Origin: Escherichia coli
GTDB taxonomy: Bacteria; Pseudomonadota; Gammaproteobacteria; Enterobacterales; Enterobacteriaceae
Assembly: GCF_011045215.1 (NCBI RefSeq)
Contig: NZ_CP049201.1
Strand: one strand, 5' to 3'
Length of the DNA: 64,000 nt
The notes beneath the pieces are model-generated. The model searched no databases, had not been told where the DNA came from, and worked only from the letters and a program-made list of their open reading frames with translations. The position numbers and the translations under genes are program-made. The number at the start of each line of letters is the position of its first letter. Positions within the stretch are counted from its first letter, which is position 1. This document shows positions 1 through 64,000 of this stretch, piece after piece.

Positions 1-1576
1 GGCGGATAAAAAGCTGCTCGAAAGCAGTTCGCTGGGCGGGCGTTTGCAGACGGAAACGCTCACTCACATCCGCGCCGTCTTCATCGTAATAGGTGATTTT
101 CAACCATTCGCCTTTCTCGTCGTGCCCATGCTGCAAAGACATGCCGCTACAGCGTAATACCAGCGCATCTTTCAGTCGTAGCGCCGCTTTTAACATATCA
201 TCCGGATCAACCAGTACCGTGTCACATTCGCGGCAGCGGCGAGCGGCAATATCATTTTCCGCGTTACATTGCGGGCAATTTTTAAAACGGAAACGGAAGT
301 CACACTGTTCGCGATGACCGTCGTCATCTTCAAACCATCCCTGACAGCGGCGACCAAAGTGTTCAATCAATGTCCCGTCGGCGGTCGTTTTCCCCCAAAA
401 GGTGTTGGCAAAACCGCAGGCAGGGCAGAAAACCTGTACCGGAACGTTGTCACTTTTGCCTTTCGGTGTACCAACTTCCGGCGCGTAGAGATCGTGAGGA
501 TTACCCGCATAATCAAGGATTAAACAATCAGTCTTGCCCGGAGCGAGACGCAGACCGCGCCCGACAATCTGTTGGTAAAGACTCACTGATTCGGTAGGGC
601 GCAGAATGGCGATAAGATCGACGTGCGGGGCGTCAAATCCGGTGGTCAGTACTGCGACGTTGACCAGATAGCGAAAACGCTGGGCTTTAAAATCTTCAAT
701 TAACACATCGCGCTCAGCGCCGGGGGTGTCGCCAGTAATCAGTGCAGCATCTTCGGCGGGTAGTAATCCCACAATCTCTTTTGCGTGTTCAACGGTGGCG
801 GCGAAAATCATCACCCCTTTGCGCGTTGCAGCAAACTCCATAATCTGGCTGATGATGTGCGGGGTAATACGTTGTTGTTTTTTTAGCTCGCGGTTGAGAT
901 CGGCTTCGCTGAACAGCCCATTACTCTGTGCCTGCAAGCGGCTGAAATCGTATTGCACTACTGGCATATCCAGTCGTTCTGGCGGCGTCAGATAGCCGTG
1001 TTTAATCATATAACGCAGCGGCAGCTCATAAATGCAGTCACGGAAAAGGGCTTTCTCATCGCCGCGTACCATGCCGTGATAATGGAACTGGTAGATCCAG
1101 CCTTTGCCCAATCGAAAAGGCGTGGCAGTCAGCCCCAGCAGGCGTAAGTGGGGATTCACTTTTGTCAGGTGAGTGAGGATTTGCTGATACTGGCTCTCTT
1201 CATCGTCACCAATACGGTGACATTCATCGACAATCAACAGCGAAAATTCACCCTGAAAGGCATCAAGATTACGGGCGACCGACTGCACGCTGCCAAATAC
1301 CACTTTACCGTGGCTCTCTTTGCGCTTTAGCCCGGCGGCAAAAATATCGGCTTCCAGCCCCAGCGCCTGATACTTTGCATGGTTTTGCGCCACCAGTTCT
1401 TTAACGTGTGCCAGCACCAGTACGCGACCACGAGCCAGCCGTGCCAGTTCCGCTATCACCAGGCTTTTACCTGCGCCGGTGGGCAGCACGATAACGGCAG
1501 GGGTTTTATGACGACGAAAATGGTTGAGCGTGGCATCCACGGCTTCTTGCTGATATGGGCGAAGTGTAAAAATCAT
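1..1576 (-). CDS. radD: ATP-dependent DNA repair helicase RadD (YejH); N-terminal ~525 codons, 3' end lies beyond window start
   Basis: Minus-strand ATG at 1576-1574; frame open to the window edge. Translation starts [17 protein letters not shown], with Walker A PTGAGKS and a DECH box (LLIVDECHR, read from reverse complement around 1230-1250). Not in the ORF track because there is no in-window stop. Confidence 0.85.
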
Positions 1577-1725
1577 GGTCTCGCGTAGGTAGATTATTCT
1601 GCTAATAGTATGCCACGGATCTTTTTCCCTTGAGGGATGTTATTAGACCGCTATACTGGGCAGACAACAGTTCAGATTTTCGGGTCATTACCCGACCTCC
1701 GTTTTTTACAGGCAAAATCACACAC

Positions 1726-2421
1726 ATGCGACTTGATAAATTTATCGCACAGCAACTCGGCGTTAGCCGTGCTATTGCCGGGCGTGAAATCCGCGGCAAT
1801 CGTGTCACCGTCGATGGCGAAATCGTCCGTAATGCAGCGTTCAAACTGCTTCCTGAACATGATGTCGCTTACGATGGCAACCCGCTGGCGCAGCAACACG
1901 GTCCACGTTACTTCATGCTCAATAAGCCTCAGGGCTATGTTTGCTCCACGGACGACCCTGATCACCCAACGGTGCTCTATTTTCTTGATGAACCAGTGGC
2001 GTGGAAACTGCACGCCGCAGGGCGGCTGGATATCGATACCACCGGTCTGGTGCTGATGACTGATGATGGTCAGTGGTCGCACCGCATTACTTCTCCGCGC
2101 CATCATTGCGAGAAGACCTATCTGGTGACGCTGGAATCACCCGTAGCTGACGATACGGCAGAGCAATTTGCTAAAGGCGTGCAGCTGCATAACGAAAAAG
2201 ATCTCACTAAGCCGGCGGTGCTGGAAGTGATTACCCCAACGCAGGTTCGTCTGACCATCAGCGAAGGGCGTTATCATCAGGTGAAACGCATGTTCGCCGC
2301 TGTGGGTAACCATGTGGTTGAGCTGCATCGTGAACGTATTGGCGGCATTACGCTGGATGCTGATTTAGCCCCCGGTGAATATCGTCCGTTAACTGAAGAA
2401 GAAATTGCCAGCGTCGCCTAA
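1726..2421 (+). CDS. rsuA: 16S rRNA pseudouridine(516) synthase RsuA
   Basis: ORF 1630..2421; internal ATG at 1726 gives the 231-aa product [16 protein letters not shown]... (S4 domain plus pseudouridine synthase core). Start chosen by match to the remembered RsuA N-terminus. Confidence 0.9.
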
Positions 2422-2448
2422 CTTTTCAATGACTTTCAGGAGCCCGTT

Positions 2449-3639
2449 GTGACCACCCGACAGCATTCGTCGTTTGCTATTGTTTTTATCCTTGGCCTGC
2501 TGGCCATGTTGATGCCGCTGTCGATTGATATGTATCTGCCCGCGCTACCGGTAATTTCAGCGCAGTTTGGCGTACCGGCGGGCAGTACGCAGATGACCCT
2601 CAGTACTTATATTCTGGGCTTTGCGTTGGGGCAGTTAATCTACGGGCCGATGGCAGACAGCTTCGGGCGTAAGCCGGTGGTTCTTGGCGGTACGCTGGTG
2701 TTTGCCGCCGCCGCGGTGGCGTGTGCGTTGGCACAAACCATCGATCAGCTGATTGTGATGCGTTTCTTCCACGGGCTGGCTGCGGCTGCGGCCAGCGTGG
2801 TTATCAACGCTTTGATGCGTGATATCTACCCGAAAGAAGAGTTCTCGCGGATGATGTCGTTTGTCATGCTGGTGACGACCATTGCACCGCTGATGGCACC
2901 GATAGTTGGCGGCTGGGTGCTGGTGTGGCTGAGCTGGCATTACATCTTCTGGATCCTCGCCGTGGCGGCGATTCTGGCTTCGGCAATGATCTTCTTTCTG
3001 ATCAAAGAAACCTTACCACCGGAGCGTCGCCAGCCTTTTCACATTCGTACCACTATTGGTAACTTTGCGGCGCTGTTCCGTCATAAGCGTGTCCTGAGTT
3101 ATATGCTGGCCAGCGGTTTCAGCTTTGCCGGGATGTTCTCGTTCTTAAGCGCCGGACCGTTTGTCTACATTGAAATTAACCACGTCGCGCCGGAAAACTT
3201 TGGTTATTACTTTGCACTAAACATTGTTTTCCTGTTCGTGATGACCATCTTTAATAGCCGCTTCGTCCGCCGTATTGGCGCGTTAAATATGTTCCGCTCG
3301 GGGTTGTGGATACAATTTATTATGGCAGCATGGATGGTCATCAGTGCGCTGCTGGGGCTGGGATTTTGGTCGCTGGTGGTTGGCGTTGCGGCGTTTGTGG
3401 GCTGCGTGTCGATGGTGTCATCCAATGCGATGGCGGTCATTCTTGATGAGTTTCCCCATATGGCGGGAACGGCATCTTCGCTGGCAGGAACCTTCCGTTT
3501 TGGCATAGGGGCAATTGTTGGCGCATTGCTTTCTCTTGCGACCTTTAACTCTGCATGGCCGATGATTTGGTCAATTGCATTCTGCGCAACCAGCTCCATT
3601 CTCTTCTGTCTGTACGCCAGTCGGCCGAAAAAACGGTGA
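2449..3639 (+). CDS. bcr: MFS multidrug efflux transporter Bcr (bicyclomycin/sulfonamide resistance)
   Basis: 396-aa ORF from a GTG start at 2449, preceded by SD-like caggag; highly hydrophobic 12-TM-like profile; matches remembered Bcr. Confidence 0.9.
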
Positions 3640-3971
3640 TCTATTGCACAACGAGGAAGCTAAAAGGCTTCCTTTGTTGATGCATGTCAACCACAAATCT
3701 ATCATTCCCCCGATATATGTTTATTTTATGTAAAATCAATTTATGTAAAAAGTCACATCATTGTAGTTAAAAAGGTTGAGTTAGATCGCAGAAACGGGTA
3801 CATATAGCCCCGCAAACGTGACCACGCCCGCAGATATTACTTAAATCAGAGCCATAGAGGCCACGCAGGCGAGGCATCAATCTTTACGATCTGTATAAAG
3901 ACGGATTGTTGATGATGTGTTAAAATTGATGTAAACAAATTGTGAAGTAAATGTGCTTCCGGGGAAAATAA

Positions 3972-4316
3972 GTGACTTCATTACAACTCTCAATCGTCCA
4001 TCGACTGCCGCAGAACTATCGCTGGTCTGCTGGTTTCGCAGGTTCGAAGGTTGAACCGATTCCGCAAAATGGACCGTGCGGTGACAACAGCCTGGTGGCG
4101 CTTAAATTGCTTAGCCCGGATGGTGATAATGCATGGTCGGTGATGTACAAACTAAGCCAGGCGTTAAGCGACATCGAAGTTCCATGTTCGGTGCTGGAGT
4201 GTGAAGGTGAGCCGTGCCTGTTTGTAAATCGCCAGGACGAGTTTGCTGCAACATGCCGATTGAAAAATTTTGGTGTGGCAATTGCCGAACCCTTTTCAAA
4301 CTACAATCCTTTTTAA
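3972..4316 (+). CDS. yejG: Uncharacterised protein YejG
   Basis: 114-aa ORF from a GTG start ([18 protein letters not shown]...); position between bcr and yejF as in E. coli. Confidence 0.8.
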
Positions 4317-4319
4317 GCG

Positions 4320-5909
4320 TCAGCTCAACGCCAGTAGCTGACGCGTATACTCCTGCTGCGGTGTGGCAAACACGCGCGCGCACGGTCCTTGTTCCACTAC
4401 TTCCCCTTGTCGCAGTACGATAACCTGATGACATAACGCGCGGACAACGTGCAAATCGTGGCTGATAAACAAATAGGCCAGTTGATGCTTTTGTTGCAAT
4501 GATTTCAATAGCGTCAATATTTGCGCCTGTACCGTTTTGTCGAGTGATGATGTCGGTTCATCAAGTATGATCAGCGAGGGCTTAAGAATTAATGCCCTGG
4601 CAATCGCAATACGTTGTCGCTGACCACCAGAGAACTCCGCCGGATAACGGTGGCGTGTTTCAGGATCTAATCCCACTTCATGCATCACGGCTATCACTTG
4701 TTGTTCGCGTTGTGCGGCAGAAAGCGTCGGCTGGTGAACCCGTAAGCCTTCCTCAATAATCTGCAAAACGTTGAGTCGTGGGTTGAGCGAGGAGTTTGGA
4801 TCCTGAAATACCACCTGAATGCGATGACGAATAGGTAACAGCTGGCGGCGATTTAAATTTTGCAGTGGCTGACCGTCAAAGATGATGCTGCCCTGAGAAT
4901 TAATCAGTCGCAGCAGCGCCAGTCCCGTCGTGCTTTTCCCGGAACCGGACTCGCCCACTAAACCCAGTGTTTCACCCGCTCGTAGCGTAAAACTGATGTT
5001 TTTCACCACCACATTATGATCCACAATGCGTTTCAAAATCCCTTTGCGAATGGGGAAGGCAACCTGAAGCTGTTCAACATCCAGCAACGTTGAGGCAGGT
5101 TCTGGCAACGGCACTGGATCGCCTGACGGTTCACTGTTGAGTAGCTTTTGTGTGTAAGGATGAGTGGGTGAGGCAAATAGCGTAGCGGCGTAATTTTGCT
5201 CGACACAGCGACCGTTTTGCATTACCGCCACGCGGTGGGCCAGTTTTCTGACAATGCTGAGGTTATGAGTAATAAACAGCATGCCCATATTCAACTCGCC
5301 TTGCAGTTCGCGCAACAGCTGTAAAATCTGCGCCTGGACAGAGACGTCCAGTGCGGTGGTCGGTTCATCGGCAATTAATAATTCCGGTCGCGTTAACAGC
5401 GCCATCGCAATCATCACCCGCTGGCGTTCGCCGCCGGAGAGCTGATGCGGATAATCTGTCAGCCGTTTTGCCGCCTGGCGGATACCAACGCGATCAAGGC
5501 AGTTAAGAATTTCGCCACGAGCCGCTTCCCGACGCATCCCGCGGTGGAGTGAAAGCACTTCATAAAGCTGTTTTTCCAGGGTATGCAATGGATTTAACGA
5601 CACCATCGGCTCTTGAAAAATCATGGCGATCTTATTACCGCGTACACCGCGCAACGTTTGGTCGCTGGCATGAAGCAGCGATTCGCCATGAAAACGAATA
5701 TCGCCGGAGAGATATTCAACCGGCGGGGAAGGGAGCAGGCGTAAAATTGACAGCGCGGTAACGCTTTTGCCTGAACCTGACTCACCCACCAGCGCCAGCG
5801 TTTCGCCAGCCTCAATCTGTAGTGAAACATCATTGACTACTGTACGTACGGTTTGCTGATGGCGAAAACCCACCGACAAATCTTCAATCGCTAACAGAGT
5901 TTGCGTCAT
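4320..5909 (-). CDS. yejF: ABC transporter ATP-binding protein YejF (two fused ATPase domains) of the YejABEF peptide/microcin C importer
   Basis: ORF 4320..5957; start assigned to the internal ATG at 5909 (MTQTLLAIEDLSVGF...), giving 529 aa. Two Walker A motifs (GESGSGKS twice) and two ABC signature motifs (LSGGERQR, FSGGQRQR). Confidence 0.9.
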   Translation of the reverse strand: MTQTLLAIEDLSVGFRHQQTVRTVVNDVSLQIEAGETLALVGESGSGKSVTALSILRLLPSPPVEYLSGDIRFHGESLLHASDQTLRGVRGNKIAMIFQEPMVSLNPLHTLEKQLYEVLSLHRGMRREAARGEILNCLDRVGIRQAAKRLTDYPHQLSGGERQRVMIAMALLTRPELLIADEPTTALDVSVQAQILQLLRELQGELNMGMLFITHNLSIVRKLAHRVAVMQNGRCVEQNYAATLFASPTHPYTQKLLNSEPSGDPVPLPEPASTLLDVEQLQVAFPIRKGILKRIVDHNVVVKNISFTLRAGETLGLVGESGSGKSTTGLALLRLINSQGSIIFDGQPLQNLNRRQLLPIRHRIQVVFQDPNSSLNPRLNVLQIIEEGLRVHQPTLSAAQREQQVIAVMHEVGLDPETRHRYPAEFSGGQRQRIAIARALILKPSLIILDEPTSSLDKTVQAQILTLLKSLQQKHQLAYLFISHDLHVVRALCHQVIVLRQGEVVEQGPCARVFATPQQEYTRQLLALS

Positions 5910-5910
5910 G

Positions 5911-6404
5911 CTACACCGCCTTATTAGGATCAAATGCGTCGCGGACGGCTTCACCAATAAAGATCAGCAAAGACAATAATATCGCCACCGACAAGAAGGC
6001 GGTGATCCCAAGCCACGGAGCCTGAAGGTTATTTTTCCCTTGTAACAGCAGTTCACCGAGTGACGGTGAACCGAGCGGCAGACCGAAGCCGAGGAAATCG
6101 AGTGAGGTCAGGGTGGTGATCGAACTACATAAAATAAACGGTAAAAAAGTGAGGGTAGCGACCATGGCATTTGGCAACATATGACGCAGGATGATACTGC
6201 GATCGCTGACGCCAAGCGCCTGCGCCGCACGAATGTAGTCGAAATTACGGGTACGTAAAAACTCCGCCCGCACCACGCCGACCAGACTCATCCAGCCAAA
6301 CAAGACAGTAATTGCCAGCAGCCACCAGAAGTTAGGCTGTACGACGCTGGAAAGTAAAATAATCAAAAACAGCGTCGGCATCCCCGACCATACTTCAATA
6401 AAGC
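5911..6404 (-). pseudogene. yejE: yejE remnant: only the C-terminal ~165 codons of the OppC/DppC-type permease, lacking its 5' half and native start
   Basis: The frame ending at 5911 encodes ...[23 protein letters not shown]...RAAQALGVSDRSIILRHMLPN...AVRDAFDPNKAV, i.e. the C-terminal TM region, EAA-loop region and C-terminus of an OppC-like permease. Upstream, the same frame runs into yejB-derived DNA. Expected intact length ~341 aa. The upstream boundary is approximate. Confidence 0.75.
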
Positions 6405-7031
6405 GTTGCCCAGGCCGCGTAGAGGGAACAGGTCGAAATAGCTGCCGCCCGCGAAGAAGACAATCAGCAGGATGGCAAACAAAAAGGCCGGAATGGCGTA
6501 GCCGATGATGATAAATGCGCTACTCCAGACGTCAAAGCGGCTCCCATTATAAACAGCTTTGCGAATGCCTAACGGAATCGACACCAGATAGATAATCAGC
6601 GTGCTCCACAATCCGAGGGTGATGGAAACCGGCAGGCTGTCTTTAATCAGCGTCAGCACCGAGGCGCTGCGAAACAGGCTGTCACCAAAATCAAAGCGAA
6701 TGTAGTCCCAAAGCATTTTGAAGTAACGTTCGTGGATCGGCTTATCGAAACCGTAGCGATGGGTGATCTCAGCGATCACTTCTGGATCTAACCCGCGTCC
6801 GCCACGGTAATTACTGTCGCTGATATTGCCGACGCCTGTTTGCGCATGGCTGGCACGAACGCCTTCACCGCCTGCGCCGGGTAATACTCCGGCATTACCA
6901 AACTCAATGGCGGCGATGGCCTGGTCGACCGGACCGCCAGGCGCAATTTGCACGATGAAAAAGTTGATAGTGATAATCGCCCATAACGTTGGGATCACCA
7001 GCAACAGACGGCGAATCAGATAAGCGCCCAT
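6405..7031 (-). pseudogene. yejB: yejB remnant: N-terminal ~207 codons of the DppB-type permease; the called ORF continues through a 15-codon out-of-frame tail to a stop at 6363
   Basis: ORF 6363..7031 starts [35 protein letters not shown]... and reads through ...[16 protein letters not shown], then [15 protein letters not shown]-stop. The DppB-type C-terminal half (EAA loop, TM5-6) is absent. Expected intact length ~364 aa. Confidence 0.75.
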
Positions 7032-8846
7032 CTACTCTCCCTGTTGTCTGGCTGACGGCAGTTTGGCCGCTTTATTAACATCATACCACCAGGTATCGAT
7101 ACCCAGACTGTAAACAGGGCGCACAGCGGGTTGGGAGAATTTATCCCACCAGGCGAGACGGTCTTCCGCCATGTACCACATTGGCAGCATGTAATAATTC
7201 CACGTTAATACGCGATCCAGTGCTCGCCCTAACGGCAGTAATTTTTCTTTATTTCCCTGCGCGGCAATAATTTGGTTGATCAGCGAGTCGATAACCGGGC
7301 TTTGCACGCCGGGGGCATTATAAGTGGAATTGATATATTCCGATGACCAGGAAATCTGTAAATCGGAACTGGGCCACGGCATCGCCCGCCATACGCGCGG
7401 CATCATATCATAGTCGCGACTGCGCATGCGGTTGGTGATTTGCGAGTTATCCACCTTGCGAATGTCCATGTTGATACCCAGCCGTTGCAGGCTGTGCTGG
7501 AACGGCAATACCCACTGACTATTGCTGCTTGCAGGAAGCAATAATTCAAAGCTGAGCGGCTGACCCGTAGTGGCATTAACGCGTTGCTGACCTTTCAGCA
7601 CCCAGCCCGCTTCGTTGAGAAGTTTGTCGGCTTTTAACAGGTTGTCACGATCGTAGCCATCGCCTTTCGATACCGGCGGCTGGTAGATTTGTGTGAAGAC
7701 TTCTGACGGTAGATCTTTTTTCATTGGTGCCAGAAGCACCAGCTCCGCGGCGTCAGGGTAATTTCTGGCCGCGTATTCGGTATTCTGAAAATAACTGTTC
7801 GTGCGACTCCAGGCATTGTAAAACAACGCCTTGTTCATCCATTCAAAGTCAAAGGCGAGGGTGATTGCTTCCCGGACCCGGCGATCGCTGAATACCGGAC
7901 GTTGGATATTAAACGCCAGCCAGCGCGTATCCTGGGCTGATTCGTTCTTTTGCTCATCTTTGATGATGTATCTTTTATCGAAATTTTTACCGGTATAACG
8001 CGTGGCCCAGTTTTTAGCGTCGTTTTCCATACGCAAATCAAAGGCACCTGCTTTAAACGCTTCAAAGGCGACATTATCATCGAGGTAATAATCGTAGCGA
8101 ATGGTGTCGAAATTCCAGCGTCCACGGTTTACCGGTAAGTTTGCTGCCCAGTAATCTTTCACGCGGGAATAGACAATATTTTGCCCCATTTTCCAGGACG
8201 TAATGCGGTACGGACCACTGGCAAGCGGAGGCGTGGCGAGCGGATCGCTAAGTTTCTGATCCTTCCAGTACTTTTCTGGAAATACCGGCAGCGAAAACAG
8301 ACTCAACATATCTTCTTTGCCGGGTTTAGCTAACTCAATGCGCACGGTTAACGGCGCAATGGCTTTGACGGTGGTGCCTTTGTAGACCAGACGAAATTGC
8401 GGCACGCCTTCGGTCATAAATTTTTGAAAAGTAAACTCTACATCGCGGGCAGTAATGGGCGAACCATCATGAAAACGGGCGCGCGGATTAATAGCGACCT
8501 CCACCCAGGAATAATCGTCAGCATAGCGTGCACTTTCAGCAATCAGCGGGTAATAACTGCCTGGTTCGTCATCGGAAGTCGTAAATAGCGTGTCGTACAG
8601 CTGCTCGGTGCGTGCGCCCGGGTTGCCGCGCAGTGCATAGCGGTTGAAATTATCGAAGGTACCGAGGGCTGACAACGTTATCTGCCCACCTTTTGGCGCG
8701 GCGGGGTTCACATAATCAAAATGGTTGAAATTAAACGCGTACCGGGGTTCGCCCAGCACGGCAAAGGCATAGCTTTCCTTGATAGCCTGCGCCTGCGCAC
8801 CAAAGGTGAACAGAGCGATAAACAGCAGCAGTATGCGCACAATCAT
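7032..8846 (-). CDS. yejA: Periplasmic oligopeptide/microcin C-binding protein YejA (ABC transporter substrate-binding protein)
   Basis: ORF 7032..8852 (606 aa); likely start two codons in (MIVRILLLFIALFTFGAQA, a signal peptide), giving 604 aa. SBP family 5 features. Confidence 0.9.
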   Translation of the reverse strand: MIVRILLLFIALFTFGAQAQAIKESYAFAVLGEPRYAFNFNHFDYVNPAAPKGGQITLSALGTFDNFNRYALRGNPGARTEQLYDTLFTTSDDEPGSYYPLIAESARYADDYSWVEVAINPRARFHDGSPITARDVEFTFQKFMTEGVPQFRLVYKGTTVKAIAPLTVRIELAKPGKEDMLSLFSLPVFPEKYWKDQKLSDPLATPPLASGPYRITSWKMGQNIVYSRVKDYWAANLPVNRGRWNFDTIRYDYYLDDNVAFEAFKAGAFDLRMENDAKNWATRYTGKNFDKRYIIKDEQKNESAQDTRWLAFNIQRPVFSDRRVREAITLAFDFEWMNKALFYNAWSRTNSYFQNTEYAARNYPDAAELVLLAPMKKDLPSEVFTQIYQPPVSKGDGYDRDNLLKADKLLNEAGWVLKGQQRVNATTGQPLSFELLLPASSNSQWVLPFQHSLQRLGINMDIRKVDNSQITNRMRSRDYDMMPRVWRAMPWPSSDLQISWSSEYINSTYNAPGVQSPVIDSLINQIIAAQGNKEKLLPLGRALDRVLTWNYYMLPMWYMAEDRLAWWDKFSQPAVRPVYSLGIDTWWYDVNKAAKLPSARQQGE

Positions 8847-8927
8847 CTGCAACGGATTTCCTTTTACTCATCATTAGCCGCAATCCGGCATGCTTTCACT
8901 ATGAATAATAAGGGACGTAAGCACACC

Positions 8928-10484
8928 TTACCACTGCGGCGTATACGGTTTCTTCAGCCAGCGGACAAAATCGTCCAGCGGTAACGGGCGACTAATCCAG
9001 TAGCCTTGCATGAAATTAACGCCGCGTTCGCTTAGCCATCGCGCCTGTTCCGGCGTTTCGACCCCTTCAGCAACCGTCAGCATATTGAGGCGTTTCGCCA
9101 GCGTCAGCACCGCGTCAAGTACGGGTGAAGTGATCGTTTCCGTACCGATGGCGTTGATAAATCCACGGTCAATTTTCAGATAATCGAGCGTAAAACGCTC
9201 AAGATAGATAAGCGCGCTGTGCCCGGTGCCGAAGTCATCAATAGCAATTTCTACGCCGACCGAGTGCAGCCAGGCGAAGAGTTGTGTGGCTTCTTGCTCT
9301 TTCAGCATATCGCGCTCGGTAATTTCCAGCACAATCTGGAAATGGTGTGCGGGTAGGGAAGTGAGCAGTTTCTGGATATCTGCTTTAAAGCTTTCGCTGT
9401 GCAGATGGTCCGGCGCAATGTTAATACCAAATTTGACGCCTACCGGCAGCACTTTTTCTAATTCTGCGGCATCGCGGGCAATTAACTCAAACAGGTGCTG
9501 AGTCAGCGGCACAATCATCTTTTGCGATTCGGCAAAGTTAATGAAGGCATCCGGGGGAATTTCTCCCGCGACAGGATGCCGCCAGCGTAGCAGTACTTCC
9601 AGGCCCGTTACTCGCAAAGCTTGTGTATCCACCACCGGTTGATACGCCACGTAAAATTGTTCGCGCTTGATGGCGGTCATAATTTCTCTGCCGGGGCGCA
9701 TACGTACGCTCATCAGGTAATAGCAGAGCAGGCCAACGACAGTTCCACTCATGCCGCCCAGTAAAAATGCGTACCACACATCGTTCCATGTCCAGTCATC
9801 TGCATAAAGCCGAACGGTCAGAGGAATGCCCGCAATTTTAGTTTCACGGACTGGCATGTCGGTTAATTCATTAACGTTCATCAAACGTGAAGAAAAGGTA
9901 GATAGCGCAGTATTGCCAATAATGAGGGCGACGCCATCGTAATCTTCCTGCCGTGAACTATAAAAGAGTGAAGGCGTCAGGTTGAGATTCAGAGCGGCAA
10001 AGACGCCGCTATTTTTCAGCAAAGGGTTGCGATACCAGATGACGATTGCGGGTTTGTTCGGCACCATCGGCGTGCCGGGTAAGATCGCCATATCGACATT
10101 TTTATTAATGTCGAGCGCAGGAATCAATTCATTGAGTGGAATGTCCATCTCACCGGTCGCAGATGAACAGAATGTTTTTTTATCTTTCACCAGCACAAAC
10201 GTACGGACATTCATGCTAAACGCCGCGCGGGCGGTCAGTTCGGGGTTAGCCTGCTGGCAGGTATCTAAGGTCAGCGGCTGAAGCCGGTCAGTAGTGGATT
10301 TCAGGTCGGCAAAATAGGTATCGAGATACTTTTGTACGTCGGTAATCAGTGTGTCGTATTTGACTTCGTGCTTATGCCAGGCCACCAAAAACTGAAGGCA
10401 GCTCACCAGTATCGCAATCATTACGCCTGCAACAATGCAGGTAAGCAGGAGCTTACGTCCAGAATTGGGAGCGCGTATGAACAT
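8928..10484 (-). CDS. rtn: c-di-GMP phosphodiesterase Rtn/PdeN (membrane-anchored EAL domain protein)
   Basis: 518-aa ORF; N-terminal TM segment, periplasmic region, second TM, C-terminal EAL domain (EITERD, DDFGTGHS motifs). Confidence 0.9.
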   Translation of the reverse strand: MFIRAPNSGRKLLLTCIVAGVMIAILVSCLQFLVAWHKHEVKYDTLITDVQKYLDTYFADLKSTTDRLQPLTLDTCQQANPELTARAAFSMNVRTFVLVKDKKTFCSSATGEMDIPLNELIPALDINKNVDMAILPGTPMVPNKPAIVIWYRNPLLKNSGVFAALNLNLTPSLFYSSRQEDYDGVALIIGNTALSTFSSRLMNVNELTDMPVRETKIAGIPLTVRLYADDWTWNDVWYAFLLGGMSGTVVGLLCYYLMSVRMRPGREIMTAIKREQFYVAYQPVVDTQALRVTGLEVLLRWRHPVAGEIPPDAFINFAESQKMIVPLTQHLFELIARDAAELEKVLPVGVKFGINIAPDHLHSESFKADIQKLLTSLPAHHFQIVLEITERDMLKEQEATQLFAWLHSVGVEIAIDDFGTGHSALIYLERFTLDYLKIDRGFINAIGTETITSPVLDAVLTLAKRLNMLTVAEGVETPEQARWLSERGVNFMQGYWISRPLPLDDFVRWLKKPYTPQW

Positions 10485-10664
10485 GATTCCGTTAATTTCC
10501 TGAAATTACGACAACATTTAAAAGATAACAATGACCGGACTATAGCCTGGATCAAGACGCGGAAACATCATTTTCTCTGATGAATGAAAACAAAAAAGCA
10601 CTGCCTAAGCAGTGCTTTCAGTTAACTCGTCAGGATAGCCAAGGGATTGCATCCAAACGGTTTA

Positions 10665-11231
10665 TTAGCTGCGGCTGAGAACCCGGCGTGCTTCGTTGTA
10701 ACGCTTCTTCCAGTACGGTTCATTCATGCTGGAAATAATAACACCACTGCTGGTGGAAGCATGGACAAACTGATTGTTGCCGATATAAATACCGACATGG
10801 CGTCCCGTTGAACCGGCACGGAACAGAACTAAATCACCCGTACGCAAATTACTGCGAGAAACAGATTTACCCATTTCCTGCTGTTCGTAAGTCGAACGCG
10901 GAAGTTCTAAGCCAAATTGCTCACGGAATGTACGTTGTACAAAACCAGAACAATCGATACCTTTTTTAGTGCTACCGCCCAGACGATAACGTACGCCTTT
11001 CCAGTCAGCATACTGATCCATAATTCGCGATTTTACGTCGACATTACGAACCAGGTTTTCAAATTCATCCTGAGAAGCTTGCAGTGATGATGTTTCACTA
11101 CCCACTGCACGTGTCTCAGGATGCATATTCTTTGCGGTGTTATTTGCACTACATGCAGAAAGCAGAACCGCTACTGCAATCGCGGGGATCCCGCGCAAGA
11201 TATATCTCAAAATCGGTTGAGATTTGACCAT
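10665..11231 (-). CDS. mepS: Peptidoglycan DD-endopeptidase/LD-carboxypeptidase MepS (Spr), NlpC/P60 lipoprotein
   Basis: 188-aa ORF with lipoprotein signal (LLSACS) and NlpC/P60 catalytic region (GIDCSGFVQ ... HVGIYIG). Confidence 0.92.
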
Positions 11232-11642
11232 GTTGTTTGTTTTCCCTTGAAGTCCTTAACGACAAATATCGTTATAAAAAAATGCCAAGCGACACGAGAC
11301 TAATTACCTGGGCATGTTGAAACAATTCCTTAAGGCCAAATCTGTGGACTAACGCACAAAATTATATGCTGTGAGGATAATCTACCGCCGAGGCAAAACG
11401 AGTTCGAGATTACCCGATTGGTGCGGTCTTGGCGAGCGGTTTTACATGATTTTTTATAAGAAAAAGTGATACAGAAAGTTAATAAGCGGGATTGGTCAAT
11501 TAAAGTACGATTGAGTGAAATGCATGCAATCCATTCATTTACTTAGAGAATGATTTTTGCGTTCGATGGATGAAAGCACGGTGCGCATCATCAGGATTAT
11601 CCTCACTATAAAAATAAACCTGATGATGTTAATTACTGTGAG

Positions 11643-12356
11643 TTATTTGTTTTGGAAATGTTTGTTTTTTCCCGGTAGTGATTTGTCAAAAAAGGTGATT
11701 AATCGATCACTTAATGGCGTCAGCAACACCCAGGGCAAACCGATCAATATCACGGTCATCGAACCGACAATGATGTCAGTAAACCAGTGTGCGCCAATCA
11801 TTACTCTGGGAAACGCAAAAACCACAAAAATAATAAGGGCGATAAGACCTGCAACTTTGCCGAAATAACGCCACATGAATGCCGAAAAAATAAGCAGCAT
11901 CATGCCGTGATCGCCGGGAAAGCTATCTCGTGAGGCATCTTTCGTGGGGACAGAGAGCAGTTCGCTGACGCGGTTAATATCGGCAAAAGTCAATGTTGGG
12001 CTGGCCCGTTTTACAGGAATTAATGCCTGACCCAGCTGGTTTAATACCACTGCAGTTAATAGCATGACCAGACCAATAATCACGATACGTCGTCTGCCTG
12101 GGGCGTTTTCTTTCAGCCAGAAACTCAGCATCAACATACCCATCGCCAGCAGTGAACAACCGTCGAAGGCGCGATTGTTGGTCAATGCAACCAGCCACAA
12201 AAAGGCCTTACTTTCGACCAGTTTCTGATTAAAGAAATAAAAAATATCCGCATCAATCGGCAACCAGAATCCATGATTAACGGGAATATACCAGGAAAGA
12301 AACAGCGCGAGGCCGACAATATTCAACAACACTATTTGCGGCAAATTTTTAATCAT
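11643..12356 (-). CDS. lpxT: Lipid A 1-diphosphate synthase LpxT (YeiU), PAP2 family
   Basis: ORF 11643..12392; start assigned to the internal ATG (MIKNLPQIVLLN...), giving 237 aa; polytopic membrane protein. Confidence 0.85.
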   Translation of the reverse strand: MIKNLPQIVLLNIVGLALFLSWYIPVNHGFWLPIDADIFYFFNQKLVESKAFLWLVALTNNRAFDGCSLLAMGMLMLSFWLKENAPGRRRIVIIGLVMLLTAVVLNQLGQALIPVKRASPTLTFADINRVSELLSVPTKDASRDSFPGDHGMMLLIFSAFMWRYFGKVAGLIALIIFVVFAFPRVMIGAHWFTDIIVGSMTVILIGLPWVLLTPLSDRLITFFDKSLPGKNKHFQNK

Positions 12357-12394
12357 ATTTTCTCTAATTATCTTACTGAAAAACGCAGGCAACC

Positions 12395-13381
12395 TTACGC
12401 GGTAGTCGCTAAACGAAGCTTCAACAGCGCGCTCTGCAAAGCATTCCAGTCAGCTTCGCTGCTGGAAATCAGCTCAATACGACTGTCCGGTGGCGCAACG
12501 TTTTGCGTTTCAATGTGCAGGTCATCGCCCTGACGGTTGATTCGCACCAGCCCTTCGGGAATACGCAGCACGCCTTTGACGCGCTCCACCGGTGCAAGTC
12601 GCGCCCATTCCAGAATGCCAATGGTGTCGAATACCGTATCAGCGTCGAATATCCAGCCGCAGGCCTGATGTCCTTGTCCACTGTTCAGACTGCGACGCCA
12701 GCGTTGATGCTCTGGCAGGCTTAACGCTGCTAACCCTTTTTTCACGACATGCTGATGAGAATGCGCGGCGCTGGCGGGCAACTCGGCTAAATTGCGACGC
12801 GGCAAATCCAGAAGATGACCGTCAACTTTCCCATGCTCACTGTGAATTAATTGCCGATCGCCACCATTTTGCTGCCACCAGCGCTGTAGCGCTTGCTCGC
12901 TTTCAGGTGTCGCACGGTCGGATTTATTGGCGACAATGATGTCTGCGGCAGCCAGCTGGTCACGGAAGTTTTCATTGCTGGCGCTTTTTTCGTCCAGCAG
13001 CAGGCGTGGATCGAGAATGCACAACGTGGCGCGTAGATCTATCCACGGTTCATAGACTGGTGCGGTTAAGAGATCGAGGATCTGTTTCGGATGGCCCAGC
13101 CCGGTCGGCTCTATCAACAAGCGGTCTGGTTTTCCCTGACGCAGTAAGGTATTCAACCCTACCTGCATGGGTAAACCATTAACGCAGCACATGCAGCCGC
13201 CGGGGATCTCTTTCAGCAGTGCGCCGCTATCGGCGAGCAAAGCACCATCAATTCCGACTTCCCCAAATTCATTAACCAGTACCGCCCATTTTTCGTTGGG
13301 ATCTTTATGGGCTAACAGATGAAGAATCGACGTGGTTTTCCCGCTGCCGAGAAAACCGGTGATGAGGTTGGTCCTGGTCAC
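12395..13381 (-). CDS. yeiR: Zinc-binding GTPase YeiR (CobW/COG0523 family)
   Basis: 328-aa ORF with P-loop GFLGSGKTT and CxCC metal motif (GGCMCCV). Confidence 0.88.
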   Translation of the reverse strand: MTRTNLITGFLGSGKTTSILHLLAHKDPNEKWAVLVNEFGEVGIDGALLADSGALLKEIPGGCMCCVNGLPMQVGLNTLLRQGKPDRLLIEPTGLGHPKQILDLLTAPVYEPWIDLRATLCILDPRLLLDEKSASNENFRDQLAAADIIVANKSDRATPESEQALQRWWQQNGGDRQLIHSEHGKVDGHLLDLPRRNLAELPASAAHSHQHVVKKGLAALSLPEHQRWRRSLNSGQGHQACGWIFDADTVFDTIGILEWARLAPVERVKGVLRIPEGLVRINRQGDDLHIETQNVAPPDSRIELISSSEADWNALQSALLKLRLATTA

Positions 13382-13498
13382 AACGGCTCCGCAATACTCT
13401 GGTAAGTTAACTGAGCGTTAATCCTGGCTAAAAACGGCAGAAAAGAGAAGAGGAGAGCGGACGAAGGCGAGCTTCATCCGCTTTAACCGCAGAAATCG

Positions 13499-14965
13499 TT
13501 AAATTTTGAGGGTATTTAATAGCGCCTGATGCGCGCCGAATTGTGCGATTTGTTGCCAGGCTTGTTCGATGGCCTGCACAAAATGCGGGTTATCTGGCAG
13601 ATCATCACCGAAAACTTCACGCAGGGAAAGCAGGGCGGTGACGCGTTGCTCACTGCTGCTGCCCGCAACAAGATCGCGAATTTTATCGCTAAGCGGATCG
13701 CGAACATCAATGGCATTTCCGGCATCATCAACGCCGCTGACGTAACGCATCCAGCCTGCAACGCCTAATGCCAGCAACGACCAGTCCGTTTCGCGCCCCA
13801 GATGTATGCGAATACCTGCCAGCATGCGTTGCGGTAATTTCTGGCTGCCATCCATCGCGATTTGCCAGGTCTTATGTTTCAGCGCCGGATTAGCAAAACG
13901 TGCAATTAACTTATCCGCATATTGTGTTAAATCGACATCTTTAATCCGCAGTGTCGGCGCTTGCTCATCCAGCATTAATGTTCTGGCGGCATGGCGAAAT
14001 GCGCGATCCTGCATGCAATCACTGATATGGGCGAATCCTGAGAGGTAACCCAGATAAGCGAGAAAAGAGTGGCTGCCATTAAGCATCCGCAGTTTCATCT
14101 CTTCCCATGGCAGGACATCATTCACCATTTGTACACCTGCGACTTCCCAGGCAGGACGCCCAGCGACGAAGTTATCTTCCACCACCCACTGGATAAACGG
14201 TTCGCAGCTAATCGCGCAGGGATCATTCACCCCCAGATGCTGGCTGATTTCCGCCAGTGATTCGTTGGTTGCTGCCGGAACAATGCGGTCGACCATAGTT
14301 CCCGGAAAACTGACGTGCTCTTTTATCCACCCGGCGAGTTCTGGCGAACGTTTTTCTGCCATTCCCAGCACCGCGTTTTTCACCACATGGCCATTGTCGG
14401 GAATATTGTCACAGGAGAGCACGGTAAACGGTGTAAGGCCGCGCTCACGGCGGCGTTTCAGTGCTTCGACGAGAATACCCGGTGCGGAGTGAGGTTCTTC
14501 AGGGGTTTGTAGATCGTGAATAATCCGCGGATTGCTGGTGTCGAGTGCACCGGTGGCCGGGTCAATACAATAGCCTTTTTCGGTAATCGTCAGGGAAACA
14601 ATTGCCACCTGTGGCTCGCAAAATTTCTCAATAATTGCCGCTAAGGAATCCAGTTTTGCATTCAGGCATTCGTGAACGGCACCGACAATTATCGCCTGAT
14701 TGCCGTCCGCCCCTTTCTCCAGCACGGTGTATAAATGGTTCTGTGCGCGGAGCTGGCTCATCAGTTGATCACCGCTGAACAAGCTGATTTCACAGATCCC
14801 CCAGTCGCCGCCCTGGGCATTCAGCACACGATCGGTCAGTAACGCCTGATGAGCGCGGTGAAAGGCTCCAAAGCCAAAATGAACGATACGTGATTGCAAC
14901 TGCTGGCGATCGTAGCGTGGAGCGTGTACATGATGCGGGAGCGTAACGGAGGCGATTGTATTCAT
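13499..14965 (-). CDS. yeiQ: Putative NAD-dependent polyol/mannonate-type dehydrogenase YeiQ (mannitol dehydrogenase family)
   Basis: ORF 13499..14974; Rossmann-like N-terminus (VHFGFGAFHRAHQA); about 488 aa from the internal ATG. Confidence 0.85.
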   Translation of the reverse strand: MNTIASVTLPHHVHAPRYDRQQLQSRIVHFGFGAFHRAHQALLTDRVLNAQGGDWGICEISLFSGDQLMSQLRAQNHLYTVLEKGADGNQAIIVGAVHECLNAKLDSLAAIIEKFCEPQVAIVSLTITEKGYCIDPATGALDTSNPRIIHDLQTPEEPHSAPGILVEALKRRRERGLTPFTVLSCDNIPDNGHVVKNAVLGMAEKRSPELAGWIKEHVSFPGTMVDRIVPAATNESLAEISQHLGVNDPCAISCEPFIQWVVEDNFVAGRPAWEVAGVQMVNDVLPWEEMKLRMLNGSHSFLAYLGYLSGFAHISDCMQDRAFRHAARTLMLDEQAPTLRIKDVDLTQYADKLIARFANPALKHKTWQIAMDGSQKLPQRMLAGIRIHLGRETDWSLLALGVAGWMRYVSGVDDAGNAIDVRDPLSDKIRDLVAGSSSEQRVTALLSLREVFGDDLPDNPHFVQAIEQAWQQIAQFGAHQALLNTLKI

Positions 14966-15187
14966 AGGAGTCACGTCTTAGTAACGATTAATTAACAACG
15001 ACAGTGTAAAGTTATATGACAGCAATTGAAATTGGTCTGGATTGTTAATGCGATGAAGTGTGAGGACGATCAATCAACGAGTGAATATTGCGGGCGTAAG
15101 GTGTTCAGGAAGCGCAAAATAGAAGATTGGTATAATAAATCAAAAAAGGGACAGCCTGAGCTATCCCTTTTCTGCCTGCGGCTGAAG

Positions 15188-15760
15188 TTAGTCAGCACGC
15201 CCCATATAACGGCGTTCTTCGATATGGATACGAATTTTTTCGCCCGGGCTTAAGTATTCTGGTACCTGAATCACCAGACCAGTGCTCAATGTCGCCGGTT
15301 TGTTACGGGCGCTGGCAGATGCCCCTTTGATGCCTGGTGCGGTTTCAACGATTTCCAGATCAACGGTCTGCGGCAGCTCAAGCGCCAGCAGTTGACCGTC
15401 CCAGGTCAGCACCTGCATGTCCGGCATGCCGCCTTCTGGCATAAACAGCAACTCTTCTTCAATCTGATCTTTGGTGAAGGTATACGGGGTATAGTCTTCT
15501 TTATCCATAAAGACATATTCGTTACCATCGACATAGGAGAAGTCAACGTAACGGCGGGTCAGCGTCACGGTGTCAACGATATCATCACCTTTGAAACGCT
15601 CTTCTACTTTCAGCCCGGTACGGACATCAGAAAAACGCATTTTGTACAGCGTAGCGGCACCGCGGGCAGTGGGCGACTGAATATCAATGTCCTTAACCAG
15701 TAGCAGTTTGCCGTTGTAATTCAGTACCATACCTTTTTTAATTTCGTTCGCTCTTGGCAT
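15188..15760 (-). CDS. yeiP: Elongation factor P-like protein YeiP (EfpL)
   Basis: ORF 15188..16015 carries an in-frame 5' extension; start assigned at ATG 15760-15758 ([20 protein letters not shown]...), giving 190 aa with EF-P fold signatures. Rho-independent terminator-like hairpin just downstream (~15150-15185). Confidence 0.9.
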
Positions 15761-15914
15761 CGAAAAATTCCTGTAGTCGAAAATGTCAAAAATATCGCGA
15801 CAAAGTACTCGCGACGGGCCTTTCGGGCAAGTGGTATTCGCACTTTTGCTGGTGCAAAAAAGGTGGTACTGTGCGCGCACATCAATCCGGTGGTTAACCT
15901 TAAGAGAATAACGT

Positions 15915-16169
15915 ATGGAATGCCGTCCGGGTTGCGGGGCGTGTTGCACTGCCCCTTCAATTTCCAGCCCTATTCCCGGTATGCCAGATGGCAAGCCCGC
16001 CAATACGCCCTGCATTCAGCTTGATGAACAGCAACGCTGTAAAATTTTCACCTCGCCACTGCGGCCGAAAGTCTGTGCAGGCTTACAAGCCAGCGCTGAA
16101 ATGTGCGGTAACTCGCGTCAGCAGGCAATGACCTGGCTTATCGATCTGGAAATGCTGACCGCGCCTTAA
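15915..16169 (+). CDS. yeiW: Cysteine-cluster protein YeiW (UPF0153 family)
   Basis: 84-aa ORF, Cys-rich (CRPGCGACC ... C ... C), in the conserved position between yeiP and setB. Confidence 0.8.
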
Positions 16170-17347
16170 ACATCTTTAATCCGCAGTAAGCAAAACAGAG
16201 TGGCGATAATCATCACCATCGCAAACCAGAACACAGCGTGATAATTCCAGATCTCGGCGACGATGCCCGCCACTGATCCTGCGATGATCCAGCCCACGCG
16301 CGACGTGTTGGTATAGAGCGTGGTGGCTGAACCTGCCTGACCGGGCATCAAATCCTGAAAATAGAGCATCCCGATGCCGCCCAGAATGCCAATAAAAATA
16401 GCATTTAGCAGCTGCAAGCCCAACAGAATGGCAGGTGAATGCGCCATCAGCATTCCTGCGTAAAAACAGACGCCACCCACGGCGGCAACGCGCATTAAGA
16501 AGCGCTTACCCAGACGTTTGGCAAAATATCCGGCAATCAACATGGTCGGGATTTCCAGCCCGGCGGCGGTCCCCATCATCACACCGGCCAGTTTCTCGGG
16601 AAGATGCAGTTCGTTGATAATAAATAGCGGCATGTTGATGATGTACAGGCTGTTCGAGCCCCACATCAATGTACAAATGACAAACAGCAGCAGCGTATCG
16701 CGACGGTTACGGCGCGGCGCTTCAACCGTGCCGGTCGCCAGCGGAAGCTCTTTTTGCATCGACGGTAAAAACAGCCACACCATCACGCCGCAAACAATAA
16801 ATGCTACCGCTGCGCTCAGATACATTACCGTAAAGCTGAAACCCATCGCTAAGGCATAAGCCAGCGGTGGGCCAATGACCCATGCCAGTGAAACCTGAGC
16901 GCGTAAAAAAGAGCTGAACATCACCGCCTCACGTCCGGTTTTGTCGGCATGTTCACGGGCAAGGGCAAACATTTGCGGGTTAGCGGTCGAGCCAAAGCTG
17001 CTAAGAAAGACGCCAACGAATAGCAAAACAAAGTAGTTGCGATTCCAGGCAAAAAGGGTGCAGGCCAGCACGCTTAACAGGCAGCAAAAGACAATCAGCG
17101 ATTTGCGATCGCCGCGCTTATCAGAGCGCCCGGCGAGAAACTGACTCACCAGAATCCCAATGACAGCGCTGCCGGTAAAGAAGAATCCCACCATCGCCGG
17201 ACGGGCATGTACTTCATCGGTAAGAAAAATACTGAGTGTCGGGGTTTGCAGAGCGCCCGCAATACCGGTGAGAAAGGCAACGATTAAAAACGCCGTCGAG
17301 GTCAGGTCAAACGATTTCGCGCTGGAGACTGCGGGGGAGTTATGCAT
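16166..17347 (-). CDS. setB: Sugar efflux transporter SetB (MFS)
   Basis: 393-aa hydrophobic ORF, MFS topology; divergent from fruB. Confidence 0.88.
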
Positions 17348-17614
17348 GCTGGTCGATCACTGGAAGAGGAAGACGCGGAGTTTACGCTGCTTGTCAGAAA
17401 ATAAACAGACAGCGAAATCAAAAGCGCCACGAATAATCAAAATGCCATTTCACTGTTGCTGATTGGCTGCTGACGCTGCTGAAATGAAATTGCTGATAAC
17501 GGATTTTCCCATCAGCAATTCGGAAAAATGACAAAAAATTGTGCAGCACATCAAACTTTTGCTCATAACTTTACGGCTTTCCTTGCGTGCTGAAACAGAA
17601 GTATTATGCTTTCT

Positions 17615-17626
17615 TGAAACGTTTCA
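17615..17626. promoter_or_regulatory. Cra (FruR) operator-like palindrome TGAAACGTTTCA in the setB-fruB divergent region
   Basis: Perfect 12-bp palindrome matching the Cra consensus core, ~90 bp upstream of the fruB start. Confidence 0.7.
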
Positions 17627-17680
17627 GCGCGATCTTGTCTTTAACCCTAAGCCAGGTTGGCGCTTTTTTTCTCATAGAAG

Positions 17681-17693
17681 CTGAATCGTTTCA
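17681..17693. promoter_or_regulatory. Second Cra (FruR) operator-like site, CTGAATCGTTTCA
   Basis: Near-palindromic TGAAtCGTTTCA motif ~25 bp upstream of the fruB start codon. Confidence 0.65.
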
Positions 17694-17714
17694 ATTCAGC
17701 AAGAGAGGAGAACT

Positions 17715-18845
17715 ATGTTCCAGTTATCCGTACAGGACATCCATCCGGGCGAAAAGGCCGGAGACAAAGAAGAGGCGATTCGCCAGGTCGCTGCGGCGCT
17801 GGTGCAGGCCGGTAATGTAGCAGAAGGCTACGTCAATGGCATGCTGGCGCGCGAACAGCAAACCTCAACGTTCCTCGGCAATGGTATTGCTATTCCACAC
17901 GGCACTACCGACACCCGCGATCAGGTGCTGAAAACCGGCGTTCAGGTATTTCAGTTCCCGGAAGGCGTCACTTGGGGTGACGGTCAGGTAGCGTACGTAG
18001 CGATCGGTATTGCTGCCAGCTCGGATGAGCATCTGGGCCTGCTACGCCAGCTGACCCACGTACTGAGCGATGATTCCGTTGCTGAACAACTGAAGTCAGC
18101 AACAACAGCAGAAGAACTTCGCGCATTGCTGATGGGCGAAAAGCAGAGTGAGCAGCTGAAGCTCGACAACGAAATGCTGACGCTGGATATCGTCGCCAGC
18201 GATCTGCTGACTCTTCAGGCGCTGAACGCTGCGCGTCTGAAAGAAGCGGGGGCAGTTGACGCCACTTTCGTCACCAAAGCCATCAATGAACAACCGCTGA
18301 ACCTCGGACAGGGCATCTGGCTGAGCGATAGCGCCGAAGGCAATTTGCGTAGCGCGATTGCTGTAAGCCGTGCGGCAAATGCTTTTGATGTGGACGGCGA
18401 AACGGCAGCCATGCTGGTGAGTGTGGCGATGAATGACGATCAGCCCATTGCGGTTCTTAAGCGTCTCGCTGATTTGCTGCTCGACAATAAAGCTGACCGC
18501 TTGCTGAAAGCGGATGCGGCAACGTTGTTGGCGCTGCTGACCAGCGATGATGCGCCGACCGACGACGTGTTAAGCGCGGAGTTTGTGGTGCGCAATGAAC
18601 ACGGCCTGCATGCTCGTCCAGGTACCATGCTGGTCAACACCATTAAACAATTTAACAGTGATATTACCGTGACAAACCTTGATGGCACCGGCAAACCGGC
18701 AAACGGACGTAGTCTGATGAAAGTTGTGGCACTTGGCGTTAAGAAAGGTCATCGCCTACGCTTTACCGCCCAGGGTGCAGATGCTGAACAGGCGCTGAAA
18801 GCAATCGGCGACGCTATCGCTGCTGGTCTTGGGGAGGGCGCATAA
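17715..18845 (+). CDS. fruB: Fructose-specific PTS multiphosphoryl transfer protein FruB (EIIA-M-FPr)
   Basis: 376-aa ORF; N-terminal EIIA(Fru/Mtl)-like domain, C-terminal HPr-like domain (GLHARPG motif). Confidence 0.93.
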
Positions 18846-19783
18846 TGAGCAGACGTGTTGCTACTATCACCCTTAATCCGGCTTATGACCTTGTTGGTTT
18901 CTGCCCGGAAATTGAACGCGGCGAAGTGAACCTGGTGAAAACCACCGGTCTGCATGCGGCGGGTAAAGGCATCAACGTGGCCAAAGTATTAAAAGACCTG
19001 GGAATTGATGTCACCGTTGGCGGCTTCCTCGGTAAAGACAATCAGGATGGTTTTCAGCAACTGTTCAGCGAGCTGGGCATTGCCAACCGTTTCCAGGTTG
19101 TACAGGGGCGCACCCGAATTAACGTTAAGCTGACGGAAAAAGACGGCGAAGTGACCGACTTCAACTTCTCGGGTTTTGAAGTCACTCCCGCCGACTGGGA
19201 ACGCTTTGTGACTGATTCTCTGAGCTGGCTCGGTCAGTTCGATATGGTCTGTGTCAGCGGAAGCTTACCGTCAGGCGTCAGCCCGGAAGCGTTCACCGAC
19301 TGGATGACTCGCCTGCGTAGTCAGTGCCCTTGCATTATCTTTGATAGTAGCCGTGAAGCGTTAGTAGCAGGTTTGAAAGCGGCACCGTGGCTGGTGAAAC
19401 CTAACCGCCGCGAGCTGGAAATCTGGGCAGGCCGTAAACTGCCTGAAATGAAAGATGTGATTGAAGCTGCGCATGCGCTGCGTGAACAAGGTATTGCGCA
19501 TGTCGTTATTTCACTGGGTGCCGAAGGCGCGCTTTGGGTTAATGCCTCCGGCGAATGGATCGCCAAACCACCGTCAGTCGATGTCGTAAGCACCGTTGGC
19601 GCAGGGGATTCTATGGTTGGTGGCCTGATTTATGGCTTGCTAATGCGTGAATCCAGTGAACACACACTGCGTCTGGCGACTGCTGTTGCAGCCCTGGCGG
19701 TAAGTCAAAGCAATGTGGGTATTACCGATCGTCCGCAGTTGGCCGCAATGATGGCGCGCGTCGACTTACAACCTTTTAACTGA
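18845..19783 (+). CDS. fruK: 1-phosphofructokinase FruK (PfkB family)
   Basis: 312-aa ORF; start overlaps the fruB stop by 1 nt (ATAATGA); PfkB motifs (GAGDSMVGG). Confidence 0.93.
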   Translation: MSRRVATITLNPAYDLVGFCPEIERGEVNLVKTTGLHAAGKGINVAKVLKDLGIDVTVGGFLGKDNQDGFQQLFSELGIANRFQVVQGRTRINVKLTEKDGEVTDFNFSGFEVTPADWERFVTDSLSWLGQFDMVCVSGSLPSGVSPEAFTDWMTRLRSQCPCIIFDSSREALVAGLKAAPWLVKPNRRELEIWAGRKLPEMKDVIEAAHALREQGIAHVVISLGAEGALWVNASGEWIAKPPSVDVVSTVGAGDSMVGGLIYGLLMRESSEHTLRLATAVAALAVSQSNVGITDRPQLAAMMARVDLQPFN

Positions 19784-19799
19784 CAGCAGGAGAGGCATA

Positions 19800-21491
19800 A
19801 TGAAAACGCTGCTGATTATTGACGCTAATCTCGGTCAGGCACGCGCCTATATGGCGAAGACCCTGCTGGGCGCGGCGGCGCGAAAAGCAAAACTGGAAAT
19901 CATCGACAATCCGAATGACGCAGAAATGGCGATTGTTCTCGGTGATTCCATCCCGAATGACCGCGCGCTGAACGGTAAAAATGTCTGGCTGGGCGATATT
20001 TCCCGGGCAGTTGCGCACCCTGAGCTGTTCCTGAGTGAAGCCAAAGGCCATGCGAAACCTTACACTGCGCCGGTCGCTGCGACAGCACCGGTTGCCGCCA
20101 GCGGTCCGAAACGCGTAGTTGCGGTGACTGCTTGCCCGACTGGCGTAGCACACACCTTTATGGCGGCTGAAGCCATTGAAACCGAAGCGAAAAAACGTGG
20201 CTGGTGGGTGAAAGTTGAAACCCGTGGTTCTGTTGGTGCGGGTAATGCAATCACTCCCGAAGAAGTAGCCGCAGCGGATCTGGTGATTGTGGCGGCAGAT
20301 ATCGAAGTGGATCTGGCGAAATTTGCTGGTAAACCGATGTATCGTACCTCTACCGGTCTGGCGCTGAAGAAAACCGCGCAGGAACTGGATAAAGCGGTTG
20401 CTGAAGCAACGCCGTATGAACCGGCGGGCAAAGCTCAAACGGCGACCTCTGAAGGTAAGAAAGAGAGTGCAGGCGCATACCGTCACTTGCTGACGGGCGT
20501 CTCTTACATGCTGCCGATGGTCGTTGCAGGTGGTCTGTGTATCGCGCTTTCTTTTGCTTTTGGTATCGAAGCGTTTAAAGAGCCGGGTACGTTGGCAGCG
20601 GCGCTGATGCAGATTGGTGGTGGTTCAGCCTTTGCGCTGATGGTGCCGGTACTGGCAGGTTACATTGCCTTCTCCATTGCCGATCGTCCGGGTCTCACGC
20701 CGGGTCTGATTGGCGGTATGCTGGCGGTCAGCACCGGTTCTGGCTTCATTGGTGGTATTATTGCGGGCTTCCTGGCTGGTTACATTGCGAAGTTAATCAG
20801 TACGCAACTGAAACTGCCACAGAGTATGGAGGCGCTGAAACCGATCCTGATCATTCCGCTAATTTCCAGTCTGGTGGTCGGTCTGGCGATGATCTACCTG
20901 ATCGGTAAACCGGTTGCTGGCATTCTCGAAGGGTTGACTCACTGGCTGCAGACCATGGGGACTGCGAATGCGGTTCTGCTGGGGGCGATCCTCGGTGGCA
21001 TGATGTGTACTGACATGGGCGGTCCGGTAAATAAAGCAGCGTACGCATTCGGTGTGGGTCTGCTGAGTACTCAAACCTATGGCCCGATGGCGGCGATTAT
21101 GGCGGCAGGTATGGTGCCACCGCTGGCAATGGGTCTGGCAACAATGGTGGCGCGTCGCAAATTTGACAAAGCGCAGCAGGAAGGTGGCAAAGCCGCTCTG
21201 GTTCTTGGTCTGTGCTTTATTTCGGAAGGTGCAATTCCGTTTGCTGCTCGTGATCCGATGCGTGTGCTGCCGTGCTGTATCGTGGGTGGGGCGCTGACTG
21301 GCGCAATCTCAATGGCGATTGGTGCGAAACTGATGGCACCGCACGGTGGTCTGTTTGTTCTGCTGATCCCTGGCGCTATTACGCCGGTACTGGGTTACCT
21401 GGTAGCAATTATTGCCGGTACGCTGGTGGCGGGTTTGGCCTATGCCTTCCTGAAACGTCCGGAAGTGGACGCAGTAGCGAAAGCCGCGTAA
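19800..21491 (+). CDS. fruA: Fructose-specific PTS EIIB'BC component FruA
   Basis: 563-aa ORF; N-terminal IIB-like domains (VTACPTGVAHT) and C-terminal polytopic IIC domain. Confidence 0.93.
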   Translation: MKTLLIIDANLGQARAYMAKTLLGAAARKAKLEIIDNPNDAEMAIVLGDSIPNDRALNGKNVWLGDISRAVAHPELFLSEAKGHAKPYTAPVAATAPVAASGPKRVVAVTACPTGVAHTFMAAEAIETEAKKRGWWVKVETRGSVGAGNAITPEEVAAADLVIVAADIEVDLAKFAGKPMYRTSTGLALKKTAQELDKAVAEATPYEPAGKAQTATSEGKKESAGAYRHLLTGVSYMLPMVVAGGLCIALSFAFGIEAFKEPGTLAAALMQIGGGSAFALMVPVLAGYIAFSIADRPGLTPGLIGGMLAVSTGSGFIGGIIAGFLAGYIAKLISTQLKLPQSMEALKPILIIPLISSLVVGLAMIYLIGKPVAGILEGLTHWLQTMGTANAVLLGAILGGMMCTDMGGPVNKAAYAFGVGLLSTQTYGPMAAIMAAGMVPPLAMGLATMVARRKFDKAQQEGGKAALVLGLCFISEGAIPFAARDPMRVLPCCIVGGALTGAISMAIGAKLMAPHGGLFVLLIPGAITPVLGYLVAIIAGTLVAGLAYAFLKRPEVDAVAKAA

Positions 21492-21647
21492 TAAAAGGTG
21501 TGTTACAGGGCAGAAATTTACTGCCCTGTATCATTGGATGAGCGCAAAGAGAATGACCGGTTTGTGAATGTAATTTTATGAATTTAAATGGTTTTATCTT
21601 TCAGTAGAAACCTGAAACGTTCATCAAACACTAAGGTTATTTCCTCA

Positions 21648-21675
21648 AGGGCAGATTCTTTTCTGCCCTTTTTTA
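21648..21675 (+). terminator. Rho-independent terminator downstream of fruA (stem aagggcaga/tctgccctt followed by a T5 run)
   Basis: Perfect 9-bp stem, 5-nt loop, then ttttt, ~155 bp after the fruA stop. A weaker hairpin at 21505-21529 (acagggcag...ctgccctgt) lacks a U-tract. Confidence 0.6.
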
Positions 21676-21914
21676 GTGTTCATGTTCTGTGCATCCCGTC
21701 ACAAATTCCTCGCTTTTGTAATTCAGGCATTTAATCGCATTTTGTGAGCCTGCTCAAATCTGCCCGCTTTGCCTCTCTGGCGGCAATTTACTTTACGTAA
21801 AACATGCATACTATGAGCACATGTTTAAATATGAACACATGTTTAAACCGTCTTTGCAGTATCTATATCCTTGTGGATTGACAGGGTTGGTAATTTTTTA
21901 CCAGAGGACGTGCT

Positions 21915-22856
21915 ATGCGCGAAAAGGATTATGTCGTAATTATAGGTTCGGCGAATATTGATGTCGCCGGATATTCACATGAATCATTAAATTATGCGGA
22001 TTCAAATCCAGGTAAAATAAAATTTACGCCTGGTGGAGTAGGGCGAAATATTGCACAAAATCTGGCGTTGCTGGGTAACAAAGCCTGGCTACTGAGCGCA
22101 GTAGGCAGTGATTTTTATGGCCAATCGCTGCTAACGCAAACCAATCAATCTGGCGTTTATGTCGATAAATGCCTGATTATGCCGGGAGAAAATACGTCGA
22201 GCTATTTATCATTACTCGATAATACCGGTGAAATGCTGGTTGCTATAAATGACATGAATATTAGCAACGCTATTACAGCTGAATATCTCGCACAGCACCG
22301 TGAATTTATTCAGAGGGCAAAGGTCATTGTCGCGGACTGTAATATCAGTGAAGAGGCACTGGCATGGATTCTGGATAATGCCGCCAACGTACCCGTATTT
22401 GTCGATCCGGTTTCAGCGTGGAAATGTGTCAAAGTGCGCGACCGTCTAAATCAGATCCACACTCTGAAGCCAAACCGCCTTGAAGCGGAAACCCTGAGTG
22501 GGATAGCGCTGTCAGGGCGTGAAGATGTGGCAAAGGTTGCCGCCTGGTTCCATCAACATGGCCTGAACCGACTGGTATTGAGCATGGGCGGCGACGGCGT
22601 TTATTACAGTGATATCAGCGGTGAAAGTGGTTGGTCTGCGCCGATCAAAACCAATGTTATTAATGTTACCGGAGCGGGCGATGCCATGATGGCGGGACTT
22701 GCTTCGTGTTGGGTAGACGGAATGCCGTTTGCCGAATCTGTTCGTTTCGCACAGGGATGTTCGTCAATGGCGCTCTCCTGTGAATACACCAATAACCCCG
22801 ATTTATCGATTGCCAACGTTATATCGTTAGTGGAGAACGCAGAATGTCTGAATTAA
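21915..22856 (+). CDS. psuK: Pseudouridine kinase PsuK (YeiC), PfkB family
   Basis: 313-aa ORF; PfkB motifs (GGVGRNIAQNLALLG, GAGDAMMAG). Confidence 0.88.
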   Translation: MREKDYVVIIGSANIDVAGYSHESLNYADSNPGKIKFTPGGVGRNIAQNLALLGNKAWLLSAVGSDFYGQSLLTQTNQSGVYVDKCLIMPGENTSSYLSLLDNTGEMLVAINDMNISNAITAEYLAQHREFIQRAKVIVADCNISEEALAWILDNAANVPVFVDPVSAWKCVKVRDRLNQIHTLKPNRLEAETLSGIALSGREDVAKVAAWFHQHGLNRLVLSMGGDGVYYSDISGESGWSAPIKTNVINVTGAGDAMMAGLASCWVDGMPFAESVRFAQGCSSMALSCEYTNNPDLSIANVISLVENAECLN

Positions 22857-23782
22857 AAATTTCCCCTGAATTATTACAAATTTCCCCGGAAGTGCAGGAC
22901 GCTTTAAAAAACAAAAAACCGGTTGTGGCGCTGGAATCGACCATTATTTCTCACGGGATGCCGTTCCCACAAAATGCCCAGACCGCAATTGAAGTTGAAG
23001 AAACTATTCGTAAACAGGGCGCTGTACCTGCCACTATCGCCATTATTGGCGGCGTGATGAAAGTTGGTTTAAGCAAAGAAGAAATTGAATTACTGGGTCG
23101 TGAAGGGCATAACGTGACCAAAGTTAGTCGTCGCGATTTACCTTTTGTTGTTGCCGCCGGAAAAAATGGCGCAACCACTGTGGCTTCAACGATGATTATT
23201 GCGGCGCTTGCCGGAATTAAAGTATTTGCCACCGGGGGAATTGGTGGTGTGCATCGCGGGGCGGAACATACCTTCGATATTTCTGCCGATTTGCAAGAAC
23301 TGGCAAATACTAATGTCACCGTTGTTTGTGCCGGGGCGAAATCTATTCTCGATTTAGGATTAACCACTGAGTATTTAGAAACCTTCGGTGTGCCGTTAAT
23401 TGGCTATCAGACTAAAGCGCTGCCTGCGTTTTTCTGCCGTACCAGCCCGTTTGACGTCAGCATTCGTCTCGACAGCGCCAGTGAAATTGCCCGTGCAATG
23501 GCGGTGAAATGGCAAAGCGGGCTGAACGGTGGCCTCGTGGTAGCGAACCCGATCCCGGAACAGTTTGCGATGCCAGAACACACTATCAATGCGGCGATCG
23601 ATCAGGCGGTAGCTGAAGCTGAAGCGCAGGGTGTTATTGGTAAAGAAAGTACGCCATTCCTGCTGGCGCGCGTTGCTGAACTGACCGGCGGTGACAGCCT
23701 GAAATCCAACATTCAACTGGTGTTCAACAACGCCATTCTGGCGAGTGAAATTGCCAAAGAATACCAGCGTCTCGCGGGTTAA
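22844..23782 (+). CDS. psuG: Pseudouridine-5'-phosphate glycosidase PsuG (YeiN)
   Basis: 312-aa ORF overlapping the psuK 3' end by 13 nt; IndA/PsuG-family sequence. Confidence 0.88.
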   Translation: MSELKISPELLQISPEVQDALKNKKPVVALESTIISHGMPFPQNAQTAIEVEETIRKQGAVPATIAIIGGVMKVGLSKEEIELLGREGHNVTKVSRRDLPFVVAAGKNGATTVASTMIIAALAGIKVFATGGIGGVHRGAEHTFDISADLQELANTNVTVVCAGAKSILDLGLTTEYLETFGVPLIGYQTKALPAFFCRTSPFDVSIRLDSASEIARAMAVKWQSGLNGGLVVANPIPEQFAMPEHTINAAIDQAVAEAEAQGVIGKESTPFLLARVAELTGGDSLKSNIQLVFNNAILASEIAKEYQRLAG

Positions 23783-23875
23783 TTTCTGACGGGCAGAAAG
23801 CCGTCGCCCGTACTCATCAAACATACCAAAACCTGGCGCTGACGCCGGGTTTACTGGCATGAAGGGAAAATCATT

Positions 23876-25126
23876 ATGGACATAATGAGAAGTGTTGTGG
23901 GGATGGTGGTGTTACTGGCAATAGCATTTCTGTTGTCGGTAAATAAAAAGAGCATCAGTTTGCGCACGGTTGGAGCCGCACTGCTGCTGCAAATCGCTAT
24001 TGGTGGCATCATGCTCTATTTTCCGCCGGGAAAATGGGCTGTAGAACAGGCGGCATTAGGCGTTCATAAAGTGATGTCTTACAGTGATGCCGGTAGCGCC
24101 TTCATTTTTGGTTCGCTGGTCGGGCCGAAAATGGATGTCCTCTTTGACGGTGCGGGTTTTATCTTCGCCTTTCGCGTACTCCCGGCGATTATCTTCGCCA
24201 CTGCGCTCATTAGTCTGCTGTACTACATTGGCGTGATGGGGCTGCTGATTCGCATCCTTGGCAGCATTTTCCAGAAAGCCCTCAACATCAGCAAAATCGA
24301 ATCTTTTGTTGCGGTTACCACTATTTTCCTCGGGCAAAATGAGATCCCGGCGATCGTTAAACCGTTTATCGATCGCATGAATCGCAACGAGTTGTTTACC
24401 GCAATTTGTAGCGGGATGGCGTCCATTGCGGGTTCGATGATGATTGGTTATGCCGGAATGGGCGTACCAATTGACTACCTGTTGGCGGCATCGCTGATGG
24501 CGATCCCCGGCGGTATTTTGTTTGCACGTATTCTTAGTCCGGCAACCGAGCCTTCGCAGGTCACATTTGAAAATCTGTCGTTCAGTGAAACGCCGCCAAA
24601 AAGCTTTATCGAAGCGGCGGCGAGCGGTGCGATGACCGGGTTGAAAATCGCCGCCGGTGTGGCGACGGTGGTAATGGCGTTTGTCGCAATTATTGCGCTG
24701 ATTAATGGCATTATCGGCGGAATTGGCGGCTGGTTTGGTTTTACCAATGCTTCTCTGGAAAGTATTTTTGGCTATGTGCTGGCACCGCTGGCGTGGATCA
24801 TGGGTGTGGACTGGAGTGATGCCAACCTTGCGGGTAGCCTGATTGGGCAGAAACTGGCGATTAACGAATTCGTCGCTTACCTGAGTTTCTCCCCATACCT
24901 GCAAACGGGCGGTACGCTGGAAGTGAAAACCATTGCGATTATCTCCTTTGCGCTTTGTGGTTTTGCTAACTTTGGTTCTATCGGTGTTGTCGTTGGGGCA
25001 TTTTCGGCTATTTCGCCAAAACGTGCACCGGAAATCGCTCAGCTTGGTTTACGGGCGCTGGCAGCAGCAACGCTTTCCAACCTGATGAGCGCGACCATTG
25101 CCGGGTTCTTTATTGGTTTAGCTTGA
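23876..25126 (+). CDS. psuT: Nucleoside (pseudouridine) transporter PsuT (YeiM), NupC/CNT family
   Basis: 416-aa polytopic ORF; paralogous to nupX in this window (mostly identical alignment by eye). Confidence 0.88.
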   Translation: MDIMRSVVGMVVLLAIAFLLSVNKKSISLRTVGAALLLQIAIGGIMLYFPPGKWAVEQAALGVHKVMSYSDAGSAFIFGSLVGPKMDVLFDGAGFIFAFRVLPAIIFATALISLLYYIGVMGLLIRILGSIFQKALNISKIESFVAVTTIFLGQNEIPAIVKPFIDRMNRNELFTAICSGMASIAGSMMIGYAGMGVPIDYLLAASLMAIPGGILFARILSPATEPSQVTFENLSFSETPPKSFIEAAASGAMTGLKIAAGVATVVMAFVAIIALINGIIGGIGGWFGFTNASLESIFGYVLAPLAWIMGVDWSDANLAGSLIGQKLAINEFVAYLSFSPYLQTGGTLEVKTIAIISFALCGFANFGSIGVVVGAFSAISPKRAPEIAQLGLRALAAATLSNLMSATIAGFFIGLA

Positions 25127-25133
25127 GTTTCAT

Positions 25134-25172
25134 TGCCGGATGTACTCGCTTATTAAGCGTTGCATCCGGCAA
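25134..25172. terminator. Hairpin (ttgccggatg ... catccggcaa) between convergent psuT and yeiL; possible bidirectional terminator
   Basis: 10-bp inverted repeat with a 19-nt loop immediately after the psuT stop and before the yeiL stop. Confidence 0.45.
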
Positions 25173-25193
25173 TCGCGCTATTGCAAATAATTT

Positions 25194-25853
25194 TTACTGC
25201 ATCATCCCGGAGAATTTATTCTCCGGGTCCATCTCCAGCGCCAGCCCTGACAACTGCTTTCTGTTTTTAATTAGATATCCTTTCTTGCTTTTAATTAATA
25301 AACCGTCGTGAATGAATTGCGCAAGAACATATAAAAGATGTCGATAAGAAACGCCTAAATACTCTGCCGCTTGCGTATGCTTTTCGTGATAAAGATCACC
25401 TTCTTGTGAGAGTAATATAAATGCTGCCAGGCGATTCACTAACGGAAATGATTGATTCTGAGTTAAAGAAACAATATTACGATAATTTTTATGACTTAAG
25501 GTGACGCAAAGTTTTCGTAAAAATAGGGTATCGTTTAATAACAGCGGACGGTAATGTTTCATAGGGAGCGCAAGGCACCAACACTCTTCAATCGCCTGTA
25601 CTGCACGTGGTTCATGGTCTTTATCGATTAACTCAATCTCGCCAATAAAACAGGGGGCGGCAAAGAAATCGATCAGCGACACGCGACCATTAGCTAGCGT
25701 GGCGTAAAGCCTGGCGCGGCCTCGCGTCAGGTAAAACAGCCAGGACGGCTGTTGCCCTTCCTGCACAATGTAGTCACGCGCTAAAAAATGAAACAGCCGC
25801 GTATCGGCTGAAACATCCGTTAAAAAGCAATCCTTAAACGCGGATTCACTCAT
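25194..25853 (-). CDS. yeiL: Crp/Fnr-family transcriptional regulator YeiL
   Basis: ORF 25194..25892; start at the internal ATG ([11 protein letters not shown]...), giving 219 aa; cNMP-binding-like N-terminus and C-terminal HTH. Confidence 0.85.
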
Positions 25854-26021
25854 CAATTGCAGCTTAAGATCATTATTGTGGATTTCTTTCACGATGTTTA
25901 TCCGCTATGAGATTTCTCATATTTAGCATACGTACGCTGTTGTTAAGATTCAATCATCGGCCCGGTCGAATTTTCTTTGCTGTAGAAAAAATAACGCAAC
26001 TGGAAACAGAGGAAATAAACA

Positions 26022-26963
26022 ATGGAAAAGAGAAAAATTATTCTGGATTGTGATCCGGGTCATGATGATGCTATTGCAATGATGATGGCAGCGAAACATC
26101 CGGCAATAGATTTATTAGGCATCACTATTGTAGCGGGTAATCAGACGCTTGATAAAACATTAATTAATGGCCTGAATGTTTGCCAGAAACTGGAGATTAA
26201 TGTTCCGGTTTATGCGGGGATGCCGCAGCCCATTATGCGTCAACAAATCGTTGCCGATAATATTCACGGTGAAACCGGACTGGATGGCCCGGTATTCGAG
26301 CCGCTGACCCGCCAGGCAGAAAGCACTCATGCGGTGAAATACATCATTGATACCCTGATGGCAAGCGATGGCGATATCACTCTGGTGCCGGTTGGTCCGC
26401 TTTCAAATATCGCGGTGGCAATGCGTATGCAACCCGCGATCCTGCCCAAAATCCGTGAAATTGTGCTAATGGGCGGCGCTTACGGTACAGGCAACTTCAC
26501 GCCATCTGCCGAGTTCAACATCTTTGCTGACCCGGAAGCCGCACGCGTGGTGTTCACCTCTGGCGTTCCATTAGTGATGATGGGCCTCGATCTTACCAAC
26601 CAGACCGTTTGCACCCCGGACGTAATTGCTCGGATGGAAAGGGCAGGCGGCCCTGCCGGAGAGCTGTTCAGCGACATCATGAACTTCACTCTCAAAACGC
26701 AGTTCGAAAACTACGGCCTGGCTGGCGGCCCGGTGCACGACGCCACCTGCATCGGTTATCTGATTAACCCTGATGGCATTAAAACCCAGGAGATGTACGT
26801 CGAAGTGGACGTCAACAGTGGCCCTTGTTATGGGCGTACCGTCTGCGACGAGCTGGGCGTTCTTGGCAAGCCCGCTAATACCAAAGTCGGCATCACTATT
26901 GATACCGACTGGTTCTGGGGCTTAGTCGAAGAGTGCGTGCGCGGCTACATCAAAACCCATTAA
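26022..26963 (+). CDS. rihB: Pyrimidine-specific ribonucleoside hydrolase RihB (YeiK)
   Basis: 313-aa ORF with the inosine-uridine nucleoside hydrolase signature DCDPGHDDA near the N-terminus. Confidence 0.92.
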
Positions 26964-27062
26964 GTGTTGATAACAAGCCGGGCCGGTATCGCAAGATGCA
27001 GGCCTGGCTATTTCTGATGGGCAGAAAGCCGTCGCCCAATATGACATGAAGAGATAATCACT

Positions 27063-28313
27063 ATGGATGTCATGAGAAGTGTTCTGGGAATGGTGGTATT
27101 GCTGACGATTGCGTTTTTACTGTCAGTAAACAAGAAGAAGATCAGCCTGCGTACCGTTGGCGCGGCGTTAGTGTTACAGGTCGTGATTGGCGGCATTATG
27201 CTTTGGTTACCGCCAGGGCGTTGGGTCGCTGAAAAAGTCGCTTTTGGCGTGCATAAAGTGATGGCGTACAGCGACGCGGGTAGCGCATTTATCTTCGGTT
27301 CTCTGGTCGGACCGAAAATGGACACCTTATTTGATGGCGCAGGATTTATCTTTGGTTTCAGAGTATTACCGGCAATTATCTTCGTCACCGCGCTGGTGAG
27401 TATTCTCTATTACATCGGTGTGATGGGGATCTTAATTCGCATTCTCGGCGGTATCTTCCAGAAAGCATTAAATATCAGCAAGATCGAGTCATTCGTCGCG
27501 GTCACTACCATTTTCCTCGGGCAAAACGAAATTCCGGCAATCGTCAAACCCTTTATCGATCGGCTGAATCGCAATGAATTATTTACAGCGATTTGTAGTG
27601 GCATGGCCTCAATTGCCGGTTCGACAATGATTGGTTACGCCGCACTGGGCGTACCTGTGGAATATTTGCTGGCGGCATCGTTAATGGCGATCCCAGGCGG
27701 GATCTTGTTTGCCCGCCTGTTAAGCCCGGCTACGGAATCTTCGCAGGTTTCTTTTAATAACCTCTCTTTCACCGAAACACCGCCAAAAAGCATTATTGAA
27801 GCCGCCGCGACAGGGGCAATGACCGGGCTGAAAATCGCTGCGGGTGTGGCAACAGTGGTGATGGCATTTGTTGCCATCATTGCGTTAATTAACGGTATTA
27901 TCGGCGGCGTTGGCGGCTGGTTTGGTTTTGAACATGCCTCGCTGGAGTCCATTTTAGGTTATCTGCTGGCCCCACTGGCGTGGGTAATGGGTGTTGACTG
28001 GACTGATGCGAATCTTGCCGGGAGTTTGATTGGACAGAAACTGGCAATAAATGAATTTGTCGCTTATCTCAATTTCTCACCCTATCTGCAAACGGCTGGC
28101 ACTCTGGATGCTAAAACCGTGGCGATTATTTCCTTCGCGTTGTGCGGTTTCGCTAACTTTGGTTCTATCGGGGTGGTGGTGGGGGCGTTTTCTGCGGTTG
28201 CGCCACACCGTGCGCCGGAAATCGCCCAGCTTGGTTTACGCGCGCTGGCGGCGGCGACACTTTCTAACCTGATGAGTGCCACCATTGCCGGGTTCTTTAT
28301 TGGTTTAGCGTAG
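27063..28313 (+). CDS. nupX: Nucleoside transporter NupX (YeiJ), NupC/CNT family
   Basis: 416-aa ORF, collinear paralogue of psuT (MDVMRSVLGMVVLL... versus MDIMRSVVGMVVLL...). Confidence 0.88.
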   Translation: MDVMRSVLGMVVLLTIAFLLSVNKKKISLRTVGAALVLQVVIGGIMLWLPPGRWVAEKVAFGVHKVMAYSDAGSAFIFGSLVGPKMDTLFDGAGFIFGFRVLPAIIFVTALVSILYYIGVMGILIRILGGIFQKALNISKIESFVAVTTIFLGQNEIPAIVKPFIDRLNRNELFTAICSGMASIAGSTMIGYAALGVPVEYLLAASLMAIPGGILFARLLSPATESSQVSFNNLSFTETPPKSIIEAAATGAMTGLKIAAGVATVVMAFVAIIALINGIIGGVGGWFGFEHASLESILGYLLAPLAWVMGVDWTDANLAGSLIGQKLAINEFVAYLNFSPYLQTAGTLDAKTVAIISFALCGFANFGSIGVVVGAFSAVAPHRAPEIAQLGLRALAAATLSNLMSATIAGFFIGLA

Positions 28314-28327
28314 TGTGCGATTTATGA

Positions 28328-28361
28328 GCCGGATAAGATGCGGTCAAGCGTCGAATCCGGC
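28328..28361. repeat. REP (repetitive extragenic palindrome) element between nupX and yeiI
   Basis: gccggataagatgcggtcaagcgtcgaatccggc: imperfect palindrome of REP type between convergent genes. Confidence 0.6.
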
Positions 28362-28368
28362 AACATTG

Positions 28369-29457
28369 TTACACCATTGGCACTAATGAAAGCGCGTTAT
28401 CGGCAGACAGGGTAGGGTTGTTTAAGCTGCCGCTGGCGCGTGAAATTGCCGCGCAGGCCATCGCAAAACGGGCGCTGTCACGGAAATTGTTTCCTTCCAG
28501 AAAGCTATATACCAGGCCCGCCATAAAACCATCGTCAGCACCAAAACTGTCTACTGTCGTATGCGCTGGTGCGGTCAGCAAAAATTGTTCTCCATCCTTT
28601 TCGCTGCAATAAACTGACTCATCGGGCAAATAAACAAACAGTTGCTGAACACCTTGCTGATGCAACGCATTCACTGCAGCATTACGGTCAGCATCGCTGG
28701 TGATCGCCTGTCCCCATAAAATTTCCAGCTCCGGTAAAGTGGGTTTCAGGGTGTGAATATGCGCCAGCCAGTGTTTGATTTTGCCCGCTTTGAATTCTGA
28801 AACGGTATCGACAAACACCGGGATCTCACCAGCGAGGGTAAAGACCCATTCCAGCGCCTCGGCTGTCAGGTTGCAATCAGCCAGTACCACGCCCGCATGA
28901 CGAAGTAAATCGCGCGACCCGTTCAATAATTGCGGCGATAACTGTTCCAGCAGATGGGTATCGTTAATCGCCAACACGGTTTCATCGTCTCGATTGGCAA
29001 TTGCCAGATACGTCGATGTGCTTTGGCCATGTAAACGAACGCAGCCGGAGACATTCACGCCGGCGCGGCGCGTTTCTTCCAGGAGCATTTCGCCATAAAA
29101 GTCATCGCCAATCACTGAAAGCAAATGGACGTCACGGCCTAACAGCGCCAGATTGTGGGCGATGTTGCGTCCCACGCCGCCCGCTGAGCAATGAATTGTA
29201 CCGGGATGAGAAGCCGATTGCGGGTAACGGATATCCGCCATCCCGCGAATATCCATATTGATTGTCCCCACCACTACGCAGTATTCCTGCTCGGTGAGAA
29301 TGTAACCTTTGCCTTTAATCCGGCCTTTGCGCATTAAATCCATAATATGCGCCGCAACGCGCGAACGGCTGATTTGCAGCATGTCCGCAATTTCGTTCTG
29401 CTGAATCAGCGGGTTACGCCGTAAAATTGCAAGGATCTCCTTTTCCCGGTTATTCAT
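28369..29457 (-). CDS. yeiI: Putative HTH-fused PfkB-family sugar/nucleoside kinase YeiI
   Basis: 362-aa ORF; N-terminal HTH-like segment (EKEILAILRRNPLIQQNEIADMLQISRSRV), then a PfkB kinase domain sharing the GGVGRNIAHNLALLG motif with PsuK. Confidence 0.85.
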   Translation of the reverse strand: MNNREKEILAILRRNPLIQQNEIADMLQISRSRVAAHIMDLMRKGRIKGKGYILTEQEYCVVVGTINMDIRGMADIRYPQSASHPGTIHCSAGGVGRNIAHNLALLGRDVHLLSVIGDDFYGEMLLEETRRAGVNVSGCVRLHGQSTSTYLAIANRDDETVLAINDTHLLEQLSPQLLNGSRDLLRHAGVVLADCNLTAEALEWVFTLAGEIPVFVDTVSEFKAGKIKHWLAHIHTLKPTLPELEILWGQAITSDADRNAAVNALHQQGVQQLFVYLPDESVYCSEKDGEQFLLTAPAHTTVDSFGADDGFMAGLVYSFLEGNNFRDSARFAMACAAISRASGSLNNPTLSADNALSLVPMV

Positions 29458-29459
29458 CT

Positions 29460-30317
29460 TCAGGCTACCGCTTTTTCAGTTTGTTGCGCTTTCAGCCAGG
29501 CGATCTCTTCTGCCCAGATATCCGGGTTGATGGTTTCGAGGATCAGCGGAATGCCGTCGAAACGGTCGTCCTGCATGATCCAGCGGAACGCATCATGACC
29601 GATATTGCCTTCACCGAGGCTATGATGGCGGTCAACGCGGCTGCCAAAGGTGCTTTTCGCATCGTTAAGGTGCATCCCGCGCAGATACTTAAAGCCGACA
29701 GTACGGGCAAAATCCGCGAATGTTTTCTCGCATTCGGCTGGAGTACGCAAATCATACCCGGCAGCGAAAGCATGGCAGGTATCAATGCAGACGCCGACGC
29801 GGGATTTATCTTCCACGCCGTCGATAATCGCCGCGAGATGTTCGAATTTAAACCCTAAGTTACTGCCCTGACCGGCGGTGTTTTCTATCACCGCTGTCAC
29901 ACCTTGAGTTTTATCCAGCGCAATGTTGATGGATTCGGCAATACGCGCAAGGCAATCCTCTTCTGAAATCTGCATCAGATGGCTGCCAGGGTGGAAGTTG
30001 AGCAAAGAAAGCCCCAGCTGTTCGCAACGCTGCATTTCATCTATAAAGGCATCGCGCGATTTTTCCAGAGCTTCAGTGACCGGATGTCCGAGGTTAATCA
30101 GATAACTGTCGTGGGGAAGAATTTGCGCCGATGTGTAGTGATATTTTTCACAGGCGGCTTTGAATTCATCGATGGTTTGCGTCGTGAGCGGTGCGGCACG
30201 CCACTGACGTTGGTTTTTGGTGAACAAGGCAAACGCGGTTGCGTCGATTTCGGCGGCGCGAATTGCGGCATTTGCCAGACCGCCAGCAGCACTAACGTGC
30301 GCTCCAATGTATTTCAT
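29460..30317 (-). CDS. nfo: Endonuclease IV (AP endonuclease) Nfo
   Basis: 285-aa [20 protein letters not shown]...; TIM-barrel AP endonuclease family 2. Confidence 0.95.
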
Positions 30318-30390
30318 GCGAGGACTCCTGTTAAACCCGCTGGAGGAAAACGGTAATGATAGCGGGTTAACAGGAGCAAGATGTAGTGGT

Positions 30391-31440
30391 TTATGCGATG
30401 ACGCTTTGAATCACATAGTTAATCGCACCACCACCAACAATCAGCCAGGCAAACAGTACCAGTGCCATCAGCAGAGGTTTCGCCCCAGCTTTTTTCAGCG
30501 CGCTGACGTGAGTGGTCAGACCCAGCGCCGCCATCGCCATTGCCAGCAGGAAGGTATCCAGCGTTACCAGCATGTTCACCACGCTCTGCGGTAACAGGTG
30601 GAACGAGTTAAAGATGGCAACTACGATGAACAAGATGGCAAACCACGGAATAGTGATTTTGCTTTTCTCGCCGCTGTTCGCCCCAGACAGCTGTTTAACA
30701 CGCGCCGCCTGCAGGATGAGGAACGGAGCCAGCATCATCACGCGCAGCATTTTGGAAATAACTGCTGCGTTTTCCGCATCCGGGCTGATGGCATGACCTG
30801 CCGCCACCACCTGCGCCACTTCGTGCACAGTAGAACCAATGTAGATACCGAAAGTTTCCGGACTAAACCATTGAGACATCAGCGGATATATCGCCGGGTA
30901 GAGGAAAATCGCGACGGTCCCGAAGATAACAACGGTTGCAACAGCCACGGTTACTTTACTGGCTTCCGCTTTCACTACCGGCTCAGTCGCCAGTACCGCG
31001 GCAGCACCACAGATACTGCTACCGGCACCGATCAACCAGCTGGTGTGCTTATCCAGACCAAACACTTTCTGCCCCAGGAAGCAAGCCAGCAGGAAGGTAC
31101 TGGACAGCGTCAGCACGTCAATGATGATCCCACTGATACCGACATCGGCAATTTGCGAGAACGTCAGACGGAAGCCATAAAGAATGATACCCAGACGTAA
31201 TAAATATTGCTTGGCAAACAGCACACCACCGTCACAGCTTTTCCAGATGTGCGGATAGATGGTGTTGCCTAAAACCATCCCCAACAAGATTGCGAGGGTG
31301 AGGGCACTAAACCCGGCACCCGCAACCGCGGGAATGGAACCACCCCACAGGGCGACCCCGGTGATAACTGCACTCAGGGCTAACCCCGGAATAAAATGCC
31401 ACAGTGTACGATGTTGTTTCTGTAAGGTGATATTCGTCAT
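30391..31440 (-). CDS. yeiH: Inner membrane protein YeiH (UPF0324/PSE family)
   Basis: 349-aa polytopic ORF, divergent from the LysR-type regulator yeiE. Confidence 0.85.
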
Positions 31441-31538
31441 AACCCTCTCCTTTAACCGGGCATAAGGTTACGACTAACTGGTTTAAAAATAAAATTGATT
31501 ATATATTTATAATTAATCTTTATAAGTGGTAAGCGACT

Positions 31539-32420
31539 ATGCACATCACCCTCCGGCAGTTGGAAGTTTTTGCAGAAGTATTGAAAAGTGGATCAACCAC
31601 CCAGGCGTCGGTGATGCTGGCGTTGTCGCAATCAGCAGTGAGCGCAGCCTTGACCGACCTGGAAGGGCAGCTTGGCGTGCAACTGTTTGATCGCGTGGGG
31701 AAAAGACTGGTTGTTAATGAACACGGGCGGCTGCTCTATCCGCGTGCGTTGGCATTGCTTGAACAGGCGGTTGAAATCGAACAACTGTTTCGCGAAGACA
31801 ACGGCGCGATTCGTATCTATGCTAGTAGTACCATCGGTAACTACATTCTGCCTGCAGTTATCGCCCGTTATCGCCATGATTATCCGCAGTTGCCGATTGA
31901 ACTTAGCGTTGGGAATAGCCAGGACGTGATGCAAGCGGTGCTGGATTTCCGCGTTGATATTGGCTTTATTGAAGGACCGTGCCACAGCACTGAAATCATT
32001 TCTGAACCGTGGCTGGAAGACGAGCTGGTGGTTTTCGCCGCGCCGACTTCGCCGTTGGCCCGTGGTCCGGTCACCTTAGAACAGCTGGCCGCTGCGCCGT
32101 GGATCCTGCGTGAACGCGGTTCCGGCACGCGGGAGATTGTCGATTATCTGTTGCTGTCACATTTACCGAAGTTTGAGATGGCGATGGAATTAGGTAACTC
32201 CGAGGCAATCAAACATGCGGTGCGTCATGGGTTGGGAATTAGTTGCCTGTCGCGACGTGTGATTGAAGATCAATTGCAGGCAGGCACATTAAGTGAAGTT
32301 GCGGTCCCTCTGCCGCGCCTGATGCGTACGTTGTGGCGTATACATCATCGGCAAAAACACCTTTCCAACGCGCTACGGCGCTTTCTGGACTATTGCGATC
32401 CCGCAAATGTGCCGCGTTAA
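31539..32420 (+). CDS. yeiE: LysR-type transcriptional regulator YeiE
   Basis: 293-aa ORF; N-terminal LysR HTH ([22 protein letters not shown]), C-terminal substrate-binding domain. Confidence 0.9.
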
Positions 32421-32624
32421 GTTGCTGTACAAGAACATGCTGGTGCTGTGTCGATTTCGTGACGCAGCGCCTTCAGCATGCATTCGCCAGAAAAGAGATT
32501 GGCTGCTTTACTTATAATCCCTGGGCGATCATGAAGGTGTCTTATAACCGTGTATTTCTGCCGGAAGGATTGCCAATCGTCTGCTACAATCGCGCCTCAT
32601 TTTTTAGATGGATAGCATTTTTGT

Positions 32625-34094
32625 ATGGTTTCCGAAACTAAAACCACAGAAGCGCCGGGCTTACGCCGTGAATTAAAGGCGCGTCACCTGACGATGATTG
32701 CCATTGGCGGTTCCATCGGTACAGGTCTTTTTGTTGCCTCTGGCGCAACGATTTCTCAGGCAGGTCCGGGCGGGGCATTGCTCTCGTATATGTTGATTGG
32801 CCTGATGGTTTACTTCCTGATGACCAGTCTCGGTGAACTGGCTGCATATATGCCGGTTTCCGGTTCGTTTGCCACTTACGGTCAGAACTATGTTGAAGAG
32901 GGCTTTGGCTTCGCGCTGGGCTGGAACTACTGGTACAACTGGGCGGTGACTATTGCCGTTGACCTGGTTGCAGCTCAGCTGGTCATGAGCTGGTGGTTCC
33001 CGGATACACCGGGCTGGATCTGGAGTGCGTTGTTCCTCGGCGTTATCTTCCTGCTGAACTACATCTCTGTTCGCGGCTTTGGTGAAGCGGAATACTGGTT
33101 CTCACTGATCAAAGTCACGACAGTTATTGTCTTTATCATCGTTGGCGTGCTGATGATTATCGGTATCTTCAAAGGCGCGCAGCCTGCGGGCTGGAGCAAC
33201 TGGACAATCGGCGAAGCGCCGTTTGCTGGTGGTTTTGCGGCGATGATCGGCGTAGCTATGATTGTCGGCTTCTCTTTCCAGGGAACCGAGCTGATCGGTA
33301 TTGCTGCAGGCGAGTCCGAAGATCCGGGGAAAAACATTCCACGCGCGGTACGTCAGGTGTTCTGGCGAATCCTGTTGTTCTATGTGTTCGCGATCCTGAT
33401 TATCAGCCTGATTATTCCGTACACCGATCCGAGCCTGCTGCGTAACGATGTTAAAGACATCAGCGTTAGTCCGTTCACCCTGGTGTTCCAGCACGCGGGT
33501 CTGCTCTCTGCTGCGGCGGTGATGAACGCAGTTATTCTGACGGCGGTGCTGTCAGCGGGTAACTCCGGTATGTATGCGTCTACTCGTATGCTGTACACCC
33601 TGGCGTGTGACGGTAAAGCGCCGCGCATTTTCGCTAAACTGTCGCGTGGTGGCGTGCCGCGTAATGCGCTGTATGCGACGACGGTGATTGCCGGTCTGTG
33701 CTTCCTGACCTCCATGTTTGGCAACCAGACGGTATACCTGTGGCTGCTGAACACCTCCGGGATGACCGGTTTTATCGCCTGGCTGGGGATTGCCATTAGC
33801 CACTACCGCTTCCGTCGCGGTTACGTATTGCAGGGACACGACATTAACGATCTACCGTACCGTTCAGGTTTCTTCCCACTGGGTCCGATCTTCGCATTCA
33901 TTCTGTGTCTGATTATCACTTTGGGCCAGAACTACGAAGCATTCCTGAAAGATACCATTGACTGGGGCGGCGTAGCGGCAACGTATATTGGTATCCCGCT
34001 GTTCCTGATTATTTGGTTCGGCTACAAGCTGATTAAAGGAACCCACTTCGTACGCTACAGCGAAATGAAGTTCCCGCAGAACGATAAGAAATAA
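32625..34094 (+). CDS. lysP: Lysine-specific permease LysP (APC family)
   Basis: 489-aa ORF MVSETKTTEAPGLRRELKARHLTMIAIGGSIGTGLF...: amino acid permease signature. Confidence 0.95.
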   Translation: MVSETKTTEAPGLRRELKARHLTMIAIGGSIGTGLFVASGATISQAGPGGALLSYMLIGLMVYFLMTSLGELAAYMPVSGSFATYGQNYVEEGFGFALGWNYWYNWAVTIAVDLVAAQLVMSWWFPDTPGWIWSALFLGVIFLLNYISVRGFGEAEYWFSLIKVTTVIVFIIVGVLMIIGIFKGAQPAGWSNWTIGEAPFAGGFAAMIGVAMIVGFSFQGTELIGIAAGESEDPGKNIPRAVRQVFWRILLFYVFAILIISLIIPYTDPSLLRNDVKDISVSPFTLVFQHAGLLSAAAVMNAVILTAVLSAGNSGMYASTRMLYTLACDGKAPRIFAKLSRGGVPRNALYATTVIAGLCFLTSMFGNQTVYLWLLNTSGMTGFIAWLGIAISHYRFRRGYVLQGHDINDLPYRSGFFPLGPIFAFILCLIITLGQNYEAFLKDTIDWGGVAATYIGIPLFLIIWFGYKLIKGTHFVRYSEMKFPQNDKK

Positions 34095-34113
34095 GTTTCT
34101 CCCTTCCTTGCTA

Positions 34114-34140
34114 AGCCCTCTCAACCGAGAGGGCTTTTTC
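34114..34140 (+). terminator. Rho-independent terminator of lysP
   Basis: agccctctc-aacc-gagagggct followed by ttttt, 20 bp after the lysP stop. Confidence 0.8.
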
Positions 34141-34191
34141 AATTCCATTTCCCTTACAAATCATGCGGATATAAAATTTAACATTTGGATT

Positions 34192-34217
34192 GATAATTGT
34201 TATCGTTTGCATTATCG
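34192..34217. promoter_or_regulatory. Fur box-like sequence upstream of cirA
   Basis: gataattgttatcgtttgcattatcg resembles overlapping GATAAT/ATTATC Fur hexamer repeats; lies ~170 bp upstream of the cirA ATG. Confidence 0.6.
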
Positions 34218-34385
34218 TTACGCCGCAATCAAAAAAGGCTGACAAATCAGAGGCTGGTCCGGCTTTCTGGGATGATCACCTGCATACAAATAAGTCCACC
34301 GCGATGCTGCCGTACGCAAGGGGACGTGAAGAAGATGTGAGCGATAACCCATTTTATTTTCGTAGTTACCTCATGGAGATATGGA

Positions 34386-36365
34386 ATGTTTAGGTTGAAC
34401 CCTTTCGTACGGGTCGGGCTGTGTTTGTCCGCTATTTCTTGTGCATGGCCTGTGTTAGCGGTCGATGATGATGGCGAAACGATGGTTGTCACTGCATCTT
34501 CCGTTGAACAAAACCTTAAAGATGCACCCGCCAGTATCAGCGTCATTACCCAGGAAGACCTGCAGCGAAAACCGGTACAGAATCTGAAGGATGTCCTCAA
34601 AGAAGTGCCTGGCGTACAACTGACGAACGAAGGGGATAACCGTAAGGGCGTTAGTATTCGTGGTCTGGACAGCAGCTACACCCTGATTCTTGTCGACGGT
34701 AAACGCGTTAACTCCCGCAATGCCGTCTTCCGCCACAATGATTTCGATCTGAACTGGATCCCGGTCGATTCCATCGAACGTATTGAAGTGGTCCGTGGCC
34801 CGATGTCGTCGCTGTACGGTTCCGATGCGCTCGGCGGTGTAGTGAATATCATCACCAAAAAAATCGGTCAGAAATGGTCGGGTACCGTTACCGTCGATAC
34901 CACCATTCAGGAACATCGCGATCGCGGTGATACCTATAACGGTCAGTTCTTTACCAGTGGACCATTAATTGATGGTGTGCTGGGAATGAAAGCCTACGGC
35001 AGCCTGGCAAAACGTGAAAAGGATGACCCGCAAAACTCAACGACCACCGATACCGGAGAAACGCCGCGTATTGAAGGATTCTCCAGCCGCGACGGCAATG
35101 TCGAATTTGCCTGGACACCGAATCAAAATCACGATTTTACTGCCGGATACGGTTTCGACCGTCAGGATCGTGATTCCGACTCGCTGGACAAAAACCGCCT
35201 GGAACGCCAGAACTACTCCGTCAGCCATAATGGGCGTTGGGATTACGGCACCAGCGAACTGAAATACTACGGTGAGAAAGTCGAGAACAAAAACCCTGGC
35301 AACAGCAGCCCGATAACTTCCGAAAGCAATACGGTCGACGGCAAATACACGTTGCCGCTGACGGCGATTAATCAGTTTCTCACGGTTGGCGGTGAATGGC
35401 GTCACGACAAACTTAGCGATGCGGTGAACCTGACCGGGGGAACCAGCTCCAAAACGTCTGCCAGCCAGTACGCGCTGTTTGTGGAAGATGAATGGCGGAT
35501 CTTCGAGCCGCTGGCGCTGACGACCGGCGTGCGTATGGACGATCACGAAACCTACGGTGAACACTGGAGTCCGCGTGCCTACCTGGTTTATAACGCCACC
35601 GACACCGTAACGGTGAAAGGGGGCTGGGCGACGGCATTTAAAGCACCTTCTCTGTTGCAACTTAGCCCTGACTGGACGAGCAATTCCTGCCGTGGCGCAT
35701 GTAAGATTGTGGGTAGCCCGGATCTGAAACCAGAAACCAGCGAAAGTTGGGAGCTGGGGCTTTACTACATGGGTGAAGAAGGCTGGCTGGAAGGGGTTGA
35801 ATCCAGCGTTACCGTTTTCCGTAACGATGTGAAAGATCGTATCAGCATCAGCCGTACGTCTGACGTCAATGCTGCACCAGGCTACCAAAACTTTGTCGGT
35901 TTTACAGCGAACGGTGTGCCGGTATTTAGCTACTACAACGTTAACAAAGCACGTATTCAGGGCGTGGAAACCGAGCTGAAAATTCCGTTCAACGATGAAT
36001 GGAAACTGTCACTCAACTACACCTACAACGATGGTCGTGATGTCAGCAACGGCGAAAACAAACCGCTATCCGATCTGCCGTTCCATACCGCTAACGGTAC
36101 GCTGGACTGGAAACCGCTGGCGCTGGAAGACTGGTCATTCTATGTTTCTGGTCACTATACCGGGCAGAAACGAGCCGACAGCGCGACGGCTAAAACACCG
36201 GGCGGTTATACCATCTGGAATACCGGCGCGGCCTGGCAGGTGACTAAAGACGTCAAACTGCGCGCAGGCGTGCTGAACCTTGGCGACAAGGATCTCAGTC
36301 GTGACGACTACAGCTATAACGAAGACGGACGTCGTTACTTTATGGCAGTGGATTATCGCTTCTGA
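34386..36365 (+). CDS. cirA: TonB-dependent outer membrane receptor CirA (catecholate siderophore / colicin I receptor)
   Basis: 659-aa ORF with signal peptide, TonB box (ETMVVTA), plug and beta-barrel regions, terminal aromatic residue (..VDYRF). Confidence 0.93.
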
Positions 36366-36396
36366 TGAGAAGATGCCCGGCGAACCGGGCGGACTT

Positions 36397-37266
<870 letters not shown>

Positions 37267-37490
37267 TCATCATACCGTTTATTCAATGTGCTGTGAGTAA
37301 CTTTCACTTCCGTATTTGCATAACGATGTTTTAACATCTGCTGATGAAAGGCAGCGGCAATTACAATAATTATCGCTGTGAATACTGGATTATGTGCGCC
37401 GCCTCACGCACAATAATCAGGCTGTAAATCAGCTTAATAACTTTGCCCCCACGCAGGGCGGAGGCGTCACACCTGCAGGAGAAATCATAA

Positions 37491-38159
37491 ATGCCATCAC
37501 TCAGTAAAGAAGCGGCCCTGGTTCATGAAGCGTTAGTTGCGCGAGGACTGGAAACACCGCTGCGCCCGCCCGTGCATGAAATGGATAACGAAACGCGCAA
37601 AAGCCTTATTGCTGGTCATATGACCGAAATCATGCAGCTGCTGAATCTCGACCTGGCTGATGACAGTTTGATGGAAACGCCGCATCGCATCGCTAAAATG
37701 TATGTCGATGAAATTTTCTCCGGTCTGGATTACGCCAACTTCCCGAAAATCACCCTCATTGAAAACAAAATGAAGGTCGATGAAATGGTCACCGTGCGCG
37801 ATATCACTCTGACCAGTACCTGTGAACACCATTTTGTTACCATCGATGGCAAAGCGACGGTGGCTTATATCCCGAAAGATTCGGTGATCGGTCTGTCAAA
37901 AATTAACCGTATTGTGCAGTTCTTTGCCCAGCGTCCGCAGGTGCAGGAACGTCTGACGCAGCAAATTCTCATTGCGCTACAAACGCTGCTGGGCACCAAT
38001 AACGTGGCTGTCTCTATCGACGCGGTGCATTATTGCGTGAAGGCGCGTGGCATCCGCGATGCAACCAGTGCCACGACAACGACCTCTCTTGGTGGATTGT
38101 TCAAATCCAGTCAGAATACGCGCCACGAGTTTCTGCGCGCTGTGCGTCATCACAACTGA
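37491..38159 (+). CDS. folE: GTP cyclohydrolase I FolE
   Basis: 222-aa [26 protein letters not shown]... with conserved TSTCEHH motif. Confidence 0.95.
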
Positions 38160-38175
38160 TTTAAAGGCAGGAACC

Positions 38176-39333
38176 ATGGAGCGCAACGTCACGCTCGATT
38201 TTGTTCGCGGCGTCGCCATTCTGGGGATCCTGCTATTAAACATCAGCGCCTTTGGGCTACCAAAGGCGGCTTATCTTAATCCCGCCTGGTACGGTGCTAT
38301 TACGCCGCAGGATGCATGGACCTGGGCATTTCTCGATCTCATCGGCCAGGTGAAATTCCTCACGCTTTTTGCGCTGCTGTTTGGTGCGGGCCTGCAAATG
38401 TTGCTGCCCCGTGGCAGACGCTGGATCCAGTCGCGGTTAACGCTATTAGTCTTGCTGGGCTTTATTCACGGTTTATTGTTCTGGGACGGCGATATTCTGC
38501 TGGCTTACGGGCTGGTGGGCTTAATCTGCTGGCGGCTGGTGCGCGATGCGCCATCGGTAAAAAGCCTGTTTAATACCGGCGTCATGCTTTATCTGGTGGG
38601 GCTTGGCGTTTTGCTGTTATTGGGGTTGATTTCCGATACCCAGACCAGCCGCGCCTGGACGCCGGATGCATCGGCTATTTTGTATGAAAAATACTGGAAG
38701 CTTCACGGCGGCGTTGAAGCGATCAGTAATCGTGCCGATGGTGTTGGCAACAGTTTACTGGCACTGGGCGCACAGTATGGCTGGCAACTGGCAGGGATGA
38801 TGCTCATTGGTGCGGCGCTGATACGCAGCGGCTGGCTGAAAGGGCAGTTCAGCTTACGTCACTATCGTCGTACTGGTTTTGTGCTGGTGGCGATTGGGGT
38901 GACCATTAACCTTCCTGCCATCGCCCTGCAATGGCAGCTGGACTGGGCGTATCGCTGGTGTGCCTTCTTACTTCAAATGCCGCGGGAACTGAGTGCGCCG
39001 TTTCAGGCGATTGGCTATGCGTCGCTGTTTTATGGCTTCTGGCCGCAATTGAGCCGCTTTAAGCTGGTGCTTGCGATCGCCTGCGTCGGACGGATGGCGC
39101 TGACCAACTATCTATTGCAAACGCTGATTTGTACCACGCTTTTTTACCACCTCGGTTTGTTTATGCATTTTGACCGCCTGGAGCTGCTGGCGTTTGTTAT
39201 TCCGGTATGGCTGGCGAATATCCTCTTCTCTGTTATCTGGCTGCGTTACTTCCGCCAGGGGCCGGTGGAATGGCTCTGGCGTCAGTTAACTTTGCGTGCT
39301 GCCGGACCGGCAATATCTAAAACATCAAGATAA
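38176..39333 (+). CDS. yeiB: Inner membrane protein YeiB (DUF418 family)
   Basis: ORF 38047..39333 overlaps the folE 3' end; start assigned to the internal ATG at 38176 (MERNVTLDFVRG...), giving 385 aa; polytopic. Confidence 0.82.
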   Translation: MERNVTLDFVRGVAILGILLLNISAFGLPKAAYLNPAWYGAITPQDAWTWAFLDLIGQVKFLTLFALLFGAGLQMLLPRGRRWIQSRLTLLVLLGFIHGLLFWDGDILLAYGLVGLICWRLVRDAPSVKSLFNTGVMLYLVGLGVLLLLGLISDTQTSRAWTPDASAILYEKYWKLHGGVEAISNRADGVGNSLLALGAQYGWQLAGMMLIGAALIRSGWLKGQFSLRHYRRTGFVLVAIGVTINLPAIALQWQLDWAYRWCAFLLQMPRELSAPFQAIGYASLFYGFWPQLSRFKLVLAIACVGRMALTNYLLQTLICTTLFYHLGLFMHFDRLELLAFVIPVWLANILFSVIWLRYFRQGPVEWLWRQLTLRAAGPAISKTSR

Positions 39334-39474
39334 CGATCTGGATCACATTCGTTAACAAAACGGCTGTAACCGTTTCCATTGCTGTGACTCGATTCACGAA
39401 GTCCTGTATTCAGTGCTGACAAAATAGCCGCCAGCAAGCAGTCATTTACTGCAATCTCATAACAGGTAGTGAAT

Positions 39475-40515
39475 ATGATCACCATTCGTGATGTAGCGCG
39501 TCAGGCTGGCGTCTCTGTGGCAACGGTTTCCCGGGTGCTCAATAACAGCACGCTGGTCAGTGCCGATACGCGTGAAGCAGTAATGAAAGCCGTGAGTGAG
39601 CTGGATTATCGGCCAAACGCCAATGCCCAGGCGCTGGCAACTCAGGTTAGCGACACCATTGGCGTGGTGGTGATGGACGTTTCTGATGCGTTTTTCGGCG
39701 CGCTGGTAAAAGCGGTGGATCTGGTCGCCCAGCAGCATCAGAAATACGTGCTAATCGGCAATAGCTATCATGAAGCGGAAAAAGAACGTCACGCCATTGA
39801 GGTGTTAATTCGCCAGCGTTGTAATGCGTTGATTGTTCACTCAAAAGCATTGAGTGACGATGAACTGGCGCAATTTATGGATAACATTCCCGGTATGGTG
39901 TTAATCAACCGCGTTGTGCCGGGGTACGCCCATCGTTGCGTTTGCCTGGATAATCTCAGCGGTGCCCGAATGGCGACGCGCATGTTGCTGAATAACGGTC
40001 ATCAACGTATTGGTTATCTTTCTTCCAGTCACGGCATTGAAGATGACGCCATGCGTAAAGCAGGCTGGATGAGTGCGTTGAAAGAGCAGGATATTATTCC
40101 GCCGGAAGGCTGGATTGGCACTGGCACGCCGGACATGCCGGGCGGTGAGGCGGCGATGGTTGAACTGCTGGGGCGCAATCTACAACTTACCGCTGTATTT
40201 GCTTATAACGACAATATGGCCGCTGGCGCACTGACAGCATTAAAAGATAATGGCATTGCGATTCCGTTACATCTCTCAATCATCGGTTTCGATGATATTC
40301 CCATCGCCCGTTACACCGACCCGCAATTAACGACCGTGCGTTATCCCATTGCTTCAATGGCTAAATTAGCCACCGAACTGGCCTTGCAGGGTGCAGCAGG
40401 CAATATTGATCCTCGTGCCAGCCACTGTTTTATGCCGACGTTAGTGCGTCGCCATTCTGTCGCAACGCGCCAGAATGCGGCGGCGATCACTAACTCAACA
40501 AATCTGGCGATGTAA
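39475..40515 (+). CDS. galS: Galactose isorepressor GalS (LacI/GalR family)
   Basis: LacI-type HTH ([24 protein letters not shown]) and periplasmic-binding-protein-like core; 346 aa from the chosen ATG. Confidence 0.92.
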
Positions 40516-40527
40516 CCGCTTTCAATC

Positions 40528-40543
40528 TGTGAGTGATTTCACA
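40528..40543. promoter_or_regulatory. CRP-like site TGTGA-N6-TCACA in the mglB upstream region, with an adjacent GalR/GalS operator-like sequence (tgtaaccgctttcaat, 40511-40526)
   Basis: Perfect CRP half-sites with 6-bp spacer. Could alternatively act as a hairpin just downstream of galS. Confidence 0.55.
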
Positions 40544-40794
40544 GTATCTTAACAATGTGATAGCTATGATTGCACCGTTTTAACGTTGTAACCCGTATGT
40601 AACAGTGAATAATCACTTTCACCGAGGTAATAGCGTCATAACAACAATTAAAGCCGTTTTCTGGAGCGTTACCGGGCATGGAAGAACGAATTTTACAAAG
40701 TGAGCTTCGGCGTTCAGTAACACTTCATTAACTCTACTGCCCCGCCGAGCATTTATCTCAAGCACTACCCTGCATAAGAAAAACCGGAGATACC

Positions 40795-41793
40795 ATGAAT
40801 AAGAAGGTGTTAACCCTGTCTGCTGTGATGGCCAGCATGTTATTCGGTGCCGCTGCACACGCTGCTGATACTCGCATTGGTGTAACAATCTATAAGTACG
40901 ACGATAACTTTATGTCTGTGGTGCGCAAGGCTATTGAGCAGGATGCGAAAGCCGCGCCAGATGTTCAGCTGCTGATGAATGATTCTCAGAATGACCAGTC
41001 CAAGCAGAACGATCAGATCGACGTATTGCTGGCGAAAGGGGTGAAGGCACTGGCAATCAACCTGGTTGACCCGGCAGCTGCGGGTACGGTGATTGAGAAA
41101 GCGCGTGGGCAAAATGTGCCGGTGGTATTCTTTAACAAAGAACCGTCTCGTAAGGCGCTGGATAGCTACGACAAAGCCTACTACGTTGGCACTGACTCCA
41201 AAGAGTCCGGCATTATTCAGGGCGATTTGATTGCTAAACACTGGGCGGCGAATCAGGGTTGGGATCTGAACAAAGACGGTCAGATTCAGTTCGTACTGCT
41301 GAAAGGTGAACCGGGCCATCCGGATGCAGAAGCACGTACCACTTACGTGATTAAAGAGCTGAACGACAAAGGCATTAAAACTGAACAGTTACAGTTAGAT
41401 ACCGCAATGTGGGACACCGCTCAGGCGAAAGATAAGATGGACGCCTGGCTGTCTGGCCCGAACGCCAACAAAATCGAAGTGGTTATCGCCAACAACGATG
41501 CGATGGCAATGGGCGCGGTAGAAGCACTGAAAGCACACAACAAGTCCAGCATTCCGGTGTTTGGCGTCGATGCTCTGCCAGAAGCGCTGGCGCTGGTGAA
41601 ATCCGGTGCACTGGCGGGCACCGTACTGAACGATGCTAACAACCAGGCGAAAGCGACCTTTGATCTGGCGAAAAACCTGGCCGATGGTAAAGGTGCGGCT
41701 GATGGCACCAACTGGAAAATCGACAACAAAGTGGTCCGCGTACCTTATGTTGGCGTAGATAAAGACAACCTGGCTGAATTCAGCAAGAAATAA
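40795..41793 (+). CDS. mglB: Periplasmic D-galactose/D-glucose-binding protein MglB
   Basis: 332-aa ORF with signal peptide ([23 protein letters not shown]) and type I periplasmic binding protein features. Confidence 0.95.
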
Positions 41794-41853
41794 GACTGAT
41801 TGGGCGCAGTCTATTACTGCGCCCTTATTGTATGACCAACAAGGTAAAATTAT

Positions 41854-43374
41854 ATGGTCAGCTCAACGACTCCGTCCTCCGGGGAATACTTGTTGGAAAT
41901 GAGCGGTATCAGCAAGTCCTTTCCTGGTGTTAAGGCACTTGATAACGTTAATTTAAAAGTCCGGCCACATTCTATCCATGCATTAATGGGGGAAAACGGT
42001 GCAGGAAAATCGACATTATTAAAATGCCTGTTTGGTATTTATCAAAAAGACTCCGGCACCATTTTATTCCAGGGTAAAGAGATCGATTTTCATTCTGCCA
42101 AAGAAGCACTGGAAAATGGTATTTCGATGGTACACCAGGAGTTAAACCTGGTATTACAACGTTCGGTGATGGATAACATGTGGCTGGGGCGATATCCCAC
42201 CAAAGGCATGTTTGTCGATCAGGACAAAATGTACCGCGAAACCAAAGCGATTTTTGATGAACTGGATATTGATATCGATCCGCGTGCGCGCGTTGGCACA
42301 TTATCCGTTTCGCAAATGCAGATGATCGAAATCGCCAAAGCGTTTTCCTATAACGCGAAAATTGTGATTATGGATGAACCGACTTCTTCGTTAACCGAAA
42401 AAGAGGTCAATCATCTATTCACTATTATTCGTAAATTAAAAGAGCGCGGCTGCGGCATTGTCTATATCTCGCATAAAATGGAAGAGATCTTCCAGCTATG
42501 TGATGAAGTCACGGTACTGCGCGACGGTCAGTGGATAGCCACCGAACCGCTGGCAGGGCTGACGATGGACAAGATCATCGCCATGATGGTTGGGCGTTCT
42601 CTGAACCAACGTTTCCCGAATAAAGAAAACAAACCCGGCGAAGTGATCCTCGAAGTGCGTAACCTCACGTCGCTGCGCCAGCCGTCGATTCGCGATGTCT
42701 CGTTTGACCTGCATAAAGGGGAGATCCTCGGTATTGCCGGACTGGTGGGGGCGAAACGTACCGATATTGTTGAGACGTTATTTGGTATTCGCGAGAAATC
42801 GGCTGGCACCATTACGTTGCACGGCAAAAAGATCAATAACCATAATGCCAACGAAGCCATAAACCACGGATTTGCACTGGTAACTGAAGAGCGCCGCTCA
42901 ACGGGAATTTATGCCTATCTGGATATTGGCTTTAACTCGTTAATTTCCAATATTCGCAACTACAAAAATAAAGTTGGTTTACTGGATAACTCGCGGATGA
43001 AAAGCGATACCCAGTGGGTCATTGATTCGATGCGGGTAAAAACACCGGGGCATCGGACGCAAATAGGTTCGCTCTCAGGTGGCAATCAGCAAAAAGTGAT
43101 TATTGGTCGCTGGCTGTTAACGCAACCAGAAATATTAATGCTCGATGAACCGACGCGCGGTATTGATGTTGGGGCGAAGTTTGAGATTTATCAGTTAATT
43201 GCCGAACTGGCGAAGAAAGGCAAGGGGATTATTATTATCTCCTCTGAAATGCCAGAGTTGTTAGGGATAACAGACCGTATTCTGGTTATGAGCAATGGCC
43301 TCGTTTCCGGAATTGTCGATACAAAAACAACAACGCAAAACGAAATTCTGCGTCTTGCGTCTTTGCACCTTTAA
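41854..43374 (+). CDS. mglA: Galactose/methyl-galactoside ABC transporter ATP-binding protein MglA (duplicated ATPase domains)
   Basis: 506-aa ORF; Walker [10 protein letters not shown] and a second ABC domain. Confidence 0.95.
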
Positions 43375-43389
43375 GATTAGGGGCTTCCC

Positions 43390-44400
43390 ATGAGTGCGTT
43401 AAATAAGAAAAGTTTTCTTACTTACCTGAAAGAGGGCGGTATTTACGTCGTTCTTTTAGTTTTGCTGGCGATTATTATTTTCCAGGACCCAACATTTTTA
43501 AGTCTGTTGAACTTAAGTAATATTCTCACCCAGTCATCGGTGCGTATTATTATCGCGCTCGGCGTGGCAGGGTTAATTGTCACCCAGGGGACCGACCTTT
43601 CTGCAGGTCGTCAGGTGGGGCTGGCGGCAGTAGTAGCGGCGACGTTATTGCAGTCCATGGATAACGCCAACAAAGTGTTCCCGGAAATGGCGACGATGCC
43701 GATTGCGCTGGTTATTCTGATTGTCTGTGCCATTGGTGCGGTGATCGGTTTGATCAACGGTCTGATTATCGCTTATCTCAACGTGACGCCGTTCATTACC
43801 ACGCTTGGCACGATGATCATCGTCTATGGCATCAACTCGCTCTATTACGACTTTGTCGGGGCGTCGCCAATTTCTGGTTTTGACAGTGGCTTCTCTACCT
43901 TTGCTCAGGGCTTTGTCGCGCTGGGGAGTTTCCGTCTCTCTTACATCACCTTCTACGCGTTGATTGCGGTGGCGTTCGTCTGGGTGTTGTGGAACAAAAC
44001 CCGCTTCGGTAAGAACATTTTTGCCATTGGCGGTAACCCGGAAGCGGCAAAAGTATCTGGTGTCAACGTCGGCCTGAACCTGCTGATGATCTACGCGTTG
44101 TCTGGTGTGTTCTATGCCTTCGGCGGGATGTTAGAAGCCGGACGTATCGGTTCTGCCACCAACAACCTCGGCTTTATGTATGAACTGGATGCTATCGCGG
44201 CGTGCGTGGTAGGCGGTGTATCGTTCAGCGGCGGTGTGGGGACGGTGATTGGCGTGGTGACCGGGGTAATTATTTTTACCGTCATCAACTATGGCCTGAC
44301 GTATATCGGCGTAAACCCATACTGGCAGTACATCATCAAAGGGGCGATTATTATCTTCGCCGTAGCGCTGGATTCACTGAAATACGCGCGTAAGAAGTGA
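43390..44400 (+). CDS. mglC: Galactose/methyl-galactoside ABC transporter permease MglC
   Basis: 336-aa polytopic ORF immediately after mglA. Confidence 0.93.
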   Translation: MSALNKKSFLTYLKEGGIYVVLLVLLAIIIFQDPTFLSLLNLSNILTQSSVRIIIALGVAGLIVTQGTDLSAGRQVGLAAVVAATLLQSMDNANKVFPEMATMPIALVILIVCAIGAVIGLINGLIIAYLNVTPFITTLGTMIIVYGINSLYYDFVGASPISGFDSGFSTFAQGFVALGSFRLSYITFYALIAVAFVWVLWNKTRFGKNIFAIGGNPEAAKVSGVNVGLNLLMIYALSGVFYAFGGMLEAGRIGSATNNLGFMYELDAIAACVVGGVSFSGGVGTVIGVVTGVIIFTVINYGLTYIGVNPYWQYIIKGAIIIFAVALDSLKYARKK

Positions 44401-44454
44401 TATGATTGTGGTCCGCATTCGGTCATAAACGCACATAACATCATGATCTGTGTG

Positions 44455-44875
44455 GTTTTGTAGGCCGGATAAGGCGTTCACGCCGCATCCGGCGACAGGA
44501 GCCAAATGCCGGATGCAACGCTGGCGCGTTTTATCCGGCCTACAATGAGCTCAACATACTGATTTGTATGGTTTTGTAGGCCGGATAAGGCGTTCACGCC
44601 GCATCCGGCGACAGGAGCCAAATGCCGGATGCAACGCTGGCGCGTTTTATCCGGCCTACAATGAGCTCAACATACTGATTTGTATGGTTTTGTAGGCCGG
44701 ATAAGGCGTTCAAGCCGCATCCGGCGACAGGAGCCAAATGCCGGATGCAACGCTGGCGCGTTTTATCCGGCCTACAATGAGCTCAACATACTGATTTGTA
44801 TGGTTTTGTAGGCCGGATAAGGCGTTCAAGCCGCATCCGGCGACAGGAACCAAATGCCGGATGCGTCTCTGGTTT
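44455..44875. repeat. Tandem BIME/REP array: ~3.6 copies of a 116-bp unit, each holding two inverted REP palindromes
   Basis: The motif gtaggccggataaggcgttca[c/a]gccgcatccggcg recurs at 44460, 44576, 44692 and 44808 (period exactly 116 bp), each followed by the inverted gccggatgcaacgctggcgcgttttatccggcctac. The last unit is cut off at the preA stop codon. Confidence 0.9.
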
Positions 44876-46110
44876 TACAACGTTACCGGGTGTTCTTTCT
44901 CGCCTTTCTTAAACTTCACTTCCCCGAGCTCAATACAACCCACCGGGCAGACGTGACCACAAAGCAGACAACCCACACATTTCTCGGTATTACAATGCGG
45001 TGTGCGGGTTTTCTCGCTCCATTCCATCGCCTGGTGACCGCCGTCGTAACAGGAAATATAACAGCGTCCACAGCCAACACATTTATCAAGATTGATACGG
45101 GGATAGACAATATAACTGCGGTCTAAATCTTCCGCCGGGACAATATTGTTATTCGCCAGACCTACCATCTCCTGCAACGAATCAAATCCCTGATCGGCGA
45201 GATAATGCGATAACCCGCTCGCCATATCTTCTACGATGCGATAGCCGTACTGCATAATGCCGGTGGTGACCTGTAACGTTGCTGCGCCGAGCAATAAAAA
45301 CTCCGCCGCATCCTCCCAGGTTTCAATGCCGCCGATACCGCTGATTGGGAAATCGCGCAGTTCTGGATGGGTGCGCATTTGCTGAATGAAGCGCAGGGCG
45401 ATCGGTTTTACCGCTTTACCGGAATATCCGGAAATACTCGATTTTCCGTTAACGATCGGCATACCGATTTTCTGATTAAGATCGATATTGGTGATGGATT
45501 TAACAGTGTTAATCGCCGCAATGCCATCTGCGCCGCCGCGCTTCGCCGCCAGCGCCACTTCGCACATATCACCGATATTCGGCGTCATCTTCGCCAGCAT
45601 TGGCAGCGTGGAACCCCGTTTCACTGCCCGACAATATTTTTCTACCAGCTCCGGGCTTTGCCCGACATCGCTACCCATCGCATGAGAAGTCATTTGCGGA
45701 CAGGAGAAGTTACACTCGATCATATCCGCGCCAGCTTCTTGCACCAGGCGCGCCAGCTCCTCCCATTGCTGCTCATTTTCCCCCATGATCGAAGCGATCA
45801 ATACTTTGTCCGGGTAATCTTCCTTCAGCCGACGCAGGGCGGCCAGATTCTCTTCCAACGGATGTTCAGCAATCTGCTCCATATTTTTGAAGCCGATAAA
45901 ACCGATATCTTCTTTCACCAGATGATCAAAACGCGGCGAGACTTCGTTGGCGATAAAAAAGCCGATCGTTTTAAACACCACGCCGCCCCAACCTGTGTCG
46001 TAGGCTTTGGCACACATCTCATAGCAGTTGCCTACCGGCGAAGAAGAGAGGCAGAACGGGTTGGGAAACTTCACGCCGCAAAAAGTAATCGAAAGATCTT
46101 TCGTTAACAT
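44875..46110 (-). CDS. preA: NAD-dependent dihydropyrimidine dehydrogenase subunit PreA (YeiA)
   Basis: ORF 44875..46116; 411 aa from [12 protein letters not shown]...; dihydroorotate dehydrogenase-like domain plus two C-terminal 4Fe-4S ferredoxin motifs ([23 protein letters not shown]). Confidence 0.92.
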
Positions 46111-47342
46111 GAGCAAGCTCCCTCTAAATAGTGATGAATCGCCTCGGCGGCTTCTTTCCCGGTTTTCACGGCATAGACCACGGTTTTGTCACCCTCAACA
46201 ATATCGCCAGCAGCAAAGACTTGCGGATCGCGGGTCTGATAATTTTGTGTTTTGATGGTGTTACGCTGCGGCTCTAACTCCGCAAAGGCATCCAGTCTGG
46301 CATGCTGACCGACGGCGAGAATAATTTTATCTGCCACCATCGTCAGTTCGCCCGATAACCGTACATGCTTAAATGTGACTTTATTGCCTTCCACGGCTAC
46401 TGGCGTGAATCCATCGATGATCGAAACGCCCAGCTCCCGGGCGCTGGCAAACTCTTTTTCGCTTGCCGGAAACTCATCTAACTCTTCACGCGCTACGCAA
46501 GTTACCGCCTGACAGCCGAGAACTTTCAGCGTGCTGGCTACGTCCATCGCGACATCACCGCCGCCGATAATTAATGCGCTTTGTGGAATGCTGATATCGC
46601 CTTGCGCCTGTCGTGCACGTAGCAGGAAGTCGACGGCAATCTCAACGTCGCTATGCTCAAACAGCGGTAGCCCGGAACCGCTTGATAACCCCACGGTGAC
46701 CAGTACCGCGCGGTTTTCCGCTTTCAGTTGCTCCAGGGTGAGTGTTTTACCGATTTCGTTATTGCACTTAATGGTCACGCCCATTTTTTCAATACGGGCG
46801 ATCTCTGCATCCAGCACTGATTGCGGTAACCGGAATTGCGGAATACCGTTACGCAACCAGCCACCGGGGTGCGCTTCTTTCTCATAAATCGTGACGTCAT
46901 AACCCTGGTTTGTCAGTGTCACACTGGCCTGCAACCCGGCAGGACCTGCGCCAATAATCGCGACTTTGCCGAGCGTTTTAGTACCGGGCTGATAAATTTC
47001 CATCCCGGTTTGTTGTTCAAAATCAGTAACAAAACGCTGTAAGCGGCCGATATCAATGGGAGCATCAACCCCGGCACGGGTACAACCGCTTTGGCATAAT
47101 TTCTCCGTCGGGCACACTCTGGCACAAACGGCACCGAGGGCATTATTTTCGCGAATTGTCTCGGCAGCGCCTTTAAAATTACGAAAGTAGATTGAGCGAA
47201 TAAATTTCCCCGGATCGGTCTGTGCCGGGCAAGCCTGACTACAGGGAGCGTCGTGACATAATAAACAGCGAGAGGCTTCTTTAATCGCCAGTAAAGGCGT
47301 AAGAGCCGGAGTGAGTTCATCCAGATAATTTTGTTGCGGCAT
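46104..47342 (-). CDS. preT: NAD-dependent dihydropyrimidine dehydrogenase subunit PreT (YeiT), GltD-like
   Basis: 412-aa ORF with Cys cluster near the N-terminus and FAD/NAD-binding GxGxxG (IIGAGPAG); 3' end overlaps the preA start. Confidence 0.92.
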
Positions 47343-47535
47343 GTGATCTTCCTTAATGCTATGAGTAATTAAGGCGAACGCTAAATAAATATTGCGTGCT
47401 GATATTAAGGCTATGCGCGTGGGGAAATTTAAACTGTGAAAGGATTCACAAATAGCTGCGGTTCAGAATGTTATATCCGCAGCTTATTGAGTGTAGTAAT
47501 AATTATTCTCAATAATTAACAGAAAAGAGAAAATA

Positions 47536-49531
<1,996 letters not shown>

Positions 49532-49660
49532 GGCGTTGCCTCATAATCATGTAATGGGATAACAGTTTACGAACCCGTTATGGCTTTATATGTGATCTGA
49601 ATCTCATTAATTATGCAACGCGTGAAACTTACATCAAAAATGCGCGACGCATCGCAAATT

Positions 49661-50787
<1,127 letters not shown>

Positions 50788-50989
50788 TTAATTCGTAAAA
50801 CGTGCTACCGATCACATTAAGAAATCAGCGCTTATTTTTTCGCTCCCCGGTATTACGCAATGAGCAGCGAACTCAGGCATACATCAAGCATAGAGAGGGA
50901 TTGCAGTTTGCAGCAATCCCTCTTTGCAGACCTTTAATCCGCTGACCATAGGCGCTAACATAGCGCCTCATTTTTTTGCGGGTGATGAT

Positions 50990-51940
50990 ATGCGTGTGTT
51001 ACTGGCACCGATGGAGGGTGTGCTTGATTCTCTGGTGCGTGAATTGCTGACCGAAGTTAACGACTACGATCTGTGCATCACCGAGTTCGTCCGCGTGGTG
51101 GATCAACTGCTGCCGGTAAAAGTCTTTCATCGCATTTGCCCTGAGTTACAAAACGCCAGCCGGACACCATCCGGTACGCTGGTGCGCGTTCAGTTGTTAG
51201 GTCAGTTCCCACAATGGCTGGCAGAGAACGCCGCCCGTGCGGTGGAGTTAGGTTCCTGGGGCGTGGGTCTCAATTGCGGCTGCCCGTCGAAAACGGTCAA
51301 CGGTAGCGGTGGTGGGGCGACGTTACTCAAAGATCCTGAACTCATCTACCAGGGGGCAAAAGCGATGCGTGAAGCTGTACCGGCGCATTTGCCCGTCAGC
51401 GTGAAAGTGCGTCTGGGCTGGGACAGCGGTGAGAAGAAATTTGAAATCGCCGATGCGGTTCAACAGGCTGGCGCTACGGAGCTGGTGGTGCATGGGCGGA
51501 CAAAAGAGCAGGGTTACCGCGCGGAGCATATTGACTGGCAGGCGATTGGCGAGATTCGCCAGCAGCTGAATATTCCGGTGATTGCCAACGGTGAAATCTG
51601 GGACTGGCAGAGTGCGCAACAATGCATGGCGATCAGCGGCTGCGACGCAGTGATGATTGGTCGCGGGGCGCTCAATATTCCCAACCTGAGCCGGGTAGTA
51701 AAATATAACGAACCGCGAATGCCGTGGCCGGAGGTGGTTGCTTTGCTGCAAAAATATACCCGTCTGGAAAAGCAGGGCGATACCGGGTTATATCACGTAG
51801 CGCGGATTAAACAGTGGTTGAGTTATTTGCGTAAAGAATACGATGAAGCAACGGAATTATTTCAGCATGTTCGGGTGTTGAATAATTCCCCTGATATTGC
51901 AAGGGCTATTCAGGCAATTGATATCGATAAGCTGCGATAA
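50990..51940 (+). CDS. dusC: tRNA-dihydrouridine(16) synthase DusC (YohI)
   Basis: ORF 50924..51940; start at [13 protein letters not shown]...; Dus-family TIM barrel with catalytic Cys region (GLNCGCP). Confidence 0.9.
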
Positions 51941-52327
51941 TAGTGGAATCGCAGTTTATCAGAGACAATGAATCGCTTATTCAGCTTCATCATCTTGTTG
52001 CGCTCCTTTCATGAGCTAAGCCACATATTGCCACTGGCGCAAGGAGCGCGCAGGGGGAGGACAATCGCCTCCTCCCCCTGCACCCCCGGGCTCTGGCGAA
52101 CAAAATCGCCGCTGCGCGGTACCTTCAGCTTATCCCCTTCGGCTACCGGGTCGGGCGCGAGGAAACGTCCTTGTAAGACGCGCCCTCAGCCCACATCCAT
52201 GTGGGCTGCCCCGGCCTTCGGGGAACGCTTCAGCAATTTTGACGCCACCAACACCGGAGCTGTTTGCAAATCAAGTACACAAAATATCTAGTTCCTGACC
52301 TGACAACTTATATGTCATATCTGATTT

Positions 52328-52411
52328 TTAAAATATCATCTTAAATACGCCAGTCACCACCAGTAGCCCAATCAGGAAAATAATCAATACAGCCCAGAGT
52401 ATAATTTTCAT
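52328..52411 (-). CDS. yohP: Small membrane protein YohP (27 aa)
   Basis: Found by manual reverse-complement reading: ATG at 52411, MKIILWAVLIIFLIGLLVVTGVFKMIF, stop TAA at 52330-52328. Below the ORF-track length cutoff. Confidence 0.7.
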   Translation of the reverse strand: MKIILWAVLIIFLIGLLVVTGVFKMIF

Positions 52412-52634
52412 TGGCGTTCCTTTATTTGTGAGTGCTGAATAAGTATAGGAAAAAACGAAGCCCTTTGCCGTTATCCATAAACGATTAAGATAAATCGGAA
52501 GATATCATTCGCTTAGTGTATATTTTTCTGGATATGTCGTTTTATTGCTACTGATGTATTGCCACGCGAAACTAAAAAATATATCGCAACACACGGTAAT
52601 CTCCGCGCACCTTTTCTTACCTGATTATTCCCCC

Positions 52635-54071
52635 ATGAATCGTGATTCCTTTTATCCAGCCATCGCCTGTTTTCCGCTGTTACTGATGCTGACCGGGTGT
52701 GCGCCTATGCATGAAACCCGCCAGGCGTTAAGCCAGCAAACGCCCGCTGCACAAGTTGATACCGCATTACCCACGGCGCTGAAAAATGGTTGGCCAGACA
52801 GCCAATGGTGGCTGGAGTATCACGATAATCAGCTCACTTCCTTAATTAACAATGCACTACAGAACGCACCGGATATGAAGGTGGCTGAACAGCGCATTCA
52901 GCTAGCTGAAGCCCAGGCGAAGGCAGTTGCTACTCAGGATGGTCCGCAGATCGACTTTTCTGCGGATATGGAGCGGCAAAAAATGTCGGCAGAAGGGCTA
53001 ATGGGGCCGTTTGCTCTGAACGATCCGGCCGCAGGTACGACCGGTCCGTGGTACACCAACGGAACTTTTGGCTTAACGGCGGGCTGGCATCTCGATATCT
53101 GGGGAAAGAATCGGGCGGAGGTTACTGCCCGCCTGGGTACGGTTAAAGCACGGGCGGCGGAACGCGAGCAAACCCGCCAATTGCTGGCTGGCAGCGTAGC
53201 CCGCCTGTACTGGGAGTGGCAAACCCAGGCGGCGTTAAACACGGTCTTGCGGCAAATCGAAAAAGAGCAGAACACCATTATCGCGACCGATCGCCAGCTA
53301 TATCAGAACGGGATTACTTCTTCAGTTGAAGGTGTGGAAACCGATATTAATGCCAGCAAAACCCGGCAGCAGCTCAACGATGTCGCGGGGAAAATGAAAA
53401 TTATTGAGGCACGGTTAAGCGCACTTACAAATCACCAGACAAAGTCATTGAAGCTTAAACCGGTCGCGTTGCCGAAAGTGGCAAGCCAGCTTCCTGATGA
53501 ACTGGGGTACTCCTTACTGGCCCGGCGGGCAGATTTGCAGGCGGCGCACTGGTACGTTGAGTCATCGCTAAGCACCATTGATGCGGCAAAAGCGGCATTT
53601 TATCCTGACATCAACCTGATGGCCTTTCTGCAACAGGATGCGTTGCACTTAAGCGATCTGTTCCGTCATTCCGCGCAGCAAATGGGTGTTACGGCAGGCC
53701 TGACGCTACCCATTTTCGATAGTGGTCGTCTTAACGCCAATCTCGATATCGCAAAAGCCGAAAGCAACTTGTCTATCGCCAGCTACAACAAAGCGGTGGT
53801 TGAAGCGGTAAATGACGTGGCGCGGGCGGCCAGCCAGGTTCAGACACTGGCGGAGAAAAACCAGCATCAGGCGCAAATTGAGCACGATGCCTTGCGTGTG
53901 GTAGGTCTTGCGCAGGCGCGCTTTAACGCGGGCATCATTGCTGGTTCCCGCGTCAGCGAAGCCAGAATCCCCGCGCTGCGTGAGCGGGCCAATGGCCTGT
54001 TATTGCAAGGGCAGTGGCTGGATGCCTCCATTCAACTCACTGGTGCGTTGGGCGGGGGTTACAAACGCTGA
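52635..54071 (+). CDS. mdtQ: Outer membrane efflux lipoprotein MdtQ (TolC/NodT OMF family), apparently intact
   Basis: ORF 52545..54071; likely start at ATG 52635 (MNRDSFYPAIACFPLLLMLTGC, lipobox LTGC), giving 478 aa; OMF coiled-coil/beta-barrel repeat architecture. Confidence 0.8.
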   Translation: MNRDSFYPAIACFPLLLMLTGCAPMHETRQALSQQTPAAQVDTALPTALKNGWPDSQWWLEYHDNQLTSLINNALQNAPDMKVAEQRIQLAEAQAKAVATQDGPQIDFSADMERQKMSAEGLMGPFALNDPAAGTTGPWYTNGTFGLTAGWHLDIWGKNRAEVTARLGTVKARAAEREQTRQLLAGSVARLYWEWQTQAALNTVLRQIEKEQNTIIATDRQLYQNGITSSVEGVETDINASKTRQQLNDVAGKMKIIEARLSALTNHQTKSLKLKPVALPKVASQLPDELGYSLLARRADLQAAHWYVESSLSTIDAAKAAFYPDINLMAFLQQDALHLSDLFRHSAQQMGVTAGLTLPIFDSGRLNANLDIAKAESNLSIASYNKAVVEAVNDVARAASQVQTLAEKNQHQAQIEHDALRVVGLAQARFNAGIIAGSRVSEARIPALRERANGLLLQGQWLDASIQLTGALGGGYKR

Positions 54072-54123
54072 TGATATGTGCCTTCTATACTTAACGTTTA
54101 TTCAGCGTTAAGTGGAGAACTCG

Positions 54124-54885
54124 ATGGCACAGGTCGCGATAATTACCGCCTCCGATTCGGGGATCGGCAAAGAGTGCGCGTTATTACTGGCGCAGCAGGG
54201 GTTTGATATTGGCATTACCTGGCACTCAGATGAAGAAGGGGCAAAAGATACCGCGCGTGAGGTAGTTAGCCACGGCGTACGTGCGGAGATCGTGCAGCTG
54301 GATCTCGGTAAACTGCCAGAAGGTGCGCAGGCGCTGGAGAAACTCATTCAACGGCTGGGGCGTATTGATGTGCTGGTGAATAATGCGGGCGCAATGACCA
54401 AAGCGCCGTTTCTTGATATGGCTTTCGATGAGTGGCGCAAGATTTTTACCGTTGATGTCGATGGTGCATTTTTATGCTCACAAATTGCGGCCCGCCAGAT
54501 GGTGAAACAAGGGCAGGGCGGTCGCATCATCAACATTACGTCGGTACATGAACATACGCCGCTGCCGGATGCCAGCGCCTACACAGCCGCTAAACATGCG
54601 CTCGGTGGGTTAACCAAAGCGATGGCGCTGGAGCTGGTCAGGCATAAGATTTTGGTGAACGCAGTCGCGCCTGGGGCGATCGCCACGCCAATGAATGGCA
54701 TGGATGACAGCGACGTGAAGCCCGACGCGGAGCCTTCGATTCCTCTGCGGCGTTTTGGTGCAACGCATGAGATTGCCAGCCTGGTAGCGTGGCTGTGCTC
54801 AGAGGGCGCAAATTACACCACCGGGCAGTCGTTGATAGTGGATGGCGGCTTTATGTTGGCGAATCCGCAGTTCAACCCAGAATAG
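54124..54885 (+). CDS. yohF: Short-chain dehydrogenase/reductase YohF
   Basis: ORF 54112..54885; start at MAQVAIITASDSGIGKE (Rossmann TGxxxGxG-like), with a YxxxK catalytic motif (YTAAK). Confidence 0.88.
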   Translation: MAQVAIITASDSGIGKECALLLAQQGFDIGITWHSDEEGAKDTAREVVSHGVRAEIVQLDLGKLPEGAQALEKLIQRLGRIDVLVNNAGAMTKAPFLDMAFDEWRKIFTVDVDGAFLCSQIAARQMVKQGQGGRIINITSVHEHTPLPDASAYTAAKHALGGLTKAMALELVRHKILVNAVAPGAIATPMNGMDDSDVKPDAEPSIPLRRFGATHEIASLVAWLCSEGANYTTGQSLIVDGGFMLANPQFNPE

Positions 54886-54904
54886 CGCAGTGAGGTGCGT
54901 GGTT

Positions 54905-55012
54905 ATTTCAATGGGTAAAATTTTGGTAGGCATGATAAGACGCACAAGCGTCGCATCAGGCATGGTGCCCCGGATGTCGGATGCGGCGCGAACGCCTTAT
55001 CCAGGGCAATGG
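54905..55012. repeat. REP/BIME-like palindromic element between yohF and yohD
   Basis: tgataagacgcacaagcgtcgcatcagg and gccggatg...cgcgaacgccttatcc: REP-family palindromes between convergent genes. Confidence 0.6.
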
Positions 55013-55014
55013 TT

Positions 55015-55593
55015 TTACGCCTGATTATCCGGCTTTTTCTTCCCGCGTCGTTTCAGCCACCAGCGCACGCCTACCACCAGAACCACGACCAGAATCAACC
55101 AGACCCAGTGCTTCAAATGCTGGTCGAGATTGTGCAACCACGGCGCAATCACCTGACCACCAGCGTAACCGATAGTGGTAAAAATCAACGCCCAGGCAAA
55201 TGCGCCGAGAATATTCAGTGGCAGAAAGATTTTCGGCGGCAGCAGGCTGGCACCAATCAGCGTCGGGCCAATCACCCGAAAGCCATACATAAAACGCGTA
55301 CCAATGACAAACAGATACGGATGGCGTTGGATAAGTTTCTGCGCCCGCTCAATTTTATCCTGATGTTTCGAGAAACGGCGTAACAGCTTGCCGCCAAACC
55401 GCCGTCCGCACAGATAGAGCACCTGGTCGCCAATCATGCCGCCAAGCGCCACAGAAAGTACCACCAGCGGGAACTTTAATAGCCCCTGATGCGCCGCAAC
55501 GCCTCCCAGCAAAGTCACGGTTTCACCTTCCGCCAGGCTACCGATCACCAGCGCGGCATAACCATATTGTGAGATGAGTGTATTGAGATCCAT
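55015..55593 (-). CDS. yohD: DedA-family inner membrane protein YohD
   Basis: ORF 55015..55629; start at the internal ATG (MDLNTLISQYGYAALVIGSLAEGE...), giving 192 aa. Confidence 0.85.
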   Translation of the reverse strand: MDLNTLISQYGYAALVIGSLAEGETVTLLGGVAAHQGLLKFPLVVLSVALGGMIGDQVLYLCGRRFGGKLLRRFSKHQDKIERAQKLIQRHPYLFVIGTRFMYGFRVIGPTLIGASLLPPKIFLPLNILGAFAWALIFTTIGYAGGQVIAPWLHNLDQHLKHWVWLILVVVLVVGVRWWLKRRGKKKPDNQA

Positions 55594-55762
55594 AGGCCAG
55601 TCTGTCTCCCTTTGGTTGCCTGTAAGCATACACCCTGTAAATCATTCACGCTGAAAAAGGACATACATAAGACGGTGCAAATTACATGAGCGAACAAAAA
55701 ATAATCACAAGCTGACTTATACTTGAACTGTCAGGTTCATGAACTCACAACAAGGGGGCGGT

Positions 55763-56350
55763 ATGAGCCATGTCTGGGGACTGTTTTCCCATCCCGATCG
55801 TGAAATGCAGGTGATTAATCGCGAAAACGAAACGATTTCTCACCATTACACCCACCACGTTTTGCTGATGGCGGCGATTCCGGTGATTTGCGCCTTCATT
55901 GGCACTACACAGATTGGCTGGAATTTTGGCGATGGCACTATCCTGAAGTTATCCTGGTTTACCGGACTGGCGCTGGCTGTCCTGTTTTATGGCGTTATGC
56001 TCGCTGGGGTCGCGGTGATGGGGCGGGTCATCTGGTGGATGGCGCGTAATTATCCGCAGCGTCCGTCACTTGCGCACTGCATGGTCTTCGCGGGCTACGT
56101 TGCAACTCCGCTGTTTTTAAGCGGTCTGGTGGCGCTTTATCCGCTGGTCTGGTTGTGTGCGCTGGTCGGCACGGTGGCACTGTTTTACACCGGTTACCTG
56201 CTTTACCTTGGTATTCCGAGCTTCCTGAATATCAACAAAGAGGAAGGCCTTAGCTTCTCCAGTTCGACGCTGGCGATTGGCGTGCTGGTACTGGAAGTGC
56301 TGCTTGCCCTTACCATTATACTATGGGGCTACGGTTATCGTTTGTTCTAG
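55763..56350 (+). CDS. yohC: Yip1-family inner membrane protein YohC
   Basis: ORF 55739..56350; start at MSHVWGLFSHPDRE..., giving 195 aa; multiple TM segments. Confidence 0.85.
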   Translation: MSHVWGLFSHPDREMQVINRENETISHHYTHHVLLMAAIPVICAFIGTTQIGWNFGDGTILKLSWFTGLALAVLFYGVMLAGVAVMGRVIWWMARNYPQRPSLAHCMVFAGYVATPLFLSGLVALYPLVWLCALVGTVALFYTGYLLYLGIPSFLNINKEEGLSFSSSTLAIGVLVLEVLLALTIILWGYGYRLF

Positions 56351-56523
56351 AAAGTTCTTTGACGTTGCATTGCTGGCGTAAATGTCAGCAATGCAGCATT
56401 TCCTCACGATTCTCCTTTGACGATCGCACTTTTTGCTCGTTATGATGGCGTCGCTAGCCTCAGTAAATCCTTACTCCGGCGGTGCGCAACCCGTGCGCGT
56501 GAACCACTATCTGAATGCTCATC

Positions 56524-57456
56524 ATGCCGAAATTTCGAGTTTCTTTATTTAGCCTGGCCCTGATGCTGGCTGTGCCTTTGGCACCGCAGGCCGTTGCGAA
56601 AACGGCAGCCGCTACCACCGCTTCACAACCGGAAATTGCCTCCGGTAGCGCGATGATTGTTGATCTGAATACCAACAAAGTGATCTATTCGAACCACCCG
56701 GATCTGGTGCGTCCGATTGCGTCTATCAGCAAATTAATGACCGCGATGGTTGTGCTGGATGCACGACTGCCGCTGGATGAAAAACTAAAAGTGGATATCA
56801 GCCAGACGCCGGAGATGAAAGGGGTCTATTCGCGCGTACGACTGAACAGCGAAATCAGCCGTAAAGATATGCTGTTGCTTGCGTTGATGTCTTCAGAAAA
56901 CCGCGCGGCGGCAAGCCTTGCGCACCATTATCCCGGTGGTTACAAAGCCTTTATTAAGGCGATGAATGCGAAAGCGAAATCGCTCGGAATGAACAACACG
57001 CGCTTTGTTGAACCGACCGGATTGTCGGTGCATAACGTTTCAACCGCCCGTGACTTAACCAAACTGCTTATTGCCAGCAAACAATATCCGTTGATCGGGC
57101 AGTTAAGTACTACCCGGGAAGATATGGCAACCTTCTCTAACCCGACGTATACGCTGCCGTTCCGCAATACTAATCATCTGGTGTATCGCGATAACTGGAA
57201 TATCCAGCTAACCAAAACCGGCTTTACCAATGCGGCGGGCCATTGTCTGGTGATGCGTACGGTTATCAATAATAAACCGGTGGCGCTGGTAGTGATGGAT
57301 GCGTTTGGCAAATATACCCATTTTGCCGATGCCAGCCGCCTGCGTACCTGGATTGAAACCGGTAAAGTGATGCCTGTTCCGGCAGCAGCGTTGAGCTATA
57401 AAAAACAAAAAGCCGCCCAAATGGCGGCGGCGGGGCAGACGGCACAGAACGATTAA
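56524..57456 (+). CDS. pbpG: D-alanyl-D-alanine endopeptidase PBP7 (PbpG)
   Basis: ORF 56515..57456; signal peptide; SxxK active site (SISKLMT), SxN (SEN) and KTG motifs. Confidence 0.93.
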
Positions 57457-57494
57457 GTGAATTACGGATGGCGATACTCTGCCATCCGTAATTT

Positions 57495-59210
57495 TTACTC
57501 CACTTCCTGCCAGTTTTTCCGCTTACTGGTTTTACCGATCCCCGGATTCATACTGTTGGTCGGATCGTTCTCGCGATAAAACTTCTGCAACGTCTCCGGT
57601 GCTTTATACAAATGACCGACGTTATGCTCGGCAGGGTATTGCGCACCGCGCTGCTGAAGCAGTTCCAGCATCTGTTCTTTCAACGCATGCACATCCACGC
57701 CTTTTTTCACTATGTAATCCTGATGGAAGACATAGCACATAAAATGGCCGTAATAGAGCTTGTGCACCAGCTGGCTGTCGATCTCCGGCGGTAAATGCTC
57801 ATACCACTCGGTGTCGTTACGCCGCAGAGCGATATCCAGCGCCAGAATGTCTTCGACTTCATCGGAATGCACCGCCTGATAACGAATTGCTGCGCCCGCA
57901 GCGGCGAAACGGTGTAAAAACGCTTTGCTGCCTTCCTCCGGCGTACAGACAAAGAAATCGCCCTCGGCCTGTTTGAAATAATCCACCAGCCACGATTTGG
58001 CTTCACCAACGCCATCGCCCGCCATTTTTAACAGCAGATGATGCTCGTATTTATCGCGCCAGTTTTTCATGCGCGGCGGTAAATGGCTGGGGAACAGGTG
58101 ACCGAATTTTTGCATCGCACGGTCAGTAAAATGCGGACGGAAGAATTTCACTTTCTCCAGCATCGCATCGGTGCGTCCCTTGAGATTAAAGAAGAACGGC
58201 ATCTTGTCGGTGCCTAACTTATCAATCATCAGGAAGGTGTCTTTGCCGTATTTTTCCGCAATATCGTAGATATCCCGGTGCATATATTCCCCGGCAACCG
58301 GCAGATTTTCGAAGTTAGCCAGAATATGACGGCGGATTTCGGTCAGCACTTCCGGCTGGTTGGTGCCGATATAAAACACCTGCTGATTTTTTTCCGCTTC
58401 GAAGGTATCAAGACGTACTGCAAAGACGGCCAGCTTCCCGGCGCAACCAGAAGATTCAAATAACCGATCCGGATCGGCGTTATAACGTGCGGGCGTGTCG
58501 GCTTCAATATCACGAACGCGGTGGACATAGTCATAATCGTGGGCGTGACGACCATCGTGACGCACATCGTCATCTTTGATGCGATCGTCATCCAGCTTGC
58601 TAAGGATCTGCTCCGGCGTTTCGCCCAGATCAATCCCGAGATGGTTCACCAGCGTCAGCTTGCCATCTTCATTTATACGCGCGAATAACGACATTTCGGT
58701 ATACGCCGGGCCACGTTGCACCAGCGAGCCGCCGGAGTTGTTACAAATACCGCCGATGACCGATGCGCCTATACACGATGATCCAATCACCGAGTGCGGT
58801 TCGCGTCCCAGCGGTTTGAGGGCTTTTTCCAGCGAATAAAGCGTGGTGCCCGGATAGGCCAGCACCTGTTCGCCCTTGCCGAGAACGTGCAGCTTGTCGA
58901 GACGCAGGGTGCTGATGATAACGACATCTCGATCATAGTCGTTACCGTTTGGCGTCGATCCTTCGGTCAGGCCTGTATTGGCAGCCTGCATCAGAATAAT
59001 TTTGTCGGCGGTGACGCAGGCTTTCAGCACCCGCCACAATTCCAGTAGTGAGCCAGGGAAAACGACAGCCAGCGCGTCGCCCTGACCAGAACGGAAGCCC
59101 TTGCGATAGCGGGCCGTTTTTGCGGGATCGGTGAGCAGGTGTGAATGACCGACCAGACGGGCAAGTTCATTCAAAAAGGCTTTATTATCAGTTGTTGTCA
59201 TGGAAGACAT
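57495..59210 (-). CDS. dld: FAD-dependent D-lactate dehydrogenase Dld (membrane-associated, quinone-linked)
   Basis: ORF 57495..59243; start at MSSMTTTDNKAFLNELARLVG..., giving 571 aa. Confidence 0.93.
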   Translation of the reverse strand: MSSMTTTDNKAFLNELARLVGHSHLLTDPAKTARYRKGFRSGQGDALAVVFPGSLLELWRVLKACVTADKIILMQAANTGLTEGSTPNGNDYDRDVVIISTLRLDKLHVLGKGEQVLAYPGTTLYSLEKALKPLGREPHSVIGSSCIGASVIGGICNNSGGSLVQRGPAYTEMSLFARINEDGKLTLVNHLGIDLGETPEQILSKLDDDRIKDDDVRHDGRHAHDYDYVHRVRDIEADTPARYNADPDRLFESSGCAGKLAVFAVRLDTFEAEKNQQVFYIGTNQPEVLTEIRRHILANFENLPVAGEYMHRDIYDIAEKYGKDTFLMIDKLGTDKMPFFFNLKGRTDAMLEKVKFFRPHFTDRAMQKFGHLFPSHLPPRMKNWRDKYEHHLLLKMAGDGVGEAKSWLVDYFKQAEGDFFVCTPEEGSKAFLHRFAAAGAAIRYQAVHSDEVEDILALDIALRRNDTEWYEHLPPEIDSQLVHKLYYGHFMCYVFHQDYIVKKGVDVHALKEQMLELLQQRGAQYPAEHNVGHLYKAPETLQKFYRENDPTNSMNPGIGKTSKRKNWQEVE

Positions 59211-59405
59211 TTTCCACTCCTTGTGGTGGCGAAAAAATATCACAAACTAGAATAGCGCCTTGTATGACAATTCAGCGAGTGAATATTTTGAAAATTCAGA
59301 CAATAAACTGAGCATTCTTTTTCTCTCTCCATCATGCTTATGGCAAACTACGGTTTTTGCACCATTTTCGCTGCCACGTCGGGCAACAAAGGAAGAAAAA
59401 TCCAT

Positions 59406-61703
59406 ATGAAATGGCTATGTTCAGTAGGAATCGCGGTGAGTCTGGCCCTGCAGCCAGCACTGGCGGATGATTTATTCGGTAACCATCCATTAACGCCTGA
59501 AGCGCGGGATGCGTTCGTCACCGAACTGCTTAAGAAAATGACAGTTGATGAGAAAATTGGTCAGCTGCGCTTAATCAGCGTCGGCCCGGATAACCCGAAA
59601 GAGGCGATCCGCGAGATGATCAAAGACGGTCAGGTTGGGGCGATTTTCAACACCGTAACCCGTCAGGATATCCGCGCCATGCAGGATCAGGTGATGGAAT
59701 TAAGCCGCCTGAAAATTCCTCTTTTCTTTGCTTACGACGTGCTGCACGGTCAGCGCACGGTGTTCCCGATTAGCCTCGGTCTGGCCTCGTCTTTTAACCT
59801 CGATGCAGTGAAAACGGTCGGACGTGTCTCTGCTTATGAAGCGGCAGATGATGGCCTGAATATGACCTGGGCACCGATGGTCGATGTCTCGCGCGATCCG
59901 CGCTGGGGACGTGCTTCCGAAGGTTTTGGCGAAGATACGTATCTCACCTCAATAATGGGTAAAACCATGGTGGAAGCGATGCAGGGTAAAAGCCCGGCAG
60001 ATCGCTACTCGGTGATGACCAGCGTCAAACACTTTGCCGCATACGGTGCGGTAGAAGGCGGTAAAGAGTACAACACCGTCGATATGAGTCCGCAGCGCCT
60101 GTTTAATGATTATATGCCGCCGTACAAAGCGGGGCTGGACGCAGGCAGCGGCGCGGTGATGGTGGCGCTGAACTCGCTGAACGGCACGCCAGCCACCTCC
60201 GATTCCTGGCTGCTGAAAGATGTTCTGCGCGACCAGTGGGGTTTTAAAGGCATCACCGTTTCCGATCACGGTGCAATCAAAGAGCTGATTAAACATGGCA
60301 CGGCGGCAGACCCGGAAGATGCGGTGCGCGTGGCGCTGAAATCCGGAATCAACATGAGTATGAGCGACGAGTATTACTCGAAGTATCTGCCTGGGTTGAT
60401 CAAATCCGGCAAAGTGACGATGGAAGAGCTGGACGATGCTGCCCGCCATGTACTGAACGTTAAATATGATATGGGATTGTTTAACGACCCATACAGCCAT
60501 TTGGGGCCGAAAGAGTCTGACCCGGTGGATACCAATGCCGAAAGCCGCCTGCACCGCAAAGAAGCGCGTGAAGTGGCGCGCGAAAGCCTGGTGTTGCTGA
60601 AAAACCGTCTCGAAACGTTACCGCTGAAAAAATCCGCCACCATTGCGGTGGTTGGCCCGCTGGCGGACAGTAAACGTGACGTGATGGGCAGCTGGTCCGC
60701 AGCCGGTGTCGCCGATCAATCTGTTACTGTGCTAACAGGGATTAAAAATGCCGTCGGTGAAAACGGTAAAGTGCTGTATGCCAAAGGGGCGAACGTTACC
60801 AGTGACAAAGGCATTATCGATTTCCTGAATCAGTATGAAGAAGCGGTCAAAGTCGATCCGCGTTCGCCGCAAGAGATGATTGATGAAGCGGTGCAGACGG
60901 CGAAACAATCTGATGTGGTGGTGGCTGTGGTCGGTGAAGCTCAGGGGATGGCGCACGAAGCTTCCAGCCGTACCGATATTACTATTCCGCAAAGCCAACG
61001 TGACTTGATTGCGGCGCTGAAAGCCACCGGTAAACCGCTGGTGCTGGTGCTGATGAACGGGCGTCCGCTGGCGCTGGTGAAAGAAGATCAGCAGGCTGAT
61101 GCGATTCTGGAAACCTGGTTTGCGGGGACTGAAGGCGGTAATGCAATTGCCGATGTATTGTTTGGCGATTACAACCCGTCCGGCAAGCTGCCGATGTCCT
61201 TCCCGCGTTCTGTCGGGCAGATCCCGGTGTACTACAGCCATCTGAACACCGGTCGTCCGTATAATGCCGACAAGCCGAACAAATACACTTCGCGTTATTT
61301 TGATGAAGCTAACGGGGCGCTTTATCCGTTCGGCTATGGTCTGAGCTATACCACTTTCACCGTCTCTGATGTGAAACTTTCTGCGCCGACCATGAAGCGT
61401 GACGGCAAAGTGACGGCCAGCGTGCAGGTGACGAACACCGGTAAACGCGAAGGGGCCACGGTAGTGCAGATGTACTTGCAGGATGTGACGGCTTCCATGA
61501 GCCGTCCAGTGAAGCAGCTGAAAGGCTTTGAGAAAATCACCTTGAAGCCGGGCGAAACTCAGACCGTCAGCTTCCCGATTGATATCGAGGCGCTGAAGTT
61601 CTGGAATCAACAGATGAAATATGACGCCGAGCCTGGCAAGTTCAATGTCTTTATCGGCACTGATTCCGCACGCGTTAAGAAAGGCGAGTTTGAGTTGCTG
61701 TAA
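59406..61703 (+). CDS. bglX: Periplasmic beta-glucosidase BglX (GH3)
   Basis: ORF 59334..61703; start at MKWLCSVGIAVSLALQPALA (signal peptide), giving 765 aa; GH3 catalytic region (GFKGITVSD). Confidence 0.93.
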   Translation: MKWLCSVGIAVSLALQPALADDLFGNHPLTPEARDAFVTELLKKMTVDEKIGQLRLISVGPDNPKEAIREMIKDGQVGAIFNTVTRQDIRAMQDQVMELSRLKIPLFFAYDVLHGQRTVFPISLGLASSFNLDAVKTVGRVSAYEAADDGLNMTWAPMVDVSRDPRWGRASEGFGEDTYLTSIMGKTMVEAMQGKSPADRYSVMTSVKHFAAYGAVEGGKEYNTVDMSPQRLFNDYMPPYKAGLDAGSGAVMVALNSLNGTPATSDSWLLKDVLRDQWGFKGITVSDHGAIKELIKHGTAADPEDAVRVALKSGINMSMSDEYYSKYLPGLIKSGKVTMEELDDAARHVLNVKYDMGLFNDPYSHLGPKESDPVDTNAESRLHRKEAREVARESLVLLKNRLETLPLKKSATIAVVGPLADSKRDVMGSWSAAGVADQSVTVLTGIKNAVGENGKVLYAKGANVTSDKGIIDFLNQYEEAVKVDPRSPQEMIDEAVQTAKQSDVVVAVVGEAQGMAHEASSRTDITIPQSQRDLIAALKATGKPLVLVLMNGRPLALVKEDQQADAILETWFAGTEGGNAIADVLFGDYNPSGKLPMSFPRSVGQIPVYYSHLNTGRPYNADKPNKYTSRYFDEANGALYPFGYGLSYTTFTVSDVKLSAPTMKRDGKVTASVQVTNTGKREGATVVQMYLQDVTASMSRPVKQLKGFEKITLKPGETQTVSFPIDIEALKFWNQQMKYDAEPGKFNVFIGTDSARVKKGEFELL

Positions 61704-61777
61704 TGCTTTAGCAAGGGCGCGACGTTTGCGCCCTTTGCCTGATGTTCATATCTTAACTTGCTGAATTTTCGCCCTTT

Positions 61778-61815
61778 GTAGGCCGGATAAGGCGCTCGCG
61801 CCGCATCCGGCAGGA
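61778..61815. repeat. REP element between bglX and osmF
   Basis: gtaggccggataaggcgctcgcgccgcatccggcagg: canonical REP palindrome. Confidence 0.7.
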
Positions 61816-61954
61816 AACGCCGGACCGAATATGCCTCTTAAGTATTTATCTGATTCAGCAACTGAATCCGTCCGCTCAGGCTAACTCTGTCATTATCAAC
61901 TATGCTTTTCTCTTAATTCGCTGAAAACAACAGTAAAAGAATGAGGAAAGCATC

Positions 61955-62872
61955 ATGCCACTCTCAAAGGTCTGGGCAGGTTCACTGGTTATGTTGGCAG
62001 CCGTGAGCCTGCCGCTACAGGCAGCTTCTCCCGTTAAAGTCGGTTCAAAAATCGATACTGAAGGCGCGCTGCTCGGCAATATCATTTTGCAGGTACTGGA
62101 AAGCCACGGCGTACCGACGGTCAATAAAGTGCAACTCGGAACGACTCCTGTGGTGCGCGGGGCGATTACTTCCGGTGAACTGGATATCTATCCGGAATAT
62201 ACCGGTAATGGCGCTTTCTTCTTTAAAGATGAAAACGATGCGGCATGGAAAAACGCGCAGCAAGGTTACGAGAAAGTCAAAAAACTCGATGCAGAGCAAA
62301 ACAAGTTAATCTGGCTGACGCCCGCACCTGCAAATAACACCTGGACCATCGCCGTGCGTCAGGATGTGGCAGAGAAAAACAAACTCACTTCGCTTGCTGA
62401 CCTGAGTCGTTATCTGAAAGAGGGCGGCACCTTCAAACTGGCAGCCTCGGCAGAGTTTATCGAACGCGCCGATGCCTTACCCGCGTTTGAAAAAGCCTAT
62501 GGCTTTAAGCTCGGTCAGGATCAGTTGCTGTCACTGGCCGGCGGCGACACGGCGGTAACGATTAAAGCCGCTGCCCAACAAACATCCGGCGTTAATGCGG
62601 CGATGGCTTACGGTACCGACGGCCCGGTCGCGGCACTGGGGCTGCAAACCTTAAGCGATCCGCAAGGCGTGCAACCTATCTACGCGCCTGCGCCAGTGGT
62701 GCGTGAATCGGTGTTGAAGGAGTATCCGCAAATGGCACAGTGGCTACAGCCAGTCTTCGCCAGCCTCGATGAAAAGACGTTACAGCAACTGAATGCCAGT
62801 ATTGCCGTTGAAGGACTTGATGCCAAAAAAGTGGCTGCCGACTACCTGAAACAAAAAGGGTGGACGAAGTAA
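61955..62872 (+). CDS. osmF: Periplasmic glycine betaine-binding protein OsmF (YehZ)
   Basis: 305-aa ORF with signal peptide (MPLSKVWAGSLVMLAAVSLPLQAA); first gene of the osmF-yehYXW-type operon. Confidence 0.9.
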   Translation: MPLSKVWAGSLVMLAAVSLPLQAASPVKVGSKIDTEGALLGNIILQVLESHGVPTVNKVQLGTTPVVRGAITSGELDIYPEYTGNGAFFFKDENDAAWKNAQQGYEKVKKLDAEQNKLIWLTPAPANNTWTIAVRQDVAEKNKLTSLADLSRYLKEGGTFKLAASAEFIERADALPAFEKAYGFKLGQDQLLSLAGGDTAVTIKAAAQQTSGVNAAMAYGTDGPVAALGLQTLSDPQGVQPIYAPAPVVRESVLKEYPQMAQWLQPVFASLDEKTLQQLNASIAVEGLDAKKVAADYLKQKGWTK

Positions 62873-62878
62873 TTACCC

Positions 62879-64000
62879 GTGGCTTATTTCCGTATTAATC
62901 CTGTTCTGGCGCTGCTGCTGTTGCTGACGGCAATCGCAGCGGCGCTGCCGTTTATCAGTTACGCGCCTAATCGTTTAGTCTCGGGTGAGGGGCGTCATCT
63001 CTGGCAGCTGTGGCCGCAAACGATCTGGATGCTGGTGGGCATCGGTTGCGCCTGGCTGACAGCCTGTTTTATTCCCGCTAAAAAAGGCAGCATTTTTGCA
63101 CTCATTCTGGCGCAATTCGTCTTCGTATTGCTGGTGTGGGGAGCTGGAAAGGCGGCGACCCAACTGGCGCAAAATGGCAGTGCGCTGGCGCGTACCAGCC
63201 TCGGCAGTGGTTTCTGGCTGGCTGCGGCGCTGGCATTGCTGGCCTGTAGCGATGCCATCCGCCGAATCTCCACGCATCCGCTGTGGCGCTGGTTGTTGCA
63301 TATGCAGATTGCCATTATTCCGCTGTGGTTGCTGTACTCCGGTACGCTTAACGATCTCTCGCTAATGAAAGAATACGCTAACCGTCAGGATGTGTTTGAC
63401 GACGCGCTGGCACAACATCTGACGTTGCTATTTGGTGCGGTGCTGCCTGCGTTAGTGATTGGTGTGCCGTTGGGCATCTGGTGCTACTTTTCCACCGCGC
63501 GGCAGGGGGCGATTTTTTCTCTGCTCAATGTCATTCAGACCGTGCCTTCGGTGGCGCTATTTGGCCTGTTGATTGCGCCACTTGCCGCGCTGGTTACGGC
63601 CTTTCCGTGGCTCGGGAAGCTCGGCATAGCAGGAACCGGAATGACACCCGCACTGATTGCGCTGGTGCTCTATGCCTTGCTGCCGCTGGTGCGCGGCGTG
63701 GTAGTCGGCTTGAACCAGATCCCGCGCGATGTGCTGGAGAGCGCCAGAGCGATGGGCATGAGCGGGGCGCAGCGTTTCCTGCATGTTCAGTTACCACTGG
63801 CGTTACCGGTATTTCTGCGCAGCCTGCGGGTGGTAATGGTGCAAACTGTAGGCATGGCGGTGATTGCGGCGTTAATCGGCGCAGGCGGGTTTGGTGCGCT
63901 GGTTTTCCAGGGGCTGCTAAGCAGCGCCATTGATTTAGTGTTGCTGGGGGTGATCCCGGTAATTGTCCTGGCGGTGCTGATCGATGCGCTGTTCGATTTA
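62879..64000 (+). CDS. yehY: Osmoprotectant ABC transporter permease YehY; 5' portion, 3' end beyond window
   Basis: Frame open from a GTG at 62879 to the window end (374 codons); polytopic. ABC permease EAA-loop-like region (...[27 protein letters not shown]...). Start codon uncertain. Confidence 0.8.

Follow-up and report, generated by a model that had tools for sequence, protein, structure and literature searches.

A probably spontaneous 999-bp deletion across yejB and yejE, predicted to abolish the YejABEF importer in a strain of Escherichia coli

The yej operon of the E. coli strain analysed here lacks 999 bp that span the junction of its two permease genes, yejB and yejE. We consider it highly probable (roughly 0.9) that this is a spontaneous, scarless deletion that took place recently in this lineage and would abolish the YejABEF importer. 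The window, by which we mean the whole 64-kb stretch of DNA that was analysed, is an E. coli chromosome segment reaching from radD to yehY, and its ORF map places pdeN-yejA-yejB'-yejE'-yejF on the minus strand. Judged from its sequence, the yej locus in this segment is a decayed, non-functional member of the YejABEF operon kind, because YejB is cut after residue 207 and YejE is without residues 1-176 and out of frame.

Layout of the yej locus

The gene order yejA-yejB-yejE-yejF between pdeN and yejG was established from the ORF map and from collinearity with annotated E. coli loci. The upstream neighbour pdeN (8928..10484, minus strand, 518 aa) is intact and fixes the chromosomal context, and the convergent downstream neighbour yejG (3972..4316, plus strand, 114 aa) is intact as well. 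The periplasmic substrate-binding protein is encoded by yejA (7032..8846, minus strand), an intact ORF of 604 aa with a Pfam SBP_bac_5 domain. This exact protein is on record (WP_158121256.1/QIF13004.1) and differs from the YejA of E. coli PapM-32-1 at four amino acids, with no stops. The double-cassette ABC ATPase gene yejF (4320..5909, minus strand, 529 aa) is likewise intact and holds two ABC_tran domains; it shows two amino-acid differences from the reference and no internal stops, and the exact YejF protein is present on 620 contigs. An intact SBP_bac_5 YejA and an intact two-cassette YejF, as expected of a YejABEF operon, are therefore both in place, but the two complete BPD_transp_1 permeases, with six transmembrane (TM) segments and a coupling loop, are not.

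The yejA stop and the yejF start are separated by 1,121 bp, an interval that the first-pass annotation had put at ~1.12 kb. Its assignment of the genes in this interval to yejB and yejE agrees with the RefSeq annotation of homologous loci, and its description of yejA and yejF as undecayed is borne out by the full-length ORFs and the exact protein records. The interval is filled by two remnants. The truncated permease ORF yejB' (6363..7031, minus strand) encodes 222 aa starting with MGAYLIRR... and consists of native codons 1-207 at 7031-6411, followed by 15 out-of-frame codons that derive from yejE sequence and by a TGA at 6365-6363. Its protein is YejB up to ...FDLFPLRGL, after which a 15-residue foreign tail leads to the stop. 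The remnant yejE' (5911..6409, minus strand) begins with the final base of codon 176 and continues through codons 177-341 to the stop codon; it lies in a frame different from that of yejB', and the native start, TM1 and TM2 are absent. The longest ORF in the yejE' frame begins at an ATG at 6381, located 16 nt upstream of the yejB' stop, and covers 5911-6381 (156 aa) with the C-terminal end ...AVRDAFDPNKAV, which is the YejE C-terminus. The yejF ATG follows 1 nt past the yejE stop.

The deletion and its junction

As an intact comparator we used the E. coli locus L004 (GCA_009766295.1, contig WSGD01000001.1), which was reached by an exact look-up of the YejA protein and which carries full-length yejB (364 codons) and yejE (341 codons). 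The window and L004 are 99.98% identical, with three substitutions in 12.8 kb and one gap. This gap measures exactly 999 bp (L004 8438-9436, a placement that is ambiguous by 2 nt). In the window the junction lies at 6409..6411 (minus strand), with the 999 bp absent between 6410 and 6409 according to both a base-by-base comparison with L004 and BLAST. The deletion has its endpoints in codon 208 of yejB (phase 1) and codon 176 of yejE (phase 2). It removes the 3' 157 codons of yejB (208-364) together with the 5' 176 codons of yejE (1-176), and what is left over corresponds to YejB residues 1-207 and YejE residues 177-341. The length of 999 bp is a multiple of three, yet the yejE remainder is out of frame, because the native yejB and yejE genes are read in different frames, with a 1-nt overlap.

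The same gap is also seen against two more distant E. coli. Moreover, a 2,201-bp query of the locus had matches in 5,425 of the 5,426 complete E. coli genomes, and the top matches listed consist of two pieces spanning ~3,200 bp; therefore ~1 kb is absent from the window. Being a deterministic structural difference, the deletion is not a matter to which a chance expectation applies.

The flanks of the deletion read ...GGCCTGG-TTTCC on the left and ...CTGGGG-GCAACG on the right, where the hyphen marks the break (window 6411/6410 and 6409). When both registers were compared, a 2-nt GG microhomology was found at the junction (6411-6410), the BLAST pieces overlapped by 2 nt and the number of inserted bases was zero. 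A CTGG common to both flanks was considered as the deletion register and rejected, since the observed break lies in another register. Native yejB and yejE bases account for all of the junction sequence, which contains no FRT, lox or IS scar, and the base-by-base comparison revealed neither a residual recombinase scar of 34 bp or ~80 bp nor a cassette. No repeats or palindromes were found at the deletion endpoints. An extra 1-nt mismatch or indel that appeared at the junction against the distant reference L001 turned out to be a synonymous GGA/GGG polymorphism, and it is gone in the comparison with L004.

The first-pass annotation had expected that alignment to a reference locus would give a single ~1.0 kb gap, and the one clean 999-bp gap against L004 is of this kind, with codon numbers that match the predicted loss of yejB codons ~208-364 and yejE codons 1-~176. 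The out-of-frame junction with a 15-codon tail that it described is found again both in the ORFs and in the junction comparison, and its failure to see an FRT/loxP-like scar is consistent with a junction free of inserted bases. It had also named a finding that would overturn its reading, namely that yejB and yejE are genuinely short in this lineage; this is excluded by L004, with its 364 and 341 codons.

Among other E. coli records there are YejB variants of 235-236 aa that enter the same alternative frame (...PLTLIRCRGIRKSPIICGISRCRCWRQ) at approximately codons 205-210. These variants switch frame right by the left breakpoint of the window, and one of them (BBU82545.1) belongs to a complete genome. 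They may represent genuine frameshift alleles or, alternatively, sequencing errors in a homopolymer.

Age and isolation of the lesion

By sequence comparison, the deletion postdates a very recent common ancestor, because a relative only three SNPs away has an intact locus. The earlier suggestion that the lesion is probably recent thus gains a firm footing, since over 12.8 kb this relative carries both genes intact. Two further large contigs with an identical YejA were collapsed with L004 because most of their neighbouring proteins are the same.

Over its entire 64 kb, from radD to yehY, the window is collinear with E. coli PapM-32-1, and only two other structural differences between them were observed, one in the copy number of a tandem array and the other a 1-nt indel in the radD-rsuA spacer. 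Approximately 55 further genes were mapped in the 64 kb; all have their full length and show few amino-acid changes, and the yej lesion is therefore isolated and recent. The product of radD has 586 aa, as called on an identical contig of the Logan assembly described below.

Shigella-like or general genome decay had been suspected from a best identity to E. coli of 99.0-99.4%. We rejected it, since the 64-kb window contains no IS elements and the other genes are intact. The closest relatives of the window are named E. coli or "Enterobacteriaceae bacterium TzEc077", which also weighs against Shigella.

Two genes of the window stand out in the comparison with PapM-32-1. In mglA (window 41854-43374) there are 56 nucleotide differences, with two amino-acid changes, and in osmF (61955-62872) there are 37 nucleotide differences, while most genes near them show 0-10. 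These patches of divergence suggest recombination mosaicism.

Rarity of the allele and origin of the deletion

The junction sequence occurs in none of the 5,426 complete E. coli genomes, in none of the GTDB species-representative genomes (one per species) and in none of the JGI metagenome contigs. The set of complete genomes is one without this strain, the best identity to the window being 99.0%, or 99.4% over 25 kb. In 5,422 of the 5,426 complete E. coli genomes, at least 80% of the deleted 999 bp is present, which puts large lesions at ~0.07%, and the yej locus is therefore strongly conserved. Besides the two genomes with yej deletions that are compared at the end of this text, the segment is covered in part in one more complete genome and not at all in another.

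The clean junction, with at most a short microhomology and no mobile element, is what a spontaneous deletion should leave behind. The 999 bp may have been lost by illegitimate recombination or replication slippage with only 2 nt of microhomology.

Could such a deletion have been selected in the wild, by microcin C-like compounds of competitors or as the self-protection of a producer? Adaptive loss of this kind would refine the reading as a spontaneous deletion, and we regard it as possible but doubtful. Spontaneous resistance to Trojan-horse antibiotics arises almost exclusively through loss of a transporter, at a frequency of 10^-4 to 10^-5 (PMC8323819), and transporter loss being the main route of resistance against Trojan-horse inhibitors speaks for selection. 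So does the existence of at least three independent natural deletions in the yej permease genes with yejF spared. On the other hand, such lesions are very rare, with about 4 of the 5,426 complete genomes being without much of the segment, and the allele is private to one strain. Loss of YejABEF has moreover been reported to lower virulence (PMC8323819), and a drop in virulence argues for purifying selection and for a transient or neutral event. The rarity and the private distribution argue against strong recurrent selection.

A deliberate scarless laboratory deletion, made for example with lambda-Red or CRISPR counter-selection, is in our view very unlikely. It would agree with the lack of extra bases at the junction, but the endpoints fall in mid-codon inside both genes and leave an out-of-frame stub, unlike an engineered design. 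The allele sits in a sparsely sampled lineage of E. coli rather than in a laboratory strain, no complete RefSeq genome being more than 99.4% identical to it, and comparable natural deletions are known in other isolates.

Presence of the allele in a second assembly

The exact 222-aa product is recorded once, in the Logan assembly of SRR11014969, which comes from the same strain. A short-read Logan contig of 45 kb from this run matches window 1-17031 with 100% identity, junction included, and both the 222-aa and the 156-aa products are called on it. The contig stops inside a 116-bp tandem array (~window 44,480) that the window reads through; the two assemblies were therefore made differently, yet they agree.

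These observations make it extremely unlikely that the allele is an assembly artefact or a minority variant, with full-length yejB and yejE in all or part of the real population. The sole other record of the allele does come from one sequencing run, plausibly of the same isolate and maybe even from the same reads. However, two differently made assemblies show the same bases throughout 17 kb, and the deleted segment is unique sequence with no end repeat that could mislead an assembler. A mixed population, in turn, would normally break the contig at a bubble, whereas this contig runs for 45 kb through the junction.

The tandem array at which the Logan contig stops occupies the mglC-preA spacer (window 44437-44864). 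It is built from a 116-bp REP/BIME-like unit in 3.7 copies with 98% identity and holds three full-length matches to Rfam naRNA4 (RF02564). In PapM-32-1 it apparently has two units fewer.

Loss of the permeases

According to Pfam, the BPD_transp_1 domain covers residues 152-359 of intact YejB and residues 158-338 of intact YejE, and ~27% of the YejB domain is left in the window. A hydropathy scan gives six TM segments for each intact permease. By the same measure the YejB stub retains TM1-3, while TM4-6 and the cytoplasmic TM4-TM5 coupling loop are gone. In the YejE remnant TM3-6 are left, and the start codon and TM1-2 are gone. The cytoplasmic loop between TM4 and TM5 contacts the ATPase in permeases that depend on a binding protein. 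YejABEF is almost certainly null in this strain, because an ABC importer of this kind depends on having both membrane subunits complete.

After the deletion the operon would be expected to yield an intact YejA, a 222-aa YejB stub with TM1-3, a fragmentary or untranslatable YejE C-terminus with TM3-6 and an intact YejF. Expression of yejF is probably lowered by polarity, because translation in the native frame has been lost over the ~450 nt that precede it. For annotation, the 222-aa and 156-aa ORFs are best handled as pseudogene fragments.

That the hybrid still works, through a ribosomal frameshift at the yejB' stop (five T's precede it in TGT TTT TGA, window ~6371-6363, and a -1 slip would enter the yejE frame) or through reinitiation at the in-frame ATG 6381, 16 nt upstream of that stop, to give a chimeric or split permease, has only the slimmest chance, since any product would be without YejB TM4-6 and the coupling loop and without YejE TM1-2, the joining of YejB after TM3 (periplasmic side, by hydropathy) to YejE before TM3 (cytoplasmic side) would be topologically inconsistent, and no strong Shine-Dalgarno sequence stands ahead of ATG 6381.

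Predicted phenotype of the deletion

In E. coli, microcin C crosses the inner membrane through the importer YejABEF (PMC10924461). Deletion of any single yej gene leads to microcin C resistance according to Novikova et al. (2007, J Bacteriol 189:8361), as that study is cited in PMC10924461, and the same passage backs the earlier statement that YejABEF loss is a known route to such resistance. Because YejABEF is almost certainly disabled, and in line with these published deletion genetics, the strain is expected to be resistant to microcin C and to related peptide-nucleotide "Trojan horse" antibiotics. Yej-dependent oligopeptide uptake is expected to be lost in the strain, and losing YejABEF may be costly to it in the host.

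Should this prediction hold, the strain would be a naturally Yej-null E. coli that resists microcin C and has a near-isogenic yej+ relative. Such a pair could serve to measure the fitness cost or benefit of YejABEF loss outside the laboratory.

Other features of the window

Several further features were noted in the segment. The gene mdtQ (window 52635-54071) is a full-length ORF of 478 aa, as it is in PapM-32-1; in K-12 MG1655 it is a pseudogene. The genes psuT and nupX (window 23855-25122 and 27042-28309) encode paralogous nucleoside transporters of the NupC family, and with ~79% DNA identity they cross-match in BLAST. An Rfam Peptidase-S11 RNA motif (RF03039, 72.8 bits) at 56439-56519 sits directly in front of pbpG (56524-57456), where such a leader is expected.

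Comparison with other yej loci

Knockout or transposon mutants of yejB or yejE in K-12 have likewise lost a membrane subunit of YejABEF. In contrast to these laboratory mutants, the allele of the window is natural and scarless and hits both permease genes in one event, so that YejB is left as a truncated ORF and YejE as a remnant in a shifted frame.

Two other isolates provide closer parallels. In E. coli razor3 (NZ_CP176051.1) an independent deletion also crosses the yejB/yejE boundary, with 1 nt of microhomology and with yejA and yejF intact, and its right endpoint lies 8-10 nt from that of the window. The razor3 deletion is ~641 bp long and in frame (L005 2450-3928), giving a 492-aa YejB(1-329)::YejE(180-341) fusion, whereas the deletion in the window is 999 bp long and out of frame. 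The 492-aa "yejB" of razor3 in RefSeq is thus a deletion fusion and not a genuine permease. In E. coli 47258 (NZ_CM135147.1) there is again a natural deletion that inactivates the importer, and the 3' part of yejE is kept together with an intact yejF. This deletion takes yejA, yejB and approximately the first 138 codons of yejE, and unlike in the window yejA is gone. Its remnant is a 612-nt yejE pseudogene directly after pdeN (L008 5000-5611), which PGAP describes as N-terminally incomplete.

In all three deletions, those of the window, razor3 and 47258, yejF is spared and the right endpoints fall within ~120 bp of each other in yejE. In view of the way the cases came to light, this coincidence is weakly suggestive at best; its rough post hoc probability is near 1%. 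One might read it as recurrent deletion of the yej permeases, selected by peptide-nucleotide antibiotics or host peptides, with a common breakpoint-prone stretch of yejE (codons ~139-180) and with yejF spared. We consider this unlikely. If it were true, it would imply a local deletion hotspot, or else selection that keeps YejF expressed for a role other than transport.

A single, probably spontaneous and recent event in this lineage would account for the allele when it is set against intact yejABEF (b2177-b2180; GCA_009766295.1, PapM-32-1). The pdeN-yejABEF-yejG-bcr context is the same, and the intact relatives share the window's YejA exactly and its flanking DNA almost exactly. The intact operon encodes a YejB of 364 aa and a YejE of 341 aa with six TM segments each, and the window differs by the 999 bp missing across both. 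The allele has not been described before, but it is no new kind of system and raises no new question about YejABEF: it is an ordinary loss of function, specific to one strain, in a transporter that is already well characterised.

Follow-up and report, generated by a model that had tools for sequence, protein, structure and literature searches.

Two adjacent palindromes at the psuKGT promoter of Escherichia coli as a candidate operator for the winged-helix PfkB protein YeiI

Pseudouridine is the most abundant of the modified nucleosides that RNA releases, and Escherichia coli recycles it by means of the psuKGT operon. Regulation of this operon was called poorly defined in the original prediction for this DNA, and it is indeed undescribed in the literature that we searched for psuK, yeiI and YeiL.

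In layout, the closest described system is lacP/O1. Like lacP/O1, psuK has a putative weak sigma-70 promoter with a TTTAC(T/A) −35 element, a CRP-like site about 70 bp upstream of the predicted start, and a dyad-symmetric candidate operator at or just after +1, and both a catabolite signal and the specific substrate are expected to be needed. Unlike lacP/O1, which has one 21-bp operator plus distant auxiliary sites, psuK has two adjacent 12-bp palindromes 18 bp apart. Its CRP-like site lies near −70.5/−71.5, compared with −61.5 in lac, and the regulator that we propose is not a LacI-family protein.

The DeoR and CytR systems are close in function, combining nucleoside catabolic and transport genes, CRP involvement and operators that overlap the promoter. 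However, the psuK region lacks the CytR octamer GTTGCATT and the pair of CRP sites flanking CytR sites, and it matches the DeoR 16-mer only in the outer TGTT/AACA, the inner letters being variable at psuK.

A third group of known systems consists of enzymes that act as regulators: BirA is a biotin ligase and repressor, NadR joins an HTH to NMN adenylyltransferase/ribosylnicotinamide kinase, and the ROK proteins NagC and Mlc join an HTH to a sugar-kinase fold. YeiI resembles them in having an N-terminal (winged) HTH fused to a domain for the pathway's own substrate. It differs in its putative sensor, a PfkB kinase of the ribokinase fold where the others have a ligase, an ASKHA-type kinase or a P-loop kinase, and in that the two roles are apparently split in Escherichia, Citrobacter, Salmonella and Enterobacter, where PsuK is without an HTH and YeiI carries the HTH and a GADD motif. 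Here we analyzed the psuK region in a 64,000-nucleotide stretch of the E. coli contig NZ_CP049201.1 (hereafter the window), in which all positions are numbered from the first letter.

Two palindromes upstream of psuK

The fruA gene ends at 21491 and psuK starts at 21915, leaving a spacer of 423 bp (21492-21914). Two identical 12-mers had been predicted here about 70 bp upstream of the psuK ATG, and their coordinates proved exact: CACATGTTTAAA occurs at 21818-21829 and 21836-21847, and the end of copy 2 is 70 bp from the ATG. The predicted spacing of 18 bp was also right, the dyads being 18 bp apart, but the repeat unit is longer than 12 nt. The full unit is 18 nt, TATGAGCACATGTTTAAA (21812-21829) followed head to tail by TATGAACACATGTTTAAA (21830-21847), with 17/18 positions identical.

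We found no further copy of CACATGTTTAAA with 0 mismatches in the 64-kb window, and near-exact copies were likewise confined to the psuK spacer. By chance, a 423-bp spacer would be expected to hold ~7e-4 exact 12-mers that recur within 30 bp (423 x 30 / 4^12). The 12-bp repeat upstream of psuK is genuine and far from chance.

The repeat element is the same in K-12, and the spacer of the window is 100% identical to that of strain 104 and 98% to that of K-12. In a survey with a 101-bp query, 4,218 genomes aligned over at least 80% of its length, almost all at 95% identity or more. The element was essentially invariant among these ~4,200 complete E. coli genomes; no copy-number variant was found among them, and the repeat thus does not behave as a VNTR produced by slippage.

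To describe the conserved positions, we use the following features:

21812..21847, plus strand: tandem repeat of 2 x 18 bp, holding c1, a 6-bp linker and c2
21815..21826, plus strand: c1, candidate operator site, GAGCA-CA-TGTTT, dyad at 21820.5, predicted start inside
21833..21844, plus strand: c2, candidate operator site, GAACA-CA-TGTTT, dyad at 21838.5, 18 bp from c1

We compared 36 distinct promoters of the psuK type from Escherichia species, E. albertii, Citrobacter and Buttiauxella, taken from a PsuK scan of species-representative genomes, a metagenome scan and two divergent E. coli genomes. The metagenome scan was anchored at the psuK start region, which was chosen for its independence from the repeat. 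Four blocks recur at fixed spacing: TTGTGA-N6-TCA.ATCT, TTTAC(T/A)TT, TA..AT, and two 12-mers separated by six variable bases.

Within c1, A2, C4, A5, G9, T10 and T11 are invariant, T8 is found in 35/36 promoters and the central two bases vary, giving the consensus [G/A]A[A/G]CA-YR-TGTT[T/C]. Within c2, G1, A2, A3, C4, A5, T8, G9 and T11 are invariant and the remaining positions vary (consensus GAACA-NN-TG[C/T]T[C/T]). Thus A2, C4, A5 and T8, G9, T11 are essentially invariant in both sites, around a centre that may be CA, TG, CG, TA or TT. Complementary arm cells amount to 96.5% in c1 and 77.5% in c2. The arms are nearly invariant in the 36 promoters and largely kept in an alignment of 34 rows that adds seven distant taxa, while centres, linker and leader drift.

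Judged by this conservation, the functional unit is a pair of imperfect 12-bp palindromes, RAACA-NN-TGTTY, and not a direct repeat. Invariant arms with a free dyad centre and a free linker form the pattern of a protein-binding DNA site. The predicted transcription-factor site is therefore very probable, with the difference that the recognised unit would be one palindrome used twice instead of a 12-bp direct repeat. Of the two cores named in that prediction, ACATGT is part of the palindrome, whereas TTTAAA is no conserved core, the 3' part of copy 2 being TGCTCTAA outside the main E. coli lineage. There c2 runs on as TGCTCTAATA, and so the perfect identity of the two 12-mers and TTTAAA are a homogenisation specific to the main lineage. 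A "third copy" claimed just upstream, aacatgcat(a), dissolved into a conserved AAACA half-site (21800-21804) that has no right half.

Both sites precede psuK in Escherichia, Citrobacter, Buttiauxella, Salmonella and Enterobacter. Conservation in orthologous upstream regions had been named as the check on the prediction, and with the sites kept in at least five enterobacterial genera it was not refuted. Within the window, AACANNTGTT with at most one mismatch gave 29 matches, and the sole pair 17-20 bp apart was the psuK pair. A palindrome search found no site in the yeiL-rihB, nfo-yeiI or yeiH-yeiE spacers of the window.

Putative promoter elements around c1

The promoter elements that we propose, and the operon they serve, are:

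21743..21758, plus strand: CRP-like site TGTGAgcctgcTCAAA, centre at 21750.5, 70 bp upstream of the c1 dyad
21787..21792, plus strand: putative −35 hexamer TTTACT, with the adaptive SNP at 21789; TTTAC[T/A]TT invariant in 36 promoters
21800..21804, plus strand: AAACA half-site in the −35/−10 spacer; AAACA or a one-mismatch form in most of the 36 promoters
21809..21814, plus strand: putative −10 hexamer TACTAT, 16 bp after the −35 and assigned by this spacing
21915..25126, plus strand: psuK-psuG-psuT operon, from the ORFs and the RefSeq annotation of the identical K-12 and ST131 regions

The −35 assignment rests on published evolution experiments. In mouse-gut evolution experiments of the Gordo laboratory, one change in the psuK/fruA spacer, A>C at position 2257444 of NC_000913.2, arose in most animals (PMC7518454, PMC9509342), and during long-term stationary phase A>C at psuKp arose as a single allele in 3/4 populations (PMC7858067). 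The authors assigned the site to the psuK promoter region and referred to changed psuK expression, without specifying the element hit (PMC7518454, PMC9509342, PMC7858067). A clone with the adaptive mutation grew faster whether or not pseudouridine was added (PMC9509342 Supplementary Fig. 4).

In NC_000913.3, psuK occupies 2258355-2259296 on the minus strand. The offset between NC_000913.2 and NC_000913.3 at psuK, which we take to be 1978 bp from known insertions, agrees with the published labelling of the SNP as intergenic. The SNP then lies 126 nt upstream of the psuK ATG and is the third T of AATTTACT on the sense strand, equivalent to 21789 of the window (reference base verified). T>G at 21789 turns TTTACT into TTGACT, a textbook −35 improvement, and from this recurrent change we infer that TTTACT is the −35 element.

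The −10 form TA[C/T/A][T/C]AT was found in 36/36 distinct promoters, with A2 and T6 invariant. Since TACTAT sits 16 bp downstream of the −35, the start is predicted at 21821-21822, equivalent to 2,259,389-2,259,390 on the minus strand of NC_000913.3, giving a leader of ~94 nt.

The CRP-like site matches TGTGA-N6-TCACA at 9/10 positions. In 13 orthologous promoters its half-sites, TTGTGA and TCA.ATCT, do not vary, whereas the 6-bp spacer does. With transcription starting at 21821 or 21822, the centre of the site would be at −70.5 or −71.5. The distance from this centre to the c1 dyad is 70 bp in Escherichia, Citrobacter, Buttiauxella, Salmonella and Enterobacter, 60 bp in Pasteurella, and 40 bp in Dongshaea, whose site matches TGTGA-N6-TCACA perfectly. 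These distances correspond to the canonical −71.5, −61.5 and −41.5 if the start is 1.5 bp 3' of the c1 dyad, which gives independent support for the predicted start. psuK/yeiC is not named in the main text of the CRP SELEX study or in the main-text site table of the Footprint-seq preprint.

A consensus promoter scan of the spacer returned no plus-strand promoter; it missed the proposed psuK promoter because TTTACT/TACTAT falls below the scan threshold. From these elements, we predicted that psuKGT is transcribed from a weak, CRP-assisted sigma-70 promoter. The first base of c1 directly follows the putative −10, and together with the −35 and the CRP-like site this arrangement would set c1 over the start of transcription, with c2 near +18. 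The pair had been predicted to occupy an activator or repressor position. On a promoter deduced from the published −35 SNP, the second half of that statement fits: c1 and c2 would lie in a repressor-operator position, from just past the −10 to about +24, whereas an activator site would be expected upstream of the promoter.

YeiI-family proteins and the motif in other lineages

The candidate cognate regulator is encoded in the same window:

28369..29457, minus strand: yeiI, candidate cognate regulator, with a winged HTH (residues 1-48) and a PsuK-like PfkB domain

The N-terminus of YeiI matches Pfam HTH_24 (E = 1.2e-10; 41.2 bits against a cut-off of 21.9), in addition to the PfkB domain, which is 39% identical to PsuK over 307 aa and along its whole length. 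The AlphaFold model of YeiI (pLDDT 87) superposes on PsuK crystal structures with a TM of 0.95 and an rmsd of 1.8 A, and has an extra N-terminal winged domain of three helices and a beta wing (residues 3-54). None of the solved structures matching YeiI includes an HTH. S30, N143 and K170 are the pseudouridine contacts of PsuK (PMC9061257), and our alignment showed that their equivalents are conserved in YeiI.

The YeiI proteins that coexist with PsuK carry GADD and ASHPG, whereas PsuK and the fused proteins described below carry the PfkB motifs GAGD and DSNPG. Against the PsuK model, the fused proteins score 447 bits and YeiI 259 bits. The winged HTH is nearly invariant across the family, in agreement with the unchanged operator motif.

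YeiI has been called uncharacterised (PMC9061257, 2022; PMC12506659, 2025), and its NCBIfam family, NF007416, is named just "sugar kinase". No member of the family was described as a regulator in the literature searched.

We examined the neighbourhood of the operon in related genera. In Citrobacter, Salmonella and Enterobacter, yeiI is convergent with and adjacent to psuT, and in Salmonella psuKGT and yeiI stand together in an unrelated chromosomal neighbourhood. In Buttiauxella, a partial PfkB ORF lies at the same convergent position at the edge of the locus. In E. coli, yeiI lies 3.2 kb beyond psuT, behind a yeiL-rihB-nupX insertion. The CRP/FNR-family gene yeiL follows psuT in E. coli only, and no regulator gene is conserved directly beside psuK. 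Upstream of yeiI, nfo and yeiH in the window we found no similar site, and thus no sign of yeiI autoregulation in E. coli.

YeiI homologues with 42-52% identity were found in Serratia, Yersinia, Photorhabdus, Pasteurella testudinis, Aliivibrio, Shewanella and Dongshaea. In 7/7 of these distant loci, a winged HTH-PfkB fusion is the first gene of the operon, followed by psuG and often by a nucleoside transporter, with no separate psuK. After the start codons of the Serratia and Yersinia fused genes had been corrected by 27 nt, the two-site motif was seen directly upstream of the fused-operon start codons in seven genera, the second site 18-19 bp after the first and c2 ending 4-15 bp before the start codon. 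Examples are:

Yersinia: site 1 AGACACATGTTT, linker AAAAAC, site 2 AAACAAGTGTCC
Photorhabdus: site 1 AAACGTATGTTT, linker AAAAAC, site 2 AAACAAGTGCCC
Pasteurella: site 1 AAACAAAAGTTG, linker AAAAAT, site 2 AAACAGGTGTTG
Aliivibrio: site 1 AAACAATAGTTA, linker GTTTAGT, site 2 GAACATATGTTT
Shewanella: site 1 AAACAAAAGTTT, linker GCCTTGC, site 2 AAACATATGTTT

We also built a PWM from the Escherichia, Citrobacter and Buttiauxella sites only and scanned nine independent loci of 9-17 kb. Leaving Yersinia aside, the single best match lay 15-39 bp upstream of the first start codon in 6/6 fused-operon loci. In Yersinia the spacer also holds a distal palindrome, which was the best match and left c1 and c2 in third and fourth place. 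In Salmonella the best match was c1, at −103, and in Enterobacter c1 and c2 ranked second and third. The chance of five phylogenetically separate groups each having the top match within a given 40 bp of a 9-kb locus is ~(0.0044)^5, or ~1e-12.

All nine independent YeiI-family loci (9/9) have psuG adjoining and the motif before the operon, and the motif recurs before pseudouridine operons in four gammaproteobacterial lineages beyond the enterobacterial genera.

A proposed YeiI operator and its competitors

We consider it probable, on comparative grounds, that the repeat is a two-site operator through which YeiI represses psuKGT until pseudouridine is present. A dimer of a winged-helix-PfkB protein, YeiI in the case of E. 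coli, would occupy each palindrome. Bound YeiI would cover the start (c1) and the first ~25 transcribed bases (c2, near +18) and so block initiation. YeiI is taken to be a PsuK paralogue that retains the pseudouridine-contact residues and has an altered catalytic motif, and pseudouridine, or its 5'-phosphate, in the kinase-like domain would release the DNA. Expression of psuKGT would then occur in the presence of pseudouridine together with active cAMP-CRP. At a spacing of 18 bp, about 1.7 helical turns, the two dimers would not share one face of the helix, a geometry that the YeiI model leaves unaccounted for. The distance between yeiI and psuT in E. coli, and the lack of a similar site before yeiI, also count against the model.

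Two sets of published observations were not anticipated by this model. In gut evolution, the repressors frlR, dgoR and srlR were repeatedly inactivated, while psuK was changed only by the −35 SNP, and the part of the PMC9509342 tables examined lists no yeiI mutation. A simple dedicated repressor would not be expected to behave in this way, unless gut pseudouridine already induces the operon and promoter strength is limiting, which is possible. Further, PsuG and PsuK show a strong dependence on RecA in the presence of ciprofloxacin (PMC11039860), a point that the YeiI model does not predict. The 423-bp spacer contains no LexA box; the best candidate, at 21695-21714, scored 10/20 and lies outside the conserved block. 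The LexA box has the form CTGT-N8-ACAG.

Another regulator, such as YeiL, DeoR, RutR or some other factor, might use the sites, the linkage to YeiI then reflecting a shared metabolic role only; we regard this as unlikely. YeiL could be considered, since yeiL adjoins psuT in E. coli and the AACAnnTGTT core is similar to TTAACAnnTGTTAA, the box of PrfA, another CRP/FNR-family protein. Yet yeiL is missing at the locus in Citrobacter, Buttiauxella, Salmonella, Enterobacter and 7/7 fused-operon loci, all of which retain the motif, and the yeiL-rihB spacer is without such a site. For DeoR, whose operator is TGTTAGAATTCTAACA, the inter-palindrome sequence TGTTTAAATATGAACA matches 11/16 positions, but the inner positions that define a DeoR box are the variable ones here. 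For RutR, each copy matches 10/14 positions of the box TTGACCAnnTGGTCAA, but its core GACCA is never present. DNA binding by YeiI is likewise a prediction; the YeiI-family winged HTH is nevertheless the sole DNA-binding domain that travels with the motif in all lineages.

In a wider screen of regulators, YeiL was rejected for its absence from the locus outside E. coli. LexA, PhoP (TGTTTA-N5-TGTTTA), ArcA, CpxR, TorR, NsrR and Zur, as well as CytR, DeoR, RutR, FabR, EvgA, KdgR, PuuR and an ArsR-type 12-2-12 motif, were set aside because their motifs, as generally known, misfit the spacing or the conserved positions.

We think it improbable that the repeat acts in the mRNA, through c1:c2 pairing or a 21823-21848 hairpin at the 5' end of the psuK leader that would affect stability, termination or pairing with RprA. 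The predicted leader does fold with z = −2.95 (first helix GUUUAAAUAUG/CAUGUUUAAAC), c1 and c2 can pair at 9-12/12 positions in all taxa, and RprA-psuK chimeras were recovered by RIL-seq and TRIC-seq (bioRxiv 10.1101/2025.09.11.675593). However, two copies of one palindrome are complementary by construction, so that copies of this kind can always pair and pairing potential alone proves nothing. Among 34 distinct sequences, c1:c2 pairing was 84.8% compared with 83.8% after column shuffling, and 41/500 shuffles reached the observed value. The arms show conserved identity instead of compensatory change, the commonest E. coli allele has two mid-stem mismatches, and the 21823-21848 hairpin suffers three uncompensated changes in the divergent E. 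coli allele. An Rfam scan of the spacer gave no family above its gathering score, and the leader has no U-run for termination. The hairpin reading was rejected on the covariation controls and the divergent allele. Post-transcriptional control of psuK by RprA may be layered on top of the operator.

It is very improbable that the repeat is an activator site for a second promoter further downstream, for example with TATATC at 21864-21869 as its −10. Weak −10-like hexamers do occur downstream of c2, and the faster growth of the mutant clone with and without pseudouridine (PMC9509342 Supplementary Fig. 4) could mean that the native promoter is activation-limited. Against this, the sequence past c2 is not conserved between genera, whereas the upstream −35/−10 pair is; the consensus scan found no plus-strand promoter downstream of c2; and in the fused operons a c2 placed 4-15 bp from the start codon leaves no room for one.

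A neutral, recent tandem duplication without function, which two nearly identical 18-bp units head to tail would suggest as a product of slippage, is scarcely credible and already contradicted by the conservation data: the two-site arrangement is older than the genus, the two sites are retained with different flanks in Citrobacter, Buttiauxella, Salmonella, Enterobacter and beyond, and there is no copy-number polymorphism in ~4,200 E. coli genomes.

Returning to YeiI as the probable repressor, we further propose, at about even confidence, that its family represents undescribed enzyme-derived regulators, acting as kinase and autorepressor in most Gammaproteobacteria and split after duplication in Escherichia, Citrobacter, Salmonella and Enterobacter. 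The operons of Serratia, Yersinia, Shewanella and others encode no kinase besides the fusion, which stands behind its own operator; this suggests that one protein both phosphorylates pseudouridine and regulates. In most Gammaproteobacteria, a single fused protein would thus be a pseudouridine kinase and a pseudouridine-sensing autorepressor, working through the tandem RAACA-NN-TGTTY. After duplication, PsuK would have remained the kinase and lost the HTH, while YeiI would have become the sensor-repressor with a degraded catalytic motif. GADD/ASHPG in YeiI and its lower score against the PsuK model are what such a split between kinase and regulator would give.

The psuK promoter is among the most reproducible adaptation targets in the mouse gut and in long-term starvation, and the proposed promoter, CRP-like site and conserved two-site operator would explain the effect of the recurrent SNP. 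The analysis also proposes a specific function for the orphan YeiI, still listed as an uncharacterised sugar kinase. If the proposal is true, a member of the PfkB fold would join the small set of enzyme-derived regulators, and it would become clear why gut and starvation evolution raised psuK expression through a single promoter-up base change only. A natural switch responsive to pseudouridine would also become available, which is of interest for present work on the bioproduction of this nucleoside.

Promoter, leader and upstream spacer of psuK

The recurrent adaptive SNP (NC_000913.2 2257444 A>C), which has arisen both in the gut and under starvation, falls at window position 21789. On the sense strand it converts TTTACT to TTGACT, in an inferred −35 element; the source papers reporting the SNP do not specify which promoter element is altered. 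The following features lie between fruA and psuK:

21501-21533, fruA terminator
21647-21670, stem of a second strong terminator upstream of psuK, followed by a T-run
21888-21903, stem-loop TGGTAA-TTTT-TTACCA, immediately 5' of the psuK Shine-Dalgarno
21903-21908, psuK Shine-Dalgarno AGAGGA

Comparison across taxa revealed covariation in two of the six pairs of the stem-loop. Pair 4 is U-A in the main E. coli type; B2-type E. coli and Citrobacter have C-G here, and E. albertii has U·G. At pair 6 most taxa carry A-U, Salmonella carries U-A and Buttiauxella G·U. The stem-loop looks like a genuine RNA helix of the psuK leader. Further upstream, the two terminators delimit a segment of about 110 nt (window 21534-21680), which has no Rfam match and could be a small transcript, either independent or produced by read-through.

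Fused operons of Serratia, Yersinia and Photorhabdus

Besides the two proximal sites, the fused operons of these three genera, in which a wHTH-PfkB gene precedes psuG, have a third site farther out, AACCAAACAnnTGTTTGGTT, at a distance of roughly 240-275 bp upstream:

L075 (Yersinia locus), 4749-4768, distal site AACCAAACAnnTGTTTGGTT, perfect 9-2-9
L073 (Serratia locus), ~4741-4760, distal site
L078 (Photorhabdus locus), ~3722-3741, distal site

The presence of this third site suggests DNA looping between the distal and proximal operators of the fused operons; no counterpart of the distal site was seen in E. coli. In addition, a CTTACGATCnnnCTCCCAA element is conserved in all three loci, 70-71 bp upstream of the dyad of c1, the first of the two predicted operator palindromes, which is the position of the CRP-like site in the psuK-type promoters of Escherichia and its relatives. 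Only 7/10 positions agree with the CRP consensus; the element may represent a CRP site that has diverged, or it may serve a different factor. We also noticed that the database start of the wHTH-PfkB gene in L073 and L075 (5001) is 27 nt too early, the miscalled ATG falling within c1; the true conserved N-terminus, MTSREKQIL, begins at 5028 in both.

Regulatory context and divergence from psuK to yeiI

The operator model, in which YeiI is the proposed repressor of psuKGT, explains neither of two published observations: the decrease in PsuG and PsuK protein (up to log2 −6) that several clinical E. coli strains show under ciprofloxacin when recA is mutated (PMC11039860), and the RprA-psuK RNA contacts reported by RIL-seq and TRIC-seq (bioRxiv 10.1101/2025.09.11.675593). 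Three features lie downstream of the operon:

25906-25921, perfect 7-2-7 palindrome TATGAGA-TT-TCTCATA in the yeiL-rihB divergent spacer
28369-29457, minus strand, yeiI
29460-30317, minus strand, nfo (endonuclease IV, oxidative damage)

The palindrome, whose left arm is similar to the first bases of the 18-bp psuK repeat unit (TATGAG), could be bound by YeiL or by some other regulator.

Across window 21492-29457, from psuK to yeiI, two deeply divergent haplotypes exist inside E. coli. Identity of yeiI is only about 80.6% in ~2,000 E. coli genomes, and psuK has no megablast match in ~1,200. The ST131 strain carries both a divergent psuK promoter (second palindrome c2 = GAACA..TGCTC) and a divergent yeiI, with nupX reduced to a mere remnant.

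On the minus strand, yeiI starts 2 bp past the nfo stop codon, and the arrangement is identical in Enterobacter, which makes it probable that yeiI is co-transcribed with the endonuclease IV gene.

Follow-up and report, generated by a model that had tools for sequence, protein, structure and literature searches.

The 64-kb window (the whole stretch of E. coli DNA that was analysed, 64,000 nt) has the gene order fruBKA, psuK, psuG, psuT, yeiL, rihB, nupX, yeiI, nfo, with yeiI and nfo on the minus strand. Gene names come from the list of open reading frames and from a RefSeq-annotated E. coli record that is 99.5% identical across the 201-nt psuG-psuT junction. PsuT and NupX are old paralogues: 78% identical in DNA, 88% in protein and 51% at third codon positions. 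Silence of rihB has been reported in K-12; the substrate of PsuT, to our knowledge, has been assigned from operon context only. The region upstream of psuK is repeatedly hit by adaptation in the mouse gut (PMC9509342). The genes and the two copies of the motif that concerns us are as follows.

21915-22856: psuK (open-reading-frame list and RefSeq annotation of a near-identical E. coli record)
22844-23782 (+): psuG, the gene 5' of copy 1 (open-reading-frame list and RefSeq annotation of the 99.5%-identical E. coli record); its stop codon, TAA, is at 23780-23782
23783-23809 (+): 27-mer copy 1, psuG-psuT intercistronic region, beginning at the first base past the psuG stop (exact match)
23876-25126 (+): psuT, a CNT-family nucleoside transporter
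25194-25892 (minus strand): yeiL
26022-26963 (+): rihB, the gene 5' of copy 2
27011-27037 (+): 27-mer copy 2, rihB-nupX intercistronic region (exact match)
27063-28313 (+): nupX, the psuT paralogue with 88% amino-acid identity

Exactly two sites in the window match the 27-mer TTTCTGAYGGGCAGAAAGCCGTCGCCC: 23783-23809 (+) and 27011-27037 (+), the latter ending 25 nt before the nupX ATG (27063). The original prediction of two near-identical 27-nt copies is borne out (26 of 27 positions agree), with a correction of one base to the second, which had been placed at 27010-27036. When up to 3 mismatches are allowed, there is no third site in the window and not one match in 100 dinucleotide-preserving shuffles, so that none would be expected by chance. 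Among the 1225 27-nt coding windows of psuT and nupX, only 8 reach at least 26/27, and the likeness of the two copies is far above neutral expectation. The surrounding sequence, said to have diverged, has not done so completely: the base before the 27-mer and ~22 nt round the ribosome-binding site align as well. The psuT leader differs from the nupX leader by a 41-nt insertion that carries a second hairpin.

Is the motif a generic repeat or terminator sequence? A wider search for copies, suggested at the outset, argues otherwise: of 5426 complete E. coli genomes, 5424 contain matches to a 32-nt query, with a median of two sites and never more than three. The motif is not a REP-type repeat because it typically has these two places, whereas REP/BIME and other dispersed repeats number in the tens to hundreds in each genome. 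The covariance model described below has 2 matches in the 64-kb window, the next-best site scoring 13 bits. In K-12 MG1655 both copies are unchanged (NC_000913.3, ~2257394-2257428 and ~2254163-2254197, minus strand). A shared cis-regulatory role for the psuT/nupX motif would be the natural reading.

The two leaders and their hairpins

23789-23811 (+): H1 stem-loop of the psuT leader, ACGGGC-A(bulge)-G-AAAGCCGU-C-GCCCGU (minimum-free-energy fold, covariation, covariance model)
23812-23831 (+): C/A-rich unpaired block, consensus ATATCAGACATACCAAAA, in E. coli ACTCATCAAACATACCAAAA (cross-genus leader alignment)
23829-23852 (+): H2 hairpin, AAACCTGGCG-CTGA-CGCCGGGTTT, terminator-like, three U after it (RNAalifold consensus of 22 leaders)
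23854-23878 (+): psuT translation-initiation region CTGGCATGAAGGGAAAATCATTATG, homologous to that of nupX
26976-27009 (+): H0 hairpin, AGCCGGGCC..GGCCTGGCT, between the rihB stop and H1 (intergenic fold)
27018-27038 (+): H1 stem-loop of the nupX leader, UGGGC-A-G-AAAGCCGU-C-GCCCA (fold, covariance model)
27042-27065 (+): nupX translation-initiation region TGACATGAAGAGATAATCACTATG

In Enterobacterales, H1 is found before the transporter gene in two types of operon: psuK-psuG-psuT, and rihB-nupX with yeiL upstream and divergent from rihB. The psu-type leader runs from the psuG stop through 6-12 nt to H1; the rih-type leader, from the rihB stop through H0 and ~9-13 A/U-rich nt to H1. Beyond H1 both continue with a short linker, then the single-stranded block ATATCAGACATACCAAAA, then CCTGGCATGAAGGGAAAATCATTATG, where translation is initiated. 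Psu-type leaders have the block, as do many of the rih type, but the nupX leader of the window has lost it by deletion. Psu-type leaders also carry H2 (AAACCTGGCG-N4-CGCCGGGTTT), trailed by no more than 3-4 U; most of the rih type lack H2. A hairpin stands at the H0 position in most rih-type loci with differing sequence, which makes it a structure-only internal control; in one locus (L037, Pluralibacter) it is followed by a T-run. H1 and H2 form together in the minimum-free-energy fold, the C/A block lying between them. Between H1 and the ATG lie anywhere from 25 to 68 nt, a spread that speaks against H1 blocking the ribosome-binding site directly.

This layout can be held against several familiar devices. 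H1 is followed by GUACUCAUC (psuT) or AAUAUGACA (nupX) and so does not have the form of an intrinsic terminator; neither H1 nor H2 is listed by a terminator scan, and no copy from another genus has a T-run after H1. A RAT-type antiterminator overlaps the 5' arm of its terminator, whereas H1 (23789-23811) and H2 (23829-23852) are separate; the alternative pairing of a riboswitch expression platform is likewise lacking, since H2 does not overlap H1 and is mostly missing in the rih type. Pairing of the H1 3' arm with the H2 5' arm, as classical attenuation would require, was rejected (inspection by eye shows only ~4 complementary G-C pairs, and H2 is missing from most of the rih type), and so was a long-range partner in leader or coding sequence, for which RNAduplex gave positions that are inconsistent between species. 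As for a leader peptide, the ATG in the 5' arm of H1 is found in rih-type copies only (the psu type has ACG, CCG, GCG or TCG), no Shine-Dalgarno sequence lies 5' of it, and the variable columns are not third codon positions.

Conservation of H1

Folded for minimum free energy, H1 of psuT comes to -11.1 kcal/mol (z -2.4) and H1 of nupX to -8.3 kcal/mol (z -2.1); the covariance model, constructed on the aligned leader sequences, scores them at 39.3 bits (23783-23817) and 35.9 bits (27011-27045), respectively. The consensus, 5'-N-Y-GGGC-A-G-NNNGCNGU-C-GCCC-R-N-3', is a stem of 6-7 bp with one bulged or mismatched A, a further G-C pair and a loop of 8 nt. It is drawn from 51 distinct leader sequences of ~20 named genera and metagenome contigs: 59 loci were located by a protein-guided scan of one genome per species, and extra contigs came from a protein collection. 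Nearly all the relatives that two protein searches returned are at least 83% identical, and more distant CNT homologues (e.g., Vibrio vcCNT) lay beyond their reach.

In these 51 sequences 91.9% of the cells of the H1 stem are paired, against 33-51% with slid 3' partners; changes on both sides are seen in 4 of the 7 pairs, and none of 500 shuffles reached the covariation score. The 5 central pairs of the same stem are predicted independently by RNAalifold. Pair 8-28 is CG in 30 of the 51 sequences, UA in 16, GU or UG in 2 and unpaired in 3; pair 7-29 includes 17 AU and 10 GC, and pair 14-23 has 43 GC, 5 GU and 2 AU. Rare compensated changes are found in Hafnia (AGGCAAC..GTTGCCT), in metagenome contig L064 (GGGCGA..GTTGCCC) and in Enterobacter sichuanensis (L021; AGTC..GACC, a compensated change of G-C to U-A). 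Base pairing in H1 is, in short, maintained by compensatory changes, as it should be in a cis-regulatory RNA stem-loop. On this comparative evidence the two H1 hairpins are the Escherichia copies of a small conserved stem-loop in the 5' leaders of genes of the PsuT/NupX CNT subfamily.

The single difference between the two 27-mers belongs to this stem. It had been taken for a mere change from G-C to G-U; it covaries instead with a base outside the 27-mer (G at 23810, A at 27038), so that ACGGGC..GCCCGT of psuT and ATGGGC..GCCCA of nupX are compensated versions of one helix. The structures offered in the original prediction did not survive comparison: the inverted repeat TTTCTG-N5-CAGAAA is confined to Escherichia, with 47% of its cells paired in 44 sequences, the same as in slid controls, and the hairpin GAYGG(G)C/GCCGTC has 2 of its 6 pairs broken in ~30 of the 44, with covariation not above controls. 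An H-type pseudoknot of TTTCT/AGAAA with ACGGGC/GCCCGT, prompted by AAACT..AGTTT in Ewingella, was also tried; its stem 1 fails the comparative test.

Two registers can be drawn for the upper stem. A bulged A with a G-C pair gives 92%, versus 81% for an A.C mismatch with G.U; the former appears better overall, but Hafnia and the loci L064 and L069 fit the second register.

Pairing is only part of what is conserved. The conserved unit is a 19-nt core, GGGCAG-NNN-GC-N-GTCGCCC, with one or two flanking bases on each side; the first 6-7 bases of the 27-mer are variable outside Escherichia, and the unit is accordingly shorter than the 27-mer and shifted to its 3' side. Mean pairwise identity (50 of the 51 aligned sequences, 1225 pairs) is 93% in the 15 core columns versus 46% at four-fold degenerate sites of the adjacent transporter genes; it is 40% in the 4 variable loop columns and 36% in the flanks. 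The core has thus been held across four enterobacterial families and both operon types against saturated neutral divergence, and flips of G-C to C-G are nearly absent from the four upper pairs in the 51 sequences. Because H0, in the same intergenic regions, keeps its structure and not its sequence, while the H1 core stands at 93% against 46%, H1 is constrained beyond what folding needs.

The distribution of H1 is equally restricted. In 541 kb of related loci every covariance-model match above 20 bits is on the sense strand, directly upstream of the transporter and after psuG or rihB; the exceptions are a locus from which psuT has been deleted, leaving a match after psuG (L028), and Hafnia, in which a perfect-palindrome copy scores ~27 bits on both strands at one site. 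The model has no match in distant CNT loci. Some lineages have kept a hairpin and lack the conserved loop: Hafnia (L035), Izhakiella (L036), Pluralibacter (L037), metagenome contig L064 and the psu copy of Entomohabitans (L030), where the hairpin in H1's place is unrelated. Such loss of the loop with retention of a hairpin is more in keeping with a role of structure alone than with specific recognition. Rfam 15, searched also with permissive thresholds and a 111-nt query, contains no family that reaches its gathering threshold; the best overlapping match is isrJ at 20.1 bits (gathering score 37), with nothing else at E <0.05.

Within Escherichia the two copies are more alike than the core requires: they agree at each of the 11 variable positions, seven of them in the 5' flank and four in the loop, compared with 0/11 between the two copies of one Phytobacter genome and 7/11 in Citrobacter amalonaticus. 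Elsewhere CTGA is the flank usual in copies of the rih type (Citrobacter, Salmonella, Buttiauxella). This Escherichia-only likeness (the TTTCTGA flank, AAA and the C of GCC) suggests gene conversion between the leaders, a matter separate from the conservation of H1: a short tract would have passed from the nupX leader to the psuT leader in an Escherichia ancestor, followed by a change from U.G to C-G at the base of the stem, with intermediates probably still segregating in E. coli and E. albertii.

H1 as a probable RNA, and what it might do

Does H1 act as RNA or as double-stranded DNA? Within E. coli a constant GU at the foot of the psuT H1 is faced by AC (in K-12 as in the window), by GC or by GU, which makes the pairs A-U/C-G, G.U/C-G and G.U/U.G, respectively (the class with two mismatches comprises ~1040 E. 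coli genomes, in two of which the haplotypes were read). The stem base is U.G in E. albertii, and in H2, too, a U.G wobble is conserved (UG 19, CG 2, UA 1). Since these wobble states would be A.C mismatches on the opposite strand, they favour sense-strand RNA, with the counter-case of two related Enterobacter sequences that have C.A at the covarying pair, the opposite of what sense-strand RNA predicts. The motif is also asymmetric: the 5' half is GGGCAG and the 3' half GTCGCCC in nearly all 51 sequences, Hafnia alone being symmetric, and the covariance model gives the opposite strand 9.2 bits where the sense strands score 39.3 and 35.9; a dyad-symmetric operator should score equally on both. 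On balance the sequences favour H1 acting as sense-strand RNA. Of the shared cis-regulatory motif first proposed, retention by selection and specificity for the two paralogous transporters hold up, but a dyad-symmetric DNA operator is unlikely in view of the 39.3 versus 9.2 bits.

One published data set, the dRNA-seq and Term-seq supplements of PMC7815308, places no 5' or 3' end in either intergenic region; since these operons are almost silent in laboratory culture, that absence weighs little. A consensus scan finds no plus-strand σ70-like promoter in either of them. A weak SELEX peak of the σS holoenzyme has been assigned to psuG; on the older coordinates it would lie near the psuG 3' end, and it may reflect internal initiation close to the intergenic region. 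The hairpins between rihB and H1, and the T-run in L037, suggest that a promoter belonging to the transporter may overlap H1 in some species. The searchable literature makes no mention of the H1 element or of an effect on expression, and no partner protein is consistently encoded in the neighbourhood of the related loci.

We tentatively propose, at somewhat less than an even chance, that H1 is a sequence-specifically recognised, cis-acting RNA hairpin for post-transcriptional control of the transporter cistron. It would form part of the polycistronic psuK-psuG-psuT and rihB-nupX transcripts, in sense orientation, and be transcribed from the upstream promoter, as the wobble pairs, the intercistronic position and the silence of barely expressing data sets suggest. 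Recognition is most probably sequence-specific because the sequence does not turn over as that of H0 does and because unpaired bases are conserved too; the putative partner would most probably be a protein. Its binding would set the share of upstream-initiated transcript that becomes stable, translatable transporter mRNA. The route, whose direction and mode we infer, would be processing, decay or read-through and not direct masking of the ribosome-binding site: an intercistronic site beside A/U- and C/A-rich single strands and a weak terminator-like hairpin points to control of this kind. A bolder version, which we consider quite unlikely, makes H1 the sensor of a hitherto undescribed, Enterobacterales-specific class of very small riboregulators, either a mini-aptamer (for a pyrimidine nucleoside or a pseudouridine-derived ligand) or a docking site for a regulator that binds RNA sequence-specifically, that would gate the uptake of pseudouridine and pyrimidine nucleosides independently of both operon promoters.

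The alternatives differ in how much of this they would leave standing. H1 could be purely structural, a barrier to 3'-5' exonucleases or a protective 5'-proximal stem once RNase E has cut the A/U- or C/A-rich single strand beside it, uncoupling the stability of the enzyme and transporter cistrons with no specific partner. This is unlikely. The succession of hairpin, single strand and hairpin (H0 and H1 in rih-type leaders, H1 and H2 in psu-type ones) would suit such a role, as would the siting of H1 ~6-13 nt past a stop codon or H0 by way of an A/U-rich linker, the variable distance to the ATG, and the divergent lineages that retain a hairpin with a changed loop or, in Entomohabitans, an unrelated one. 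It explains neither the 93% identity at 15 positions, unpaired ones included, against 46% at neutral sites, nor why the upper four pairs almost never flip from G-C to C-G; H0 exemplifies a hairpin of structure only, and its sequence turns over freely, and the strength of H1, -8 to -11 kcal/mol, is modest. Function at the DNA level, as an operator or as part of an internal promoter (e.g., CTGAYG-N17-CAATAT in nupX) served by a regulator such as YeiL, YeiI or CytR, is improbable. GGGC..GCCC is, to be sure, a partial dyad, and the Hafnia copy a perfect palindrome; the hairpins between rihB and H1, including the terminator-like one with its T-run in L037, make an internal promoter conceivable; and the σS SELEX peak is the sole experimental hint. 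Conserved asymmetry (39 versus 9 bits) speaks against it, however, as do an invariant central G-C and bulge position that are unlike a symmetric dimer site, and stem-base wobbles that keep pairing in sense-strand RNA only. Apart from the missing σ70-like promoter, hexamers derived by hand are weak and not conserved in psu-type leaders, and no CRP/CytR-type half-sites flank the motif. The motif is kept, moreover, in rih-only loci without yeiI and in psu-only loci without yeiL, so that neither neighbour can be the universal partner.

A mini-riboswitch, in which H1, perhaps with the adjacent single-stranded block, senses a pyrimidine nucleoside or derivative and tunes its uptake, strikes us as very improbable. 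Conserved bulge and loop bases beside a covarying stem, in nucleoside-transporter leaders of two operons and matching no known family, are what would recommend it, and small natural aptamers do exist (preQ1-I, guanidine-II). But ~23 nt and one helix leave little room for a selective pocket. Neither a conserved pseudoknot nor an expression platform was found, loop pairing with the downstream block or H2 is not conserved, and that block is deleted in E. coli nupX; the distances to the ribosome-binding site and to H2 are variable, and H2 is lacking in most of the rih type. It would be a long shot, too, for psu-type H1, block and H2 to be an sRNA derived from the psuG 3' UTR, or for the block to be an sRNA target with H1 as its accessory. 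The C/A-rich block is conserved and single-stranded and H2 is terminator-like, and there is a weak resemblance to two-hairpin sRNA families (isrJ at 20.1 and Yfr1 at 19.0 bits, well below gathering); with gathering scores of 37-38 these values are at chance level, however. H2, with 3-4 U, stands 20 nt before the psuT ribosome-binding site, where full termination would silence psuT; H1 occurs without H2 in most rih-type leaders and without the block in E. coli nupX; and the Term-seq data report no 3' end there. Finally, the identity of the copies might be a by-product of gene conversion or duplication, or of a short leader ORF (ATG GGC AGA AAG CCG TCG CCC.. in nupX), with no structural or regulatory meaning. 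The 11/11 variable positions identical between the Escherichia copies and the ATG in the 5' arm of most rih-type copies lend this its appeal, and yet it is scarcely credible: since the core is conserved across four families and both operon types against saturated neutral sites, conversion explains the Escherichia-specific surplus only, and the reading frame fails on the psu-type copies, which have ACG, CCG, GCG or TCG for ATG, on the lack of a Shine-Dalgarno sequence, and on variable sites that avoid third positions. As a complete explanation the by-product is contradicted by the covariation and by 93% versus 46% identity.

Significance and comparison with known systems

K-12 itself carries both H1 copies, yet no RNA family or regulatory site has been described there. 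A 15-base element, 93% identical and standing before both transporters only, would mark a putative control point that acts after transcription start, and its stem, bulge and loop offer a way into the timing and mode of transporter expression. Should a specific protein or ligand turn out to bind H1, it would represent a new class of small regulatory RNA in the best-studied bacterium; if there is no specific binder, H1 would be one more stabilising hairpin. Of the elements that come to mind (σ54, σE, σ32, CytR, KOPS, SECIS, T-arm, RluA, IRE, K-turn, boxA/boxB, GcvB-seed), none is known to fit the invariant positions, a comparison made by eye for leads only.

Leader hairpins that are recognised by proteins (the RAT of BglG/SacY type, ANTAR dual hairpins, the bulged-A operator of phage MS2 coat protein) come close to H1 in general plan: a short leader stem-loop with a covarying base, invariant bulge and loop bases, and a fixed orientation. 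H1 is not known to resemble their consensus sequences, and it overlaps no terminator, lying 17-20 nt from H2; in most rih-type leaders there is no H2 at all. The intercistronic hairpins of mRNA stabilisation and processing (REP in malE-malF, papB-papA) share its placing between genes for an enzyme and a membrane transporter, with A/U- or C/A-rich single strands beside it; they are structure-only elements or genome-wide repeats, whereas H1 has two copies per genome and a strong sequence constraint. The UTP-sensitive attenuators of rph-pyrE and pyrBI are also intercistronic or leader elements of pyrimidine-related genes, and there too a terminator-like hairpin follows, as H2 follows H1; because psu-type H1 is 6-12 nt past the upstream stop codon, a terminating ribosome could reach it. 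H1 differs in having neither a U-tract nor a conserved alternative pairing with H2, and most rih-type leaders lack H2 and have an extra hairpin before H1.

The CRP/CytR-controlled promoters of nupC, nupG and tsx resemble the present case in the class of gene downstream and in having a cis element in front of it; their operators are double-stranded DNA flanked by CRP sites, whereas the signals in H1 point to RNA and no promoter is recognisable. The smallest riboswitches, preQ1-I and guanidine-II (mini-ykkC), fall in the same size range and likewise combine a short helix with conserved bases in its loop, ahead of a transporter gene, but H1 is without a conserved pseudoknot tail, a second identical hairpin or an identified expression platform. 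Judged by its comparative record, H1 is an unnamed conserved leader stem-loop: one of a familiar kind, unusually constrained in its sequence.

H1 hairpins within and beyond Escherichia

The foot of the psuT copy of hairpin H1, the conserved stem-loop in the leaders of psuT and nupX, varies within E. coli: at psuG-psuT junctions (L070, L072, L073) it reads AC, GC or GT against a constant GT, and all three states are pairable in RNA by way of wobble pairs. The GT state occurs in a class that makes up ~1040 of the 5430 matching records, two members of which were read. In Escherichia sp. MOD1-EC7003 psuT has been deleted and H1 is kept directly 3' of psuG (positions 1747-1781 of L028; 36 bits with the covariance model built from the H1 alignment). 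E. coli 13C1065T (L071, ~1500-1530) has an IS1 insertion truncating rihB, and its nupX H1 has lost the top G-C pair through a change of GCCC to GCCA; the two changes may represent decay of an inactivated operon.

Farther afield, a JGI metagenome contig (L064) has a different gene order, with rihB, the transporter gene, psuK and psuG all on one strand, preceded by yeiL on the opposite strand. The H1 of this contig (1410-1444; CGGGCGATCCCGGGTTGCCCG) is divergent in sequence and retains its pairing. The psu-type leader (that is, of a psuK-psuG-psuT operon) of Entomohabitans teleogrylli (L030, ~590-700) instead has an unrelated 16-bp hairpin, CAGGCGCTGTTCCCGG..CCGGGAAACAGCGCTG, in the place of H1: it occupies the same position, 5' of the conserved ATATCAGGCATAC block.

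Neighbouring hairpins and a look-alike

Hairpins in the window other than H1
26976-27009: H0, a strong hairpin, AGCCGGGCC..GGCCTGGCT, between the rihB stop codon and H1
23829-23852: H2, a hairpin, AAACCTGGCG-CTGA-CGCCGGGTTT, 24 nt 5' of the psuT start codon
21647-21674: fruA terminator, AAGGGCAGATTCTTTTCTGCCCTTTTTT, with GGGCAG in common with H1

In other genera, most rih-type loci (those with rihB-nupX operon leaders) also carry a hairpin where H0 lies, often of the form CAGGCxx..xxGCCTG; these hairpins are unrelated in sequence, so that structure is kept here and sequence is not. H0 might serve as a weak terminator, or might stabilise rihB. Nearly all psu-type leaders carry H2, and most rih-type leaders lack it. 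Its U.G wobble is conserved, just three U follow it, and the direct repeat CCTGGC flanks it; H2 could act as a partial terminator. The fruA terminator is unrelated to H1; its match to the covariance model (11 bits) is at chance level.

Transcription and translation starts

Differential RNA-seq (PMC7815308) places an "orphan" transcription start 237 nt 5' of psuK (NC_000913.3 2259533, minus strand; roughly window 21680) and another start just 3' of psuT, antisense to yeiL and directed towards rihB (NC_000913.3 2255991, minus strand; roughly window 25220). A PsuT homologue of 463 aa (P0001, on a 7.2-kb NCBI contig) is annotated with a 47-residue N-terminal extension, which probably reflects a start codon called within the leader.

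YeiI as a candidate regulator

28369-29457, minus strand: yeiI

YeiI homologues (the window's own, L065, L067) join an N-terminal HTH_24 domain to a PfkB sugar-kinase domain. They are found alongside the psu operon and not with rih-only loci; on this distribution, YeiI is a candidate for a regulator or kinase responsive to pseudouridine.

Follow-up and report, generated by a model that had tools for sequence, protein, structure and literature searches.

What is the function of the inverted repeat that lies between yeiL and rihB, two divergently transcribed genes of Escherichia coli? Of the three CRP/FNR paralogues in this organism, YeiL is the one about which least is understood, and it is still counted among the E. 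coli regulators of unknown function. It has been described as a distinct CRP/FNR member with a proposed role in post-exponential nitrogen starvation (PMC3590769). The yeiL gene has been listed as an Lrp target (PMC2374795), and the protein as one of five E. coli iron-sulphur regulators (PMC7671543). As of 2019, RegulonDB held for YeiL one site, one target operon (yeiL) and one interaction (PMC9308461). Our literature search returned neither a link between YeiL and rihB or nucleosides nor a box sequence or named YeiL box. The literature searched contained no EMSA, footprint or ChIP data on YeiL, and the ChIP-exo compendium of Gao 2021 does not include this regulator. We analysed the repeat in a 64-kb stretch of E. 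coli DNA (the window), whose yeiL-rihB region is 100% identical to that of strain WCHEC020031 and whose yeiL-rihB intergenic region is identical to that of K-12.

The initial annotation described the repeat as a perfect 14-bp palindrome. Reading the window sequence confirmed ATGAGATTTCTCAT at 25907-25920, but its reverse complement is ATGAGAAATCTCAT, so that the two strands differ by 2 mismatches, both in the central bases. The true element is TATGAGA-TT-TCTCATA (25906-25921), with 6-bp arms that can be extended to 7 bp and a non-palindromic 2-bp centre; it reads TATGAGATTTCTCATA on the + strand and TATGAGAAATCTCATA in the orientation of yeiL. Its dyad centre falls between 25913 and 25914, and an invariant 12-bp core occupies 25908-25919. 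We refer to this element as the box; its K-12 coordinates are 2255287-2255302. The features of the region are collected in Table 1.

Table 1. Genes, predicted promoter elements and putative regulatory sites around the box (window coordinates).
Feature	Coordinates	Strand	Description or basis
psuG	22844-23782	+	Gene context
psuT	23876-25126	+	Gene context
yeiL	25194..25892	-	CRP/FNR-family regulator, 232-aa form from GTG 25892; ORF, Pfam, NF007707, orthologue alignment
Predicted yeiL 5' UTR	25893..25918	-	26 nt; right half of box and weak Shine-Dalgarno GGA 25903-25901
Putative YeiL box	25906..25921		7-bp arms, 2-bp A/T centre
Predicted yeiL -10, TATGCT	25925..25930	-	Same-strand -10-like hexamer at fixed offset, 39/59
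FNR-like site, TTGTTAAGATTCAA	25940..25953		Other strand TTGAA-TCTT-AACAA; 8/10 positions of TTGAT-N4-ATCAA
Predicted rihB -10, TAAGAT	25944..25949	+	Opposite-strand -10-like hexamer at offsets 30/31, 52/59
Predicted yeiL -35, TTGAAT	25948..25953	-	17 bp 5' of -10; overlaps predicted rihB -10
rihB	26022..26963	+	Pyrimidine nucleoside hydrolase, divergent neighbour; IU_nuc_hydro, E = 4.5e-98
nupX	27063..28313	+	Nucleoside transporter, 99 bp downstream of rihB; ORF, K-12 annotation
yeiI	28369-29457	-	Gene context

Judged from the window alone, the repeat is near chance level. With one fixed spacer, 7 repeats of the 7+2+7 form were observed and ~3.9 were expected, and there were 28 repeats with 7-bp arms when spacers of 0-4 were allowed. 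We also searched the 64-kb window for further boxes with at most 2 mismatches, including the regions upstream of the psu genes and of yeiI, and found none. The box thus looks like a single-locus operator and not like a global regulon site, having no second copy in the window.

How far the box lies from the yeiL gene depends on which start codon is used. The K-12 annotation places the start at ATG 25853 (219 aa), and PGAP at GTG 25892 (232 aa). In an alignment of 21 orthologues, the 13 extra residues of the long form, MKEIxNxxLKQQL, were kept in species as far apart as E. coli and Enterococcus, and Met1 and Lys2 did not vary at all; Met14, the K-12 "start", was Ile or Leu in all other aligned orthologues. 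In addition, the NCBIfam YeiL model NF007707 scored 416 bits on E. coli YeiL, and its profile begins at residue 1 of the long form. The N-terminal conservation and the extent of this model make GTG 25892 the likely start, and the box would then lie 13 nt away from it, not 54. On this evidence, the K-12 annotation appears to begin yeiL 13 codons too late, which is relevant to anyone expressing the protein. The distances of ~55 bp to yeiL and ~100 bp to rihB given in the initial annotation fit the K-12 starts (54 nt to yeiL ATG 25853 and 101 nt to rihB ATG 26022), but the former does not hold for the conservation-backed GTG, which is only 13 nt from the 16-bp box.

We used a YeiL alignment to scan genomes, one for each species, which gave 80 loci with YeiL identity down to ~40%. 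A locus counted as a match if the 200 nt upstream of its yeiL homologue contained the 12-bp core TGAGAwwTCTCA with no more than 2 mismatches, for which the chance expectation is ~0.02 per locus. The core was present in E. coli and in 76 of the 80 loci; 58 of these matches were exact. The taxa that carry the box comprise Enterobacterales, Enterococcus, Lactobacillaceae, Lachnospiraceae, Erysipelotrichaceae, Bacillaceae, Paenibacillaceae, Mammaliicoccus, Sebaldella and Pelosinus. The four loci without a core match were one with only 13 nt of upstream sequence (L030), one with a truncated gene (L064), one in which the right arm has decayed (L078, TATGAGTTTTATTACA) and one with no box (L074). In every sampled Enterobacterales genus, TATGAGAAATCTCATA was found 13-16 nt 5' of the yeiL start codon, and the same sequence was present in Hungatella and Enterococcus amid unalignable surrounding sequence. 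Of the 50 loci that carry the box and have a protein match beginning at residue 1, 43 place the box centre 20-26 nt from the start codon; distant homologues had the box 45-150 nt away from that codon. Within the species, the 51-nt region is carried by 5396 of 5426 complete E. coli genomes, and the sampled Escherichia variants had substitutions in the promoter spacer, with the box unchanged.

Dropping sequences more than 80% identical left a set of 59. Information content was 1.6-2.0 bits at positions -8 to -2 and +2 to +6, 1.0-1.4 bits at the two central positions and at +7/+8, and ~0.1 bits in the flanks. Positions ±7 and ±8 were thus conserved too, although they lie outside the search pattern, and the consensus of the box is TATGAGAwwTCTCAyA. 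The central pair was AA in 39 sequences, TT in 13, TA in 5 and AT in 2; the centre is thus usually imperfect, and it occurs in either orientation with respect to the gene. By its own terms, the proposal of the initial annotation would have been undermined had the dyad been missing from orthologous regions. We observed the opposite, a dyad that is near-invariant at 76 of 80 orthologous loci whose flanks have diverged. On this comparison of sequences, the repeat is a real, deeply conserved cis-element.

What, then, does the box do at this position? All loci were anchored on the dyad centre, and promoter-like hexamers were counted by offset and strand in the 59 non-redundant lineages. Two promoter blocks emerged, and the counts at offsets outside them were mostly 0-5, and mostly 0-3 for the -10-like hexamer on the yeiL strand. 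On that strand, 39 lineages carry a -10-like hexamer whose end lies 11-12 nt from the centre and 3-4 bp before the box; 40 have a -35 of the TTGnnn type 17 bp further 5', at offsets 34-36, with TTGAAT or TTGCAT aligned across phyla. On the opposite strand, the conserved -10-like hexamer places the box centre at -41.5 relative to the predicted start in 27 of the 59 lineages and at -42.5 in 25. In relatives, this rihB hexamer reads TATGAT (Citrobacter), TATGCT or TATAAT, and it is a perfect TATAAT in many Firmicutes. The E. coli version, TAAGAT, is weaker than those of relatives, and the divergent promoter has a poor -35 region, ATTTAG in E. coli.

In E. coli, yeiL transcription is predicted to start at ~25918, the G of TATG in the box, which would then span about -3 to +13. 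For rihB, the start is predicted at ~25956, with the box centre at -42.5. Where E. coli has its weak Shine-Dalgarno sequence, GGGAA or GGAGG is found in relatives. The two predicted core promoters are interlocked: the rihB -10 shares bases with the yeiL -35, and the yeiL -10 with the rihB -35 region. The FNR-like site lies over the yeiL -35 and the rihB -10, 33 bp from the box, and is kept in Enterobacterales but not in Firmicutes. FNR is said to repress yeiL, and this element would fit such repression. Among published start-site data, those of Kim 2012, Ettwiller 2016 and Myers 2013 list none for yeiL or rihB.

A simple promoter scan had proposed another promoter on the yeiL side, TAAACA-17-AATAAT, with a start near 25865. 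This candidate, which falls inside the conserved first 13 codons, was rejected as E. coli-specific at best, since its hexamers are not conserved in orthologues.

Our model, to which we assign a probability of about 0.62, is that the box is a YeiL operator shared by two overlapping back-to-back promoters, from which YeiL would activate rihB(-nupX) and repress yeiL. One YeiL dimer would bind the dyad TATGAGA-ww-TCTCATA in the TGA-N6-TCA geometry of the family, using its own recognition helix, SYRHLLY (SRETVGR in CRP). The rihB(-nupX) promoter would offer a recognisable -10 and no good -35, with the box at the class II position (~-41.5), which is where CRP and FNR recruit RNA polymerase. This position, together with the poor -35, makes it most likely that active YeiL switches rihB on, by recruiting polymerase. 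At the yeiL promoter, the bound dimer would cover the start while polymerase would be drawn to the rihB promoter, and yeiL would be switched off. Inactive YeiL, in turn, would leave a reasonably good yeiL promoter free. In this model we infer YeiL as the binder, both transcript starts and the direction of regulation at each promoter; we propose rihB as the main target of the box, and rihB and nupX are presumed to be co-transcribed. A box over the predicted yeiL start implies autorepression, which conflicts with the positive autoregulation that a yeiL-lacZ fusion reportedly showed, and with the RefSeq product name of K-12 YeiL, "activator". Either the E. coli yeiL start differs from the predicted one, or the reported effect is indirect.

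The same contacts could also allow YeiL to repress both promoters, by occluding the rihB -35 region and the yeiL start until an inducer releases it. The box touches both of these predicted elements, the perfect TATAAT of the divergent promoter in Firmicutes might work without an activator, and rihB is reportedly silent in laboratory K-12. We consider double repression an unlikely, though live, alternative. Occlusion would tolerate variable positions, whereas the -41.5/-42.5 offset is held within 1 bp in 52 of the 59 lineages, a precision that face-of-the-helix activation would need. The poor divergent -35 region, ATTTAG in E. coli for instance, also argues against it, as do the established tendency of most CRP/FNR-family members to activate from such a position and the RefSeq naming of YeiL as an activator.

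Both of these readings have YeiL bound to the box. That YeiL is a Crp/Fnr-family regulator, as the initial annotation stated, was borne out by Pfam, which assigned it a cNMP_binding domain (PF00027) and an HTH_Crp_2 domain (PF13545); all tested homologues belong to NF007707, with 264-416 bits against a cut-off of 180. In the orthologue alignment, Cys81, Cys104 and Cys106 were invariant, and the recognition helix, GV(S/T)YRHLL(Y/F), was essentially invariant, as constant as the box itself. The helix SRETVSR of a solved CRP-family protein aligns to SYRHLLY in YeiL, and the latter is consistent with a base specificity other than that of CRP. A search of solved structures returned only distant CRP relatives (best E = 9e-5) and no YeiL-DNA complex. 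The only clearly deviant helix, SYRHLQEV (locus L063), is paired with a symmetric change in both arms of the box, TAGGAGA...TCTCCTA. This co-change is suggestive of recognition by YeiL, as a single case that is weakened by a second locus (L076).

The gene neighbourhoods point in the same direction. The sole gene common to all loci was yeiL. The divergent neighbour was a rihB orthologue (64-100% identity) in 49 of the 80 loci, including those of Enterococcus, Lactobacillaceae, Hungatella and Sebaldella, and the RihB proteins of E. coli and Firmicutes are 65-85% identical. After rihB come nupX in the Enterobacterales loci and NupC-type homologues in Lactobacillaceae. Where the divergent neighbour was not rihB, it encoded a SAM methyltransferase, an MFS or nucleoside-symporter-like transporter, an NT5C nucleotidase, a YdcZ exporter, a U32 peptidase or an MscS channel. 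The near-invariant box, the single shared gene and the invariant recognition helix lend support to the earlier proposal of a candidate YeiL operator, autoregulatory or acting on rihB-nupX, and the repeat is most probably the operator of YeiL.

Since YeiL is placed on the box by inference, and since the spacing of the box to both core promoters is fixed, the element might instead be bound by some other protein, or be intrinsic to a bidirectional promoter, and travel with the cassette. This is improbable. Apart from yeiL, no gene is common to all loci, and the symmetry and TGA-N6-TCA scaffold of the box suit a CRP/FNR dimer; a protein of that family is encoded 13 nt away. As for a promoter-intrinsic role, a 16-bp element of strict 2-fold symmetry is not a known core-promoter element.

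Could the box be a site for E. coli CRP or FNR, with rihB an ordinary catabolite-controlled class II promoter and YeiL not the binder? CRP recognizes TGTGA-N6-TCACA (gTGA-N6-TCAc) and FNR recognizes TTGAT-N4-ATCAA (tTGA-N6-TCAa). The box follows the same family scaffold as aTGA-N6-TCAt, or aTGA-gaaatc-TCAt in its full form, with 5-bp half-sites about one helical turn apart; pairs ±2 to ±6 were complementary in 56-59 of the 59 lineages. The earlier statement that the repeat does not match the canonical CRP and FNR cores therefore needs qualification: the box departs from both cores, but it shares TGA-N6-TCA with them and agrees with 8 of the 10 positions of the CRP core at the right N6 spacing. 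Box variants in Lysinibacillus (TGTGAGATATCTCACA) reach 10 of 10, and the predicted position suits class II activation. Even so, we regard this reading as very improbable. The box stands beside yeiL in Enterococcus, Lactobacillaceae and clostridia, and to our knowledge these groups have no cAMP-CRP. The inner GA/TC is invariant in the box, though it lies outside the CRP core, and the G that is critical for CRP is A in 55 of the 59 lineages. Furthermore, a genome-wide table of in vitro CRP footprints has a site inside yeiL, at 2255813, and none at 22552xx. For FNR, only 6 of the 10 core positions match.

Still harder to credit is the possibility that the repeat acts as RNA, with the start of the yeiL mRNA folding into a small hairpin that would control stability or translation. 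The repeat does lie 13-16 nt 5' of the start codon, directly before the Shine-Dalgarno sequence, a 6-bp stem with a 4-nt loop is possible, and an identical 16-mer is part of a terminator hairpin in an unrelated organism. Against this, the fold z-score was -1.08, with 34 of 200 shuffles folding as well, and there was no Rfam match. Compensatory changes were absent: the arms are invariant, so that pairs ±2 to ±6 never covary, and the outer pair ±7 was non-complementary in 25 of the 59 lineages. About a quarter of the lineages have the asymmetric centre in the reverse orientation with respect to the gene, and in distant homologues the box is found as much as 45-150 nt from the start codon. The conserved -10 would also put the predicted start inside the left arm, and the full stem would then not be transcribed. 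With this z-score, no covariation and no Rfam hit, we rejected a structured cis-regulatory RNA of the 5' UTR hairpin type. Finally, the reading of the repeat as a functionless chance occurrence, which the near-chance frequency of such repeats in the window would allow (7 against ~4 expected), is virtually excluded by the near-invariance of the box at 76 of 80 loci from several phyla, amid flanks that have diverged.

We also asked the question in reverse, by searching metagenomes with the exact 16-mer (Y at position 15), which matched at least 120 stretches. Among the 120 matches listed, a YeiL homologue adjoined the box in 21, and in 19 of these the matched YeiL segment began at most 150 nt from it. 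The remaining 99 of the matches listed had no YeiL nearby, and 75 of these 99 lay inside long stop-free stretches, which fits chance hits in a very large collection. About 20 of the matches listed were one recurrent terminator hairpin, AAAAAACTCCG-box-CGGAGTTTTTT, from an organism of 61% G+C. Thus, most of the matches lacking YeiL look like chance or this recurrent hairpin, and the 16-mer sequence by itself is not diagnostic of a yeiL context. The enrichment of the 16-mer beside yeiL, a rare gene, is very large.

Returning to the YeiL operator, the box is, as far as the alignments can tell, most probably a CRP/FNR-type operator with a half-site of its own. It brings a concrete, testable link between YeiL and rihB-nupX. 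The fixed spacing at the predicted class II position, together with the constancy of rihB as neighbour, suggests that the function under control is the hydrolysis and uptake of pyrimidine nucleosides. In practical terms, a 16-bp box with an invariant core is a concrete reagent for EMSA, ChIP and reporter experiments, and a motif for regulon scans. More tentatively, and at somewhat less than even odds, we hypothesize that yeiL, box, the two interlocked promoters and rihB form a self-contained cassette that has moved horizontally among Proteobacteria, Firmicutes and Fusobacteria, its operator kept nearly unchanged in sequence, that the box sets a third DNA specificity in the CRP/FNR trio of E. 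coli, and that YeiL is the missing activator of rihB, with nucleoside salvage tied to a redox or iron signal. If this were true, pyrimidine nucleoside salvage would be linked to such a signal and not to the nucleoside, activation by YeiL would explain the apparent silence of rihB in laboratory E. coli, and the regulator, operator and target kept across phyla would be a clear case of a regulatory module passed on in one piece.

How does this arrangement compare with known systems? The box resembles CRP class II sites in its dyad, its N6 spacing and its A/T-rich spacer, with TATGA-N6-TCATA matching 8 of 10 core positions and the Lysinibacillus variants all 10. The likeness extends to a box centre at -41.5/-42.5 of a predicted promoter with a poor -35, and to a regulator that combines cNMP-binding and HTH_Crp_2 domains. 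It differs from CRP sites in that the critical G (tGtga) is replaced by A at position -7 in 55 of the 59 lineages, in that the GA/TC at ±3 and ±2 is invariant despite lying outside the CRP core consensus, and in that the box occurs in phyla without CRP. With FNR sites it shares the 14-bp 5-4-5 layout and the TGA-N6-TCA scaffold. Like FNR, YeiL is thought to carry an iron-sulphur cluster, and Cys81, Cys104 and Cys106 are invariant; the box over the predicted start of the regulator's own gene recalls the FNR box over the fnr start, which gives autorepression. Unlike FNR sites, the half-site reads ATGAG and not TTGAT, which leaves 3 of 5 matches per half-site and 6 of 10 in all, and the FNR recognition helix residues E209, S212 and R213 correspond to R, L and Y in YeiL.

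The arrangement also recalls LysR-style divergent cassettes, which likewise have one operator in a short divergent intergenic region with overlapping back-to-back promoters, with the target predicted here to be activated and the regulator gene to be autorepressed. It is set apart from them by its protein family and site geometry, and by the preservation of the YeiL cassette across phyla, operator sequence included. A further counterpart is the site that RegulonDB records for YeiL (Anjum, Green and Guest 2000), which concerns the same promoter region and the same regulator, and which could be either the dyad described here or the FNR-like site.

The start codon of yeiL given in K-12 and in UniProt, from which a protein of 219 amino acids results, is probably placed 13 codons too far downstream. 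The 13-residue N-terminus encoded from an upstream GTG is kept across phyla, and the NCBIfam YeiL model begins with the first residue (residue 1) of this longer protein. At Met14 of YeiL, all other orthologues carry Ile or Leu. A CRP-like match also overlies this GTG. We consider it a probable coding by-product, because its spacing is one off and its bases encode the conserved YeiL N-terminus.

FNR reportedly represses yeiL. This repression could be exerted through a candidate FNR-like site that is kept in Enterobacterales only. Two other 7+2+7 inverted repeats in the window are consistent with chance.

Coordinates of the features discussed (window positions unless another sequence is named)
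Feature	Coordinates	Sequence	Remarks
Codons probably missing from yeiL	25853-25892 (- strand)		annotated ATG at 25853, upstream GTG at 25892
CRP-like match	25877-25893	TGTGG-N7-TCACG	over yeiL GTG start codon
FNR-like candidate site	25940-25953	TTGAA-TCTT-AACAA	8/10 to consensus; over predicted yeiL -35 and rihB -10
7+2+7 inverted repeat	25209-25224	GGAGAATTTATTCTCC	within final yeiL codons
7+2+7 inverted repeat	23872-23887	CATTATGGACATAATG	across psuT start codon
Half-box locus, E. coli 74-2 (L083)	NZ_CP050044.1 1668614-1669445		IS1 adjoins yeiL-side edge of box
Double box	L126 537-574		opposite orientation, 6 nt between copies

The box, the inverted repeat that is a candidate YeiL operator, also occurs in altered forms. 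In E. coli strain 74-2, the sequence picks up again past the IS1 at GAGATTTCTCATA, and yeiL is absent; this strain is a natural yeiL-null, half-box variant in which rihB is retained. Two box copies lie 5' of a YeiL homologue of 36% identity, the sole case of a double putative operator among the loci and matches listed.

The box 16-mer is also found where YeiL is absent nearby. Among the matches listed, metagenome contigs of about 61% G+C (L087, L090, L095, L098, L110, L113, L122, L125 and others) contain a recurring hairpin, AAAAAACTCCG-TATGAGAWWTCTCATA-CGGAGTTTTTT, that resembles a bidirectional terminator and has the 16-mer as its upper part. A related hairpin, GGGGGG-box-CCCCC, is present at two loci, about 450 nt 5' of a RihB-like gene of 40% identity (L171) and about 1.4 kb from another of 34% (L135).

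RihB has diverged less than YeiL: the E. coli protein shares 65-85% identity with its counterparts in Firmicutes or Fusobacteria (Hungatella, 85%; Enterococcus, 76-77%; Lactobacillaceae, 70-74%) against 47-64% for YeiL (loci L001-L046, L049, L063, L072 and L073, with rihB at about 1900-2900 in each). This suggests that the yeiL-rihB pair may have been transferred horizontally as one unit. Among distant YeiL homologues (L047-L061), many loci in Lachnospiraceae and Clostridia have, as the divergent gene putatively controlled by the box, one for a SAM-dependent methyltransferase of ~210 amino acids (MEQxxYWNxVxxxKxFTTPF...) instead of rihB.

Finally, in the alignment of YeiL orthologues (232-residue numbering), four residues do not vary between E. 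coli and Enterococcus (Cys81, Cys104, Trp105 and Cys106), and Cys129 hardly does. This pattern fits the iron-sulphur or redox sensor that has been proposed. Following aeration of L. buchneri, its rihB-permease-nupC genes go down to 0.5-0.6x (PMC4521753).

Follow-up and report, generated by a model that had tools for sequence, protein, structure and literature searches.

The leaders of two paralogous transporter genes of Escherichia coli, psuT and nupX, carry a 27-nt motif that differs between them by a single base, which raises the question of what this motif is and whether it has been kept for a function. Both copies are situated in the window (the whole 64-kb stretch of DNA that was analysed), a segment of the E. 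coli chromosome with the order psuK-psuG-psuT / yeiL / rihB-nupX, in which open reading frames were named through the RefSeq annotation of an identical region. These are psuK (21915-22856), psuG (22844-23782), psuT (23876-25126), yeiL (25194-25892, minus strand; a CRP/FNR-type regulator gene), rihB (26022-26963, with its stop codon at 26961-26963) and nupX (27063-28313, with its ATG at 27063); a gene nearby, yeiI, codes for an HTH-plus-kinase protein. In the literature searched, PsuT features solely as the presumed transporter of pseudouridine, and NupX as one that carries uridine and cytidine weakly.

The shared 27-mer and its paralogous background

An earlier note on this DNA had drawn attention to the motif TTTCTGATGGGCAGAAAGCCGTCGCCC upstream of nupX. 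This sequence was found as a single exact occurrence, located at 27011-27037 (+) and thus one base to the right of the position that had been given for it (27010-27036). As claimed, it lies in the rihB-nupX junction and begins 47 nt past the rihB stop codon, while the distance between the end of the motif and the nupX ATG, reported as 27 bp, is 25 nt. Its designation as the second copy of a psuT/nupX leader motif was borne out: the psuT copy, at 23783-23809, directly abuts the psuG stop codon, shows one C/T difference and is the sole other match to the 27-mer with up to three mismatches in the window, while no match was obtained in 100 dinucleotide shuffles and chance alone predicts none. Homology between the two leaders extends from the motif as far as the start codon, and their alignment is colinear, with the motif shared, 41 extra nt in psuT, and the ribosome-binding region and start codon again shared. 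The proposed boundaries of the motif required revision, as its 5' part, TTTCTG (27011-27016, +), is an unconserved flank, different in every other genus, outside the conserved element, which is a 23-nt stem-loop (27017-27039; here termed P1) that ends 2 nt beyond the previously claimed end.

To interpret the likeness of the two copies, it has to be set against that of the genes which they precede. The PsuT and NupX proteins are 88% identical and their coding DNA 78%, with an identity at third codon positions of only 51%, from which it follows that the duplication is old. Among 27-nt windows of the aligned coding sequences, 8 of 1225 reach 26/27 matches, and at a probability of 0.51 per site at least 26 matches out of 27 would arise with a probability of approximately 3e-7. 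The likeness of the two 27-mers therefore exceeds the paralogue background. Nevertheless, the 26/27 identity overstates constraint at neutral positions, since the two E. coli copies are also alike at the four loop positions that evolve neutrally, as well as in the equally neutral TTTCTG flank. Additionally, the loop of E. coli nupX is psuT-like, while other nupX orthologues have AGTnAGCGGTC. This pattern suggests that Escherichia either underwent a short gene conversion or has an additional, lineage-specific pairing between TTTCTG and CAGAAA, and recent homogenisation may account for part of the close match between the two E. coli copies. Among the collected homologous loci, the 27-mer was not found outside Escherichia at up to six mismatches; a diverged version was recognised by eye in all of those non-Escherichia relatives.

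Conservation, covariation and distribution of the P1 stem-loop

In the nupX leader, P1 (27017-27039, +) consists of a 5' arm ATGGGC (27017-27022), a loop AGAAAGCCGTC (27023-27033) and a 3' arm GCCCAA (27034-27039). Its outermost pair is an A·A mismatch, leaving five stem pairs in addition to a G27024-C27033 pair inside the loop; the hairpin is part of the centroid fold of the rihB-nupX intergenic region and is matched by the P1 covariance model at 38.1 bits (E=7e-7). The paralogous copy in the psuT leader (23789-23811, +) reads ACGGGC-AGAAAGCCGTC-GCCCGT, begins 6 nt past the psuG stop codon and is matched at 41.7 bits (E=8e-8); its C-G pair corresponds to T-A in complete nupX copies. The GC-rich stem comprises 6 bp, the loop is always 11 nt in length, and folding energies range from -7 to -13 kcal/mol.

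Leaders for comparison were obtained from several sources. A protein-guided scan with one genome per species gave, among the matches listed, Leclercia, three Citrobacter species, E. albertii and Superficieibacter, while look-ups of identical proteins contributed Buttiauxella, Klebsiella michiganensis, Kluyvera, Enterobacter hormaechei, K. spallanzanii, Entomohabitans and others. Furthermore, metagenomes were scanned with a pattern covering the 26 nt at the start of the coding sequence, so that leaders were not selected on the leader itself, and this yielded 145 transporter starts. Together, the metagenomes and genome loci provided 74 distinct psuT/nupX leaders, of which 72, from at least eight enterobacterial genera and from metagenomes, carry the 6-11-6 hairpin; each of the 24 genome-derived leaders contains exactly one. 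No insertion or deletion was observed inside P1, while the rest of the leader is full of them.

Per-position identity was calculated across 37 lineages separated by more than 6% in their coding sequences, with third codon positions (identity 0.48) serving as the neutral yardstick. The four inner stem pairs display identities of 0.95-1.0, and loop positions 1, 2, 6, 7, 9, 10 and 11 reach 0.80, 0.89, 0.89, 0.80, 0.95, 1.00 and 0.75, respectively. Loop positions 3, 4, 5 and 8 are neutral (0.38-0.57). The 12-nt 5' flank that includes TTTCTG ranges from 0.28 to 0.58 (mean 0.41), with TTTCTG itself at 0.30-0.51, like neutral sites, and the 3' flank averages approximately 0.41; taken together, both flanks and the four variable loop positions fall within the neutral range of 0.26-0.62. 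On the basis of these identities, the conserved unit is defined as NYRGGC-AGnnnGCnGUC-GCCYRN. Exceptions are represented by the Enterobacter nupX copies, which possess a very different loop (GAYCCCGGGTT), and by one lineage (L145/L191) in which the stem is remodelled.

The stem is further supported by covariation. In an ungapped set of 33 distinct sequences, standard pairs occupy 93.5% of helix cells, compared with 33-53% when the 3' partner is slid by one to three columns, and double changes are seen at four pairs, three in the stem (AU/GC/GU, CG/UA/UG and GC/AU) and a seventh pair in the loop (GC/AU). None of 500 column shuffles matched the observed pairing or covariation score; these controls ignore phylogeny, and the sample is drawn from one bacterial family. 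The compensatory states recur across genera and in both paralogues, a 20-sequence set gives the same covariation picture, and RNAalifold, run unguided, arrives at the same six pairs. E. coli strains vary in the psuT 5' arm (AC, GC or GT) while the 3' GT is constant, and all variants pair, by Watson-Crick or wobble pairing. As judged from these comparisons of leaders, P1 is maintained by selection in both the psuT and the nupX leaders across the Enterobacteriaceae, and was duplicated, at a time now remote, along with the transporter gene and its leader.

These observations bear on the possibility that P1 has no present function, the likeness of the E. coli copies being due to common descent and to recent gene conversion, as the tandem paralogues are only 3.2 kb from each other. 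Such a view draws on the agreement of the E. coli copies at the four neutral loop positions and in TTTCTG, on the psuT-like loop of nupX, and on the state of the nupX copy in E. coli, some strains of which carry stem mismatches (AGGGGC/GCCCAA), while nupX is truncated in at least one strain. It is, however, very improbable and already contradicted for the element as a whole: gene conversion cannot account for a hairpin that at least eight genera have kept in both leaders, and synonymous sites are saturated while compensatory changes and a position-specific pattern of conserved and neutral loop bases are found. In view of the stem mismatches and the truncation in such strains, the nupX copy may be becoming less constrained. 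In the window, its terminal pair is an A·A mismatch and its leader is shortened, and selection may act less strongly on this copy than on that of psuT.

The pairing states also indicate the molecule on which selection acts. With the terminal pair excluded, G·U occupies eight cells and A·C none; read on the opposite strand, every G·U would become a mismatched A·C, which places the constraint on the sense strand of the genes. In addition, arm changes are mirrored within a single genome, as seen in E. coli (ACGGGC/GCCCGT and ATGGGC/GCCCAT) and in E. hormaechei (ACGGGC/GCCCGT and ACAGGC/GCCTGT). Because of this asymmetry and of the mirrored arms, which a single DNA-binding protein would not favour, P1 was treated as an RNA stem-loop, and the comparisons as a whole identify it as a sense-strand RNA hairpin tied to the transporter cistron. 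The alternative of a DNA operator, GGGC-N11-GCCC, at which YeiL or the HTH-containing YeiI would control an internal promoter, is suggested by the arms, which form a perfect DNA inverted repeat in many copies, and by the proximity of yeiL and yeiI. It is nonetheless highly unlikely, as the G·T over A·C asymmetry is meaningless for double-stranded DNA and one protein would have to read both of the mirrored arm versions in the same genome. Moreover, no sigma-70-like promoter is predicted near either P1 copy on the + strand, and in the fetched neighbourhoods P1 is kept without yeiL in K. michiganensis and without yeiI in Buttiauxella and K. spallanzanii.

Within the approximately 1.3 Mb searched, most of which comes from this gene neighbourhood, the distribution of P1 is narrow. 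In 610 kb of sequence, including approximately 70 NupC-family loci from Vibrio, Pasteurellaceae, Burkholderia, Halomonas and others, the covariance model matches only psuT/nupX leaders, with just the two copies in the window, and in metagenomic contigs (716 kb) all matches with E <=1.5e-3 are positioned just upstream of a transporter start. P1 is absent from the distant NupC homologues of those taxa (about 50% identity) and from the leader of a 72%-identical Klebsiella sp. transporter. E. coli genomes contain a median of two copies and a maximum of three. The gene upstream is psuG in 96 cases and rihB in 60, so that in all 156 cases P1 lies between co-directional enzyme and transporter genes, which, together with its covarying stem, corresponds to the anatomy of an intercistronic hairpin. 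From this distribution, P1 is a two-copy enzyme-to-transporter junction element of the Enterobacteriaceae; a dispersed repeat (REP/BIME, ERIC or Box C) was rejected, given its two places per genome and matches only upstream of psuT/nupX.

Leader context and candidate identities

P1 is one part of a longer leader, which in its fuller form, taken to be ancestral, has the order P1, a G-poor linker with a block AUCAnnnAUACC, a second hairpin (P2) and the ribosome-binding region. In the psuT leader of the window, P2 (23829-23852, +; AAACCTGGCG-CTGA-CGCCGGGTTT) is terminator-like but followed by only three U residues; it falls within the 41-nt stretch specific to psuT and is not present in the window's nupX leader. 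Across leaders, P2 takes the form AAACCYGGC-loop-GCCGGGUUU followed by three to four U, with folding energies of -11 to -17 kcal/mol, and in the consensus fold of 12 P2-bearing leaders its 3' arm GCCGGGTTT is invariant. P2 is present in all psuT leaders and in that of K. spallanzanii nupX and was lost by most nupX leaders, that of E. coli being without the linker too while retaining P1. As nupX leaders lacking both P2 and the linker keep P1, P1 must be able to work without them.

On its upstream side, P1 starts 6-10 nt after the psuG stop codon in psuT leaders. In the window's nupX leader, a further hairpin (26976-27009, +; AGCCGGGCC...GGCCTGGCT, with the inner part GUAUC-GCAA-GAUGC) is located between the rihB stop codon and P1; its arms vary among E. 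coli strains with complementarity kept, and other genera have unrelated hairpins or none at this place, so it is probably a species-specific rihB 3' hairpin outside the shared motif. Downstream, the nupX ribosome-binding region and start codon span 27049-27065 (+), with AAGAGA at 27049-27054 and the start codon at 27063-27065; the ribosome-binding region lies at least 9 nt downstream of P1 and is not occluded. Between P1 and the start codon there are 23 to 66 nt, depending on the leader, and in no case does P1 reach into the ribosome-binding site, for which reason a simple translational-operator model is not implied by the anatomy. Pairing between the flank of P1 and the Shine-Dalgarno sequence is striking in a few species, such as in E. 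coli nupX (UAUUUCU/AGAGAUA) and in K. spallanzanii.

A series of known identities was considered for P1. A search of Rfam 15 gave no match over either copy, the best being isrJ at 23779-23853 with 20.1 bits against a gathering threshold of 37 (E=4.3), and nothing in Rfam matched in the leaders of four other genera. An intrinsic terminator is rejected, as the loop is 11 nt and is followed by AATATGAC (nupX) or ACTCATCA (psuT) rather than by a U-rich tract, and a terminator scan of both strands called none at P1 or P2. In E. coli K-12, the psuT and nupX copies of P1 occupy 2257400-2257422 and 2254169-2254191, respectively, on the minus strand. The published Term-seq tables searched contain no RNA 3' end at K-12 positions 2254146-2254244 or 2257336-2257428, a result of little weight, as the operons were probably silent in the laboratory media used. 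Pairing of P1 flanks around the Shine-Dalgarno region, evaluated in 49 leaders, amounted to -6.3 kcal/mol when matched, compared with -6.0 mismatched, -6.2 shuffled and -5.9 for upstream windows, and attenuator pairing between the P1 3' arm and the P2 5' arm reached -8.7 against -9.2 kcal/mol for shuffled sequences (36 leaders); both were dismissed. A classical attenuator of the trp/pyrBI/pyrE type is likewise rejected on the additional ground that most nupX leaders have no P2.

Other readings of the motif itself were also discarded. A TTTCTG-N5-CAGAAA hairpin or operator is broken in E. albertii (TTTCCG) and in E. coli VTB96937v (TTTATG...CAGAGA), and the TTTCTG/CAGAAA inverted repeat is absent outside Escherichia and Citrobacter, with the flank being neutral. 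An alternative register, GACGG...CCGTC, requires GCCGTC, while most genera have GCGGTC. A leader peptide from the ATG in the nupX 5' arm (ATGGGC) does not apply to the psuT copies, which have ACG, GTG or GCG at this place, and its frame, as read by eye, meets different stops or enters the gene depending on the species. A hammerhead is hinted at by CUGAUG...GAAA...GUC in the nupX copy; no helix II is found between CUGAUG and GAAA, and CUGA is unconserved outside Escherichia. None of the boxB, SECIS, K-turn and GNRA readings fits the P1 loop. GcvB pairing to the C/A-rich linker was no better than shuffled in a weak test, and complementary partners of the P1 core elsewhere in the window occurred at chance level.

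A signal acting on transcription elongation, i.e. a hairpin-stabilised pause or an ops-like element modulating read-through into the transporter gene, deserves separate consideration. The ops element of RfaH is recognised on the non-template strand and has the 12-nt consensus GGCGGTAGnnTG, which the loop and 3' arm of P1, GCGGT(C/A)GCCCG, resemble, one metagenomic copy reading AGCGGTAGCCCG; loop G6 and the Y-G at the base of the stem also fit the weak pause consensus G(-10)...Y(-1)G(+1), and psuT P1 is located upstream of a terminator-like hairpin. On the other hand, the E. coli copies, AGCCGTCGCCCG or AGCCGTCGCCCA, depart from ops at four of the ten specified positions and the commonest form in other genera, AGCGGTCGCCCG, at three, which led to the rejection of an ops element as such. 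The pause consensus, in turn, carries little information, psuT and nupX are not known to be RfaH targets, and the covariation describes a 23-nt RNA stem that is too long for a non-template-strand DNA hairpin in the transcription bubble. An elongation signal is thus to be considered a distant prospect.

A riboswitch, by which pseudouridine, uridine or a related metabolite would control the transporter through a very small RNA, is prompted by the gene context, P1 being exclusive to nucleoside-transporter genes of nucleoside catabolic operons (PMC11241209). Its conserved unpaired nucleotides are held in a fixed geometry, and leaders of the psuT type provide the conserved linker block and the terminator-like P2 downstream. 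Against this, the conserved unit is just 23 nt, and an expression platform is not apparent, with no conserved alternative pairing to the ribosome-binding site or to P2 beyond the controls described above. A loop-linker pseudoknot (GGU/ACC or CCGU/ACGG) was inspected in the aligned leaders and is inconsistent between species, P1 persists in leaders devoid of a candidate expression platform, and there is no Rfam family match. A riboswitch of this kind is accordingly rated as quite improbable, and it is placed together with the DNA-operator and elongation-signal readings among the less likely ones.

A candidate regulatory hairpin in relation to known systems

The reading that we tentatively favour, at somewhat short of an even chance, is that P1 is a sequence-specifically recognised cis-acting RNA hairpin which tunes transporter expression within the operon. 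P1 occupies the untranslated stretch that separates psuG or rihB from the NupC-family transporter gene psuT or nupX on the same mRNA, where it would be recognised by a trans-acting factor, for instance an RNA-binding protein or a ribonuclease. Through this factor, the translation or stability of the transporter segment of the polycistronic mRNA would be adjusted separately from that of the enzyme cistrons before it, with P1 acting alone, i.e. without the linker or the second hairpin. Recognition by such a factor appears most likely because the length and sequence of the loop are constrained, and not the stem alone; the genes of the cluster encode no recognisable RNA-binding protein. The suggestion of the earlier note that the motif could couple or uncouple the expression of hydrolase and transporter is compatible with the position of P1 in the junction and with its proposed role as a recognised hairpin, although the analyses revealed neither a transcript end or processing site nor an alternative pairing.

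A serious rival, albeit unlikely in our estimation, is that P1 functions passively and has no specific partner, either blocking 3'-to-5' exonucleases after cleavage in the A/C-rich linker and so stabilising the message of the upstream enzyme, or simply keeping GC-rich leader sequence from interfering with the ribosome-binding site. This would agree with its consistently intercistronic position, shortly after the psuG stop codon in psuT leaders, and with a stable, GC-rich stem, after which come a single-stranded linker poor in G and another hairpin, a layout resembling that of the classical differential-decay junctions malE-malF and papB-papA. Stability, however, does not call for an invariant 11-nt loop with seven conserved bases; large loops weaken hairpins, so that shorter loops or indels would be expected, and none occurs in 72 leaders. 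Furthermore, rihB-nupX junctions already possess a separate species-specific hairpin after rihB.

Whether recognised or passive, P1 is, from its comparative record, an undescribed and narrowly distributed cis-acting RNA hairpin, and no description of the P1 leader was found in the literature on psuT, nupX, rihB, yeiL and yeiI. The regulation of the psu operon (pseudouridine catabolism) and of rihB-nupX is essentially undescribed, and P1, absent from Rfam and retained for as long as the paralogues have existed, would mark a specific post-transcriptional control point. It offers a testable 23-nt handle on the balance between a membrane transporter and cytosolic enzymes, and thereby on the control of modified-nucleoside salvage, which is relevant to the current engineering of E. 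coli for pseudouridine production. It is improbable that P1 senses nucleosides as a minimal RNA or serves as a hairpin dedicated to the docking of a hitherto undescribed RNA-binding regulator; if so, uptake of pseudouridine and of other pyrimidine nucleosides from RNA turnover would be subject to control at the RNA level, and a new class of riboswitch or ribonucleoprotein switch, among the smallest known, would be added in the best-studied bacterium. As P1 is small and confined to one family, it is of modest general importance, which would change with the discovery of a ligand or of a new RNA-binding regulator.

Among described RNA elements, the preQ1-I, guanidine-II (mini-ykkC) and HMP-PP (thiS) RNAs resemble P1 in being hairpin-sized, with invariant unpaired bases, and in their position upstream of a transporter gene. 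They differ from P1 in that, for the latter, neither a conserved pseudoknot tail nor a second hairpin with which to interact nor an overlapping terminator was found, and it is not in Rfam. The rph-pyrE attenuator, which operates by UTP-sensitive coupling of transcription and translation, belongs to a pyrimidine-related operon, as do the two P1 copies, and its hairpin is positioned a few nt past the upstream stop codon, comparable to the 6-10 nt between psuG and P1, with psuT leaders also bearing a terminator-like hairpin downstream. Unlike rph-pyrE, P1 has no U-tract, P2 is followed by only three to four U and no antiterminator pairing is conserved; moreover, a ribosome stopping at the end of rihB cannot reach P1, which lies 47 nt past the rihB stop codon in the window, the separation of rihB and nupX exceeding 130 nt in three genomes.

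The malE-malF REP element and the papB-papA and Rhodobacter puf hairpins are, like P1, stable GC-rich junction hairpins after an upstream stop codon, and the cistrons that flank these junctions need different expression levels. Such elements lack a conserved loop, while that of P1 is conserved and fixed at 11 nt, and REPs are dispersed in hundreds of copies, compared with two copies of P1 per genome. The boxB of lambda N, the RAT of BglG/SacY, the PyrR-binding loop and the MS2 operator were also compared, and the P1 loop consensus, AGnnnGCnGUC, matches none of them; RAT and PyrR sites additionally overlap a terminator, which P1 does not, and its pairing with P2 is unsupported. In common with these recognised hairpins, however, P1 combines a short covarying stem with several fixed loop bases and constitutes a self-contained module in an mRNA leader upstream of the regulated cistron.

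Conservation of the psuT and nupX initiation regions

The first approximately 30 nt of psuT (23876-23905) and of nupX (27063-27092) were compared among the genome-derived loci; the metagenome loci were left out of this comparison because a pattern from this stretch had been used to select them. In both genes synonymous sites are conserved as well, with ATGAGAAGT recurring at the 5' coding ends, and the arginine codon in this region is always the rare AGA. Additionally, codon 4 of both genes is a second in-frame ATG. These features suggest either that the initiation region is constrained at the RNA level or that translation truly starts at another codon.

Variation of P1 and of the nupX leader

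In P1, the conserved stem-loop of the psuT (23789-23811) and nupX (27017-27039) leaders, the variant loop AGAGAGCCGTC and the loop of the window are about equally frequent (22 versus 19 transporter starts) in a small, non-random sample. In E. coli VTB96937v (L002, 4612-4729), only 66 nt of nupX are left, carrying the annotation of an incomplete hypothetical protein, and the P1 element upstream of this remnant is retained with two substitutions. The distance from P1 to the nupX start is 12 nt shorter in the window (27040-27062) than in E. coli SCPM-O-B-8794 (L004, 2466-2500), and K-12 carries the same short form as the window, thus indicating a leader-length polymorphism within E. coli. The AACGnnnTCAGAC block, located 3' of P1 in the nupX leaders of other genera, is missing from that of the window. 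Directly after rihB, a hairpin (26976-27009) with the inner stem and tetraloop GUAUC-GCAA-GAUGC has outer arms that vary between E. coli strains with complementarity kept; in other genera this position is occupied by unrelated hairpins or by none.

P1 is altered further in other lineages. Approximately 90 nt 5' of psuT in L145 and L191, two metagenome contigs of one divergent lineage, the GGGC/GCCC stem has been lost, and an 11-nt stretch matching the loop consensus, AGCATGCTGTC, persists inside a different small hairpin (GTCAGC-ATGCT-GTCGAC). On the Enterobacter-type contigs L087 and L091, the nupX P1 loop is self-complementary and very different (GATCCCGGGTT or GACCCCGGGTT), and the psuT P1 retains the usual loop. 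The gene order of these contigs, unlike that of E. coli, is yeiL, rihB-nupX, psuK-psuG-psuT, all in the same direction.

The neighbouring gene yeiI

The product of yeiI (28369-29457 in the window; also found at loci L085, L086, L089, L090 and L092) is a PsuK paralogue that bears an N-terminal HTH domain. In most genera the gene adjoins, in convergent orientation, whichever transporter gene comes last in the cluster, psuT or nupX, and its product could be a regulator or kinase of the psuT and nupX operons.

P2 and the P1-P2 linker of the psuT leader

P2, the second hairpin of the psuT leader (23829-23852), consists of the arms AAACCTGGCG and CGCCGGGTTT and a CTGA loop, and its 3' arm GCCGGGTTT is invariant among 12 leaders that span several genera. 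The hairpin, with just 3-4 U after it, lies 23 nt upstream of the psuT ATG and may act to attenuate transcription weakly within the operon or to stabilise the 5' end. P2 is missing from most nupX leaders, where direct repeats of CTGGC apparently mediated its deletion. The P1-P2 linker (23812-23833; ACTCATCAAACATACCAAAACC) contains no G in its 22 nt and is reminiscent of C/A-rich translational enhancers or of sRNA target sites. In a quick test, the duplex of this linker with the R1 region of GcvB was no better than those of shuffled controls.
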